Source of the DNA: Azolla caroliniana
Lineage: Eukaryota; Plantae; Polypodiophyta
Direction: 5' to 3'
NCBI GenBank assembly: GCA_043228905.1
Contig: JBHGNT010000015.1
Coordinates: forward strand, 992,001-1,056,000
Length of the DNA stretch: 64,000 nt
In this document: positions 1 through 64,000 of the stretch, piece after piece
How positions within the stretch are numbered: position 1 is the first letter of the stretch
Layout of the letters: every line of letters starts with the position of its first letter
Notes under the pieces: model-generated
What the model was told of the DNA's origin: nothing
The model's input: the letters and a program-made list of their open reading frames with translations, nothing else
Databases searched by the model: none
Translations under genes and position numbers: made by a program

Positions 1-2407
1 CTGGCTTATGGGTCTTTCTCATCAAGACTCGAGAGGATAATTAGGTTTCTTTGGCATGCCTTTTATATGTCTAAGAGAGCATCTACTTCTAGGAAGTCTT
101 TAGTGTATGTGTGTGCAAGTTAAGGTCTCTTTATAAGGATGGATGATGCAACCAAATTATCACCTCTAATTGCTAGTCCAATAGGAATTAGACAAACACC
201 ATTCCTTAAGCTAATTCCCTATTTTAATTTTTAACATAGAATAAATTGATATATGACATTATGTGCTAAACAAGAATGTGAAAAGCATACACTTCATATG
301 CATTTATAGAATTTGATGTCCACTAAACTTAACAAACAACATTTCTCGTAATTCACCTTCCGAAACCCAACCTTAGAACACAATAGAATTGCTTCGAGTG
401 ATGATAATGCTTGTGATTGAATAATTGGGAATTAATCTTAATGATTGTACCGACACACTTTCTCCTCTCCCAGGCCTTCTCTTTACATCAACACACATGC
501 GTACTTGTAGACACACATTATATCTCATAAGAATAATTTCTTTAGGACTGCAATTATTCTTGTTGGTGGGATCTCCAAATGGGAAAAATGAGTGAGGCTT
601 TATATCGTACATAAGAATTATGTGAGTGGTAGTTATGAAGTTACACCGTGGCGTGAAGAAAAATTGTTGTGAGTAGCTAGTAGGTTTCCTAACATATCAT
701 CAAACCAACACAAGGTTACAATAGCACCTAAAGTCTCTCCTTAGGACACCTCTAATGTATGTACACGATACACTTGAGTTGAGTACCTCCTTGTTATATT
801 GTAAACAAAGTGCATCGAAAGGCTCGATCAAAGGCACTCAACCTCGATCATACTCAATCCAAAATTTAACGTTCATTTCTCCCTCCATCAACACATCCAC
901 AAATTCATTCACATACAAAACACAAGTCTATAGACTTGCGTGCGTATCTAAAAGAACTTAATTTTGATCGTTGTCCACCAAAATAAAAACACAATCAAGC
1001 TTACTATGGAACCACAATCAAGCCTAAAGTGAGTGGAACATAATCCAACTCCAATAATATGAAGTGATAAAACCATGAAGTATCATGCCCAAATGACCCA
1101 ACATATTCACCATCATCAACACATCTATGCAATCAATTCATAACTGAAAAACCAATTTTTATACATCACAATGATTATGCCTGTACCAAAGATCATAAAG
1201 CGAGACATTAACACTAAAAACCCACAACAGAATGCCATGCCATGGTATGTGGGCATGTGACATTAGGTTGCATGGCTATATGATGCACAAGCTTTCATTC
1301 ATGTCTTAAGACTGAGGAGCCATCCTTGACATTAACACTTCAAATTCCAGGGTTGAAGTGGGATGTTAAAAGCTATGGCATTCAAGCCATGTTTTGCCAA
1401 CTATCTAAGAGAAAATTGATTAGGTTAAGGTCATTTGGGCGATGGTTAGCTATAATGCAATTTGATATCATGACAATATGAGGCTTTTAATATAAGAAAT
1501 TATTAACACACACGAATTGGTGATGATGGATTTTTTTTGGTTAGTATGGCAGGGTTTCTCCCTTATGTGTTTTTGTAAATCATCAAAGGAAGCTATAGGA
1601 GTGACTTCATATCCAGAGAGTAATTTGTCCTCAAGGTTTGGTCACATTTGGTGACCAAGAGCCTAGAGGTGCTCAATTGTTCTGATGATTGATTTTTACA
1701 CACCACATTGTGAATGTTTAATCATTGATTTTACAACCCTTGCTAGAAAGAATCCACTATGTGAGGTACCCCCTTCACGAATCTGTCATTGCTACATATA
1801 ATTAATTAGAAAGGATTGTTTCATTCATTTTCAGATTTATGAGGTTGATTCGATATCACGTAAACAAAAAAGAAAAGAAAAAACAAATATACGAACTAAA
1901 ATTTGTTGCTAAGTGATCGATAAATGGAGAGATTAAGCTTGCAGTATATTCTGTGAGATTACTTTATGCCTTCACGTATTACAAAGAGGTTTGCTGTGTT
2001 ACGAAGGTATATATCCAGCTCAAATTAAGATGGATTGATTGCAAATTTTACAACTGTGAATTGATTTGTTATACTATAGATGATGGAGAAGTGTTGAGAT
2101 CCAATTGTGAGATTATTGAGATGAATTTTGTCCTAATATGCATTGATTTAGATTTAAAGCACAAAATAAAAATCCTGTTAATGTATGAGGAGGGATCATC
2201 GAAGGTCAATCCAGAGATTGTGATGGTCTGTTTTGGTGTCAAATTTTTTTGAGCTGAAATGCTTTTCAATTCTAAAGCATATGCACTTGAAATTACGATA
2301 ACTGACAGCATTCATTCCGATTTCTGTCAGGGCTGTGAATTCAATCGAAGAGGGAGATATGGAGATATATATTGATTATTGATTATGAGCTGCAGGATTA
2401 ATTTGAA

Positions 2408-3757
2408 TCATCTTCTGAGCGCAGTGGAAGTTACAGAGCGGGAATTGAAGTCGGCCATGTCCATCTCGATGGAGGGTTTGGTGCGCACTGCAGGGGCTGA
2501 TGGAGCTCTGCCTACTTGTCCTACAAGAGACATCTGTAGGGTTTCATCATCATTCTGATTCTTGCTGTTGCAGAGCCGTGCCATGATGACAGAAAGCTGG
2601 ATGCTATCTGCAAGTTTGATCCCAACTAGAGCCAATGCCATGGCGATGGCAAGGCCTGCGAGCGCGATACAAACAGCTGCAATCACGAATTTCGGGCTAA
2701 TACTGGCGGCAGATGAGGAGGAATTAGAAGAAGAAGAAGAAGAAGAAGAAGAAGATGATGATGATGATGATGAAGATGAAGGTGCTGCTTCTGATGATGG
2801 CGATGGCGATGGTGAAGTGGGAACTTGCGCAATTAGGGCAAAATCACCGAGCGTTTGAGTGGTGCAGTGATTAGGGAAAGAGGATAAGTTGGAGACGAAG
2901 ATGGATCCGTCAGGGGAGAAGAATGCACAGAGAGGAGCAGGATTGGATGGAAGAATGGAGGAGGAGGAGGAGTGGTGGTGTAATGGAAGAGTGACGCGAA
3001 TGGAAGTGTTGAAGGGGAGAGCGATGGGGAGGTATTGCAGAGGCGAAGACGAAGACGAAGACGAAGATGGAGATGGAGAAGAAGTGGCCATGGTGAAATA
3101 GAAAGGGAAGGCGAGCAGGCCGACAGGGGGGCCGAGGAATTGGAAGAGAGGCGGGAGAGTGTAGACAGTGAAGCCATGGATTTGACGGTAGAGGAGCAAG
3201 ACATGATCAAACGAAGCAGAAGCAGAATCAGAAGAAGCAGAAGCAGAAGCAGAAGAAGCAGAAGCAGGAGAGGAGGAGAAAGAAGCATTTGGAGGGATCA
3301 AGAATTCGCCGAAGCGAGTGACTGCAGGGATGAGAGATGAGTTTCCGCTGCCTCTGCCTCTGCCTGTGGTTCTGTGAAGGATTAGGGCTTTGGCACGGAT
3401 GCCCTTGAGGATGGAAGGGGGTAGGGTTAGGTCGAAGGCGGTGCCATCGCCATCGCCATCGCCATCGCCATGGCCAGGAGGCAGCCTGGACGCCAAGATC
3501 GCAGCGTATTTGAAGAGTGCGCTGTCCACTCCCCTCCTCCTCACCGCGTTCGCCTCCATGTTCGTCTCTGTGTTATTGATTAACCTCCCCATAACGCCAT
3601 CGCCATCGCCATCGCCATCACCTCCATCACCATCACCTCCATCAGTGGCATGGTTAGCAAAGGTCTTCTGAGCTTTCATGGCGTGATGAAGCTCTGCACC
3701 ACTCATGGGAGCTGGTAGTAGTACCAACAGGGCTACGATGATCATGGCTACCTGCAT
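2408..3757 (-). CDS. DUF1191-family plant single-pass membrane protein (signal peptide, TM helix), intronless, with low-complexity inserts
   Basis: 449-aa ORF with a hydrophobic N-terminus. DUF1191-like motifs recognised by eye: FDLTLPPSILKGI, EFLIP, VLLLY, PPVGLLAF, LCAFFSPDG, HCTTQTLGDFALI, TM segment FVIAAVCIALAGLAIAMALALVG, C-terminal ETLQMSLVG..RAPSAPAVRTKPSIE. Confidence 0.8.
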   Translation of the reverse strand: MQVAMIIVALLVLLPAPMSGAELHHAMKAQKTFANHATDGGDGDGGDGDGDGDGVMGRLINNTETNMEANAVRRRGVDSALFKYAAILASRLPPGHGDGDGDGDGTAFDLTLPPSILKGIRAKALILHRTTGRGRGSGNSSLIPAVTRFGEFLIPPNASFSSSPASASSASASASSDSASASFDHVLLLYRQIHGFTVYTLPPLFQFLGPPVGLLAFPFYFTMATSSPSPSSSSSSSSPLQYLPIALPFNTSIRVTLPLHHHSSSSSILPSNPAPLCAFFSPDGSIFVSNLSSFPNHCTTQTLGDFALIAQVPTSPSPSPSSEAAPSSSSSSSSSSSSSSSSSSNSSSSAASISPKFVIAAVCIALAGLAIAMALALVGIKLADSIQLSVIMARLCNSKNQNDDETLQMSLVGQVGRAPSAPAVRTKPSIEMDMADFNSRSVTSTALRR

Positions 3758-3849
3758 CGGTGCTGTCTGTAAGCCTCCTCTGCAGCTATTCTCGGTAGTA
3801 GATGCCTCCTCTGACAGATCTTCTGCTAAGCAGTGGGCCCAAGAAGAAG

Positions 3850-3955
3850 CAGAGACAGAGACAGAGACAGAGACAGAGACAGAGACAGAGACAGAGACAA
3901 GGAAGCCCCATGGGCCATGGCAACAATAGCATGAGAAGAAGAAGAAGAAGAAGAA
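3850..3955. repeat. (GAGACA)n and (GAA)n microsatellites in the 5' region of the DUF1191 gene
   Basis: Directly visible simple repeats. Confidence 0.9.
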
Positions 3956-4059
3956 GTTTGGTCCCTAGTGCCTAGTGACCACTTTAGTTTAGTACTAAAC
4001 CTTCCACAGTGTGAAACCTCCCTCCTTCTTTCACTTTTTTGCCCTTGCCTCTTCGGAAC

Positions 4060-4462
4060 TAAAAATCGGCAGAACCGAACCGCGAAACCGCCGCTTAACG
4101 GTTTCATGGGTTCGGTTCGGTTTTCAACTGTTAGAAACCGCGGTTTAAACGGTTTAACGGTTATTTTAATTTTTTATTTAAAAAATTGTTTTTAAACCAT
4201 TTTTTCATTTCTAGACCTTATTCTCACATTTTAGGAACATCTTCATAACAAAATTTTTAAATGAAATATTATAAATTTTAAAATTTTAAAATTTTAAATT
4301 TGACCTATGTTGAAAATCGAAACCGAACCATGAAACCACGGTTTTTATGGCGGTTTAACGGTTTCAAAAATGTTTTACGGTTCAATTTGGTTCAGGTTTC
4401 AAAAAGTTTAAACGGTTCGGTTTGGACCCTCTCAAACCGAACCGAACCGTTCCCGATTGTTA
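4060..4462. mobile_element. hAT-type non-autonomous element (MITE) with AACCG subterminal repeats
   Basis: TIRs TAAAAATCGGCA / TCCCGATTGTTA; 8-bp TSD TTCGGAAC (4052-4059) / TTGGGAAC (4463-4470). Same family as 15191-15691, in opposite orientation. Confidence 0.8.
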
Positions 4463-4881
4463 TTGGGAACCTCTCTTGGGTCTTAGTCTTCTTCTTCTTC
4501 TTCTTCGTAAACCTTGTCTCGGTAGTACGAAGCCACACACAGACACCTGATGTTTTGTTGCTCCGAAAAAGCACTCGCGAAAAGAGAATACTTGAACATC
4601 TGTAGCGAGATTGGTTTTTGTTGGAGCTAGAGATTCAATCAATCGTGTACACTTGATCAATCACCAAAGAGATTGCTTCAAGAAGAAGATGATGAAGAAG
4701 AACAAAGAATTCATCTATAGGTAGTTGGTCAAAGACAACCGTAGTTCATGTCATCCATAGGGTAATTTCGTGTTGCTTGTAGAGATTTAGCCTAAACCCT
4801 AAACCATATGATGACCAAAGTTGCTTGGCCAAAAGCAAGTTGCCCTCTAAACCGAAGTGGCGCGCTCTTTAGGAAAGTTGG

Positions 4882-5427
4882 TTTGAGGGAGAAAATGGTT
4901 GGTGGAAAGGTCAATTTGTTTCATTTCCATGGAAGAGGAGAGTACAAGCGGAGTTATCTAGCCTAAGCAAAGCATCAAATATATGTTTCGCTATCCATTA
5001 ACAATAGTGAAGCGTAATTTTTTTTCAGACCTAACCCTTAACCCTAAACTCCATAACCCATGTACTATATGAGGCGGCTTTCGGAACAAGACAATTCATG
5101 TTGCTTGTAGAAATTTACCCTCGTTTCTATACCAGAATATGACCCTGCACATTTTTGAGGGAGAAAAAGGTTGTTGGAAAGGTCAATTTGTTTCATTTCC
5201 ATGGAAGAGGAGAGTACGAGCGGAGTTATCTAGCCTAGGCAAAGCATCAGATATATGTTTCGCTATCCATTAACAACAATGAAGCGTAATTTTTTTTCAG
5301 ACCTAACCCTTAACCTTAAACTCCATAACCCATGTACTATATGAGGCGGTTTTTGGAACAAGACGTTTTGTCTTGCTTGTAGAAATTTACCCTCGTTTCT
5401 ATACCAGAATGTGACCATGCACATTTT
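4882..5427. repeat. Tandem duplication, about 272-bp unit x2
   Basis: TTTGAGGGAGAAAA...GCACATTTTT begins at 4882 and again at 5154, with few substitutions. Confidence 0.9.
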
Positions 5428-5622
5428 TCTATTTTTCAAAGGCCGATGATGCTATTCCCTGCCATCAACAGTTAGATGTCAACCCGTGGACATTGAGCTC
5501 TCTTACTTCTTTGCCATTGAGTTCTCCTTGACCTTTCAACCGCTCCTCCTTTGCCATCAACATATTGACATTTATGATACCCTCTCATTCACATATTCAC
5601 TCACTCATACACATGCATTTAT

Positions 5623-6348
5623 TTTTATTTTTTCCAAAAAAAGGTATCCATTCATTAGTGTACTATGTGAACAAATTATAAAGTTTTGATTCCTATGTGA
5701 TCGGCGAAGGAAACAACCATTTTGGTGGCTGAAAATGCCAAAAAGGAGTGGCATTCTACGAGGACATAAGTGGAATAGCTTTCTACAAAGTAAGAAACTA
5801 ATGGTGTTGAGCAACTTTATCATCATAATCTCCAATAATACAATCCTGATTCCCATCGACCCTTCAAAGTATGAACCATGTCCAACCAAATACTTTTTAC
5901 CAATTCAGTTGGTGAGGCTTTAACTTGATGAAAAATGAGAGAGCATCGAGCCTTCCAATATAATATAGTAGTACTATTGAATATCTCCCATAATGGTTGC
6001 ACCTCCTTCCTTATCCCGAAAATGTTCATAGACACTAATGGAAGTACACAAACACTTCTAAAGTTAGTGTGAAAACCATGGTCCATAGATTCAACGTCGT
6101 AATGGAAAATAGAGTGGACAAGCGACATTCAAACCACCATGCCCCATGTGAATACTGATGCAGGAAAGAAATTAGCAAATATTCTAAAGTGGCATTGCCA
6201 TACCAATTGAGGCTCAATGCAGTCCCTTAAACAATGTTTCTGAGTTTCATTTTGTAAATGACATTGAGCACAACTAAAGGAGACATCCATCTTATGCATC
6301 CATGTGTCAACAGGCAAGGCTTGATGCACAAATAACCAATGTACATGA
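5623..6348 (-). mobile_element. 5'-truncated L1-type LINE (zf-RVT end and 3' UTR)
   Basis: Minus-strand WLFVHQALPV..CAQCHLQNETQKHCLRDC resembles the LINE at 10300-10450; A-rich tail at about 5623-5632; 12-bp TSD ACATGCATTTAT at 5611-5622 and 6349-6360. Confidence 0.8.
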
Positions 6349-6359
6349 ACATGCATTTA

Positions 6360-6499
6360 TACATTTGTTCATACATGCATACACATAATTTCATTTATGC
6401 ACCCACGTCCATCCATTCATTTTCATACACACATTTATGCATGCATATAAACATTCATATCCACACATTCATTAATTCATATGTATGCATGCCTACATT

Positions 6500-6554
<55 letters not shown>

Positions 6555-7015
6555 TCATTCATTCACACACACACACACACAATTTTACATGCATACAATC
6601 ATATACATATATGCATACACGTACATGTAATCTTGCATGCAACATATAATCATGCACATAAAATCATTCAAAGATACATACTCATACAATTATACATGCA
6701 TGTATGCACACATGCATACGTGCATCCATATATTGTACAATGTATACACACACAAACACACAATTTTACATGCATACAATCATATACATATATGCATACA
6801 CGTACATGTAATCTTGCATGCAACACATAATCGTGCACATAAAATCATTCAAAGATACATACTCATACAATTATACATGCATGTATGCACACATACATAC
6901 ATGCATCCATATATTGTACAATGTACACATATACATATACAAATATGTACATATATAAATGCATAGCTACATACCTAGGTACACACACATACATAATATA
7001 ATCATATGTACACAT
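6360..7015. repeat. (CA)n/CATA-rich low-complexity tract with an internal about 181-bp tandem duplication
   Basis: (CA)n at 6506-6553; CACAATTTTACATGCATACAATC.. occurs at about 6578 and 6759. Confidence 0.85.
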
Positions 7016-7173
7016 GGACATTTATTATAGATAAACATGGAAATTGCCGTCTAATCAACATAGCCTCATAATGACACACCATTATCTTCTATAAAAAGAT
7101 TCCCATTAACAGATAATAAATAATGGCCATCATAATTAGAGCTTGATCAGAACATTGCCAAGGATACTTGAAC

Positions 7174-10100
7174 TAGCAATGGGCCCGGTTCGGTTTCTTG
7201 GCCTTGAAACCAAACCAAACCATTTATTAATAATAAAAACTGAACCAAACTGTTTAATTTTTTTGAAGTCATTTAAACTGAACTATTTAGAGCCGAACTG
7301 TTAAACCAAACCGTTTAAAGAATAGGAGAAACCAAACTGTTTACGAAAAATTTAAAACCAAACCAAACCATTTTTTATTGATATTAATCATCATACTTAT
7401 TATAAATTTGTGTGAGAAAAAGTAATGTTACATGATAGATAGTATAATCAAGTGACAGATATTTGGCAGAACAAAGATAATATGGATGTTCCCATTACAA
7501 TCAAAGTGGCTTGTGCTTTGATGGAGATATCACAATATTTTGCGTTAAAATCAAGATCTGAATATATGGAATATCAGGAGAAGGAAAGAAGGATGAGGGC
7601 AAGATTGATATCTTTGCAAAGATTGTAATAGGGTCGGCCAGAGTGTGCATGGATAGCTTCACATCTTGAAGAAGCCCGAAAACAAGTTCAACATATGGAA
7701 GAATGTCATAGTCAATTTCGGTATCACAATTATGCTTTAAGATGGACGCAAATTGGGGATAGATGTACAAAACAATTTTTTAATATTAAAGGCCCCAAGA
7801 GAGTCTCTAATGTAACTTGTTGTTTGCGGAATGAAAATGGCGAACTTGAAATGGATCCAAATGTTGTACGGGAAATTGCCACAAAATTCTATGCTACCCT
7901 TTTGTCAGAAGAGCCTATCTCTAAGGATATCAACCAAAATAGAATGAAGGTCTAGGCGGAAATTCAACCCAAGGTTACTCAAGCAATGTAAGATTCATTG
8001 ATGTCACATATTACAGAATTGGAGTTGGAACAAGCGTTGCACTCTTTATCGGACAATAGTTGTCCTGGAGTGGATGGACTTACACCTAAATTCTACAAGA
8101 AATATTGGGGGATACTGAAGAAAGACTTAAAAGATGCTTACCAACATATGTTTGAAAGTGGAGAGATGCCCATGTCGTTATCTAAGGGGATTATTTATCT
8201 TATACCTAAAACAGAAGGGGTTTCAGAAGATATTCGTAAGTGGAGGCCAATCACCCTCTTGAATACTAGTTATAAACTGTTTGCTAAGTTGCTTAGTTCT
8301 CGGTTACAAGAGGTATTACCAAAGATAATTCATGTACCACAAACTGGTTTTATGAGGGAAAGGAGTATTATGGATAATGTTTTTACATTTTGGGAGGCTA
8401 TTGCAATAGCAGTAAAAAACAAACAAAACCTAGTTGTGTTGCTTTTAGATTTTGAGAAAGCATATGATAGGGTTGACTGGAATTTTTTGGAAGGTACTAT
8501 GCATAAGTTGGGCTTCAACACGACATGGATTAAGGGTGTTTCTTGTCTTTATAGAAATGCACATAGTCAGGTGGTGTTGGCAGGTGGAGTAGGACCTCGG
8601 TTTAACATTACTCGATCCGTCCACCAAGGATGTCCACTTGCACCATTTTTGTTCCTTTTGTTTGCAGAAGCAATGCATGTATTTATATCATCACAATCTA
8701 TAGGCTTGTGTGGTTTGGCAATGCCAATGCATGGACAAGATATATTGGACTCGGAATTTGCAGATGATACTGCATTATATGTGGATGAGACTCTAACGAA
8801 TTTGCAACTAGTACAAGGGGCTTTGTCACAGTTTTGTATAACGTCTCGAGCTAAGTTAAATTGGGAGAAAACTGTTGCATTTTGGGTGAGTAAGGAACTG
8901 CCGCCTTGTTGGGCACCGCATCATACTTTCCAGTGGACTCAAAGAGGAGTTGTGGTTCGATATCTTGGAGTGCAAGTTGCGATTGATTTGGTTCCAAAAT
9001 TACATGCTGCACCATTACTATTAACTTTGAGGAAAAAGTTATTCTTGTGGAGCCATGCTAAACTATCTTTGGTTGGTAGAGTGATAGTTGTCAACCATGT
9101 GCTACTATCCACAGTGTGGTATATAGCCTCATCTTGGATCTTTTCAAAATCATGCATTGGACAAATTCGAAGGTTGGTTAGGAATTTTATTTGGGTTGGG
9201 GGGGATAAGAGTCATGTAAGACCGAAGGTGGCTTGGAGTACACTGATAACCCCAAAGCAATATAGTGGTCTAGGGATTATAGATCTAATAGACCAATGCA
9301 TGGCCTTGTTAGCAAAGCTAATAGTTCGTGTCCTTTTACCAGGACATGCTCCTTGGAAGCAATTGCTTATGCAAAGATTGTATCGTTGTGCTCCGCCGAT
9401 GGGTGGATTATGGGCTGATAGCATAAGGTGGATCTTTATACCAGACAAGAAACATGTTATGACTAGGAACTAGGACGACAAATTTTTTAATGGTCTTCTA
9501 CGAGCATGGGAGCATGTACATAAAGGGTTGGAACATGGTGTACCAACATCTGAGGAGGAATACTTGAGACAAAACTTAGTGTGGAATTCGAATATGCGTT
9601 TGCCCTTAGGGCACATGTTGGGGTCCCGTACGCGATTGTATTGGGCCAAGCTCGATGTAGGGCCAGGAGCGTTTGTTGTTGCATGGAAATCATTTCATAC
9701 TCTGAATATAAATGACAGATCAAAATTCTGGTCTTCCTTGAGAGGGGACTTGATTATGTGGGACCAAGTGCAGTCGGTTTTGGGGCACTCAGCCTCTACG
9801 GTATGGTCCTTTAATCCTCCCAAGTGGGAAGGAGCATTTACGAGGCTTCAAGTGCTAGTGGGGGTAAGGGGACATTTGTCTTGCGGACGATGTCAAGACT
9901 ATGATGTGGAGGAAGATGGCAGTATATGTAGAGCAACGATACAAACAAAGATCTTGCAATATGCTACATTTTCTAAAATAAGGGTCCTTGCTTATGATGG
10001 ATCTAAGTGGATCATCGACCCACAAGTTGAGGCAGTCAAGGAGCATTGGAAATTGAGAGTTTTTGAAAAGAAACCTTTGATAAGGTTGCAATGGGATCCG

Positions 10101-11495
10101 TGAGAATTTTGGTGGAAAGATCTGTTTGATTGTGCGGAAAAAGGTGTGGTTTTTTTCCGTACTTAGTTAAGATTGGACGACACATTTTGGCAACTCAACG
10201 TAGGACTGCACCACGAGCTAGTCAATTTTGGACCCACCAAGGGAACACATCCGAATTCCTAACAAAGTTTTGGAGAACATTATGGAAAAGGAAGCAAGAT
10301 ATGAAAATAAATGTCTTCCAATGGCTAGTAATACATAGAGCATTACCAGTTGGCCAATGGCTGCAACAATCAGCTGCACTGACCGCATGCATCTATTGTA
10401 GTTGTCAGATGGAGACATTGAAACATTACTTGTGGGAATGTCATGTTGCACAACAAGTTTGGAGACGAGTGTTCCGAGTTCTTGCTTGTATGTTTAGGGA
10501 TTGCAGTATTTCGTGGGGTATGGTAGTATGGGATATAGTGGCACAAGTGATGTGGCCATATGAGGCATGCCCAAATGACACAATTATTAGAATTCAAAGA
10601 GGATGATAATGGTGGTGCAACAAAGTCAAATGGAGGTTCATTACATGTTAAAGACAATGCAAGAAGTATGGGAGCTACTATGCACCACCACAATGTGGTT
10701 TATTTGGATTGTTAGGTGTTCTAAGGTGTTTGGTAATACTACTGTTCATCCAGTGGAAAGTGTACGAAATGTTTGGATGGAGATGGTACATACCTTGCAA
10801 GGGTGGTATGAGGATATTAAAGGTGAGACAAATGATGCAGTGTTGTAACGTCTCGAATTTATTGCCTATTGGAAGAAGGCCCCTTTTCTCATAGTACAAA
10901 ATTCAAGACCTAAATGGTTCTTAGCACCACCAGTATGGTTGTTCCCACCACCATGGTTGTTCCCACCACCAATCACATAACTTGGTTAAGGAGTGGTGGA
11001 GTGTTCATACTACTTATCCTTGAGGGATGGGACCTAAGGAAGAATGCACCAAATCAATGGTAGCTTGATGGTAGGTCAGTTTTTATTGTAATAATTGTTC
11101 ATAACTAATTAAATGATATTTTTCCAAGAAAATAAAATAAAATTTGTGTGAGAAAATCATCATAAATTTTGTCATCATACTTATCATAAATGAAAAGGAA
11201 ACTCTACCATATAATGCATATAAAATTTAATAAGTTAAAACTAGAGTTTAAAATTAAAAGTTCAAAGTTTATGAGTATTTTTTAACCTATAAACCTTTAA
11301 ACCAAACCACAGAAACAGAAACCAATAAGCCGATAAACCGCGAAACCTCTAAACCGGTAAATTTAAAACCGAACCGAAATTGATTAGTAACATTTGAAAC
11401 CAAACCAAACCGTTTATTTATCTTCGAACCTATAAACCGTTAAGCCACGATTTATCGGTTTAGTTCGGTTTGAGCCGAAATCGAGCCCATTGCTA
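7174..11495. mobile_element. hAT-type MITE split by a LINE insertion
   Basis: TIR TAGCAATGGGC(C/T)CG at 7174 with its reverse complement ending at 11495; AACCG/AAACC subterminal repeats at both ends. TSD is imperfect (GATACTT[GAA]C vs GATACTTC). Confidence 0.75.
7421..11139 (+). mobile_element. L1-clade LINE, 5'-truncated, disrupted ORF2 (RT and zf-RVT)
   Basis: ORF pieces 7695-7955, 7998-9473 (CPGVDG, WRPITLLN, LDFEKAYDRV, QGCPLAP, EFADD), 9528-10103 and 10130-10606 (CxxC..ETLKHYLWEC); A-rich tail; 17-bp TSD AAATTTGTGTGAGAAAA at 7404-7420 and 11140-11156. Confidence 0.92.
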
Positions 11496-11759
11496 GATAC
11501 TTCGTCAAAATTTCTTCCCCAACACATAATAATATATATTTGTTATTTTTTGGAATAAAGTCAGGAGGCCTCTACGACTTATCTACACGTGGGCCATGTT
11601 TCATGCTTGGGAACAAGTTGCATAAAAGGGTTTAAAGCCCATTTTGTAACCTTAATTCTTTTAATAAGTTATTTCTTGTTCGTTTTTTTTTATATTTTAT
11701 TATTGGTTTGTATTAATTGTTTAATTTAAATGCAAAGAAAAGATTATGGTTGTGCAATG

Positions 11760-12250
11760 TTATGAAGTGTTCTATAGTTTTGAACACATGCAAAGTGAGG
11801 GGCTTTCTCTAGATGTAGTCAACTTCATTTGTACATTGAAGGCTTGTAGAACCACAAAAACAATGCACATAGGATAGCAAATTCACGATAGAATCATGAG
11901 TATGCAGTTACTAGAGGGGGATATTGTACTTGGTACCACCTTGGTGGATATGTGTCAAATGTGGGATGCTTGCAAAAGCAAAGAAAGCGTTGAAAGGGCT
12001 TCTTGATTGAAATATTGTCTCTTGGAACGTGCTCATTGTTGGGTATATTAAGCATAATCAAGTTCATGAAGCTTTAGTTCCTTCAAGTAGATGCAAAATG
12101 AGAGCCTTTCCCCATACATTATCACCTTCATATGCATCTTGAAGGCTCGTGGTTGCCCAAGAGAAATAGAAAAAGGTATTAGGATATGTAATAATCATTG
12201 TAATTGTGGACTATTTTAATACCAATGGAGGATATTTAAAAAAGAAGAAG
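11760..12250 (+). pseudogene. PLS-class pentatricopeptide repeat (PPR) fragment with stops and frameshifts
   Basis: Manual translation: FEHMQSEGLSLDVVNFICTLKAC..G*QIHDRI..LLEGDIVLGTTLVDM/KCGMLAKA..D*NIVSWNVLIVGY..HEAL/FK*MQNESLSP..ITFICILKA. These are typical P-L-S motifs. Not present in the ORF track. Confidence 0.85.
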
Positions 12251-13054
12251 AAGATTATGGTTATGCATTGACAACAATTGAGCAAACAAGATTGTCACAT
12301 ATATAGAGACTACAAATATTTGATGATGTAATGTTTCAAGTGTTTTCAAACATTTCGTCTCCTTAGTAACGTTTTGGTTTCTAAGTGATTTCTTATATTT
12401 TTTATTTCTAAGCATGTATGAAATTCATGGTAAAAACATGTATGAACTCAATTGAGATGAACGATTGACCAAGGTATTTAGGAATCTCTCCAATGATAGA
12501 TGGGAAGAGAATGAGAAATCGTCATTAGAGAATGATATGTTTAAGCATTTGACTTATATACAATGCATTTTTTGTAAAACTTAATAAAACATGACTTAAT
12601 TAGTAAGGAGGAAATAGGTAGATTGTATGTTATGAATTTGTTGGCATGAAAGTGTATTTAGGGAAGTGTAAAGATTTGCAATGGTGTGCAAGTGGGAAAC
12701 TTAGGCATAATATCAAGGTTGCAAGCTTGATGTTGGTCATCGAAAATGAACAGTGGCACTTGTGACAACAATAGTTACATTGTAGGATGTTGGACGTTGT
12801 TCGCCCTTTTCCTTTCGTCTTTTCCCTATTGATTAGTGAAGACCGGAAGACATCGGGCGAGCGACGACGGGGGTGGAAAAGGCGAGAAAAAGGAGCGAAG
12901 GCTGGTTCGACTGGACACATCGACTCCGGTTGTAGAAAATTGAGGAAGGTGGTTGGGTGCTGGTCTACGATAGCAACCCAAACAACCAACAACGTTCGAA
13001 CCGGAAGTTCACATGACGATGGTTTGGCCTTACGTGGTGACGAGCGCAAACGAC

Positions 13055-15157
13055 TGTCATAGACATATGTCATAGAAGAAGGTAGGGATTGAACCCAAGA
13101 CCTCATGGTCTCTATTGGGCAAACCCTACCACTTCGAAATCTTGTTCTGACTCGATGTTCAACATGGGAAAACGGATCCTCTCTCTCAGCGACCTGATTT
13201 TGCATTGTGCCCAAGTGACGACGCTTATTCTCAGCAATCACATTGTTTATTGCGGCCCGATCAACTCCACATGTTCGCAACCTATCTGTTGCATGATGAT
13301 TCCTTGCTCAACGAGATTGCCCAAGCAACCACGTCGGACCCTTTCGCTACTGACATCATGGCGCGCCTCAACAACCCATCCCAAGAACGGCAAAGCTCGG
13401 ATCTCAGTCACTTTACAACTCACGATTGGCTGCTCTATCGTAATCACCTCCTTTACGTACCAAATGGCCCATGTCGCCTCCGAGTTCTACAAACTTGCCA
13501 TGATGATCCTCTTGTTGGCCACTTTGGGGTCGCCAAAACGCTGACATTGCTTTCTCGGGGGTTTTGGTGGCCTCAACCTTGGAAATTGGTCAAAGAATTT
13601 ATCAAAACTTGTGACGTCTGTGCTCGCTCCAAAGCGGCTCACCATCGTCCATATGGCCTTCTACACCCACTTCCAATCCCCAGTCGACCTTGGGCATCTC
13701 TCTCCATGGAGTTTATCACCGACCTTCCTCGAGTCGGTGACCATGACACGGTGCTAATGGTCGTCGATCAGTTTTCGAAGATGGCTCACTTTGTCCCATG
13801 TTCGAAAACCATTTTGGGGGAGGAGACAACTGCCCTTTTTCTGAAAAATGTCATCCGCTTACACGGTTTGCCTAAGGATGTCACTTCTGATCGAGGTCCT
13901 CAATTTATCTCCCACTTTTGGCACCGACTGCTACAGACATTCGGGACTTCTGTGAACTTGTCAACCGCGCACCACCCTCAAACTGATGGCCAAACCGAAA
14001 GAGTCAACCAAATCCTCGAACAATACCTCCGTTGTTCAGTTAGCTACCAACAAGACGATTCGGTGGACCTCCTTGCCATGGCGGAATTTGCCTACAATAA
14101 CAGTATCCATGCCTCAACTAAAGTTTCCCCATTCTTTGCAAATTACGGTTTCCACCCTCATTTCAGCATTTCCATTTCGGAGATATCCATCAATCCGTCG
14201 ACCGAGAAGCGTGCCCACACCTTACAAGATGTCCACCGTGACCTATCCCTCGAGCTCTGTGCCGCTGGCAAACAGTATAAAGCTCACGCTGACCGACATC
14301 GCTTAGTCGCGCCGACCTTCGCAGTCGGTGTCATGGTTTGGTTGCTACGTCGGCATATCGCAACCACCCATCCTTGCGCCAAGCTCGACTACAAAAAGCT
14401 AGGCCCCTTCCGTATCCTCGAGCGCATTAACCCAGTCGCCTTCCGGTTAGCGCTTCCCCCCACATTTCGGCAACTCAATGTTTTCCACGTCTCTCTCCTC
14501 GAACTCTATCATCCTTCTCGCATTTCGGGCCGCCAACCTTCGCCGCCGCCGCCCGTGGAATTATCAACAGGTGAGGAGTATGAGGTTGACCGGATCCTCG
14601 ACTCTCGCTTTCGTCGACAACAACTTCAATATTTAGTCTTATGGAAAGGTTGCCCTCTTTCGGATGCCACATGGGAACTAGTTACACACTTACAAAATGC
14701 ACCGGAGGCAATTCACGCTTTTCACCAACGATACCCCCATAAACCGACCGCAAGTGTTAGGAGGCGGCCTTAGAGGGAGGATAATGTCATAGACATATGC
14801 CACAAAGGAAGGTAGGGATTGAACAAACCCTACCACTTGAGCTACATATGCATCCTTATATTTAATTCAACTTCATATAGTGTAGATTGAACATTGGAAG
14901 TTCCTCGCTTACATGCATTCTCATTCTCTAGCTTGCATGCATCCTCATGCATTCTCTATTGCATGCATCCTCATGCACTCTATTTCTACCTGGCTTATAT
15001 AGCCCTACCCTCTTGTATAAATACTCGTGTGCACCTTGATTCTAATCAAGGTGAACAACACAAGTTACAGATTCTATAAGTTGAGTTCTTGTTCTCTTTC
15101 CTCTCTCTTGTTCTCTAGTCTTATCTTCATTCTACTCTATTATACTTGTCCGCGACA
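13055..15157 (+). mobile_element. Tcn1-like chromovirus (Ty3/gypsy) deletion derivative retaining integrase and chromodomain
   Basis: Both LTRs start TGTCATAGACATATG (13055, 14785); end ..CGCGACA at 15157; 5-bp TSD ACGAC; PPT AGAGGGAGGATAA. ORF 13205-14773 has HHCC, DDE core, GPF and chromodomain EEYEVDRILDSR. Most of the 5' LTR, gag and RT are deleted. Confidence 0.9.
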
Positions 15158-15190
15158 ACGACAACGCCACATACCACATTGCGGAGCTCG

Positions 15191-15691
15191 TAACAATCGG
15201 CAATGGTTCGGTTTGAGAGCGTCCAAACCAAACTGAGAAACCGAACCATTAAACAATTTTCAAACCGTTAAACCATTAAACTGTAAAAACCGCGGTTTCG
15301 TGGTTCGGTTTCAGTTTTCAACATAGGTCAAAATTTTAATTTTTTAAAATTTATAATATTTCATTATTTAGAATTTTTAGAATTTTTAAGATGTTCCTAA
15401 AATGTGAGAATAAGGTGTAAAAATGAAAAAATTGTTTAAAAACAAATTTTTAGAATTTGTTTAAATATTTTTTGAAAAAATTAAAAATTAAAAACCGTTT
15501 AACCGTTTAAACTGCGGGGTTTGATTGTTGAAACCAAACCGAAACCAAACCGAACCGTTTAAGAAAACCTAAACTTTGAACCGAACCATTCAAAAAAACC
15601 TAAACCTGAACCTAACCTTTGAAACCGTTAAGCTGTTAAACCATGGTTTCGTGGTTCGGTTCGGTTCAAACCGAACCGTTGCCAATTGTTA
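15191..15691. mobile_element. hAT-type MITE (same family as 4060-4462)
   Basis: TIRs TAACAATCGGCAATGGTTCGG / CCGAACCGTTGCCAATTGTTA; perfect 8-bp TSD GGAGCTCG (15183-15190, 15692-15699). Confidence 0.9.
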
Positions 15692-16599
15692 GGAGCTCGA
15701 CGGGACGAGGTTAGTGGTACTGGTTGCGGGGAAGCGGATAAAAGCCTTCAAGAAGCGACAAGAAGCCGAACCAGATTTGAAGAGGCTGGAAGCAGGGATG
15801 AGGACGAGGAGTTGGATGGAGGCAGGATTGGCAACGGTTCAGAAAAGGATGAGACTATGAAGAGTAAGCCGGAATCCCCACCACTTCACTACTTAGCACA
15901 TGCTGGAGGATGTGCGATTTGGTGGGGGTGGATGTCGTGAAGGATTCCGGCCATTGGAAGAAAACAGAGCCAAACGCGTGTGAACGGGGGTGTGCATGGG
16001 TGCACACAGAAATTGTCTTTATGTACAAACATGTGTAAATAACATAGTATTAGTTGAGTGTTGAGGAATGCTAGGTAGAAGGGATTTGATAGGTACTTTA
16101 AGATCACACGGATGGAGAGGAATAAAGGGGATTGAAGGGAGAAAATCGAGGGAGATCTCTAACAGAAATTGGTTGTCTTTAGGCGCGATGTAATGGTCTC
16201 CCCTTGTGCTATAAACAAGGAGGTTTTGAACGGTTGGACAGATCCATGATTTTGGAGGTCACAATGATGCCGGTTTGAGAGCCGAGCATTTGATTTGTTG
16301 TATGTGTGTATTCGTCCGGTGCTGTGGAGTCCTCTGCTTGCGTAGGAAGCCCACGTGCTCCCGATCAAGGCCCACCATCATCAGTGTCTACGTGAGTGTG
16401 AGTGTAGAGAGCAAGAAGCTCTTCTGCCGGGTGAGACCGGTTATATTCCTTTCATGTGTTTTTCTCTGTTAATCGTTACTATTCGTTGAGTCTCTCTTTG
16501 TGTCGGGCATCCCCGAGTTGTCTCTGCTCTATTTCTAATTGTGTGTGCACATCCGAGTGTGATCCCATCGTTTGCTACCCAAAACCAGTCTGATCATGT

Positions 16600-18460
16600 A
16601 TTCGACAAGATACTTCCTAGTGCAAAATTAGACGCATCCGCCTCGATGATAAAGTGTTTTTTTAGGTCGGCATGAATTAGAATAGGAGCAGAAGTGAATG
16701 CTCTCTTTTGGTATTCAAAAGCTTTGGCCGCATTAGAACTCCATGTGAACGCCTTGTTCTTTCATGTCAACTTTGTGAGAGGCATCAAGATGTTTGAGTA
16801 ATTCTTGATAAATTTGCAGTAAAAATTCGCAAATCCTAAGAAACACTGAACATCATGCTTTGAGCGAGGTGTTTGCTAGTTTAGAACTGTCTAAACCTTG
16901 GATGGATCCATAGATATACCTTGTTGTGAAACCACATACCCTAGAAATTCCATGTAGTTATGATCAAAGCTACATTTCTCGAGTTTGGCATAGAGCCCAT
17001 ATTCCCATAAGCGTCGGAGGACTTGGCAGAGTCCGTGTATGTCATGCTCTTCTTGAGTTTTGGAGTAGATCAAGATGTCATCATGATATACTATGGTAAA
17101 TATATCCAAGAAGTTGCGGAAAATATCATTTGCCATGTGTTGAAAAACTGTGGGCGCATTCGTGAGATCGAAAGGCATAACTGTGTACTCAAAATGTCCA
17201 TATCTAGTGCGGAATGTTGTCTTCCGGTCATCGCCTGGACGTATTCAAACAAGATTATAAGCGCCTCGAAGGTCTAGCTTCGTGAAAAGTTAAAACTTTG
17301 GCTCCACTAAGACGCTCTCATAAACTTGATATCAAGGGTATAACATATCTATTTCGAACTGTGATTTTGTTTAAACCTCGATAGTCCACGACCAAGTGTA
17401 AAGACCCATCTTTCTTCTTGACAAAGACGATGGGTGCACTAGCAGGGCTTTTAGAATGTCGAATGAATCCATTTGCCAAGTGCTCATCTATATACTCTTG
17501 AAGGGCCTTGAGCTCGGAAGGTGATAGATTATTTGTTGAGCCCCATGGTGATTCTTTACTAGGTTGTAGATCGATAGGACAATCATAAGGACGATGGTCT
17601 AGGAGAGTACTAGCTTTACTCTTGTTGAGACATCTTCGAATTCTAGATACTTAGTAGGGAAGAGAGTGTCTGATCCTTGTGAACTAGAGGATGGAGTTGC
17701 CGTTATTGCAAAGTCAAACATTTCATTTTCCCGTCCAACTTCTCATAATTTTCGTGGAGAGATGGTCAAGATTTGGCGAGTGTCACAAGTTGTTGTGACA
17801 GTGAGTTGAATTCAGGTTTTTGCTGGAAATAATTGATTGCTTGCTTTCTCCAATCAATTTCAGGATTATGAAGTTCAAACCAAGGCAAACCTCGGATAAC
17901 CGGATGCTCAAGACTACTAATTATATTGAAAGAAATCACACAAGCCAAGCTACCAAGGACTACTCGAATTGGCTCAGATTCTTCAACTATATCTCGAGAT
18001 GCAATAGGTCAACCATCAATGATTGCAACAATTGCGGGACAAGGGAGGTTGCTCAATAGGATTTTTTGAGTTAAGGCAAATTCTTTGTCCATAAAACAAG
18101 AGTTGGCTCTTGAATCCAAGAGAGTAGAGGCAAGAACTCGATGACACCTAGAAGTGTTAAGCTCAACTTGTGCTGAAAAAACTTTGCTAACATGATTTGA
18201 TAAAATGGAACCAATACTTGGGGCTGATTTGATGTATTTTGGATTGTCCAACCAAATGGCTCCGATTTTGGTTGGACTTATTCATTCAATATTTCATCAA
18301 GCTGACTCAAGACTTCGAAACTATTGGACTGACCTAGACATGTGGGACTACTAGGGATAGATGATCTAACCAGTGGACTTAAGTTTCTCACTAGTTCTTA
18401 CTTGATTTACTTGTGTTTTGGCCTATGTGGGCATGTGATTGCTATATGTATATATACCAA
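16600..18460 (-). mobile_element. Degenerate Tcn1-like chromovirus pol fragment (protease, RT, RNase H start)
   Basis: LLDSRANSCFMD (protease) and [29 protein letters not shown] (RT); homologous to 27655-29227. Confidence 0.85.
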
Positions 18461-18519
18461 AACTCCAAACTCATGATAGAGATTTGAACTCATGACATCT
18501 TCAAAGAAGATTTAAAGTC

Positions 18520-19200
18520 AGTACTATATGCACCGACAATCGGTTCCTTGATGTACGCGATGGTCGCAACATGGCCTGACATTGGTCATGCCATAGAAGT
18601 CATCAACATATTTATGCACAATCCTAGCCGATCGCATTGGAACGTAGTAAAGCATGTGTTCAGATGTCTGGTGGGCACAAAAGACTATGACATCCTATTC
18701 AGACTGAATGACACTTCAAGCGTAGTCGGTTATACCGACTCAGACTCAAAGTTGTGTGTGTTTTATTTCCACAAAGTTATTTTGTGCTATCATTAATTTG
18801 TTTTATAAGGATATTTTTACAATTTCCTCAACAACTGGTATTAGAGCAATTTAGTTAGATTCAAGTGGGAGTGATGTCTGCACATGAAAGAAAAGTGAAA
18901 CTTTGAGGGTGTGGACTTTGGATTCTAGAATAATCATACGAAACGAAGATCATTTGTACTAGAAAAAAGCTTTATCCAACCTTTATTAGGAAAGAAGCCA
19001 GAGAGGGTATGAATGACAAAGATTGTCGTCAGACTCTTCTTGACATACAAGCCTCTATCATAACTATGAGTAACTCATCACCAAACCCATATATGTTGAG
19101 ATTTGATGATGTTTGTGATCTACTTCTCAATAAAGAGATCTGATGTCGTAATGACGTGCATGCGTATCCTACTAGAGCGGGACCACAGGGGGTCTTGAAC
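18520..19200 (+). mobile_element. Ty1/copia remnants (RT-RNase H piece; LTR end, tRNA-iMet PBS and gag start)
   Basis: GSLMYAMVATWPDI..HWNVVKHVFRCL..GYTDSD; ..CAACA followed by PBS TGGTATTAGAGC at 18836-18847; degraded gag N-terminus (FEGVDFGF..QPLLGKKPE). Confidence 0.75.
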
Positions 19201-19264
19201 TAGGGAGTTGAAAGATGGAGGAGAAAACAAGGGGCGAGTCGAAAGAAATGACTAGTTAAAGAGA

Positions 19265-19455
19265 CTAGTCAAACATATGTTCTAGTCGAGTGTTCTCTAG
19301 TCAAATGCTCACTCGACTAGTCAAGTGTTTGCTCTCTAGTCGAATAATCGTTGTAGTCGAATGTTCGCTCTCTAGGCGAATAATCGTTGTAGTCGAATGT
19401 TCGCTTAGTGGAGTGTTCTCTAGTCATTTGTTTCTCGAGTAGAATGTTCGTGTTA
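19265..19455. repeat. Degenerate TAGTCGAA-based tandem repeats (probably retroelement-internal)
   Basis: GAATAATCGTTGTAGTCGAATGTTCGCT and variants are repeated. Confidence 0.7.
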
Positions 19456-21529
19456 GTTGAAGAGCTAGTCAAAGGGATTAGGCGAAGGAAGCCCTTGTGG
19501 AAGAGCCTTCTAAAATGAGAAAGGCATCGGAGGTATAGGTCGAAAGCTCCCGAAACATGAATGCTCAAGCACGGAGGTTCACCGACATGAGTAGAGAAAC
19601 AACACAAACACACAATGAGTTTTCCACATGATTAACTAGTCACACTAGATTAAGATTAATCGACCTTGCATTAAGAAATAAGATGCTAGATTACAAACAT
19701 GAAGGAAACCGTTTACAAAATAGGGTTTTTTATTACAAACGGGATGGGTTTACAACGATGGCAACTTTAATTTAAATATGAGCTCAAATCAAGGTAAGGA
19801 AATGAGAGGAATGATATAGTGTATGCCCACGCAACATGACAAAGCCTCCATGCAAACCCAACGATGACTCTACCCGAACCCCAAAGAAGACCACCAAAAA
19901 ATCAAGTAATGAAGAAAGAAGAGGAAGAAGAAGAATAAGAGGATGATGGTTGACATAAAGAATTAGATGCGGAAGCTTGTACACAAGACATAACTTTTGT
20001 TCACACCGTTTTGTTCCTTTCGGCCTATTGAGAATCAAGCTCAACATAGCACGTGCGAACACACCTTTTGAGAATCCATGATTACTCAAATGTCAAGAGT
20101 CACACCACTACTCTCTACACATTAACTATGTGTCATAGAATCATATTCTATGACACATAACAAATGAGTTACATATTCCCCATGACTATGAGTCTTCACA
20201 TTCCCCAAGAGAGAGAGTGGTCGTTGTAAAGTTAATGAAGAGAGAGGGTGACTCTATATAAAGCACCCTCCTCATACTTCATACTAAGTCGGTTGTGACT
20301 CCTTGTTATGCTACATTTTGTAAATCTCATTCTACTTGTGAAATATCCACCTTCTTCTTGAGTATTCTATTTTCCTATCATTTATCTATCTTGAGTTCTC
20401 TTTTCTCTCCACTCTTCTTCTCTCACACATATACGCACATAACACACATTTATTCCGCTACACAAGAATCACCATTGATTTGTTACACGGCCACACCATT
20501 TTGTTTCAGTGTGTATCAATAGCTGAATTCTCTTCGAATTCCTTTCTGCTACAAATAGTTGTTGAATTGACCGGAAAAATATTCTTTTCTACCATTAGGC
20601 CGCAAGCACTTAATCTTTCTCTATGTTTCGCATTCAACTAAGCTTTGAAGGTTTCAAAAACATTCGAAAACTTCACTTTTCCTCTCGATGAGGTAGATCC
20701 AAGTGCCGGTTGTAGTCGTCGACGAAGGAGACGAAGTACCGACTCCCACCAAGACTAACGTTCTGTGCCGGTGTCGTGTGGTTTTTCACACACGATATGA
20801 AAACTATGTAGAAAAATAATGAAATAATTATTTTAGATTAGATTAGTAGCTTGTTATAAAAGAATGGATGTACTCAAGAGCTTTAAAACGCATTTCACTA
20901 CATACAAAATGGAAGTTATAATAACGTGGAGTTTGAGAAGATAAGGAAAATAGAACTATGATTTATCCCACATAGATAGGAAACTTAAGGCCCTGGCTAT
21001 ATAAGCACATTGAGATCCCTCATTTTTCATTTGTACTAAGAGCACTTTGACCACTTTGTCTAGATGGATGAATGTGTCAAAGTTTCCAAAAATCGATTGG
21101 CAATAAAATGGAACCGACAGGAAAGTAAATTGAAACCAGCCAGTAAGCAAACTGGAATAGGCCGGTAATCAAATCGGAACCGGCAAAATCGGCAATCGGA
21201 TGGTGTCAGAAATCGGGTGGATTCGACAACTAGCAATCGAACGAGGTTGGACGCGAGCCAGATGGATTGGATGGGCAGCGATCGAGACGGACAGATGATA
21301 GGATCATGTGGCTAATTAAAGTAAAGTAAAGAAAACTAAAGTAAAGGTCATGTGGACGGTCGCATGCAACCAAAAGAAAAAAAAATCATGCAACTAAAAG
21401 TAGAGGCCATGCAACTAAAAGTGGGCATGCAAAGTAACATTGAAGTCGATGATCAACGGAGAACTCCATATATATTTATTTATTTTCCTACACTCATCCT
21501 CTCTCTCAATATTTTTTCTTCTTCTCCGT

Positions 21530-21790
21530 AACCCTTATCTTATCGAAGCCATAAACCCTAATTTCCCTACGGAAGCCATAAGACTCAAAAACCCTAATTT
21601 TCCCTACGAAAGTCATATCTCTCGTATAATCTAATCCTAATTTTTCCTACGGAAGCCATTCAACTAAAAAACCCTAATTTCTTATCAAAGCTAAAAAACC
21701 CTAATTTTTTGAACGAAGATATCATTCATAAACCATAGTCTCTTATCGAAGCCGAAAAACCTAATTTTCCTATCGAATCCATATCTTAGT
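21530..21790. repeat. Degenerate tandem repeat of AAACCCTAATTT(T)CCCTACGGAAGCCAT-like units, probably DNA-transposon subterminal
   Basis: About 6-7 imperfect units visible; the transposon assignment is inference. Confidence 0.6.
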
Positions 21791-22849
21791 TTCTTCTAAT
21801 CTATTACTCTAGTACTCTAAAACTTTTGTAATCCCAATCTTGGGACATATTGTAATTTCTTTTCCTATGTTAATGAAAATGATTAAATTTCTTATTTCCC
21901 TTAATTGTTTAATATAAACATATGAATATGATATCCTCTGGTCGAAGGCCCTGGGGTCCTGCATCAAGTTCACATATCCTCGTCGTATTTTTGTGACACC
22001 AGTCCCCATACATCTGAATGGATTAAGTCGAGCTTGTTACGGCTCCAATTTCGTTCGGTGGGGAATGGAAGCTGGTGTTGCTTCCCGAGTTGGCATGCTT
22101 CACATATTTGGGCCTTGCGACCACTAAATGTTGGCAAACTGAAAACAACTTGTTTCGATTGCAGGTGTTGAAGCCTCCAATAATTGACGTGACCGATCCG
22201 CTTGTGCCAGAGATCGATGTCCGATTCGATCTTCTATCCTTTTGCAAACATAGCGGATCCTACGTCGTTGGTGTCGAGGATGAACATCCTCTCGTCCCGA
22301 CGCCCTTGCACGATTATCCGGCCTTCTTTGATGAAGCACCCGAGGTGTGTAAACCGCACTTGCATTCCCTGGTCAACGATTTGTCCGACCAAGACCAGGT
22401 TCTTTGTGATTGTCGGAACGTGTAGTACAAGATATACTCACAAAACAAAAGGAAAAATACATATACACACAACGTGATTTTGAACCCATGGCGAAATTCG
22501 TGAACCGAAAGAACGGGAATGTTCGTGTCAAGGAAGATTCGCTGACCGAAGGAGATGTTCGAGTTAAGTGTTCCGATCGAGAGAGTCGATCGATGAGAGG
22601 ACCAATGGAAGTTCCGGTCATATAGAGATGATGGTCAAGGCATGTGGGATCCACGTGCAAGGCAGTCTCCCACGAGCGTGCCATAATGTGTTACTGTACG
22701 AGATGTACAGAGGGCAAGGGTGGAATGTTATAATGTTGTTTATGTGTATCTTATTGGGACCAAATGGTCGAAACAAGGAGTGTGTAGGGATAGACACACG
22801 ACGATTAGAGGGTGCTTAAGCTAAACAAGAGAAAGTAGGCAACATACAA

Positions 22850-22881
<32 letters not shown>

Positions 22882-22905
22882 TGTTTTTAATTCAAAGAGG
22901 GTGGT

Positions 22906-22958
22906 GGTCTTAGGCAAACTAGTTTCGCTCAATAGTGGAGCTCTTCAGTGCAAAGACC
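22906..22958 (-). ncRNA. Minimal type I hammerhead ribozyme in the 3' UTR of the Penelope-like element
   Basis: Minus strand: GGUCUU-U-GCA CUGAAGA GCUC-cacuauu-GAGC GAAA C-UA-G UU UGC-CU-AAGACC. Full catalytic core (CUGANGA, GAAA, NUH=GUU), stem I, stem II and a palindromic ACUAGU stem III. Confidence 0.85.
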
Positions 22959-23066
22959 ATTACAACAAGAGAATGTGATTTATAAAGGGGTGGGAAGGAA
23001 GAGGGAGTGAGAGAAGGAGTGGGGAGGATTTGATTTGTGTAGTAGATGAGATAGAATAGAATGTGG

Positions 23067-23109
<43 letters not shown>

Positions 23110-23211
23110 GTGTGTAGGAAAGTGATAGGGAATGAGAGAGGGGGAATTAGTATAATGATGATGGTGAGGGGGGAGTTCTTAATGTGATGAAAAGGGGGAT
23201 TTAGGATAATA

Positions 23212-23415
23212 TTAAGTGGGGGATGTGGGTGAATTATTTGAAAACTTAGTGTTAAGTGGGGGATTTGGGTGGATTGTTTGAAACTTTAGTCTTAAGTGGG
23301 GGATTTGGGTGGATTGTTTGAAAATTTAGTCTTAAATGGGGGATTTGGGTGGATTGTTTGAAAACTTAGTTTTAAGTGGGGGATTTTGGTGGATTTTTGG
23401 AAAACTTAGTCTTAA
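23212..23415. repeat. 40-bp tandem repeat x5 at the PLE ORF stop
   Basis: TTAAGTGGGGGATTTGGGTGGATTGTTTGAAAACTTAGTN starts at 23212, 23252, 23292, 23332 and 23372. Confidence 0.95.
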
Positions 23416-25147
23416 CTAGGAGGGCATGTAAGGACTTAGATTTTGTCCAACATATGAAAGGGTGTGAGATGCTTTTAAGCTCAGGATCTAACATTAAGTC
23501 ATTATAGAGATTTTTTAGAAAACTATGAATGCCTAGTTTTGGGGTATGTTTGGTGTATCTAAGTTTAAAGATTGTGGGGTTAAGGGAAGTAATAGTTTTG
23601 GGTTGATATAAGAGTGTTTTTCTAATATTAAAAGGTATTTTCTTATAGCTTTTTAGTATAAAGGACGGAGGGTAACCACGGTTAACTAGTCTATTGAAAA
23701 AGAGTTTTTTCATTTGGTAGAAACCTAATGGGGTGCTTTCTCTAATGAGATATTTCTTCGCTTCATTAGTGATAAAGTGTTGTTTCGCATGGGAAGGATG
23801 ATCCGATGAAAAAGGCAAGTATTGGTATGAATTTAGAGGTTTTTGAAAACAATTGAATAAAAAAGATGAATTTTCGAGGTTGATCCATATGTCTAAAAAA
23901 GGTAGCCGAAAGGGGGAAGTTTGAATGGTAAGCTTGATGGAGTTATTTGTGTGTAAAGGATAAAAGTCGAGATATTCTAAAAGTTGAGATTTGGTGCCTG
24001 TCCAGACCCCAAATGCATCATCAATATAGCGGGTGAAGTAGAAGAGATGGGGGGGCGATGGTTGTAAGTTTTCGAGATATACTAAAAAGAGGCATGCATA
24101 TACGACTGAAAAGTTGCTACCCATGGCCGTACCTTTTATTTGTTGGTAAACTATGTCATCGAAAGTGAGATAGTGATATTCTAAAATAAGGGCACTAAGG
24201 GTATAGATGAGATTTGTTTTCGAAGGGGAAAAGTGGGGGGTGATTAGACTACGTAGGGCTTGGAGTCCTAGCTTAGGGGGGATACTAGGATAGAGAGATT
24301 CAATGTCAAACGTGAATAAGAAACTATTAGATGGTGGGTGTAGGTTTTCTAGTGATTGGATTAGTGTGTGAGAGTCTTTTAGATATTGTGGTTGGAGAAG
24401 GAGGATTGGTAGAAGTTGGTGGTGTAACCACTTCGATGTTTGTTCAAATAAGGAATTATTATATGAACAAATGGGCCGAAAACCCATAGGTGTTTTGTGT
24501 GATTTAGGGAGGAAATAGAGGTTGGATACTTGATATCCTTTTTTGGGTTTGTGGAGGATGAAATTAGCTTCAATTGGGGAAAGTGTACCTAAGTGGTTTG
24601 TTATTATGTTATTAAGGCGGTATAATAACTCTTCCAAGGGGAAGTGGCTAACTCTCTTATAGGTGGTAGAATTTGAGAGGTGTTCTATGGCTTTGGTGTA
24701 GTATGTGTCTTTATCTAGAACACATACTCCCATATTTTTATCGGTTGGGAGGATGATAATGTGTTTGTTGTGTTGGAGGCTTTTAAAGGCTCTAGAGAGG
24801 TGGTATGGGATTCTAGTGTTTATGGGCTTAGTGTTGTGTGCTATTTGGTTAAGGATGTGTTGGTGTTTTTCTATTATGGAGACTAGGGGTGGATATTTTG
24901 TGGGTGGCATCCAACTACGTGTAAATGTGTAAGTGTAATTTTGAGAGTGAGTAATTACGTATGTGTACACATGCACATGTGTGTGCATGTGGACGGATAC
25001 AAGGAGGTGTGAGTGAGTGATTGGTGTGACTGTCCGAGGGGGCTTGCACCCCTGTGTATCTACCCTTTTGTAACTATTTAACCCCTTACGGGGAATGAAT
25101 GAAGGAGGAAGGAATAGTTCTCTCACAATCTCTCTCTCTCTTGTCAT
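23372..25147 (-). CDS. Penelope-like reverse transcriptase (uninterrupted ORF; true start uncertain)
   Basis: 591 aa: PTDKNMG, LYFLPKSHK..FRPICS, FDIESLYPSIP, QQIKGTAMGS, RYIDD, LPFLDI, YLPFSSDHP, RLVNRGYP. Ends after the thumb/linker with no GIY-YIG. Confidence 0.85.
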   Translation of the reverse strand: MTREREIVRELFLPPSFIPRKGLNSYKRVDTQGCKPPRTVTPITHSHLLVSVHMHTHVHVYTYVITHSQNYTYTFTRSWMPPTKYPPLVSIIEKHQHILNQIAHNTKPINTRIPYHLSRAFKSLQHNKHIIILPTDKNMGVCVLDKDTYYTKAIEHLSNSTTYKRVSHFPLEELLYRLNNIITNHLGTLSPIEANFILHKPKKGYQVSNLYFLPKSHKTPMGFRPICSYNNSLFEQTSKWLHHQLLPILLLQPQYLKDSHTLIQSLENLHPPSNSFLFTFDIESLYPSIPPKLGLQALRSLITPHFSPSKTNLIYTLSALILEYHYLTFDDIVYQQIKGTAMGSNFSVVYACLFLVYLENLQPSPPHLFYFTRYIDDAFGVWTGTKSQLLEYLDFYPLHTNNSIKLTIQTSPFRLPFLDIWINLENSSFLFNCFQKPLNSYQYLPFSSDHPSHAKQHFITNEAKKYLIRESTPLGFYQMKKLFFNRLVNRGYPPSFILKSYKKIPFNIRKTLLYQPKTITSLNPTIFKLRYTKHTPKLGIHSFLKNLYNDLMLDPELKSISHPFICWTKSKSLHALLVKTKFSKNPPKSPT

Positions 25148-25225
25148 CTCTCTTTCTCACTCTCTTCCCTTACGTTGAAACCCCTTGGGAGGGGGGTGGA
25201 GCCATTCTAGGCACCACCCCCCACC

Positions 25226-25339
25226 TATCAGGAATAGTACTAAACAGAGAGAGGATTAGTACTAAACAAAGAATTAGTACTAGAGAAGGGAAGTACTATT
25301 AGAACTAAGAGGACGGGACTGTGTAAGACTCCCGAGAGA

Positions 25340-25383
<44 letters not shown>

Positions 25384-28300
25384 GATGATAACAGATTATA
25401 TATTATAAGAAAAGTAAGTACAGAAGGGCTATGAGGCTAAAGACTAGCGTTGAACCAATTTGGTTCAACATAATGCCTAGCGCCCTCTTTTATAGTGTTC
25501 TCAGGAGTTATCCTGAAGCTTCTAGAATGTTCCAGAGAAATCTGGAATATACATTAATTTCCTATAATAAAATGAAAATGAAAATAATATCGTACATATT
25601 ACAAAAAATGATATAATGGTTAAGAGCTCGACCCATATAACCTAAGGTCATGGGTTCGAGTCTTGCCATATCATGACACTATCCCCCCTTTAAAACGACG
25701 AGTGTCACGAGTCGTTTTGGATGGAGGACCCGGTTTGTGTGGATATTGACGATGGAAGTCTTCAAGAAGCGCACGAGCATTGGTCACATTCTTGATCGGT
25801 TCCCAAGTACGTTCGCTGGGACTATAGCCTAGCCAATCGACTAGATAGTAGAGCTTGTTGCGAACAATCTTGGAATCAAGGATGGCGGCAACCTCGTACT
25901 CTGGTCCATCTTCAAGCTCGATCGGGGGTGGAGGTTGTATAATACGTCTTGGGATGGTGCTCTCGTGATAGGGTTCGAGGAGAGAACTATGAAACACCGG
26001 ATGTATCCGAAGTTGAGGAGGTAGATCGAGACGAAAAGCGACATCATTAATCTTTCCGATAATACGGAAAGGACCTAATCGCCGATAATCCAACTTCTCA
26101 CATGGGCGAGTAGTCTTGATGTGTCGTCGTAGCAGCCACACCCGATCTCCAATGTTAAAACTAGATGGAAGTCGATGACGATCCGCATAGACCTTGTGTG
26201 TTTGTTGAGCTTGCTAGAGATGAGTAGATAAATCTGCTTGTATCTTGCGTAACTGCTCCAAACGATCCTCCGCACAAGGATTTGTGGACACCTCTGGAGT
26301 TTCAAGTACACTCCACCGAGGGTGACATCCCGTATAAGCATAAAATGGCGTAACTTTAGTCGATGCGTGGATAGAGTTATTATAGGCAAATTCGGCGAAG
26401 TGGAGAATCTCTGCCTAGTTATCCTGATGATAGCTAAGAAAGCACCGCAGATACTGCTCCAGCGTTTGATTTGTTCGTTCGGCTTGGCCGTCGGTTTGTG
26501 GGTGGTAGTCGGAGGAGAGGTTACAAGTGACCTTGAGCATTTTAAAAAGGTGCTTCCAGAATTTTGACACGAACTGGGGTCCACGGTCGTTGACGATACT
26601 ATTGGGAAGTCCATGATGCCGACATACTCCACGCATGACAATTTCGGCGGTGTCTTCACTGGAGATTTCCTTAGTACATGACAAGAAATGAGCCATCTTC
26701 GTATATCAATCTACCACTGTTAGAATCGCATTGAACCCCTTAGAGACTGGAAGATCTGTGATGAAGTCGAGAGCAATGGATTGCCACGGCTTGCTTGGAA
26801 TTGGTAATGGTTCTAATAAACCATATGGATGATGCCTTGGCATTTTCGCTCTGCAGCATGTATCACAAGTCCAAACAAAATCTTCGACAAATTGTCGCAT
26901 ACAGGGCCACCAGAATGATCGTTGTACTAAATCTAATGTTTTAGTACTACCAAAATGTCCAACTTTATATGTATCATGACAGTTTTGTACTACTCGAAGG
27001 CGGCAAGAACCATTAGGAACATACAAAAGTTCTTTAAAGAAGAGTAATCCATCATGGTATTTGAATTGCCGATAGTCCGTACATGGTGGTTGTGACTGTG
27101 AACACGACGCGCGAGAGGGATCAATTTGTGCTAGTATAGCTTGGGCGAAAGCATCTTTCTTCAGGTCCACACGTATGATATTGATAACGTGGGAATCCAT
27201 GGGCATGCCAAAAACCTGTGTTGCTTGCAGTCGTGCCGGTCCCAAGATTACTTGCTTTTGGTTATTGAAAGCCGGCTCGCCGGGACGTGGTGTTAGATAC
27301 GAACGCCGTGATAATGCATCTGCCTTCCCTTGGTGCTTTCCCGGACGATATGTAATTTTGAAGTCGAAACGCGTGAGGAAGTGGGCCCACCGAGCTTGAC
27401 GTCGATTTAACACACGAGCATCCTGAAAGTAGGCAAGGTTTTTATGGTCACTAAATACGGTGACTTGATGAGAGGATCCTTCTAAAAAATGCCTCCATTG
27501 CATAAACGAGTCCACTATTGCCAATAGCTCCTTATCATGAAATTCGTAATTGATTTCGGCGGCGTCAAACTTGCGTGAGTGAAAAGCCACAGGATGTAGC
27601 TTCTCATCATGACCCCGTTGTGACAGAATGCTCCCCAATGCGAAATATGATGCGTCAGCTTCGATAATGAATGGTTGTTCCGGATTCATGAGCTAGAATT
27701 GGAGCCGATGTAAATGCCTTTTTAAGATTCTCGAAAGCCATATCTGCTTCTTCAGACCAAACGAACGATTGTCCCTTCTTGGTAATCTGTGTGAGAGGCA
27801 GAACGAGCTTTGAGTAATCTTGTATAAACTTCCGGTAAAAATTGGCAAAGCCTAAAAAACATTGCACATCCCGCACCGAGCACGGAGCCTGCCATTCTAC
27901 CACCGTCTTGACCTTAGCTGGGTCCATGGAGATGCCTTCTGATGAAATGACGTAGCCGAGAAATTCCACCTGGTTGCACCCGAAACTACCTTTTTCTAGC
28001 TTTGCGTAAAGACCGTGTTCTCAAAGTCGTTTTAGTACTAACAGTACATGAGAATCATGCTCTTCTTCGGTCTTTGAATAAACCAGTAGATCATGCAAGT
28101 AGATGATCATACACACATCCAAGAGATCTCGGAATATATCATTTGCCATGTGCTGGAAGACTGCAGGCGCATTAGTGAGGCCGAACGGCATGACCGTATA
28201 CTCGAAGTGCCCATATCTAGTGCAGAACACGGTCTTCCATTCATCTTCTGGTCGGATCCGTACGAGGTTATAGGCCCCCCCGTAAGTCGATTTTCGTGAA

Positions 28301-30940
28301 GAACTTGGCACCATTGATCCGTTCTAAAAGACTTGAGATAAGGGGAAGTGCATACCTATTGCGGATTGTAACTTTATTCAAGCCACGGTAATCTACCACC
28401 AGACGAAGTGAGCCATCCTTTTTCTTGACGAAGAAAATGGGTGCACCGGCTGGAGATTTCGAATGTCGAATGAATCCATTCTCCAAATTCTCCTCTATAT
28501 AGGCTCAAAGGACTTCTAGCTCGGTTGGTGACAAATTGTAGATCGGTCCCCATGGTAGCTCTTTCCCCGGTTGTAAATCGATGGGGCAATCATATGGTCG
28601 ATGGTGAGGAAGCGTATTGGCTCGTACTTTATCGAATACATCGGCATAATGATGATACTTCTTTGGAAGTTGAACGATGGACTCCTCTTTAATGGTGTTG
28701 GAGAGTTTTAGTGATATTGGGAAGAGAAACATTTCTTCCTTGCGTCCTTCTTCCCGCAACTGATGTAGTGAAATGGTGGCAATCTTCTGAGTAGATCCTC
28801 GGGTTTGTCGACATTGGATTTCTCTTGTTCTCCAATCTATGTATGGGTTATGTAACTCAAACCATGGTAATCCCAAAACGATGGGATGTTCTAAGATACT
28901 AATAATGTTAAATGATACTACACATGCTAAGTTATCTAGGACAATATTAATGGGTTCTGACTCTTCTATGATATTTCCAGAAGCAATGGGACGACCATCA
29001 ATGACGACTATAGAGGCTGGTCACAAGAGTTTTCTAAGAGATATTTGATGAGCTTGGGCAAAATTCCTATCCATAAAGCAAGAATTAGCTCCGGAGTCTA
29101 GAAGTGCTAAGACGTGTATTGGAGGGGTACTTTTAGTACTAACTGTTACTTGGGCTACGAACACATTGCTAACTTGCTTAGAGGGAATGGAACCACTAAT
29201 GGGCTGCACAAATCTAGGGTTGTCCAACCAAACGGCTCCTATTTTGGCTGGACTTAGTCGTTTAACTCTTCTTCTAACTGACTAAGGACATCAAATTTGT
29301 TCGTTAGATCTAGGCTATTAGTACTATTAGTACTATCAGATATCCCTACTGTAATAGGCTCGGGTTTAGTACAATTAGAACTAGCAACTATTTGGTTTAC
29401 CTGTCTTCTTGGCCTATGGGGACAATTTATTGCAATGTGTCCTGGTCCACCGCAGTAGAGACATAGTCAATTTGTTCGGCGTCGCTGCTTTTCTTCTTCG
29501 GATAATGGTCCTCGACAACGTGTAGTGTCAATCTCCATTGGAGTCGGAGTATTCACTAGAGGCGCATTATAGTACTCCCTGGGTAAAGGTTTTGCTACCA
29601 TTGAGGCGTAGGTGGGCTCTGATCTTGCCCTCGGCATCTGTAGTTGTCATTCCGAACGTCGCTCAAAGAGGCGGTTATCACATCTCACCGCGCAATTGAT
29701 TGCTTATGTTAAGGACTTTGGCTCTTCAGGGAAAGTCAAGAGTAAATCCTTGACATCGTTGTGTAAACCATAACAAAATTGCTCCATCAACGCGTGATCA
29801 TCCCAAGGGATGTCAGCGGCGAGTAGGCGGAAATCTGCAGCGTATGCAGAGGCTAGACGGTTTCCTTGGCGTAATCGCCGGATTTTGTTGATTGCGGTCC
29901 TTATGTTGTCAGTATCCCCAAAGCATGATTTAAACTCACCTATAAACTCTTCAAAGTTGTTGAGTAGTGGAGACTCCTTTTCCAACAGTGGAGCGAACCA
30001 TGCCAATGTTGAGCCACTTAACAACGTCCCTACTAAACCCAGTCGTGATGCATCGGTAGGATATCGGGAAGGATGCATTTGAATAACTAATCGTACATGA
30101 TTAAGGAACCCTCTAAACTGCGCTCGTGTTCCATCGAACTTCGTGGGAAGGCCAATCTTGGGCTCCTTATGAATCCCTTGTGTTCTGGGGCCTTGTTGTT
30201 GCATCGCTATGATGGTTGCTTCGAGTTGTTGCACGCGTAATGCAAGTTCCCCATGTTGTTGTTGCGTTTGCTGCTTTTCTAAGGAGATTTGTTGAAGATC
30301 CCCCAGTAATCGTTGATTTTCTTGTTCCAAAGCAAGGAACTTCTCTTTCAAGCATTGAAACTCCGAGAAAACAATTTGATATTCCTGAGCGCTAATTGTG
30401 GCCATGGGATGAAAAGAAAAGAGGAATAAGAGATTAGTATGAAGGGAGAGAGACAGAAGGGAAATTTGGTTCAAACTGTCAAGAATAGTACTAAATAGAG
30501 AGAGGATTAGTACTAAACAAAGAATTAGTACTAGAGAAGGGAAGTACTATTAGAACTAAGAGGACGGGACTGCGTAAGACGCCCGAGAGAGGAAGAGAGG
30601 AGAAGAGAGAGAGAGATAGCGAGGACGAGAGAGAGAGAGAGAGATGATTATAACAGATTATATATTATAAGAAAAGTAAGTACAGAAGGGCTATGAGGCT
30701 AAAGACTAGCGTTGAACCAATTTGGTTCAACATAATGCCTAGCGCCCTCTTTTATAGTGTTCTCAGGAGTTATCCTGAAGCTTCTAGAATGTTCCAGAGA
30801 AATCTGGAATATACATTAATTTCCTATAATAAAATGAAAATGAAAATAATATCCTACGTATTACAATAGATGATATAATGGTTAAGAGCTCGACCCATAT
30901 AACCTAAGGTCATGGGTTCGAGTCTTGCCATATCATAACA
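25226..30940 (-). mobile_element. Full-length but frameshifted Tcn1-like chromovirus (gag-PR-RT-RH-IN-chromodomain)
   Basis: LTRs 25226-25678 and 30477-30940; 5-bp TSD CCACC; PPT next to 25679; gag 29704-30474; LLDSGANSCF; RT/RH/IN fragments; chromodomain EYEVAAILDSK..YLVDWLGY (25671-26141). Confidence 0.93.
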
Positions 30941-31668
30941 CCACCCCTCAATGCTTGTCAATCACCATCATATTCTCTCTCACCATCATACCATTCATCA
31001 TCTCCACTATTACACCATGTCTATCTTCATCATCAATCATCATCATTATCATAAATATTAACTCTAACCCTAAAACATACAACACACACAAGGAGCTTAA
31101 ATGCCAACTAAAGGAATTTGAAGAAGTAAGAAAGAGCACCCAAGTTGAGCTCCAATACCCCAACAAAGAATTGTGAGTCATGCCCGCCCAATTGGAAGAA
31201 AGGAAGAATCTTATCTCATATGGCATCCAAGGCCTTTGAGTAGAGATCTAACCAAAATATTGGAGAACCAATAGGTTGTTCACTTGGAGTACATGATGCA
31301 CATTGAAGATGCATTAGCAACAACCGGCATTAAGTTGCACAATATAAACATGGAACTAATACAAGTGCATCGAAATATCTAGGCTAATAAAAATGAAATC
31401 CAATGTCTCTTCATAGAATGGAAGAAAATTGGAGTTAACCTCTACTCAATAGGAGAAGAGAGAGATGCATATAAAGTTGCAATTGTAGTGATCATATTTG
31501 TTAAAAAAACCTATATTTTATGTTTAGAACATGTTTTAGAATACTCTTAAGTATTTTGCATGTATTTTGTGTTTTAGAACAACCATTTTGAAATGTTTCA
31601 CATATTCTACATATTCTAAGGATTTTAAAAAGGGGTAGAATACATAACATACACATTGTATGCTAAGT

Positions 31669-32775
31669 TTTTTTTTTAACAAAACTACTCCATAGTTTCC
31701 ATTACCAATCCAATAAGTGTATACAAAGCATATAATGATACAATATAGTGGAGGGTAAGATAACAGAGAAAAGGTATATCCCCCACTATGTCATAATTGA
31801 AACCAACTCTACCTATGGAGGAAACAACCATCGAGCGGGTACATACTGCCAAACCTTTTCTTTTCTTTTTTCAAAAAAAAACTCCTTCCATTAGTTATAA
31901 AATTTTACAAATGAGATGATTATGTACAAATCCTTGTAGGGACGTGATAGTTCCATCTTATGTGGATGCCCACTGACTCCAGAAAGGGAGAAGACGACCA
32001 TTGTTGGATGAAGGCTATTCGTTGTCTTTCAACTCCATCGGAGCTGCCCTTGAGGCTATCATATTGTCTCTTTAGAGTGGCTACAATTTCACTCCATCAT
32101 ATTGCCAAACCATTTTGTCATTTCTCTCCACAAAGATGAACAAATCCTTCCACTTTCCTTTAAAGGATTGTTGTTTTAGAAAAATGGTATCTTCATTACC
32201 AGTGAAGCAGTCACATTGACCTTTTAAAATCGAAATAAGCATCGACCAAATTTTCATCACACAATGAACAGGATTTTGTTTTATTTACTTAAAAACATTT
32301 TGCATCGATCTATCCAAATATTCCACAGAACCACTAATGATATCGTAATCATACTGTGGCATCCACATTCAACCAATTTGAGCTTGAATATGGTATGTCC
32401 TTAACTTGCCTTCCCCTAGTTTGAAGGTTAAATAGTATATTTTCCCTTTCATAATTATGCTTATCCACATTTACATCCATCCAAAAGACATTTCCCCATA
32501 TAATCACATTAGGTCCATACGCAACATCAATGAGGCACAACATACGTTTCCAAACAGAACATGCATCCATACAGTTCCATAAGGCATGTTGCATTGATTC
32601 CAAATGAAACCCACAAAAAGAGCAGGTTTTGATTCCCTCTTCCCTATGCATCCATTCCAAGACTTGAAGTGCATTGCGGACAAATAACTATCTAAATGTA
32701 ATGATTTTGCAAGGAATCCGCAAAGCCCACAACCATTTCCAAAACACCAATATTGAATGCATAGGAATATTATTA
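31669..32775 (-). mobile_element. L1 LINE 3' part (zf-RVT and poly-A); continues at 53405-54687
   Basis: CSFCGFHLESMQHALWNC; poly-T on + at 31668-31677; candidate TSD GTATG(C/T)TAAGT at 31658-31668 and 54688-54698. Confidence 0.8.
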
Positions 32776-35091
32776 TGCGATCTCGGCCATCTGGCCGACG
32801 CCCTAAGCCAGTCGAAGGCACTTCCGACTCGGCGGTCACGGACCAGCTTTTCCAAGAAATATCGGAGGCTCACCAGTTGCAATCCTCGCCACCTGCTACT
32901 CGATCACGAGTTGAGTCCACACCAACCTCTCCACCAAGCCCTCCAGAGGTCACCCACCCTGACCCTAACCCTTTTCCGGTTTTGGAAGACCCTGAATTCG
33001 ATACCTGCCGTATCCTTACCCACGATACACCGACAACCCCGACGCGGAGTCGCACATCTGTGCCTTCGTGTCCACCTGGCAGGCCAACCACTTAACACAG
33101 CAATTCTCACCTGCCGAAATCGAGGCGTCAAAAATTGCCGAGTTTACGCTATCCCTCGATGGACCAACCACGCGATGGTATTCTTGCCTCGACACAGGGG
33201 AGTTTGTCACCTTCCACGATGTTCGCACGTAGTTCCTAGAACTGTTCCATCGCGAGGTGCCCAAACGAGAATTTCTCCGACAATTCTTTTCCATGCGACA
33301 AGAACCGCACGAGACAGTCGCACAGTTCACGATCCGGTTCCAGGATCTCTACAGACAAGTGGCCGACGATGTCTCTGCATAGCACATTCCGGACGCATTC
33401 CTATCCAGCCTACGGGAGCCTCTACGGACGACTCTCGCACTTACTAATTTTGCCAACCAAACAATCGAGCAAGTCATAGCGCGCGTCCTCGCCCTCGATC
33501 GGATTCAGCAAAGCACGACTTTCTCTATGAGTTCACTGCAAAGCGCCCTTCCCTAGGAGGACAATCACTTCCACCAAGCCCTCCAATGCACAGTTTGCTC
33601 GGGGATCGGGCCATCTGGCCCTCAAATGTCCTCACCGGCCACAGTGTCTGATCTACCAGTCCCGATCTCACACTGTCGAGCACTGTGAATACAATATGCT
33701 CAACCGCACAACGACGGCCCCGGTTCACCAGATCGAGCCCAGGGATACATACTCTCGTCAGGACGAGCGACAATCCTACCGGAACCAGGGTAACCAACGA
33801 CCCCGATCGCTGGATAGACGGCGTCGTGACGACGATTACCATCGGGACGATGACCGTTACCAAAACGACAACCGACGGAGATCAGACAACCGTCGTGATC
33901 GCTATCATGATGACCAGTATCGGGCAAACGACGATTATGATCGGAATGAAGATGATTGGGAGGACCAATATGATCAGTGAAATTCCCGTAATGATCAGCG
34001 CAACTCTCACCGAGGATTGCGCAACAACAGAAGGAATAACGACAACCGTCTTCGGGACCCCCCGCAAAATGAACCGCGCAGCTCGAACGCGCCCTGGACC
34101 AACCCTCCAACACACGAGGCCAGGAATCAACCGCACCCCCCCACACACACAGATCGGGCTGGCACCAGCAACTCGGTCGTCGTTACCTGCTTCAAGTGCA
34201 ACCAACCTGGTCGCTACGCTACGCAATGCCAAACAACAGACCGCGGAAAGGCTCCTGTCGTGAATAGTATTATGGCCTATGTGCAAAACGTCACAACACG
34301 CTGTCGGGGTTACTACGCCCTTGCGTGTAGAAAGGAGGAGGGACCACGGGGGTCTTGGACCGAAGAGCAAGAGAGAGAGGAGTAAGAGAGAGAGACCCGA
34401 TTACACAGAACCGAAGATCCGATTGCGCAGAACCGGCAATTGCACAGGGACACGGCCCAACAAACAGAGACCACAAATAAACGCCGACGCAGATGGACGC
34501 AACAACGAAAGATATGTACTTATGAATACAAGAAAATAACAGACTAAAGTATTACAACCCACGGTGGGGCACGAAATAGATACTAACGAAAACGAACAGG
34601 GCGGCGAACAGATGCCGACCCCCCTGTATGTCTTGACGCACAGAAAGGGAAATCAGGTCGGAGGTGCTGCAGGACGCACTCGGGGCGTTCCACGGAACAG
34701 CGCAAGCCTCCTCGAAACCTGCACAGGTACGCGATGGAGCAGAAGACAAAGAAAACAGGAGTGAGAGAGAAGCTCCGAAATCGGTTCGGCAGCACTTCGT
34801 CCTCTCCGCGCGAGATCCCCCCTTCTCCTCTTCCTCTTCCTTTTTATTGCCCGTCAAGAGGCCGTTTGGCATTAACTGCATACCAAACGAATCTTCCCCC
34901 TCCGATCCTCGTATGTACCCACTTCGTCCTTAGGTACTTCTTGGCGCGCGTGTGTGTGTAGAGCCGTTTCCCACGCCTTGTTCCTCCGATTCCTCTCGTG
35001 GGCGGTTTTCTTCACGACATCCGCCCCCACCTAACCGCGCATCCACCGGCATGCGCCAAGTTAAGTTGGCACGGAGAAAACCGGCCCGCCT

Positions 35092-38000
35092 TTACTCTTC
35101 GCCTGCCGGCCCTTCCTCGGCCTCGGATCGGTCGTCGCTGCTGTCCAGGAGAATCGGGTCGGGTTCGTCGTCGTGCCGCTTCTTGAAAGCTTTGATCCTC
35201 TTCCCGGCCACGGGTATCGCTATTCTCGTACCGTCGAGTTCCGCCAGATGATATGTCCCGTTGTCGTTGGCGCTCTGTACCGTGTACGGCCCGAACCATC
35301 TCCGTGCGAACTTCCGCGTTGCTCGGTGCTGGTTGTCGAGGCTGCTGTCGTAGACGAGCACCCAGTCACCTTCGTCGATTTTCTTCGGTCGTAGCCGGTG
35401 CGTTCGGTCGAACCGGGCTTTGTTCTTTGTCCTCGCCACCCGGAGCTTCTCCGTAGCCAGTGCCACGTCCTCCGGTCTCCGCTCGAGCTGTCGTATACGT
35501 GCGGCCAACAACTCCTCCCGGCTCATCTCGTCCCGCCAGTCGACCGCTGCCCACGAGGAGATCGTCCGTTCAATCGGCATGATCGGCTTCTGGCCGAACA
35601 TGAGCTCCGTCGGCATGTACCCGGTTACCGAACTGTGCGTGGTCCGGTCTGCCCACAAAGCATAAGGTAGAAGTCGCGGCCAGTTGCCGACTTGGCCTCC
35701 GCATGCCCGAACCAGCGCCTTAACGATCGGCCCGTGTCCGCGCTCCACCTTTCCATTCGCCTCCGGGTTGTACGCAGTGGTGAGCGAGAGTTTGACTCCC
35801 AGCCGATCGAACAGCTCTGCGGCTTCCTCGGCGTCCAACTCCCCTCGGTCAGCCACGATCTTCCCGACGCACCCGTACCGGCATATCACGTCCTCGATCA
35901 GGAACCGACACACGGCCGCGGTCGTCTTGTTCTGAAGGGCTCGGCCTTCCACCTGGTTCGTCAGGTCTTCCCGCGCTAGCACCAGATACCGCATCTGTCC
36001 TACCCCCATCGGCATCGTCACCAGATCTACCATCCATTTGAAGTGGATAGTCGGAGGGTACGTAGGGTGAAGCCCGTCCCGGTGTCGGACTATCGAGTGC
36101 ATCTGACAACTCTCGCAAGTTGACACGAACCGATGCACGTCCCGGTACAATCCCGGCCACCAGTACTTCCCCTTCAGCTTCTCAAACGTCGCCCACGTTC
36201 CACGGTGTCCAGCCCAAGGGCTGTCGTGGTAGGCCGCCAGTAGCTCCTCCTGTTCTTCCTTCATCGCCACCACCCGGAGCGGGACGCCGTTCCTCTTCTT
36301 CGGGTGCCTCCACAAATGCCCATCTCGAAGAAAGAATCGATATGCTTTCTTCCGGATCCGGTTGGCCTCGTCCTTCGTCCATGACGCATCGGGCGTCATT
36401 GTCTTCAAAAACCCGCCAATCTGCAGCCACTCCCCGTCGTACTTGCTCGCGTCGAACTCGTTAAGCGCCGGAGTGCTCATCCCGTCGGTCGTTATGTATG
36501 CCGCCTCGAAGAAATCCACGCCGACTTCTTCGTCTTCCGAAACCATGCCGCCCTCGTCGTCGAACCTCGCCCTCGAAAGCATGTCGGCCATGGCGTTGTC
36601 TTTCCCGGAAACGTGTCGTATTTCCGGGTCCAGGGACTTGATGTACGCTATCCACCTGAGCATCGCCAGGTCCGGAGTCGCGCATCCGGAAACCATACCG
36701 AGAATCGGCAGGCAATCCGTCTCGATGATCACTTCTGTCCCTATCAGGTAGTCTTTGTCGGCCTTAACCGCCGAAACAATACCCCAGAGTTCGCGTTTAA
36801 CCTGGGCGTATCCTCGTTGCCGTTTACTGAGGACTTTCGCGCCGAATCGGATCGGAAACCGATTGCCGTCCTCGTCTTCCTGGTTCACGACCCATCCGAT
36901 CCCGGTCGGACTGGTATCCACCGTTATGAATACCGGGGTACCCTTCCCGTATACCGCCTTCCGGAGTGCCGGTGCCGCTGCAAGGGCCTCTTTCAGCTTC
37001 CGGACCGATTCCGCGTGCTCGTCTAGCCATTCGAACCTTCGCCCCTTTTTCAGCAACCCGTACAGTGGCTCCGCGACGTGCGCGTAATGCGGGATCCATA
37101 TGTGGTAGAAGGCGCATGCTCCCAAGAATCGTCGTACTTCCGTGACCGAGCTGCATTCAGGCTTCATCGCGGAGATGGCTTCTATCTTTGCCGGAGACGG
37201 TTTCCGGCCATATGGTCCACATAAATGTCCGACCACCATGATTTCCGACTGCCCGAATGCTGACTTCTCCCCCGAGAAGGTGAGTCTCGCATCCTCTAGC
37301 CTTTGCAGCACCTTCTCGCAGTCGTCGATGTGCGTCGCCACGAATCGCCGGCATCCGTCCGGCCCGATCGTCTCGTCCTTTTCTTCCACCGGGCATCCCT
37401 TGATCGGGATGTCGTCCAGAAACGGCATGGTGATGTCCGGGATACAGTCCTTCAGAACCTTGTTCATCGCATTCACCATGTGGGCCACCGAGTTGGTCCC
37501 TCCTTGCGGCAGTGTACACATCCGAACTAGGCCGAGGGGAGTTCGCATCGTCGTAATGTCTCTACTCTCCACGGCTAGCTGGAATTGGTCGTACCCTGAA
37601 TATAGATCACCGACCGAGTAAATCGACCTTCCGGCGAAGGCCTCCGCGAACTCGTCTACGGTCGGTCCGATCCCTGCGTTCCGGATGGTCACCCTATTGA
37701 CCGGTTGCAGGTCCTGAATGAAGCGCAATGATCCGTTTTTCTTTGGCACGGTAAACCACCGGTTCGAGTACGGGGCGCTCGACGGCTCGAGAATGCCCAT
37801 CTCAACTTTCTGCTTCAACAACTCCATCAACTTCGGGATGTGAGCTCTCGGAACCGGAATTGGCTTGAGATTCCACGGTACATGCGGTACCGTGAATATC
37901 ACCATCGGCTCTACGATCGTCGGGTCTACGCACCCGATTTCTTCCGGTGAGAATGCGAAGGCTTTCCCGTGCCTTCCGAGCATCCTCCGAAACCGGTCTT

Positions 38001-38355
38001 CCTCCGCCGGCAGTAGGAACCCGCCCCCACCGATTTTGAGCTCTCGGAGCGTCTCGTCGGTGAAGGTGTGCCCTATGCAGGCCGGATCTCGTAGACTAGG
38101 GTCCGATGCAACCCCTTTGATTCTCGACGCGCTGTCCTCCGGTAAGGGTGCCGCGACTGGCCTTACCTTCCGGTCCACAGTCTTGTACTTGGTGCTTACG
38201 TGGGCCGTCCGAACTGACTCGAGCCCTCGACCGAAGTCCGCGATGACTTCGTACATCTCCTCGGAACACACCGGTATCGTCCGGTCTTCGTTAAGGCCTT
38301 CTTCGACTACCTTTTCCAGCATTCCCATGGTGTCGTCGAATGAGACCGCCTCCAC
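35092..38355 (-). CDS. Pol (RT-RNase H-integrase) of copy A, probably translated by -1 frameshift from gag-PR
   Basis: 1087 aa: DLYSGYDQ, LPQGGTNS, FLDD, RNase H VDTS..ELWG, HHCC, DDE. The frame stays open up to the slippery site at 38583-38589. Confidence 0.93.
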   Translation of the reverse strand: MEAVSFDDTMGMLEKVVEEGLNEDRTIPVCSEEMYEVIADFGRGLESVRTAHVSTKYKTVDRKVRPVAAPLPEDSASRIKGVASDPSLRDPACIGHTFTDETLRELKIGGGGFLLPAEEDRFRRMLGRHGKAFAFSPEEIGCVDPTIVEPMVIFTVPHVPWNLKPIPVPRAHIPKLMELLKQKVEMGILEPSSAPYSNRWFTVPKKNGSLRFIQDLQPVNRVTIRNAGIGPTVDEFAEAFAGRSIYSVGDLYSGYDQFQLAVESRDITTMRTPLGLVRMCTLPQGGTNSVAHMVNAMNKVLKDCIPDITMPFLDDIPIKGCPVEEKDETIGPDGCRRFVATHIDDCEKVLQRLEDARLTFSGEKSAFGQSEIMVVGHLCGPYGRKPSPAKIEAISAMKPECSSVTEVRRFLGACAFYHIWIPHYAHVAEPLYGLLKKGRRFEWLDEHAESVRKLKEALAAAPALRKAVYGKGTPVFITVDTSPTGIGWVVNQEDEDGNRFPIRFGAKVLSKRQRGYAQVKRELWGIVSAVKADKDYLIGTEVIIETDCLPILGMVSGCATPDLAMLRWIAYIKSLDPEIRHVSGKDNAMADMLSRARFDDEGGMVSEDEEVGVDFFEAAYITTDGMSTPALNEFDASKYDGEWLQIGGFLKTMTPDASWTKDEANRIRKKAYRFFLRDGHLWRHPKKRNGVPLRVVAMKEEQEELLAAYHDSPWAGHRGTWATFEKLKGKYWWPGLYRDVHRFVSTCESCQMHSIVRHRDGLHPTYPPTIHFKWMVDLVTMPMGVGQMRYLVLAREDLTNQVEGRALQNKTTAAVCRFLIEDVICRYGCVGKIVADRGELDAEEAAELFDRLGVKLSLTTAYNPEANGKVERGHGPIVKALVRACGGQVGNWPRLLPYALWADRTTHSSVTGYMPTELMFGQKPIMPIERTISSWAAVDWRDEMSREELLAARIRQLERRPEDVALATEKLRVARTKNKARFDRTHRLRPKKIDEGDWVLVYDSSLDNQHRATRKFARRWFGPYTVQSANDNGTYHLAELDGTRIAIPVAGKRIKAFKKRHDDEPDPILLDSSDDRSEAEEGPAGEE

Positions 38356-38579
38356 GGCTCCGTTGATTTCCTCGTCCGGGCCGAGAACTCCGCACGCTCG
38401 AAGTCTCCCCTCCGCCTTTGTCTTCTCTCGGCCGCCGATGCCGACTATCGTACACGCTCCGCTGTCGGAGAACCAAAATTCCCTACCTATGATACAAGGT
38501 TTCTTCGGTTTTATCGTACAGGTGTGGGGTTTTCCCGGGGTGTCCGGACTGTCGCGGCCCCACGCCTTGGCAGCCCTCT

Positions 38580-40706
38580 TTAAAAATCCTCTCGGTTATC
38601 GGAGCCGAGGGAGTCGCGGTTACGCTCGTGGTTCGGCCTGACCGTCAAAAACTGGACCGAATGGCGCCCGTCCTGGCTCTTGACCCGCGCATAGGCCGAA
38701 CCGTTGTCCAGCACCTTGGTCTCCATTCGAGCCGCCGTGATGTACGGCTCTCCCAGTATGACGGGATGCGAAGACGTCTCCTGCACGAAGAAGTGCTGGT
38801 CAATCTCGACGTCGCCGATCTTGACTCGCACATTCGGACAGGCCCCGTGCAGTTCCTCGGTGGCGCGCGTTGCTGCCCTTATTTTCCACCCGTGCTTGGT
38901 GTTGATCGGCCATTTGCCCTTCTTATAGAAGTCCATGGACATCAAATTGATCTCCGATCCGTGGTCCACCAAAGCTATCACTGGTTCCTGGACATCGCCG
39001 ATCTTTACCGGGGTTTCTGTGGTCGCTCGGGCCCAGTGTGGTCTCGAATAGTGGCTTTCCGCCCACTCGTCTCCCAGCGCCATGTCGTCTAGGTGCGTCG
39101 TCCGCACTTCCACCGGTCTTTCCGGTTCTGTCTCCATCGACAGCCTCTTCCGTTTCACTAAGTCCACGATGGAGTCATGGAACTCCTTCTTGGCGATTCC
39201 CAGCACCTCTCGTAACGACAGCTCCACCTTGCTGTCGAGGATCCGTTCCTCCAGGACCTTTCGTAAGTCCGTGGTTCTTTCTATCTCCGTCCCCAGACGG
39301 TACCCGCCCTTCTGGGGTTTATCTTGCGTACCGGCCCCGCCGGCTTCGTCCCGTCGTGGCCCGGACCGGGTCTCGTATCGTTGTGAGGGCCCGGTCGTCC
39401 CGGTTTTCCCCACCCGCTTCTCTTCTACCAGAGCCTCGTAGTTCCGGCAAGCGGCTTCCACGAAGCCCGTCTTTTCCTCGACCGGGTCGCTCCACCCGGT
39501 CATCTCCCGTATCCGTTTCTCCGCACGGTCCGATTCCTCCCTTTTAAGCCCTGCACCGGCAAGGCCTTCCAGCATCGTCGGCCAGAATCCGACTTTGCTT
39601 TCCTTTCGGGCCTCGCCGCCCCCGACTCGAATACCGGCCGACGCCGAGTAGTGGACGGTTTCCGCATGTCGGGCCGCCGCCTCTTCCATCAACCTCTTCA
39701 TTCCGCCTCGCCCGTCGTTTCGGTTTAGGGCCCTTCTCGTGTCGTTGGCGTGAACCCGGCCTTCCCATAGGTACACCACCTGGTTCCTCAGCGCCTCTGC
39801 GAAATCGCCGCAGTCTTTTCGGATGTGGCCGACCCCGTCGCACCACATGCACCTGTTCCCCGCCGCCGGCCGTCGGTCACGAGCAGGTCCTCCGCCTTCT
39901 CTGCGGGCTTGTGCGATTTGGAGGTCTTTTATCGCCCTCGTCAGTTCCTCCAACGCAGCTCCTCCAGTCGAGCCTCTGATCTCGCCGGTCGGAGCTGAAC
40001 CGGATTCCAGCCACTCCCGAGTCTCTTCCCTTCGCACCGGCTGCGCCGGCTCGAGTTTCCTCGCCGCGACTGAGCCCGACCCGGTTGCTCTGTCATCCTC
40101 CCATTCTCGCCGTTTGTCGAAACGGCCGCAGGCTCTCTTGACCGCCGTCCAGTCGGCTGTCAGCCCGTCTTCGGTTTCTAGCAGGGCGCCCACGTGACTC
40201 CGATCCCTCTCGTCAACCGATTTGATGAACAGCAGGACCCGGCTTGTATCCAGGACCATCCTGTCAAGCGCCGAAAGGCGCGCGAAGTTCTCCTCGAACT
40301 CCCGGAGGAGTGCCGACGCATTCCTTCCTTTCCCGGGAGACTCCACCCACTCCATGAAGCTTCGCTTCGAAAGCCGGAGCGCGTCGTCCAGTCCGTATTT
40401 CTCCAGGAGCCGACCTTCGAACTCCTCCCAGGTACGGCTCTCCGCCCGCACCTCGAGCACCTCCGCGTGGATGCTCGGCATCGCCACTCGGGGAAAACCG
40501 GCAAGACGCCTGTCTTCCGGAATGTCCCGCATTAACATTTCCGCACCGTAGGACGCCAGGTACTTCGTGGCATCCTTTCCGGTGAATCGACCGATCGTTC
40601 CGACGACCGCCTCAATAGCTCTATCGAGGGCGCCGGTGCCCTCGCGCGCGCTTACTATCCGATCCACGGCCGAAGCCATGGCCTCTGCAAGATCCGCCCC
40701 CTTCAT
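38580..40706 (-). CDS. Gag-protease of copy A
   Basis: 708 aa; CCHC knuckle CMWCDGVGHIRKDC; aspartic protease ALVDHGSEINL. Confidence 0.9.
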   Translation of the reverse strand: MKGADLAEAMASAVDRIVSAREGTGALDRAIEAVVGTIGRFTGKDATKYLASYGAEMLMRDIPEDRRLAGFPRVAMPSIHAEVLEVRAESRTWEEFEGRLLEKYGLDDALRLSKRSFMEWVESPGKGRNASALLREFEENFARLSALDRMVLDTSRVLLFIKSVDERDRSHVGALLETEDGLTADWTAVKRACGRFDKRREWEDDRATGSGSVAARKLEPAQPVRREETREWLESGSAPTGEIRGSTGGAALEELTRAIKDLQIAQARREGGGPARDRRPAAGNRCMWCDGVGHIRKDCGDFAEALRNQVVYLWEGRVHANDTRRALNRNDGRGGMKRLMEEAAARHAETVHYSASAGIRVGGGEARKESKVGFWPTMLEGLAGAGLKREESDRAEKRIREMTGWSDPVEEKTGFVEAACRNYEALVEEKRVGKTGTTGPSQRYETRSGPRRDEAGGAGTQDKPQKGGYRLGTEIERTTDLRKVLEERILDSKVELSLREVLGIAKKEFHDSIVDLVKRKRLSMETEPERPVEVRTTHLDDMALGDEWAESHYSRPHWARATTETPVKIGDVQEPVIALVDHGSEINLMSMDFYKKGKWPINTKHGWKIRAATRATEELHGACPNVRVKIGDVEIDQHFFVQETSSHPVILGEPYITAARMETKVLDNGSAYARVKSQDGRHSVQFLTVRPNHERNRDSLGSDNREDF

Positions 40707-41520
40707 TTCCTACTCTTCTGCCGCCTCTTTCACGTCGGGTTCACCAAGATGTCGGGGTTACTACGCCCTTGCGTGTAGAAAGGAGGAGGGACCACGGGGG
40801 TCTTGGACCGAAGAGCAAGAGAGAGAGGAGTAAGAGAGAGAGACCCGATTACACAAAACCGAAGATCCGATTGCGCAGAACCGGCAATTGCACAGGGACA
40901 CGGCCCAACAAACAGAGACCACAAATAAACGCCGACGCAGATGGACGCAACAACGAAAGATATGTACTTATGAATACAAGAAAATAACAGACTAAAGTAT
41001 TACAACCCACGGTGGGGCACGAAATAGATACTAACGAAAACGAACAGGGCGGCGAACAGATGCCGACCCCCCTGTATGTCTTGACGCACAGAAAGGGAAA
41101 TCAGGTCGGAGGTGCTGCAGGACGCACTCGGGGCGTTCCACGGAACAGCGCAAGCCTCCTCGAAACCTGCACAGGTACGCGATGGAGCAGAAGACAGAGA
41201 AAGCAGGAGTGAGAGAGAAGCTCCGAAATCGGTTCGGCAGCACTTCGTCCTCTCCGCGCGAGATCCCCCCTTCTCCTCTTCCTCTTCCTTTTTATTGCCC
41301 GTCAAGAGGCCGTTTGGCATTAACTGCATACCAAACGAATCTTCCCCCTCCGATCCTCGTATGTACCCACTTCGTCCTTAGGTACTTCTTGGCGCGCGTG
41401 TGTGTGTAGAGCCGTTTCCCACGCCTTGTTCCTCCGATTCCTCTCGTGGGCGGTTTTCTTCACGACAACGCAGCAAAGCCCAGGCTACCCCATGGCAAGT
41501 ACAGGATGAAGTCCGGCAAG

Positions 41521-44500
41521 CAGCCAAAGAATGGATGGATACGGCCAACAAAAACAATGTGGTGCGCATGCAAACAGAAATGGGAGACGCGACTATCGGA
41601 GCAACACAGTCCTCAACACCATCCACGTCGACAGAAGATGACCAGTTGTGGGACGCCCTTACCAATTCCAGGATCTCCTTGCCTCTGCATAAACTCTTAC
41701 CACTCATGACGCGTTTTCAGGACACCTTGGCTACACTCACGTCCAACACCCATTCCACCGCGCCATCTGTGCACTTAACCGAGCTAGGAACGGGTTCACC
41801 CCTCATGGATGCGCAGAATCTAGCCATAAAAATTATGATTAAAGGAAGGGACTTGCACGGGTGCATAATCGACGGTGGCTCTGGCGTGAATGTCATCAAC
41901 GAGGCTACCTACTAGAAACTCGGCCTAAATCAATGGGAACCTTGCCCCTTTTGGCTTCGGATGGCTGACACACGATTGGTTCGGCCCATCGACTTTACTC
42001 TAGGAGGCCACATTTTCACTATCTCGGCCATTGTATTATGACTCGAAGCACAGGGGGCTTACCCAATGTTACTGGGCAGACCATGGTTGCACACAGCAAA
42101 TATCAAACAACATTGGCAGCGCAAAATGATCTCGTTTCGCCGAGGAAAGACCAAGGTCCGGAACATAACCGAAGAACGCGTACCCACACCCCACAACACC
42201 TCGCCGTTATACGCGGAAGGGGTGCACATGCTCGACGGGTTAGCCGATGGCGAGGTGGATGACTTCCTAGAAGACCATCCCACTATCATACCGAGCGTGC
42301 CAAATTGTGTTAACCATTTTGTTGGAAACACCTTCGATATGCCTACAAGCTATCGGTATCAAGGGAAGTGTAACGTGAAGACTTGCGCACGGAGGCGTCG
42401 TTAGGGGAAGAAAACGGAGAGCATACCCGGAATAGAGCCCGGGTCATATACGTAGTTGAGACCTTAGAAACGACGGTTGTAATGGCGGTTGTCTTCAACG
42501 TAGTTCGTTGTGATCTCACAGCTGTAACCGGGCGTGCCAAATCGCGGCTACTAGGGAGGATTAAGGGCGGTTGTTGCCGCGTGAATGTCGCCAGTTTCTC
42601 CTCTGCGGCTTGCCATAGGTCAGTAGCCTGTTTGGCTTGCTGATGCGCCGTTTTGATACGTCGGGCCATGTCCTTGGCTACCCGAGTAGTGTGGTGTAGA
42701 TTGCGATATGCCTCGACTAAGGCCATGTTCAAATCTGGTAGTTCCATGAGGAGCGAAGCATTCTGTACTTGCTTCTTCCATCCTATCTTCTGTAAGGCTC
42801 GATCCTCATGAGGTTCGATTTCACCCATTAGAGCGCGTTGAATCATCTTTGTTGATACCACTGCTTTGGCCATACAAGCGGCGGTAGCTACTTAGGCGTG
42901 CGCGACGAAATCCATTAACTCATAAGTTGTGCCCAGTCAAAGTAGTGCACTGAACTCGTATGCCTCCATGGGGAGATCTTTGTAACTGAGGACTTCCTCC
43001 TCTGATATCTGCGTGGTTTGTCCATGCTCGATCGTACCGACTTGGAGCCATGACTCTGCTGGTACTATGTCCGTGGAGGTGGGGCTGGCCTCTTTTGATT
43101 TCTGACGTTGGTCACCTTCGGTTTCTGTGGTTGCCTCTCGAATGATGCAGCGTCTTTTTGGCAGCTGATCTTGTGCGTCNNNNNNNNNNNNNNNNNNNNN
43201 NNNNNNNNNNNNNNNNNNNNNNNNNNNNNNNNNNNNNNNNNNNNNNNNNNNNNNNNNNNNNNNNNNNNNNNNNNNNNNNACAGCCAAAGAATGGATGGAT
43301 ACGGCCAACAAAAACAATGTGGTGCGCATGCAAACAGAAATGGGAGACGCGACTATCGGAGCAACACAGTCCTCAACACCATCCACGTCGACAGAAGATG
43401 ACCAGTTGTGGGACGCCCTTACCAATTCCAGGATCTCCTTGCCTCTGCATAAACTCTTACCACTCATGACGCGTTTTCAGGACACCTTGGCTACACTCAC
43501 GTCCAACACCCATTCCACCGCGCCATCTGTGCACTTAACCGAGCTAGGAACGGGTTCACCCCTCATGGATGCGCAGAATCTAGCCATAAAAATTATGATT
43601 AAAGGAAGGGACTTGCACGGGTGCATAATCGACGGTGGCTCTGGCGTGAATGTCATCAACGAGGCTACCTACTAGAAACTCGGCCTAAATCAATGGGAAC
43701 CTTGCCCCTTTTGGCTTCGGATGGCTGACACACGATTGGTTCGGCCCATCGACTTTACTCTAGGAGGCCACATTTTCACTATCTCGGCCATTGTATTATG
43801 ACTCGAAGCACAGGGGGCTTACCCAATGTTACTGGGCAGACCATGGTTGCACACAGCAAATATCAAACAACATTGGCAGCGCAAAATGATCTCGTTTCGC
43901 CGAGGAAAGACCAAGGTCCGGAACATAACCGAAGAACGCGTACCCACACCCCACAACACCTCGCCGTTATACGCGGAAGGGGTGCACATGCTCGACGGGT
44001 TAGCCGATGGCGAGGTGGATGACTTCCTAGAAGACCATCCCACTATCATACCGAGCGTGCCAAATTGTGTTAACCATTTTGTTGGAAACACCTTCGATAT
44101 GCCTACAAGCTATCGGTATCAAGGGAAGTGTAACGTGAAGACTTGCGCACGGAGGCGTCGTTAGGGGAAGAAAACGGAGAGCATACCCGGAATAGAGCCC
44201 GGGTCATATACGTAGTTGAGACCTTAGAAACGACGGTTGTAATGGCGGTTGTCTTCAACGTAGTTCGTTGTGATCTCACAGCTGTAACCGGGCGTGCCAA
44301 ATCGCGGCTACTAGGGAGGATTAAGGGCGGTTGTTGCCGCGTGAATGTCGCCAGTTTCTCCTCTGCGGCTTGCCATAGGTCAGTAGCCTGTTTGGCTTGC
44401 TGATGCGCCGTTTTGATACGTCGGGCCATGTCCTTGGCTACCCGAGTAGTGTGGTGTAGATTGCGATATGCCTCGACTAAGGCCATGTTCAAATCTGGTA

Positions 44501-44939
44501 GTTCCATGAGGAGCGAAGCATTCTGTACTTGCTTCTTCCATCCTATCTTCTGTAAGGCTCGATCCTCATGAGGTTCGATTTCACCCATTAGAGCGCGTTG
44601 AATCATCTTTGTTTCGGCGTGCTCCTTGGCCATACAAGCGGCGGTAGCTACTTAGGCGTGCGCGACGAAATCCATTAACTCATAAGTTGTGCCCAGTCAA
44701 AGTAGTGCACTGAACTCGTATGCCTCCATGGGGAGATCTTTGTAACTGAGGACTTCCTCCTCTGATATCTGCGTGGTTTGTCCATGCTCGATCGTACCGA
44801 CTTGGAGCCATGACTCTGCTGGTACTATGTCCGTGGAGGTGGGGCTGGCCTCTTTTGATTTCTGACGTTGGTCACCTTCGGTTTCTGTGGTTGCCTCTCG
44901 AATGATGCAGCGTCTTTTTGGCAGCTGATCTTGTGCGTC
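41521..44939. other. Probable false duplication (1.66 kb x2) across a 100-N scaffold gap, with adapter contamination
   Basis: 41521-43179 matches 43281-44939 (offset 1760) with N run 43180-43279. The only difference seen is 42851-42866, the reverse complement of AAGCAGTGGTATCAAC. Confidence 0.85.
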
Positions 44940-46453
44940 TGGGGCCGGTGGTGATGGATCCTCGGCCTGTTTCCTCTTTTGTTGTCGGATGGCCGAGGGC
45001 TGCTGGCTTGTGGGCCGTGGGCTCAGTTGTGGAGAGGTCATTGATGTCCTTGGTGGCCTCTGGCGTATGGTGACATCCTCGGGGATGGCCTGCTCGACCT
45101 CATCCCATTCAACACGGGATGTTGTTACCGCCCGTTGTCTTTGTGTTTTTGGTGGGGGTGGGGCCGAGGCAGAAGCGGAAGTAGGGTTCTGAACGCCTGA
45201 GGGAGGTGGAGAAGACGAGGAGTCTTCCCATTCTTCCTGAGTTATCTCCAAAATCTTCTCCTGTTGTTTCCTTGATGGTGGTGGAGAGGTCAGGATGCGA
45301 CAAGGGGAAACCGAAGGAGGTGGGTAGAGGACTGTGAGGAAGTGATTGATCACAGGCAACAAATGCTTACCGGTTTGGAAGGATTCGAGTCACTCCCCAC
45401 GGCAGCTCGACCGGAAGAACCTGCCCCTGCAGACGTCCACATCCCACCGGAGCCACAAACTATAACCCCGACCCTGCCTGAATCGGTCCCAACAAAGGAG
45501 GGCACACACGACGACACCGCCATCCCCGACTCGGCAACACAAACTCCATCACCAACCCCACCTGCCGAGCAGCCAGCCCAACTCCACGCCTCCGAGGATA
45601 TCCTCGGCATATTGGAAGAGGAATAAAACCAACCTATAAGCCCTCGTAGGAACGGGCAATTTTTGTAATTTGTGTTGTTTTGCCAAATCCATGGTGAACC
45701 GTGGGTCCGACGGACAAAGTCCTGTCCCACGGTGTCGTGAAGAAAACCGCCCACGAGAGGAATCGGAGGAACAAGGCGTGGGAAACGGCTCTACACACAC
45801 ACGCGCGCCAAGAAGTACCTAAGGACGAAGTGGGTACATACGAGGATCGGAGGGGGAAGATTCGTTTGGTATGCAGTTAATGCCAAACGGCCTCTTGACG
45901 GGCAATAAAAAGGAAGAGGAAGAGGAGACAGGGGGAATCTCGCGCGGAGAGGACGAAGTGCTGCCGAACCGACTTCGGAGCTTCTCTCTCACTCCTGCTT
46001 TCTCTGTCTTCTGCTCCATCGCGTACCTGTGCAGGTTTCGAGGAGGCTTGCGCTGTTCCGTGGAACGCCCCGAGTGCGTCCTGCAGCACCTCCGACCTGA
46101 TTTCCCTTTCTGTGCGTCAAGACATACAGGGGGGTCGGCATCTGTTCGCCGCCCTGTTCGTTTTCGTTAGTATCTATTTCGTGCCCCACCGTGGGTTGTA
46201 ATACTTTAGTCTGTTATTTTCTTGCATTCATAAGTACATATCTTTCGTTGTTGCGTCCATCTGCGTCGGCTTTATTTGTGATCTCTGTTTGTTGGGCCGT
46301 GTCCCTGTGCAATTGCCGGTTCTGCGCAATCGGATCTTCGGTTCTGTGTAATCGGGTCTCTCTCTCTTACTCCTCTCTCTCTTGCTCTTCGGTTCAAGAC
46401 CCCCGTGGTCCCTCCTCCTTTCTACACGCAAGGGCGTAGCAACCCCGACATCT

Positions 46454-46471
46454 TGGTGAACCCGACGTGAA
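46454..46471 (+). promoter_or_regulatory. Primer-binding site complementary to the 3' end of plant cytosolic tRNA-Trp
   Basis: TGGTGAACCCGACGTGAA is the reverse complement of TTCACGTCGGGTTCACCA (tRNA-Trp 3' end plus CCA, from memory); 3 nt after the LTR. Confidence 0.8.
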
Positions 46472-46493
46472 AGAGGCGGCAGAAGAGTAGGAA

Positions 46494-48620
46494 ATGAAGG
46501 GGGCGGATCTTGCAGAGGCCATGGCTTCGGCCGTGGATCGGATAGTAAGCGCGCGCGAGGGCACCGGCGCCCTCGATAGAGCTATTGAGGCGGTCGTCGG
46601 AACGATCGGTCGATTCACCGGAAAGGATGCCACGAAGTACCTGGCGTCCTACAGTGCGGAAATGTTAATGCGGGACATTCCGGAAGACAGGCGTCTTGCC
46701 GGTTTTCCCCGAGTGGCGATGCCGAGCATCCACGCGGAGGTGCTCGAGGTGCGGGCGGAGAGCCGTACCTGGGAGGAGTTCGAAGGTCGGCTCCTGGAGA
46801 AATACGGACTGGACGACGCGCTCCGGCTTTCGAAGCGAAGCTTCATGGAGTGGGTGGAGTCTCCCGGGAAAGGAAGGAATGCGTCGGCACTCCTCCGGGA
46901 GTTCGAGGAGAACTTCGCGCGCCTTTCGGCGCTTGACAGGATGGTCCTGGATACAAGCCGGGTCCTGCTGTTCATCAAATCGGTTGACGAGAGGGATCGG
47001 AGTCACGTGGGCGCCCTGCTAGAAACCGAAGACGGGCTGACAGCCGACTGGACGGCGGTCAAGAGAGCCTGCGGCCGTTTCGACAAACGGCGAGAATGGG
47101 AGGATGACAGAGCAACCGGGTCGGGCTCAGTCGCGGCGAGGAAACTCGAGCTGGCGCAGCCGGTGCGAAGGGGAGAGACTCGGGAGTGGCTGGAATCCGG
47201 TTCAGCTCCGACCGGCGAGATCAGAGGCTCGACTGGAGGAGCTGCGTTGGAGGAACTGACGAGGGCGATAAAAGACCTCCAAATCGCACAAGCCCGCAGA
47301 GAAGGCGGAGGACCTGCTCGTGACCGACGGCCGGCGGCGGGGAACAGGTGCATGTGGTGCGACGGGGTCGGCCACATCCGAAAAGACTGCGGCGATTTCG
47401 CAGAGGCGCTGAGGAACCGGGTGGTGTACCTATGGGAAGGCCGGGTTCACGCCAACGACACGAGAAGGGCCCTAAACCGAAACGACGGGCGAGGCGGAAT
47501 GAAGAGGTTGATGGAAGAGGCGGCGGCCCGACATGCGGAAACCGTCCACTACTCGGCGTCGGCCGGTATTCGAGTCGGGGGCGGCGAGGCCCGAAAGGAA
47601 AGCAAAGCCGGATTCTGGCCGACGATGCTGGAAGGCCTTGCCGGTGCAGGGCTTAAAAGGGAGGAATCGGACCGTGCGGAGAAACGGATACGGGAGATGA
47701 CCGGGTGGAGCGACCTGGTCGAGGAAAAAACGGGCTTCGTGGAAGCCGCTTGCCGGAACTACGAGGCTCTGGTAGAAGAGAAGCGGGTGGGGAAAACCGG
47801 GACGACCGGGCCCTCACAACGATACGAGACCCGGTCCGGGCCACGACGGGACGAAGCCGGCGGGGCCGGTACGCAAGATAAACCCCAGAAGGGCGGGTAC
47901 CGTCTGGGGACGGAGATAGAAAGAACCACGGACTTACGAAAGGTCCTGGAGGAACGGATCCTCGACAGCAAGGTGGAGCTGTCGTTACGAGAGGTGCTGG
48001 GAATCGCCAAGAAGGAGTTCCATGACTCCATCGTGGACTTAGTGAAACGGAAGAGGCTGTCGACGGAGACAGAACCGGAAAGACCGGTGGAAGTGCGGAC
48101 GACGCACCTAGACGACATGGCGCTGGGAGACGAGTGGGCGGAAAGCCACTATTCGAGACCACACTGGGCCCGAGCGACCACAGAAACCCCGGTAAAGATC
48201 GGCGATGTCCAGGAACCAGTGATAGCTTTGGTGGACCACGGATCGGAGATCAATTTGATGTCCATGGACTTCTATAAGAAGGGCAAATGGCCGATCAACA
48301 CCAAGCACGGGTGGAAAATAAGGGCAGCAACGCGCGCCACCGAGGAACTGCACGGGGCCTGTCCGAATGTGCGAGTCAAGATCGGCGACGTCGAGATTGA
48401 CCAGCACTTCTTCGTGTAGGAGACGTCTTCGCATCCCGTCATACTGGGAGAGCCGTACATCACGGCGGCTCGAATGGAGACCAAGGTGCTGGACAACGGT
48501 TCGGCCTATGCGCGGGTCAAGAGCCAGGACGGGCGCCATTCGGTCCAGTTTTTGACGGTCAGGCCGAACCACGAGCGTAACCGCGACTCCCTCGGCTCCG
48601 ATAACCGAGAGGATTTTTAA
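46494..48620 (+). pseudogene. Gag-protease of copy B with a premature stop
   Basis: Nearly identical to copy A but CAG>TAG at 48417-48419 (FFVQ>FFV*); the normal stop is at 48618-48620. Confidence 0.9.
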
Positions 48621-48844
48621 AGAGGGCTGCCAAGGCGTGGGGCCGCGACAGTCCGGACACCCCGGGAAAACCCCACACCTGTACGATAAAACCGAAGAAA
48701 CCTTGTATCATAGGTAGGGAATTTTGGTTCTCCGACAGCGGAGCGTGTACGATAGTCGGCATCGGCGGCCGAGAGAAGACAAAGGCGGAGGGGAGACTTC
48801 GAGCGTGCGGAGTTCTCGGCCCGGACGAGGAAATCAACGGAGCC

Positions 48845-51800
48845 GTGGAGGCGGTCTCATTCGACGACACCATGGGAATGCTGAAAAAGGTAGTCGAAGA
48901 AGGCCTTAACGAAGACCGGACGATACCGGTGTGTTCCGAGGAGATGTACGAAGTCATCGCGGACTTCGGTCGAGGGCTCGAGTCAGTTCGGACGGCCCAC
49001 GTAAGCACCAAGTACAAGACTGTGGACCGGAAGGTAAGGCCAGTCGCGGCACCCTTACCGGAGGACAGCGCGTCGAGAATCAAAGGGGTTGCATCGGACC
49101 CTAGTCTACGAGATCCGGCCTGCATAGGGCACACCTTCACCGACGAGACGCTCCGAGAGCTCAAAATCGGTGGGGGCGGGTTCCTACTGCCGGCGGAGGA
49201 AGACCGGTTTCGGAGGATGCTCGGAAGGCACGGGAAAGCCTTCGCATTCTCACCGGAAGAAATCGGGTGCGTAGACCCGACGATCGTAGAGCCGATGGTG
49301 ATATTCACGGTACCGCATGTACCGTGGAATCTCAAGCCAATTCCGGTTCCGAGAGCTCACATCCCGAAGCTGATGGAGCTGTTGAAGCAGAAAGTTGAGA
49401 TGGGCATTCTCGAGCCGTCGAGCGCCCCGTACTCGAACCGGTGGTTTACCGTGCCAAAGAAAAACGGATCATTGCGCTTCATTCAGGACCTGCAACCGGT
49501 CAATAGGGTGACCATCCGGAACGCAGGGATCGGACCGACCGTAGACGAGTTCGCGGAGGCCTTCGCCGGAAGGTCGATTTACTCGGTCGGTGATCTATAT
49601 TCAGGGTACGACCAATTCCAGCTAGCCGTGGAGAGCAGAGACATTACGACGATGCGAACTCCCCTCGGCCTAGTTCGGATGTGTACACTGCCGCAAGGAG
49701 GGACCAACTCGGTGGCCCACATGGTGAATGCGATGAACAAGGTTCTGAAGAACTGTATCCCGGACATCACCATGCCGTTTCTGGACGACATCCCGATCAA
49801 GGGATGCCCGGTGGAAGAAAAGGACGAGACGATCGGGCCGGACGGATGCCGGCGATTCGTGGCGACGCACATCGACGACTGCGAGAAGGTGCTGCAAAGG
49901 CTAGAGGATGCGAGACTCACCTTCTCGGGGGAGAAGTCAGCATTCGGGCAGTCGGAAATCATGGTGGTCGGACATTTATGTGGACCATATGGCCGGAAAC
50001 CGTCTCCGGCAAAGATAGAAGCCATCTCCGCGATGAAGCCTGAATGCAGCTCGGTCACGGAAGTACGAAGATTCTTGGGAGCATGCGCCTTCTACCACAT
50101 ATGGATCCCGCATTACGCGCACGTCGCGGAGCCACTGTACGGGTTGCTGAAAAAGGGGCGAAGGTTCGAATGGCTAGACGAGCATGCGGAATCGGTCCGG
50201 AAGCTGAAAGAGGCCCTTGCAGCGGCACCGGCACTCCGGAAGGCGGTATACGGGAAGGGTACCCCGGTATTCATAACGGTGGATACCAGTCCGACCGGGA
50301 TCGGATGGGTCGTGAACCAGGAAGACGAGGACGGCAATCGGTTTCCGATCCGATTCGGCGCGAAAGTCCTCAGTAAACGGCAACGAGGATACGCCCAGGT
50401 TAAACGCGAACTCTGGGGTATTGTTTCGGCGGTTAAGGCCGACAAAGACTACCTGATAGGGACAGAAGTGATCATCGAGACGGATTGCCTGCCGATTCTC
50501 GGTATGGTTTCCGGATGCGCGACTCCGGACCTGGCGATGCTCAGGTGGATAGCGTACATCAAGTCCCTGGACCCGGAAATACGACACGTTTCCGGGAAAG
50601 ACAACGCCATGGCCGACATGCTTTCGAGGGCGAGGTTCGACGACGAGGGCGGCATGGTTTCGGAAGACGAAGAAGTCGGCGTGGATTTCTTCGAGGCGGC
50701 ATACATAACGACCGACGGGATGAGCACTCCGGCGCTTAACGAGTTCGACGCGAGCAAGTACGACGGGGAGTGGCTGCAGATTGGCGGGTTTTTGAAGACA
50801 ATGACGCCCGATGCGTCATGGACGAAGGACGAGGCCAACCGGATCCGGAAGAAAGCATATCGATTCTTTCTCCGAGATGGGCATTTGTGGAGGCACCCGA
50901 AGAAGAGGAACGGCGTCCCGCTCCGGGTGGTGGCGATGAAGGAAGAACAGGAGGAGCTACTGGCGGCCTACCACGACAGCCCTTGGGCTGGACACCGTGG
51001 AACGTGGGCGACGTTTGAGAAGCTGAAGGGGAAGTACTGGTGGCCGGGATTGTACCGGGACGTGCATCGGTTCGTGTCAACTTGCGAGAGTTGTCAGATG
51101 CACTCGATAGTCCGACACCGGGACGGGCTTCACCCTACGTACCCTCCGACTATCCACTTCAAATGGATGGTAGATCTGGTGACGATGCCGATGGGGGTAG
51201 GACAGATGCGGTATCTGGTGCTAGCGCGGGAAGACCTGACGAACCAGGTGGAAGGCCGAGCCCTTCAGAACAAGACGACCGCGGCCGTGTGTCGGTTCCT
51301 GATCGAGGACGTGATATGCCGGTACGGGTGCGTCGGGAAGATCGTGGCTGACCGAGGGGAGTTGGACGCCGAGGAAGCCGCGGAGCTGTTCGATCGGCTG
51401 GGAGTCAAACTCTCGCTCACCATTGCGTACAACCCGGAGGCGAATGGAAAGGTGGAGCGCGGACACGGGCCGATCGTTAAGGCGCTGGTTCGGGCATGCG
51501 GAGGCCAAGTCGGCAACTGGCCGCGACTTCTACCTTATGCTTTGTGGGCAGACCGGACCACGCACAGTTCGGTAACCGGGTACATGCCGACGGAGCTCAT
51601 GTTCGGCCAGAAGCCGATCATGCCGATTGAACGGACGATCTCCTCGTGGGCAGCGGTCGACTGGCGGGACGAGATGAGCCGGGAGGAGTTATTGGCCGCA
51701 CGTATACGACAGCTCGAGCGGAGACCGGAGGACGTGGCACTGGCTACGGAGAAGCTCCGGGTGGCGAGGACAAAGAACAAAGCCCGGTTCGACCGAACGC

Positions 51801-52108
51801 ACCGGCTACGACCGGAGAAAATCGACGAAGGTGACTGGGTGCTCGTCTACGACAGCAGCCTCGACAACCAGCACCGAGCAACGCGGAAGTTCGCACGGAG
51901 ATGGTTCGGGCCGTACACGGTGCAGAGCGCCAACGACAACGGGACATATCATCTGGCGGAACTCGACGGTACGAGAATAGCGATACCCGTGGCCGGGAAG
52001 AGGATCAAAGCTTTCAAGAAGCGGCACGACGACGAACCCGACCCGATTCTCCTGGACAGCAGCGACGACCGATCCGAGGCCGAGGAAGGGCCGGCAGGCG
52101 AAGAGTAA
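48845..52108 (+). CDS. Pol (RT-RNase H-integrase) of copy B
   Basis: 1087-aa ORF nearly identical to copy A pol; lies in the -1 frame relative to gag. Confidence 0.9.
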   Translation: MEAVSFDDTMGMLKKVVEEGLNEDRTIPVCSEEMYEVIADFGRGLESVRTAHVSTKYKTVDRKVRPVAAPLPEDSASRIKGVASDPSLRDPACIGHTFTDETLRELKIGGGGFLLPAEEDRFRRMLGRHGKAFAFSPEEIGCVDPTIVEPMVIFTVPHVPWNLKPIPVPRAHIPKLMELLKQKVEMGILEPSSAPYSNRWFTVPKKNGSLRFIQDLQPVNRVTIRNAGIGPTVDEFAEAFAGRSIYSVGDLYSGYDQFQLAVESRDITTMRTPLGLVRMCTLPQGGTNSVAHMVNAMNKVLKNCIPDITMPFLDDIPIKGCPVEEKDETIGPDGCRRFVATHIDDCEKVLQRLEDARLTFSGEKSAFGQSEIMVVGHLCGPYGRKPSPAKIEAISAMKPECSSVTEVRRFLGACAFYHIWIPHYAHVAEPLYGLLKKGRRFEWLDEHAESVRKLKEALAAAPALRKAVYGKGTPVFITVDTSPTGIGWVVNQEDEDGNRFPIRFGAKVLSKRQRGYAQVKRELWGIVSAVKADKDYLIGTEVIIETDCLPILGMVSGCATPDLAMLRWIAYIKSLDPEIRHVSGKDNAMADMLSRARFDDEGGMVSEDEEVGVDFFEAAYITTDGMSTPALNEFDASKYDGEWLQIGGFLKTMTPDASWTKDEANRIRKKAYRFFLRDGHLWRHPKKRNGVPLRVVAMKEEQEELLAAYHDSPWAGHRGTWATFEKLKGKYWWPGLYRDVHRFVSTCESCQMHSIVRHRDGLHPTYPPTIHFKWMVDLVTMPMGVGQMRYLVLAREDLTNQVEGRALQNKTTAAVCRFLIEDVICRYGCVGKIVADRGELDAEEAAELFDRLGVKLSLTIAYNPEANGKVERGHGPIVKALVRACGGQVGNWPRLLPYALWADRTTHSSVTGYMPTELMFGQKPIMPIERTISSWAAVDWRDEMSREELLAARIRQLERRPEDVALATEKLRVARTKNKARFDRTHRLRPEKIDEGDWVLVYDSSLDNQHRATRKFARRWFGPYTVQSANDNGTYHLAELDGTRIAIPVAGKRIKAFKKRHDDEPDPILLDSSDDRSEAEEGPAGEE

Positions 52109-53404
52109 AGGCGGGCCGGTTTTCTCCGTGCCAACTTAACTTGGCGCATGCCGGTGGATGCGCGGTTAGGTGGGGGCGGATGTCGTGAAGAAAACCGCCC
52201 ACGAGAGGAATCGGAGGAACAAGGCGTGGGAAACGGCTCTACACACACGCGCGCGCCAAGAAGTACCTAAGGACGAAGTGGGTACATACGAGGATCGGAG
52301 GGGGAAGATTCGTTTGGTATGCAGTTAATGCCAAACGGCCTCTTGACGGGCAATAAAAAGGAAGAGGAAGAGGAGACAGGGGGAATCTCGCGCGGAGAGG
52401 ACGAAGTGCTGCCGAACCGACTTCGGAGCTTCTCTCTCACTCCTGCTTTCTCTGTCTTCTGCTCCATCGCGTACCTGTGCAGGTTTCGAGGAGGCTTGCG
52501 CTGTTCCGTGGAACGCCCCGAGTGCGTCCTGCAGCACCTCCGACCTGATTTCCCTTTCTGTGCGTCAAGACATACAGGGGGGTCGGCATCTGTTCGCCGC
52601 CCTGTTCGTTTTCGTTAGTATCTATTTCGTGCCCCACCGTGGGTTGTAATACTTTAGTCTGTTATTTTCTTGCATTCATAAGTACATATCTTTCGTTGTT
52701 GCGTCCATCTGCGTCGGCTTTATTTGTGATCTCTGTTTGTTGGGCCGTGTCCCTGTGCAATTGCCGGTTCTGCGCAATCGGATCTTCGGTTCTGTGTAAT
52801 CGGGTCTCTCTCTCTTACTCCTCTCTCTCTTGCTCTTCGGTTCAAGACCCCCGTGGTCCCTCCTCCTTTCTACACGCAAGGGCGTAGCAACCCCGACAAC
52901 GGGCGTGCCAGGTGTTGTCCATAGGCAGAAATATAAATTAATTAAATGTAATACGTCGGTAGGTAAGGCGAGTAGGTAAGGTAGAGTTAGGTAAATGCCG
53001 AGTTTCGAGCCTCACAGTCAGCCGACCGCTCGGCTCTGTATGAAGAAAAAAGAAAAAGTATATAAACCGAGGTCTACGTACCTCAGCAGGGGGGAGATAT
53101 CTAGAGCCTAGGCGAGGTCGTTTCATAATTATAAGAGCTTTGTAAGGTCACTGGTTGTGAGCCGTGTTTTTGTAATCATCGCTAACTGTTTGCAGTAATA
53201 CATATCTATTAGCTCTTATTGTTTTCATCTGTGGGCCGTTGTTTCTAAGGTCTCAACTACGTATACGACCTGGGCTCTATTCCAGGTATGCTCTCCGTTT
53301 TCTTCCCCTAACGATGCCTCCATGTGCAAGTCTTCACGTTACACTTCCGTTGATACCGATAGCTTGTAGGCATATCAAAGGTGTTTCCAACATAACGGTT
53401 AACA

Positions 53405-54687
53405 CCACCCAATTTAATCTTGTCCTTCCTCCCAGCATATATACCATAATAATACTTAATCAAGGGGTTCCATCAAATTGGTTGCCTTTTCCACTCGTCC
53501 TCCCATATAGAATGTTTATGCACAAGATTAGGCAACAAACATTTCCAAGCTCTTAGCAAAGAGTCAAAAAATTTATCCAAAGTGAAAATGGAAGTCAAAG
53601 GCATATCCTCGTGCACAAACCACCACCTCACATTTTGCTTCCAATGTCCGCCACTAAACAAAACCAATTCCTTCATACGTTCATGAAGTAACAACTTCCA
53701 TGGCTCATTCCCTAGTAGCATACTTCTCACAATAAATTTCCCGAGTAATACTTTACATTGAAACATTGGGTCTATCAACCCTAATCCACCCTCATGAGGA
53801 GGAGATATTATCACCTTCCACACAACTTTAGATCTTGCATTTGCATCAAATGCACCCCATAAGAAATTGCGGACAAGCCTCAATACCTGAGAGAAAACAA
53901 ATCTTGAAAACAACCAAGATGGAAGGATATACCGCATCGAAGACAGAAGCACTTGATTAGCAGTTACAATTCTTCTAGCCAATGATAAATGCCTAGAAGA
54001 CCAAAACAACAATTTCTTCTTCAATGACATCAACAAAGGGGTAATAAGTTGATCATGTATAATATCAACACCAATTTGACAACCAAGATATCATACTGAC
54101 CTCCCATATTGAAGCCATTGAAAATACGATGGGGCAACCAATGTGGACTCTATTATTCTTTATTCTTATTCCAATTGATAATAGCACCTAATCGCTCACA
54201 AAACTCTTGCACCACGCATTGAACATTACGTAAATTTTGTCTTCCCCATCCACATATAATGTTGTGTCATCAGCAAATTCATTATCAAGCACTTGCTTAT
54301 TATCAAATCCCCATTGCAAACCTTTAATTCTTAAGGCATGATTATTAAAATACACATGAAAAGCCTCAACTATTAATAAGTATAGGAAAGGGGCCAAGGG
54401 ACACCCTTGCCTAGCCGGCCTTGAAATAGAGAAGGGAGTTTCAACTTCCCCCGTCACATATACGAAACTAGACACACTCTTATACAAGGCTTTGACCACC
54501 ACTACCCAAGCCATCGGAAATCCTAGCCATAAGATAACATCCTCGAGAAAATACCAATCAACTCTATCGTATGCCTTTTCGAAGTCCAACAATAACACCA
54601 CTAGGTTAGCATCCTTCTCTTTTGTCAAAGTTGTAAGCTCCCAAAACATGAAAATATTATCAAAAATAGAACGCTCTTGAAAATATG
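53405..54687 (-). mobile_element. L1 LINE 5' part (RT domain, disrupted)
   Basis: ERSIFDNIF..LDFEKAYDRVDW..RQGCPLAP..EFADD and LKKKLLFW..GGLGLIDP; related to the LINE at 7421-11139. Confidence 0.88.
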
Positions 54688-54699
54688 GTATGTTAAGTG

Positions 54700-56270
54700 T
54701 TTTACAACTATGGTAATGATATAACATAAAACTTTCCCTTTTTCTTGAGTACAACCACAAGCAAACTAAGCCACAAGTAGTCTTCTCGATGGGCCGAATA
54801 AAATCAACATGAAGAAGCTCATTGAGCTCCTTCTTTATGCAGTCATCATAGTTAGGGTTTTGTACCTGCAATGTTGAATTGTGATCACATTTGCCTTGAG
54901 TTGGAGCTTGTGTTGGTTGAAGTGTGTGTTCAAAGCCTACATGTCTTTTTATAACCATGTGAACACATCCTTGCAATAATCAAAGGCTAAACAAGTTGGC
55001 ATTAGAACAATAGATTCAAGCCCTTCTTAATTCTCCACCAAGACCAATTTGACTTCTTCCAATTTTGTTGTATGCACATAGTTAGACACTTACATTTCAT
55101 GGTCCTACATTGTTAGCTAGAAATATTCATCAAAACTGTGTGCTTGTGTATGGAACTATGTGCCATAGGATTCCAAGTCTCATGGTTTGATGGAGTTCGA
55201 CCAAGAAATCTATAAGGGTTCCGTTGAGGGCCCTATAGTAGAGCCAATTGTGTCACCAATGCTTGGTCCCACTCTCTGGGATCATGGTGTGTTGATGGCC
55301 ATTGCACTCACCTTTGCCCAAATTTTGCTATATTAGGAAGTCACCTTCTATATATCAACATCAAATAAACGGACCACTTGAGGGCATTGGGCCAAATACA
55401 CATGTTTGTCTTGCATCTTCCATATCATTCACCATATTGAAGACCTTTATTTCCTACAAGGTGGTCATTGAGTTATGTTGGGGTCTTCATTGAATAGAGG
55501 GTTTGACTTCATTTTCCCCGACCAAATTGGTGTTATCAATCATATTGATTTTGCCATGTACAATGAGGGCCTACTTAGGAGGAGTGGATAGGTGTTGGTG
55601 TCAATCGAGCAAAGAATGACAAAAGAAATTTGAAATAGGTACTCGTTGGCATGGATTTTGAGATCCTTGATCAAGCTTGGTAGTTTTTTGGCGCATCCAT
55701 TTGCCTCCGAAGGAAGAAAGGGCAAGTTTCCCATGTGGTGAGACCCAACCCAATGTGCTCGTCAATAATGTTAATGCTAGAGCGGTAGTGGATTACAACC
55801 TCTAAGACATCAAACCAATTGATATAGAGGTTAAGAGTTGGGGAGTACACATCCAATACTAGAGAACTAGTGGTGGGGTTTGTGAATGCCACATCAAGGG
55901 ATACTTCCTTTGTGGGAGAGGCAATTGCCGAGGGAGTGATGCATGATGAGTTGGATATCATTTAGGATGATTGAGAGAACCTAACAAACTTTGACCATAT
56001 GGTTGCTCTCATCGATTTCTACTACAATGTCATTGATGGCTATGGGTGGGAACGCTCTTCATCTTGGCTTCCGAGGCCCAACTTTGGTGCTAGTTATACC
56101 AATATGATCAACCATTCTGTGGTGGCTTCAAGGGATTATGACAATCTCCATCTTTGTGATGATCTCGAGGATCCCAACATAGAAAACATCACAATATCCA
56201 CTTCCATTTTCTAATAAGCTTCTTCCTTTGATAGTCCCAAGTTCCAACCTCTTTATCTTCTTTAGCACCT
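54700..56270 (-). mobile_element. Highly degenerate Ty3/gypsy remnant (protease, RT N-terminus)
   Basis: NPNYDDCIKKELNELLHVDFIRPIEK; WETCPFFLR..YPLLLSRP resembles the protease region at 41850-42100. Confidence 0.6.
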
Positions 56271-56414
56271 TCTTATTTAAATGTCAATAACATGCCATAT
56301 GTACAAGCTATCCAGTTACTTCTTCTTTTTGTTACTTACTACATGCAATATGTATAAACTATCCTATTACTTCTTTTTACTACATCGAGTATATTTATTT
56401 ATTTAAATATTTAT

Positions 56415-56416
<2 letters not shown>

Positions 56417-56464
<48 letters not shown>
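56417..56464. repeat. (GT)n microsatellite
   Basis: Directly visible. Confidence 0.95.
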
Positions 56465-56466
<2 letters not shown>

Positions 56467-59400
56467 AGGTTCTATTTGCACACGCAAACTCGGTCAAAAC
56501 ATATTATGGACCTAGTATTCATATGGTGACAATTTCCATGTTGAGAACCTTCAATCAATCAATCAGATATTTAAAGAAATCACCCTTGTCTAGAAAGCTA
56601 ACTTTACAAAACAATCTCATAAATACCCATGAACTTCTATTGATTTCACTCTACTCTAGAAAGACAATTCTAGCTTAACAGTCTCATCAAACCTTTTAAT
56701 GTTTGACAATTACAAGCTTATTTATATTTGTAAATCTTGTTTACTATAATTGGCAAAATTGGTGTAGTGGTCCTTGAATATACAATTAAGTCCTAGTAAT
56801 CAAAAGTATGAATTAATTGCTTTACATTTTTATCGCCAAGCCTAAAGAGCACCTAGTGAGATTCAGTTTTTTATTCCAATCCCATGCAACCTATGTCAAG
56901 AGGCAATCTATCATATTGAAATATCCTATCTACTTATATAATATATTGAGCGGATCATTTCGTATCTACAATTGTGCACATGTCATACAAAACATTTATT
57001 GGTTTACTCTAGATCTAAGTTGTGTAGACACAATAACCATGATCATCCCTTATACAAGTATTCTAAATTTCAATCTAATACAATAAAATATGTCGGGCAC
57101 ATGTATGAAATATCTAATACTTCCTCAACCTAAAATGAATGTCACATACCCTTGCATAATAAATGTCACGTAGCCTTCATTTTTGCATGCCCTAACTACA
57201 ATATTATATGTGTCATTTCTGATATAAAAGAAAATGATGCATGCATTTCCATTCTTTTGCAAAATCATGCGTGTTGTTTCCAATGTAGTATAACATGATG
57301 GACACATTTTCATTCTTTAAGCAACAGATAGTCAAGCCATTATTAGCCCATTTACTTGCCCTCATTTATGCACCAAGTTCAACTATTTGAACGAGTTCTT
57401 TTGAATGTTGTACTTTCTAGTTGCTTGGGTAATTAGAAATGGTATAAATGTTTACAATAATGGTGGCCACCTTCAACTGCATTGGTAATGTCCACTAGAT
57501 TTCCTCAAAATGATAGATTTTCGCAGGTATTGCATGCCAAGCATGCATTATGTGAACACCTTGTGACATAATCTTGCCAATAGAGATCCCAAATATGTAT
57601 TGGGAGTACCTTGTTAAAGACATGAGAATATTCTTATTATTAAAGTAAAATCTTTTGTCCGTGACTCAAAAGACCATACCATTTATTCAAATTCACATGT
57701 ACATAGTATACTTTTGTGACGAGCAAGTGATAGGTGGGCTTCTTAATTGGGAAGAAGAACATTTTCATATGGTGGGGGGAGTTTGTTTTTTGCTATCCAT
57801 GACCCTCCATGGCCCATCCAAGAGTGCCCATCACACATACGTCACATACCCATGACCATCTAAACCCTATTGTTTGTGTGCAACCATGAATTCATCATAT
57901 CGTACAATTTCTTGAGAGATTACTTACATATCAATGACATGCCTATGAACATCCATTGACACCCTCAAATCCATGTACATCTGTAAACTCTCCTAATCAT
58001 ATAGTTTTCATGAAGAGATCATGTACACATCCATGACATGCCAACAACCATGACATGCCCCCATAAATTCCTTGTGCAACTATGAATCCTTCTGATCATA
58101 CATCTTTTTAAGGGAGTTCCTTTACACATCCCTTGCATTACACTTTGTCTATTAATTAAATGTCCTTGCATAAAAGTTATCACTGGGAGTACTACATCAA
58201 TACAAAATCATCATTGCAATACCCTTAGCATAAACTTGTCATCATCGTAACATTAATATAAACTCATCATTGTGCGACTATTAACATTAATTACCAAATG
58301 AATGAACACGTATAACTCCTACAAAGCAAATTTGAATAGACTAATATCATTTGTTATTCTTTTCTCCAGTGTGTGAACCATGGTAACAATAATTGTTATC
58401 AATGACTTTGCAATATACTAGATGCTCCTTGATGATGATACTCAAATGAGGAGTGAGATGCTTGCCAGAGGTGTCCATGTTACTTTCAACATCAATACTA
58501 CCACTTTTGATGGTTGGAAGTTATGTGTCGTGCACAAGTAAACCCACTTTGAGCACTAGATAGGCTACATATGAGTGAAATGTTAGCCTAGTACGCGCTG
58601 AATCGAAAATTATATATATACAAGCAAAATAAATAATTTTAATATAAATAAAAGTCAATATTCGACAAATAAATACTAATAAAATAATCTATGCAAAGAT
58701 AAAAAAGTAAACAGAGATTATTGAAATATACAAAACTAAATATAATATTAATTATTTTTCTTTTTGGAAGGGGACTTGCATCACTAGCTGAACACGTTGA
58801 ATGCATCCTCTTCGAGTAATAATAAAAAAATTAATCTTTTGAGAGGAGCTTGCATGAGCCAACGATCAAATGCAATCCAACCCCTATATAAAAATTTTAG
58901 TTTGCTATCTTTTCCTACATTTTTGTTAAGGAGTGTATTCTTATTTCTACAAAATAACTTGTGTTGATGAAGCCAATACGTTTGAGGCTTATGTTCTCAA
59001 GCCCAATGAGGAAGTCTTATTGTGTGGGGTCATTCATATGCAAAAGCATTTTTATTGTCCCTTATACATTAAAATTGGGAAAAGGAATCAAATGGCTTTT
59101 AAATAGGTGCGGTGGAAAACTTGCGAACTAAATAGACAATTTCAAGTGCTACCTCCCCTCGATAATGTATGCATTAAAAGTGTTCATGAGTTTCAACATT
59201 TATTATTATAGTGATTGTTATGTATTACAATGAACCAAGTCCCCCAATTTGTGTACGTGTTGAAGTCTCCTCATCAAGACATGAAACATTATGCTATAGG
59301 CGACAAATTATGAAAACAATATTTTAAGAAAATATCTCGAAGGATAGCATCGTCATGTGGCCATTCAACAAGTTTGATGGAATATATGGTGTACATCTTG

Positions 59401-62343
59401 TTTTCGCATTACATCTTTAAACTATTTCATTAATTTCTCAATACAACCAACGTTTTGTCTTCTTGAGGTGTTGAAAAGCTTCTCTGGCACCAATTGTTTG
59501 TACAAATTAATACAATGACTAGAAGAAGATGTTCATGCACTCCAAGATGTCATGGATGTGTAAACGATACCACACTTAGTGATATGATTAGGAGTATGAC
59601 GCCAAGTTGCAGAATCGTTTTTGTCATATGTAGCCAAACATCATCAAGTTGTAAATGAGCTATTGCTTTAGTTAAACAAAATGTCCCACTTCATGAAAAT
59701 TTTAATTTCTTGATTAAAATTGTGGATTTTTAAATGGGCCTCATTTCCCAATGTAGACTTGGAAATTGTGTCAAGGCTAAGGCAAGAAACTCGATAACCA
59801 CATGCATTTATGCTCGCAATTTGTTTCCAACTCAAGCCATTGAAATATTAATAGAAGTTAACATTGATATATTAATAAGTGCATTGTTATATAGAAGTGT
59901 AAATTCCAATACATCTATGGATTAGTCATTGATTGCAAGGGAAAATGTCGGAGATTATTACCAAAAAACGAGAATGTCCATTACCATGATCCCTGCACGC
60001 AAAACTCCACTCTATATTTTTGGATATGGCACGCCAATGCTTTTTCCCATGTCTTCTTTCATATACCAAATGTTAATGGTTTATAAGCCATGAATAGACA
60101 TGATGCAACTCATATAATCATCCCTAGAGATTGTTTGGTAGTGGAAATATCAATCTATCAAACGATCTCGAGGTGTGAAGGATGATATTATGACCCTTGT
60201 CATTAGTTATAAACGGGATGCAAGGGACATGATTATTCCATTGCTACATCTCTTGATGCATGATTGTGAGCCACCTTGAATGTATGATCTCAAATCCATC
60301 AACTTTGATTTGTTGACCTTGATTGTGATTCAAAGTTGCTAGAATGCCTTTATGGGATGTAATTTTTATGCATAGGTATCCATTAGATACGTTTGATCCA
60401 TATGCTTGACAGATAGTGGGATGCTTCATCAATATTCTCGAGGTATAAAAGAGGGTTATAGGCACTTTGTATACTCTCGAGGTAGGCTGCAAATTTGTCT
60501 CCTTTTAATGGTTTGTTTATGCATCGATATTGCAATAAGGAAACAATATAGAAATTGTTGATTGTTTTCGTTTAAATTCTACCATTTCTTGGCATAGAGG
60601 ATGAAAACTTGAAATTCATTTGAATTTCGCACACACGGTCTTGATGCATCTCTTTCTCTTCTCCCTAGCTAAGCACCATGTCACTTATCATGGTTTTAAA
60701 GCAAAGACAACACTGTTGGAACTTGAAAAAATGAAACAATAAACATATCCACATCGAGAAGAGAACCCATATTAGGTATATTAAATAAACAAAATAATTA
60801 TTGCTTTCAACATAACCTTGATGAAATTAGTATGTATATTTGGCCTTTATTAATGACATGATCGAAAGCATGCCTATTCACCTCGTCCATTTTGTAAGCG
60901 TTGTTTCTGCATAATATATTTAATACAATAATGGTCTGGTAAACGTCGAGATGATGATCACAAAGCTTTCATCCTTTACACTCTATCACTCTACATGCAA
61001 ATTGTAGATTGGGTAATGGTAATGTGAGCTTCTAGTGTCTCTTTTACTTGATGTACACAATGATCTAGGTGCCATCACCAAAAGACGAAAGTATGGAGGG
61101 TAAATCCAAAATGAATCAACAACTTACATCAACTAATATTGTTGTCAATGGTAAATTTGAGCAAAAGTTGTGGAACAAAAGGTTGTAGAAGAACCAATGT
61201 TGCAAGGTAGAGCGAAGTTTGTGACATTTTTCTATTTAGTTCTCGAAAGAGATGCAAAAGGCTCTATACAATTAGGAAACATCCATGTTAAAATGGGTTG
61301 CAATAGAAACTTCCTAGTATTCATGTTCATTAAGAAGTTTGGCGTAATAGATACAAACAATGAAGGTATGTTGACTACAATCTAGTTTTAATTCAATTTT
61401 ATCTTTTTGTTGATCTCTTGATTTCTTGCGTTTCATTAATGTAGGATTTACCTAGCTTTTTACAATGAAGGCATGCTAACTAACCTAGAAATATGCAAGG
61501 TTGCTTGCCTACAATATTTCGTCTTATATTCCGTAGAAAACCCATACACCTAAATCCATATGAGGGGAGCAAATCTATTCCGAATATTAGGTGTTGCAAC
61601 CAAAACATAAGCTTTACGTAGAGGGGCGAGGAAAGGGATCCAAGTAGTCGACTTGAAAATGTATACTTAACCTTGCAATGTCTTGTGACATTAGCTGCAT
61701 GGAAAATGGTGTTGGAACTTTCTCAAGATCTCCACTTCTTAGAGATGGGCGAATGGAATGGAGGAACCCATTCACATCATGGCATACTCCATCTACAACG
61801 TACAAGTTGAGCACCATCTTGTGATTTTTAGATCGGGATGTTAGCATACCTTTAGATGAACTCATGTTGGGCATAACTTGCATTGATCATTAAAGCTTGG
61901 GACAAGTGAGCATATTAACCTCAATTATGGCCATGTTCACAACGAAAACTTGCATTGATAAGTAAAGATTAGGACAAGTGAGCATATTAACCTCAGTTAT
62001 GGCCACGTTCACAACGAAAACTACATACACTAATTTTGCTCCAGCCCCCGCAACGATCCATTCAGAACATCTGGATTCCATAGGACTCTTCATGATCAAG
62101 TTGGAATCGGGCGACAACGAACTTCATGGATAGATCCTGGACCTTGTGTGCAAATTTTTCTCTCTTTTGGGGGGAGGGGGGGGGGGTGTTCCCATTGCAG
62201 GAGGTTCAGGGAGTGAGTTGCAAGTTGTGGCAACATGTTCAGAGGAGTTAGTAGTAGTATAATATATGGAAGTGTAGTGCTTGAGATATGGTGGTGGTGA
62301 CAAGAGGAGGATTTTTAAAGCATACACATATCATTGTGAAGGG

Positions 62344-63031
62344 ATGTACGTATGTACGTATGTATGTATGTATGTATGCATGTATGTATGTATGTATGTA
62401 TGGTATGCATGTAAAAGGAGCATATATCATTTATTATCAGCATTATTATTATATGTTGTTATTATATATAGTGACGCGATTTTGAAAAGAAAAGAGAAGA
62501 GGAAAAGAAGAAGAAGAGAGGATTGGTTCAGAGCCAAAATTTATTGAAAAAGCGGAAAATGTTTTAAATGCCAAAAAGCCGGACAACAAACGACAGCCTG
62601 CAAAACCCATAAAAATACATAATAAAATAAATAAATAGATAAATAAATAGATAAATAAATAAATAAACAAATAATAAATAATTACCCCCCCCCCGCCCCC
62701 ACGCCCCCAAAGGAAGTATGTAGAAGAAGAAGAAGAAAAAAAAAACACGAAAAACAAATAATCAAAAAATAAATATAAATAAGAGCAAATAAAATTAAAC
62801 AGAACAAGTAAAATAAGTACTATGTTTCATAATATCAGTAAATAAATAAATAAATAAATAGGTAACTAAATAAATAAAATGTAACTAAATAAATAAATAA
62901 ATATATGGGTAAATAAATAAATAGATATGTACATAACTAAATACATAAATAACATGTAACTAAATAAATAAATAAATCTCTGGAAAAAAAATAGTAAATA
63001 AATAAATGGGTAAATAAGTAAATAAGAATAA

Positions 63032-63102
<71 letters not shown>

Positions 63103-63110
63103 ATATAATA
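62344..63110. repeat. (TATG)n and (TAAA)n simple-repeat tracts upstream of the NDR kinase gene
   Basis: (TATG)n at 62344-62410; (TAAA)n-rich at 62620-63110. Confidence 0.9.
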
Positions 63111-63530
63111 AACCGTTCTACGCAAAGCTTTCCCATTTTTTTAATAGCAAAATAAAAACCCAAATAAATCTATTTTTAATTGAAAAAAGAAAGAAAAGTA
63201 GCTGCTCCCATGAGTAGTGGTAAAAAGAAAAAAAAAGGGAGAAGGTCAATTTCTCTCTCTGTCTCTGTCTTTGTCTCTGTCTTTGTCCTGAGTAAACCCT
63301 AATTTGCCACTTCTCCCCAAACCCTAGAATTCTCCCTCTCCCTCTCCCTCTCCCTCTGCGCAGAACTTCTCCGCAGACACCTTTCTCCCACCCCTTCTGC
63401 TGATTCTTTTTGTTGTCGTTTTAAGGGGGACGCCACAGCTATGGCGCTCTGAGCTTTTCACCTTCGCCATGTACACATTCTCTCACAGGTCACAGAATAT
63501 TCTCTGTGTCGACTTATTGACTCGCTCGTC

Positions 63531-63754
63531 ATGACTGATTCGAAGAACTGGTATCAGAGAGTGAAGGATTATGTATGGAAGAACAAAGATGAGCTCCGTC
63601 ACTCGTCTGAGGCCCCTGGGGTTAGAGATGGAGGTAAAGCGTTTCCTGAAGAGATCCCTTCTAGTATTACTAGACAGAAAGTCGCTGCTGCAAAGCAGTA
63701 TATCGAGAATCATTACAAGTCTCAGATGAAAATCCTTCAAGAGAGGCGTGAGAG
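63531..63754 (+). CDS. NDR: NDR/LATS-family AGC Ser/Thr kinase, first coding exon (N-terminal MOB-binding region)
   Basis: SSITRQKVAAAKQYIENHYKSQMKILQERRER is the conserved plant NDR N-terminal motif; donor AG|GTAAAA at 63754/63755; CT-rich leader at 63250-63420. Confidence 0.88.
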
Positions 63755-64000
63755 GTAAAATTCTGCATACCTTTCTCCATTTTCATCTTTTTGGACCCAG
63801 GTCTCAGATGAATATCCTTCAGGAGAGACGTAAAAGGTAAAATTGTTTGTCCATTTTCTGACTTTGAATCATTACATGTAGAATTAGTATAGGTCTCAGA
63901 ATTCAAGAGATGTATGCAAGGTAAATTTTTTCATGCATTTTCTCCATTCTCAGCATTTGGTCATCATTACATTGAGATTCATTCAATGAAAATCTATCAG

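Follow-up and report, generated by a model that had tools for sequence, protein, structure and literature searches.

Introduction

Penelope-like elements (PLEs) without an endonuclease (EN) have been described as generally confined to chromosome ends, and how EN-less families manage to insert genome-wide was, according to Craig et al. 2021, still to be shown (PMC8557442). Among land plants, a review (PMC9033089) names Selaginella, pine and spruce as carriers of EN-minus PLEs. Our own literature search, conducted mostly without subscription papers, returned nothing on PLEs in ferns or on the junction anatomy of dispersed Coprina elements.

Here we follow up an EN-less PLE in the fern Azolla caroliniana, found in a window, by which we mean the whole analysed stretch of 64,000 nucleotides (C15:992001-1056000; the genome measures 523 Mb and has 22 chromosome-size contigs; positions below are counted from its first letter). 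Indirectly, the genome itself makes a fern host plausible and a moss less likely: it has 122 DYW domains, some of them with a KP-like start, a motif of ferns, hornworts and lycophytes rather than mosses. Its relatives elsewhere in the genome lead us to consider it probable that this is a dispersed, EN-free PLE of the land-plant Coprina (Sm1) type, whose reverse transcriptase (RT) would copy its RNA onto the 3' ends of breaks that already exist.

The copy in the window

A sequence-only reading of the window had proposed an EN-less PLE at 22882..25147 with an intact RT and a 3' end abutting a (GA)n tract. Homology to other copies and comparison with empty sites moved these boundaries, and the 3' end lies ~130 bp further out. 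The features of the locus are:

22745/22750-24917, minus strand: 5'-truncated EN-minus Penelope-like element of family A, ~2.17 kb of a ~5-kb unit; both edges set by homology to other copies and by empty sites
22745..22749, minus strand: 5-nt microhomology between target and element 3' priming window, from filled versus empty sites (L052-L062)
22745..22916, minus strand: terminal repeat segment R, from predicted hammerhead cut to 3' end; recurs before ORF1 in full-length (L092) and tandem copies
22758..22769, minus strand: hairpin of 4 bp and 4 nt immediately 5' of the priming window, with a predicted role in positioning the RT
22776..22782, minus strand: conserved CACTCCT motif before the hairpin; invariant columns in five families
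22854..22881, no strand: (GA)14 tract inside the element, its length differing among copies; not a target site
22905..22959, minus strand: type I hammerhead motif with short palindromic stem III, found by pattern; predicted cut between 22917 and 22916
23071..23106, no strand: (GA)18 tract in the 3' UTR
23212..23415, no strand: 5.1 tandem copies of a 40-bp unit, which overlap the stop codon of the RT
23372..24916, minus strand: the 514 aa of the RT ORF that the element itself encodes, truncated at the N-terminus, without insertion-in-fingers or C-terminal endonuclease
24918..24918, no strand: one base at the 5' junction matching neither element nor empty site, from filled versus empty comparison
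24919..25156, minus strand: flanking multicopy repeat, the target, in which 80 codons of the ORF are chance read-through; outside the PLE

The open frame at 23372-25156 on the minus strand is, as had been claimed, uninterrupted (594 codons, 591 aa from the first Met) and encodes a PLE RT core with YIDD and a GYP thumb. It is not an intact RT: empty copies of the flanking repeat divide it into 514 element-encoded codons (24916-23372) and 80 codons of flank read-through, and ~148 N-terminal residues, with the conserved IHNLS and LGLKY motifs, are missing relative to the 662-codon RT frame of longer copies (P0002). The RT of the window copy has TDKN, and A-D-K is invariant in 38 aligned relatives; Pfam and PDB sequence searches with this RT gave no match. 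Because its RT is 97.9% identical, gap-free, to that of copy L033, the window copy is fairly young, and it is likely inactive because ORF1 and the RT N-terminus are missing.

All 30 copies that were fetched extend ~105-110 bp beyond the (GA)n tract and end alike at ~22746-22750, and the tract is therefore internal to the element. The target repeat (506 candidates in the genome) continues in empty copies directly into 22560-22745, and this comparison shows that nothing was lost and nothing duplicated at insertion, with one extra base and a 5-nt priming match; the earlier statements that the site has neither a target-site duplication (TSD) nor a telomeric array hold. The window copy is likely an inactive fragment that entered a blunt break, primed through its 5-nt match and halted synthesis after ~2.17 kb.

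Families and full-length units

At least 40 copies of family A were scored among 117 candidates, and they are 91-100% alike in the query. A search with the 5' part of family A led to family B (124 candidates), and families D and F were each sighted once. Family C (279 candidates) is a 2.2-kb unit that still has the hammerhead, R and the hairpin but shows no homology to RT or ORF1, and is, as judged from its sequence, a non-autonomous family retaining only the RNA signals. We also considered rolling-circle arrays for family C and found no support for them; what was inspected resembles repeats of a block made up of flank and 1.3 units.

Most copies are 5'-truncated, and one of family B, L092, is apparently intact and full-length. 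It reads, in order, ~200 nt of R beginning at the hammerhead cut, an ORF1 of 754 aa, an RT of 661 aa that overlaps ORF1 in the -1 frame, 3' UTR, hammerhead and R. The full unit is accordingly R - ORF1 (helical N-domain plus low-complexity tail) - overlapping -1 frame RT - 3' UTR - hammerhead - R. Pseudo-LTR-like repeats are formed by direct R in L092 and in tandem copies, and by inverted R in L079. Sequences of the A-AAA-AAC type are established frameshift signals, and A-AAA-AAC in the ORF1 frame with a downstream stem, present in both families A and B, is a predicted -1 frameshift signal. Fig. 1 of PMC8557442 likewise shows EN-minus PLEs with a frameshift. Between the RTs of families A and B dN/dS is ~0.06, with dS near saturation. 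RNA contigs from three doubtful runs contained only scattered, mostly diverged PLE pieces, which we counted on neither side of the argument.

Phylogenetic placement

For the RT tree we used the 120 listed of 169 RT homologs (120 rows, two short rows dropped; quick method with SH-aLRT support; named Coprina and Repbase reference sequences lie outside the rows). The homologs are PLE RTs, and a custom HMM recognised a C-terminal GIY-YIG in 40 of 122 among the homologs listed. Families A and B fall inside a clade (100%) of 31 EN-less rows that holds Selaginella LOC112343723 (39% identity to the element RT), Ginkgo, Cryptomeria and a cluster with a Picea glauca protein, and this clade is part of a larger EN-less one (54 rows, 96%) that is itself nested among rows with EN. 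Only one homolog is longer, Ginkgo Gb_40217 (1305 aa); it has the look of a fused gene model and gave no nuclease match.

The RT3-RT4 motifs of the element are near-identical to those of "Selagine1", which appears beside Coprina without the insertion-in-fingers in Fig. S1 of PMC8557442. The RT3-RT4 spacing is the same as in Selagine1 and canonical PLEs; the insertion-in-fingers is absent, and for that reason we rejected an assignment to PLE-X. Inspection by eye of the region preceding the RT core in P0002 and P0124 showed no CxC linker motif, and no N-terminal GIY-YIG was found.

Several Coprina features are shared: the lack of GIY-YIG at either end, a helical ORF1 with predicted frameshift, and the RT grouping, which rests on the Selaginella protein with Selagine1-like motifs, the named Repbase sequences lying outside the tree. 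The telomere association of Coprina, through reverse-complement telomeric repeats beside the hammerhead, is lacking in the dispersed copies. We conclude that RT clade and architecture, to the extent that sequence comparison can place it, make this an EN-less PLE of Coprina type that departs from the group in its relation to telomeres. To call it a little-described lineage, as had been done, is an overstatement, the land-plant Coprina-type EN-minus branch being already known from Selaginella and conifers.

RNA signals

The sequence-only reading had mentioned neither the type I hammerhead at 22905-22959 (minus strand) nor the conserved 3' hairpin at 22758-22769. The core of the hammerhead is invariant in five families, 97.8% of cells are paired and stem III stays palindromic, which is the dimer-forming hammerhead type (PMC4209133). 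Covariation by itself is not significant in the hammerhead (92 of 500 shuffles scored as high), and an Rfam hammerhead search gave none at E<=1 or at the gathering score. The 5' ends of L079, L092 and L149 lie 1-4 nt from the predicted cut, which suggests that cleavage occurs in vivo.

For the hairpin, 20 of 20 cells are paired over the five families, three of the four pairs have a compensatory change and none of 500 shuffles scored as high, in a structure that was chosen by eye and compared over just five related sequences. The match to the element ends 6-13 nt past the hairpin (tail positions 10-17) in 27 of the 28 copies of our 3' set, from which one duplicate and one copy without an anchor were omitted. 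In tandem and full-length copies, the sequence past the hairpin reads on to the ORF1 start codon, and reverse transcription therefore likely starts internally. Internal initiation has been demonstrated biochemically for an EN-plus PLE (PMC11167929).

Insertion junctions

What do the junctions reveal about the ends onto which the RNA was copied? In the first 60 nt of the 3' flanks of the 28 copies there is a dinucleotide run in one, homopolymers of only 5-7 nt in five and telomere repeats in none. An empty-site proxy was available for 17 of the 28, and the microhomology at their priming junctions is 6, 6, 2, 2, 3, 3, 3, 1, 5, 3, 3, 2, 1, 5, 0, 0 and 0 nt. The mean of 2.65 nt compares with null values of 0.35 when the register is random and 1.42 when the best of nine is taken, and none of 20000 simulations was as high under either, with a lenient count that includes three cases with a mismatch and one proxy that is another PLE, and that takes the best of several empty copies. 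Similarly, seven independent junctions of family B have 1-4 nt of microhomology.

The target scars are varied. Among 29 independent family A copies there are six long duplications, two blunt sites (the window copy and L039), three deletions, five copies joined to a PLE piece and 13 others, of which two lie in satellite and are ambiguous and eleven have no assignable scar. The six direct duplications adjoin both junctions, measure ~105, 125, 260, 480, 815 and 980 bp and are 93-100% alike, and two of ~60 and 111 bp were found in family B. The deletions, of 13-22 bp, were delimited by eye, and one rests on empty copies that are 75-78% alike. None of the 11 resolved sites has a short TSD, and at the other 13 one of <=8 nt could be present; beyond the microhomology, the resolved sites gave no common target sequence.

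The joined copies take several forms. For instance, L040 has families A and C back to back, and one and the same satellite borders the pair at either outer end; L050 carries ~33 nt of C, inverted, and L079/L045 inverted R of A; and L014 and L026 are head-to-tail chains. Additional joints, L080 (A with D) and L136/L147 (B with B), came from other searches. These PLE-PLE joints are not chance neighbours, because 458,585 bases that had been fetched for other reasons contain PLE at one locus only. Taken as sequence scars, the spectrum resembles the capture of breaks by EN-independent L1 more closely than it does nuclease-defined insertion. The long duplications would come from distant nicks or from fork collapse.

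The source of the primer ends

A major question arising from these junctions is whether the element, having no nuclease of its own, depends on somebody else's. It could borrow nicks made in trans, whether by the endonuclease of a LINE, by an EN-plus PLE that escaped detection or by a host enzyme that ORF1 recruits, and then insert by ordinary target-primed reverse transcription. We regard this as unlikely, but it is the alternative with the most to recommend it: LINE-type RT frames are present in the window, two staggered nicks would yield target duplications, the TSD length of PLEs is described as variable (PMC8557442), and our genome searches scored the best candidates only.

The searches for a nuclease argue against it. 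Pfam GIY-YIG is absent from P0002, P0124 and P0123 (it was found in P0040, the positive control). A custom GIY-YIG HMM built from 12 PLE endonuclease ends, with controls at 6e-48 (inside the profile) and 2e-12, reached a best E of 1.4 in the six frames of six element stretches. The RT frames of families A and B end after the thumb extension, with no C-terminal GIY-YIG with CCHH motif. Truncation does not account for the absence of EN, because longer and full-length copies likewise have no GIY-YIG; the earlier description of an EN-less PLE at an interstitial site, without GIY-YIG in or around the ORF, is to that extent supported, and the GIY-YIG in longer copies that would have marked this copy as merely truncated was looked for and is absent. 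Genome-wide, PF01541 had one match among nine candidates, an exon with no PLE RT nearby that we take to be host SLX1-like, and a PLE-type EN query, used without a positive control, gave none among five candidates, which by itself is weak evidence.

The element proteins offer no nuclease either. The RT model (pLDDT 85) has TERT as its best PDB match (E 1.8e-12). The N-domain of ORF1 has 18 relatives at E<=0.001, and its model (pLDDT 75, with the N-domain folded and the low-complexity two thirds excluded) consists of long helices without strands and had no PDB match at E<=0.001; an Atlas search with ORF1 gave no usable match.

The junctions point the same way: borrowed nicks sit poorly with scars that range between deletions and 980-bp duplications, with the lack of a short TSD at the 11 resolved sites and with the lack of a common target beyond the microhomology, and open breaks are the better fit for captures at both ends by different families.

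Relation to telomeres

If the closest named relative is the telomere-associated Selaginella element, could this one, too, be essentially a telomere-attaching Coprina element, its interstitial copies being by-products or the result of later rearrangements that carried them inward? The distribution makes this improbable. Seventeen of the 22 large contigs carry 36 of the 40 family A matches, at a median of 6.4 Mb from an end, and 2 of these 36 fall within 100 kb of ends where ~0.3 would be expected. Family B occupies 35 places (repeat matches in one locus and small contigs left out) at a median of 4.7 Mb, with none within 100 kb and six within 500 kb. The copies are mostly interstitial despite a mild excess near ends, which is one of the points in favour of telomere attachment.

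Another such point is the family F copy at the C7 end, which has degenerate telomere-like repeats in its R and touches the telomere array. However, its sense strand runs towards the tip and the array cuts it off inside ORF1, a polarity opposite to that of attachment to an overhang. Telomere arrays were found in eight of 40 end stretches of 10 kb, the remaining 32 having no array in the assembly, and the other seven telomere-bearing ends have no PLE within 10 kb. Telomere repeats are likewise missing from the priming windows of five families, as from the 28 3' flanks, and insertions cleanly interrupt interstitial repeats whose empty sites are known.

Priming at (GA)n microsatellites, suggested by the tracts near the 3' end and by the microsatellite bias known for Naiad, Chlamys and Neptune (PMC8557442), and descent from a truncated EN-plus PLE are both hardly credible, given a tract internal to every fetched copy, a single dinucleotide run among 28 tabulated flanks, and full-length copies, L092 included, without EN. 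The earlier proposal of priming at microsatellites or breaks thus survives, through the junction anatomy, in its second half only; the 3' junctions have no microsatellite bias.

A model for insertion

The reading that we prefer, copying onto the 3' ends of pre-existing breaks, can be set out as follows. Transcription would proceed from an upstream repeat, with hammerhead cleavage setting the 5' ends of some RNAs, and a -1 frameshift at A-AAA-AAC would yield an ORF1-RT fusion. The RT would bind near CACTCCT and the hairpin and start internally, 6-13 nt or less downstream, and any DNA 3'-OH with 1-6 nt of pairing could serve as primer. The end of the cDNA would be joined by microhomology-mediated repair of the host; alternatively, the RT could jump to another PLE RNA, or the cDNA could meet a second one made from the other end of the break. 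Lesions that consist of two nicks far apart, or of a collapsed fork, would give rise to duplications of 0.1-1 kb.

More tentatively, we can imagine that the land-plant branch left the telomere when a promiscuous priming window positioned by the hairpin replaced a telomere-complementary site. Such an element might multiply solely by patching breaks and collapsed forks, at one end or both and with RNAs of several families, leaving tandem duplications of 0.1-1 kb behind; this is possible, and we hold to it less firmly than to the copying onto breaks itself.

Several young families in one genome have junctions that can be read, and these indicate break capture with internal priming positioned by the hairpin; L092 together with the non-autonomous 2.2-kb family makes the model directly testable. 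The model bears on primer recognition by a telomerase-like RT and on the source of tandem duplications in seed-free plant genomes. Should the more tentative reading be true, in which break patching is the only route, we would be dealing with an obligate break-repair retrotransposon, and the question of how EN-minus PLEs spread genome-wide would be answered directly.

Comparison with known systems

The closest likeness is to Coprina, the Sm1/Sm2 elements of Selaginella moellendorffii, in the lack of EN and of the insertion-in-fingers and in the near-identical RT3-RT4 motifs. The canonical type I hammerhead is also of the Sm1/Sm2 type (PMC4209133), and two ORFs are shared with Coprina-1_Alen (PMC13159263). 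Unlike Sm1/Sm2, the present element is not restricted to telomeres and has no reverse-complement telomeric repeats at its priming site; it has instead a covarying hairpin, a promiscuous microhomology window and break-type scars. The conifer EN(-)PLEs (Lin et al. 2016, via PMC9033089) are similar in that relatives from Cryptomeria, Ginkgo and Picea glauca fall in the same GIY-YIG-less clade, and measured against the conifer paper, represented here by what PMC9033089 relays of it, the novelty of our observations could be lower. PLE-X of Chara and Selaginella is EN-less, hammerhead-bearing and, in Chara, genome-wide (PMC8557442, where its route of integration without an EN is left undecided), but it is a Naiad/Chlamys member with the insertion-in-fingers and a CxC motif, whereas the present RT has no insertion and belongs to another clade.

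Among EN-plus elements, Poseidon PAc of Anolis (PMC11167929) similarly initiates reverse transcription internally, at a stem-loop near the junction of pLTR and ORF, although it uses the nick of its own GIY-YIG and starts without target homology, while the present element is EN-less and has microhomology in excess. EN-independent L1 insertion (PMC1920257) shares break capture, target deletions, extra nucleotides and template switching; the long duplications that are frequent here are not among the features we took from that source. In L1, moreover, the EN-independent route is a rare side path of an EN-plus LINE, whereas here it is apparently the only path of several active families.

Neighbors of the PLE in the window

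Three further features of the window accompany the Penelope-like element (PLE) under study, a truncated copy of family A:

2408-3964, minus strand: host gene of the DUF1191 family, for which a single database relative was found (37% identical)
25225-30942: gypsy element with a chromodomain, its LTRs 91-98% alike
34294-52901: pair of near-identical, GC-rich gypsy-type elements in mutually inverted orientation

The chromodomain gypsy and the PLE inserted into one and the same repeat, about 300 bp apart. The arms of the inverted pair are 6114 nt long and 100% complementary, and the stretch separating them holds a direct repeat of 1760 bp as well as an N gap; the pair represents either very young insertions or an artefact of assembly.

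Repeats that receive PLE insertions

Elsewhere in the genome, PLE copies were likewise found within repeats. One family A copy (L022/L044, C1:21397850) is inserted in an apparent 5S rDNA array. Several PLE copies lie in a satellite of about 178 bp, which occurs immediately internal to most of the telomere arrays found and also at many contig ends (L093, L096, L156, L159, L161, L163, L167, L168). A high-copy LTR with 54-bp repeats also hosts several insertions (L081, ~3300-4060, and the flanks of L092 and L036), and this LTR carries a word pair resembling a hammerhead core, CTGATGAG...GAAAC. In L081 (C2:8107326-8108991) we also observed two diverged 5' ends of ORF1 in opposite orientation, spaced about 800 bp apart.

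Priming signals and telomere-like sequence in the PLE families

Two family A copies, L033 and L031, carry inside ORF1 an in-frame stretch of about 29 nt that reproduces the hairpin plus priming window except for two mismatches; measured from the 3' end, it lies approximately 3960 bp upstream. Family B lacks it at the corresponding place. The family A near copy may represent a junction that was captured or an additional site of priming. The priming signal is present in duplicate in the non-autonomous, 2.2-kb family C (L226, L229, L230-L231, L232), whose units frequently recur as parts of blocks, 3.6-6.4 kb in size, in which flanking sequence is repeated along with the element.

The family F copy, L160 (C7:3715-7900), is truncated by a telomere array. 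Its terminal repeat segment, R, contains degenerate telomere-like repeats, (AACCCT)n encodes an Asn-Pro run in its ORF1, and its 5' junction carries a short TTTAGGG. It is possible that these three telomere-like features are relics of a telomeric ancestry.

Finally, KUM45112.1 (P0023 cluster), which is annotated as a mitochondrial gene product of Picea glauca, belongs to the PLE RT clade of families A and B.

Follow-up and report, generated by a model that had tools for sequence, protein, structure and literature searches.

A conserved hammerhead ribozyme in the terminal repeat of a Penelope-like element (PLE) of Azolla caroliniana probably makes the 5′ end of the element's RNA template by cleavage, and the 3′ end of the inserted DNA would result from reverse transcriptase (RT) starting ~170 nt downstream. 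Ten copies from six families begin at the predicted scissile bond, and the cut is therefore likely to form the 5′ end of the copied RNA and not its 3′ end. As read from the junctions, these starts are genomic evidence of in vivo cleavage at the RNA 5′ end.

Host element and layout of the terminal repeat

The window, i.e., the whole stretch of 64,000 nt that was analysed, contains a 5′-truncated copy of an endonuclease-less (EN-less) PLE, here denoted family A, with about 95–96% identity to the other copies of this family (Table 1). Family homology begins at 24917, and the first ~80 codons of the 594-aa open reading frame, which the earlier note had treated as element throughout, are flank. ORF2 has its stop at 23372-23374 and ends after the thumb, without a GIY-YIG domain. 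The window ORF by itself gave no Pfam match; RVT_1 was found in the ORF2 of a sister family (E 1.3e-6), and GIY-YIG-bearing PLE proteins were among the homologues of the window RT (E 1e-51). No GIY-YIG domain was detected in three ORF1 and three ORF2 sequences, with the control protein P0039 positive, and ORF1 matched no Pfam family above cut-off; its atlas matches (at most 0.82) are leads only. A nuclease may exist unrecognised in ORF1 or may be supplied in trans.

Longer copies possess an ORF1 of 745–881 codons (stop to stop) and an ORF2 of 660–680 codons, and coding units measure 4.7–6.1 kb across families. In six families the two reading frames overlap at A AAA AAC, with ORF2 in the −1 frame, and a hairpin of −20 to −31 kcal/mol follows in all four families folded. 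Overlaps at a slippery site of the type A AAA AAC can lead to frameshifting, and the RT would be made through a −1 frameshift between ORF1 and ORF2. In ORF2, no CxC motif lies upstream of the RT, and motif A is separated from motif B′ by ~60 residues.

Within tandem arrays, the ORF1 ATG of the next unit lies 0–20 nt past the 3′ end of the preceding unit, and in full-length copies the sequence past the tail runs on into the start of ORF1. The TATA box stands 36–42 nt ahead of C3 in most sister families. Because of this adjoining ORF1 ATG and the TATA box before C3, the region previously described as a 3′ UTR is a pseudo-LTR, from which, by its layout, the next unit would take its promoter and 5′ leader. 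The distance from the RT stop had been put at ~415 nt on the coding strand, and we measured 414 nt on that strand. The hallmarks of PLEs, namely 5′ truncation, tandem and inverted pseudo-LTRs, and a 3′ tail, are present. The window copy is a truncated and probably inactive product with an intact ribozyme.

Table 1. Positions of the hammerhead, its flanking signals and the host element in the window.
Feature	Position	Strand	Remark
5′-truncated family A EN-less PLE	22746..24917	-	~2.17 kb of ~4.9-kb unit
ORF2 remnant (reverse transcriptase)	23372..24917	-	~512 open codons of 662
40-bp tandem repeat, ~5 units	23207..23420	-	starts in final ORF2 codons
TATA-like box TTTATAAA	22979..22986	-	38 nt before C3
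Predicted transcription start, GCA of inner stem I	22949..22951	-	TATA spacing; four copies starting 1–5 nt before C3
Canonical type I hammerhead	22906..22958	-	6+3-bp stem I, 4-bp stem II, palindromic helix III
Outer stem I arm	22958-22953	-	
GCA of inner stem I	22951-22949	-	
CUGAAGA core stretch	22948-22942	-	
Stem II	22941-22938/22930-22927	-	
GAAA	22926-22923	-	
CUAG	22922-22919	-	
U16.1	22918	-	
U17	22917	-	
Predicted scissile bond, after GUU	22917/22916	-	start point of 10 copies, 6 families
UGC	22916-22914	-	
AAGACC	22911-22906	-	
Conserved end signal: CRCACTCCT motif and 4-bp tetraloop hairpin	22758..22784	-	just upstream of DNA 3′ end
3′ terminus of the window copy ('tail')	22745..22750	-	~170 nt downstream of cut

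A 30-nt tail-like stretch within ORF1 was considered as the start of the element and rejected, as homology continued further upstream. At one locus (L036, G000:C6:17956700-17966600, minus strand), a ~30-nt near-copy of the element's own tail plus ORF1 leader lies inside a family A ORF1, possibly as the relic of an old template jump. Another family (L067, L068, L117, L123, L126) looks non-autonomous: its units of ~1.8–2.3 kb, often in tandems, have no long ORF and share the TATA-hammerhead-tail layout with two to three tandem tail signals. In its flanks we noted tRNA-like Rfam matches of 50 bits (L067:847-929, 7092-7175, 8314-8397).

Ends of the copies and the proposed cycle

To locate the ends of family A copies we used its tail pattern, which occurs at 41 places, 40 of which were analysed since two share one flank. 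Four of these 40 tail-bearing copies start at the scissile bond (L103, L127, L133, L138), one starts 4 nt before C3 (L134) and four start further downstream; the remaining starts lie ~550 nt to >4.4 kb upstream. Thus, four of nine local ends fall inside a 4-nt window of 370 (binomial p 1.6e-6). The switch position in L138 could be anywhere from −1 to +6, and without this ambiguous copy p is about 1e-4 (hand calculation). The apparent 5′ end of L042 was discarded as an unrelated repeat insertion. The full census and the positional control refer to family A; in sister families, L104, L105, L130, L131, L132/L175 and L058 start at the bond, and L104 and L105, with six flank bases in common, may represent one event. 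Patterns excluding G16.2 gave 12 matches, i.e., seven junctions at the bond, four one-U deletions and one substitution. Such pattern searches are incomplete, because the search for the CATATA family found nothing although L058 belongs there, and L133 and L138 escaped the pattern of family A.

Several of these junctions carry further marks of an insertion event. L058, a complete copy, starts 1 nt past the bond; its 3′ hammerhead is intact, and a target duplication of 112 bp ends at the junction. In L133 a target duplication of ~44 bp ends at the cut-site junction. In L130 and L138 the scissile bond is the site of a template jump. L127 together with L045 forms a full-length copy, with an inverted 5′ repeat that extends between tail and cut. 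At four of the ten junctions the flank has TT as its last bases, and there the boundary may lie 1–2 nt upstream of the bond or the RT may have added AA.

A second, rarer class of starts lies 1–5 nt before C3 (L134, L121, L128, L158). These were chance finds, with only one of them among the 40 census copies, and a search for cores without the outer stem I arm gave eight matches, of which most belonged to new families and one, L158, was a true junction. In barley, TATA boxes start 29–36 nt ahead of a mostly CA initiator, according to PMC10762323, and barley-type spacing from the TATA-like box would place the transcription start at 22955-22948, inside stem I. Box and starts together point to Pol II initiation within this stem.

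We propose the following cycle. Where units stand in a full or partial tandem, the upstream repeat would act as the promoter, with Pol II starting inside stem I, and the two hammerheads of the transcript would pair via their palindromic helix III. With its stem I arm complete, the downstream hammerhead would be efficient in cleaving the upstream site; the upstream one, whose arm is reduced to 3 bp, would be slow in cleaving the downstream site. An asymmetric dimer of this kind, slow second cut included, has in our estimation a little less than an even chance. The swapped dimer was predicted at −30.0 kcal/mol vs −14.1 per monomer, its fold sitting 3 kcal/mol above the two-strand minimum free energy (MFE) structure, and with a truncated first arm the value was −22.1 vs −30.0 kcal/mol. 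The truncation would spare the 3′ site, because the swapped cores combine the 5′ arm of one copy with the 3′ arm of the other. RT translated through the frameshift would bind the hairpin signal and begin cDNA synthesis there, primed by a 3′ end where the DNA already has a break or gap. Uncut RNA would yield copies beginning at the transcription start, and RNA cut at the 5′ site copies beginning at the scissile bond. Where both sites are cut, a host ligase would likely join the RNA ends into a circle, which would then go through more than one round of copying. As to whether some RNAs are cut twice and circularised, we regard the two answers as about equally probable, and the same balance applies to the step in which copying of circles would restore the upstream promoter and yield head-to-tail arrays. 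Templates longer than one unit are needed by the lineage, since a copy starting at the cut has no promoter.

A quite credible alternative, to which we nevertheless give distinctly less than even weight, retains the 5′ end made by cleavage and dispenses with circles: the 3′ hammerhead would stay uncut, and arrays would arise from multi-unit read-through or from cDNA transfer between terminal repeats. L058, L127 with L045, and L175 are near-full-length, start at the cut and are continuous across the 3′ hammerhead, which fits RNA cut solely at the 5′ site. Template jumps between or within RNAs are common (L018, L028, L128, L130, L135, L138), and uncut RNAs are evidently copied as well (L134). However, four continuous copies from three families (L101, L106, L107, L128) have one U missing exactly at the GUU/U junction. 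The background was three single deletions in 2753 other observations of 3-base runs, and a pattern with one A deleted from the neighbouring GAAA had no match. Taking three independent events, the Poisson p is 1.5e-3, at an expectation of 0.22 scars that applies the family A baseline to ~200 copies; L106 and L107, 37 kb apart, may be non-independent. Arrays and partial tandems also often begin upstream of the first promoter (L167, L171, L059, L064, L053, L056). One array of four units, three identical ones of 5581 bp and one of 5577, starts 283 nt upstream of the cut site, beyond the promoter; its identical units could reflect recent tandem duplication or assembly collapse. Finally, the visible jumps are imprecise, whereas array junctions are exact.

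It is improbable that the ribozyme is real but a passenger, with uncut RNA as the template and an RT that stalls at the folded core and so mimics a 5′ end. Such stalling would suit the finding that hammerhead activity was dispensable in vitro for an Anolis element, as described in PMC11167929, as well as the continuity of most copies through the motif and the TT extension at four junctions, which reaches up to just before G16.2 of helix III. Yet the RT would meet stem I first, ~11 nt earlier, a place to which not one of the 40 census ends maps. In L103, L133, L175 and L058 the start is at 0 or +1 and TT is absent, and template jumps, target duplications and one-U scars all occur at the same bond. 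Cleavage at the 5′ end remains our preferred reading.

At the 3′ side, the other family A copies checked (29 of 29) end at the equivalent of window positions 22740-22757, ~170 nt beyond the cut. No copy stops at the cut among the ~100 cores examined, a set in which duplicates and one chance match may be included. In all families the terminus directly follows a CRCACTCCT motif with a 4-bp hairpin, and each sister family has its own end signal, about 120–650 nt downstream of the cut. Within the hairpin, 96% of 52 cells are paired, and its covariation was reached in one of 500 shuffles, with only two pairs showing two-sided change. Motif and hairpin are likely the signal for RT binding and initiation. 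It is thus very improbable that a cut in a 3′ UTR hammerhead sets the RNA's 3′ end, a reading suggested by lone 5′-truncated copies such as that of the window, where the hammerhead stands downstream of the RT stop: as a 3′-ending motif the hammerhead fails, because every one of the 29 copies runs past the cut and none stops there. The earlier note had proposed that cleavage after GUU defines the RNA end used for retrotransposition; an end is indeed defined, as shown by the ten copies that start there, but it is not the 3′ end.

Conservation and predicted folding of the hammerhead

The minus-strand hammerhead string reported before matches 22958-22906 exactly. Its assignment to a type I hammerhead of a PLE is borne out by a complete core, stems that covary over 14 families and a PLE-type RT. 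Comparing one representative per family, we found the core (C3 U4 G5 A6 N7 G8 A9, G12 A13 A14, A15.1-U16.1 and H17) invariant in 14 of 14 families. The proposed check for stem covariation was positive: two-sided changes occurred in 9 of 16 pairs vs 4.7 in shuffles, none of 500 shuffles reaching the observed value, in an alignment whose outer stem is partly out of register. Stem I is open-ended, both stem I and stem II are paired at covarying positions, and the predicted pairing energy of cognate stem I arms is −13.3 vs −7.5 kcal/mol for non-cognate ones (0 of 100000 permutations). Loop 2 and the stem I bulge, where nucleotides of a loop 1-loop 2 tertiary contact would be expected, vary widely between families.

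Helix III is palindromic in nearly all families (ACUAGU in 11, ACAUGU in two, broken in one), and the change from UA to AU in two families preserves the palindrome. This fits the previous suggestion that a palindromic stem III would favour dimeric cleavage. The designation as a minimal type I form had to be revised. Helix III is present, helix II has 4 bp and there is no extra base between positions 9 and 10.1; by the definitions given in PMC4209133, the motif is a canonical type I hammerhead, with a 2-bp helix III and a palindromic loop.

In Rfam, which had also been proposed as a check, no match reached the gathering score. A scan of the whole window at E<=1 returned no hammerhead, and a local scan with a 161-nt query gave Hammerhead_HH9 as the best hit, with 15.2 bits and E 0.25 at a gathering threshold of 52. 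This sub-threshold score lowers the case for membership in an Rfam family, not for hammerhead-like working. The MFE structure of the monomer differs from the active fold (z −2.28); it retains outer stem I and stem II and loses the active core. That the motif is a chance look-alike inside a repeat is scarcely conceivable, despite the lack of an Rfam match at gathering score, because a pattern of core plus stem II matched 193 times in the 523-Mb assembly containing the window vs 0 times in a reversed control, and stems covary around an invariant core in 14 families. The hammerhead is real and conserved, and is likely active. In a divergent family (L160), inner stem I is CCA/UGG, the triplet is GUA and helix III is ACAUGU, and a second core with AUGCAU lies nearby.

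Insertion sites and relation to known elements

On chromosome-scale contigs, none of 37 family A sites lay within 0.5 Mb of a chromosome end, and telomere attachment was rejected as the insertion mode of this family. Targeting of rDNA as in PLE-X was dismissed likewise, as no rRNA was found at 14 loci (Rfam, gathering score). Two family A copies that lack the exact tail pattern (L034, L035) reside in a 178-bp satellite near contig ends, and among the matches listed, 10 of 100 cores (of 193) lie within 250 kb of an end. Target duplications were found in 8 of 38 non-satellite family A copies, with lengths of about 21, 44, 111, 125, 262, 484, 810 and 980 bp; the other 30 had no duplication within 0.6–1.4 kb of flank, and that of L043 was not confirmed. 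In the control, 2 of 400 mismatched pairs scored, both from shared repeats. The window copy has no target-site duplication: its target is nearly blunt, with at most a few bases lost, and its 3′ junction shows ATACA microhomology. Five chimeras (L018, L028, L128, L135, L149) join the tail of one family to a truncated copy of another, in direct or inverted orientation, which suggests that the RT would switch between RNAs within one insertion. Variable duplications, microhomology and chimeras together are consistent with priming at existing breaks or gaps.

Two sister families have CCCTAAA-like repeats and prefer subtelomeric satellite. Sister-family copies at L162 (start of C7), L164 (end of C60) and L166 (start of C46) lie by telomeric arrays with the sense 3′ side telomere-ward, and L162 breaks off within ORF1 right at the telomeric repeats. 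In two telomere-abutting copies of sister families, G-rich repeats follow the sense 3′ side, which is the reverse of what priming on a G-rich overhang would give. Elsewhere in the window, a chromodomain Ty3 element (25225-30942, minus strand) with 98% identical LTRs and several stops lies ~310 bp upstream of the PLE copy, in the same host repeat. Two inverted Ty3-type LTR retrotransposons (34294-41470 and 45730-52901) are 100% complementary over 6114 nt and enclose a 1760-bp direct duplication. Also in the window are a DUF1191 gene that contains acidic repeats and a pair of LINE-like remnants with RVT_1 (2408-3964, minus; 7992-10606, plus; 53473-54979, minus).

The EN-deficient PLEs of Selaginella are known as Sm1 and Sm2. 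In a quick RT tree of 62 rows, which takes in 57 of at least 120 homologues and no labelled Coprina reference, five families of this genome cluster with Selaginella, Ginkgo and Cryptomeria proteins (26 rows, SH-aLRT 100). The RT groups there with a Selaginella protein and unnamed EN-less RTs, and the Selaginella protein P0025 (38% identity) falls in the land-plant clade of family A (SH-aLRT 100).

Endonuclease-deficient, telomere-associated PLEs with canonical type I hammerheads have been described from Selaginella moellendorffii (PMC4209133; the 'Coprina' group in PMC8557442). Family A resembles these Coprina-type elements, as there described, in its PLE-type RT without GIY-YIG and its canonical type I hammerhead in a pseudo-LTR. 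Unlike Coprina/Athena-type PLEs as portrayed in these sources, which sit only at chromosome termini and are joined to G-rich overhangs by reverse-complement telomeric repeats next to the hammerhead, it lies off chromosome ends with no telomeric repeats by the hammerhead, and unlike the EN-deficient PLEs of Selaginella it makes target duplications of up to ~980 bp. With PLE-X of Chara and Selaginella (PMC8557442) it shares the lack of GIY-YIG and the canonical hammerhead, and with that of Chara the genome-wide spread. However, PLE-X is presented there with a CxC motif and within a Naiad/Chlamys clade that has a fingers insertion, and both features are absent from ORF2 here. An ORF1 joined via a frameshift is an optional PLE feature in Fig. 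1 of that paper.

A further comparison is the Poseidon element PAc of Anolis, whose hammerhead mutants inserted unimpaired in vitro and for which no RNA-seq reads ended at the cut, according to PMC11167929. As with PAc, RT would start internally, at a stem-loop downstream of the hammerhead, to produce the 'tail', and units occur in tandem. By the same account, PAc has an endonuclease and a single ORF, whereas family A is EN-less with two ORFs. The PAc hammerhead produced no read ends; in the present elements the cut is marked by 5′ junctions in the genome. Animal non-LTR retrozymes also carry type I hammerheads in tandem units, and double cleavage with circularisation by tRNA ligase was reported for them in vitro (PMC7229834). 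Those are non-coding units of 170–400 nt as described, in contrast to the 4.7–6.1-kb coding elements here, which have an apparent promoter of their own and whose circles are putative. A circular template for PLEs was proposed by Cervera and de la Peña in 2014 (PMC4209133).

The hammerhead alone is ordinary, and its type is known, since canonical hammerheads were published for Selaginella EN-less PLEs. In our literature search we found no report of 5′ junctions at PLE hammerhead sites, of a start inside stem I or of such long duplications; key papers, Lunse et al. 2017 among them, may cover part of this. The insertion junctions provide a nucleotide-level record of the cut RNA as a real template and name the end that the cut makes, and the circular-template proposal gains two indirect signs. 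An element without a known endonuclease that fills chromosome arms and leaves duplications of 0.1–1 kb bears on the use of DNA breaks by telomerase-like RTs.

Going further is speculative, and we consider it rather unlikely as a whole that a land-plant EN-less PLE lineage patches breaks in chromosome arms through a viroid-like cycle, in which a start within the hammerhead and ordered cleavage would turn one transcript into a capped message, a 5′-cut linear template or a ligated 5–6-kb circle, and rolling reverse transcription would rebuild the promoter. If true, such a cycle, recorded in the junctions, would be the first in vivo evidence for a role of the PLE hammerhead. As several families have young, intact copies, the system is directly testable.
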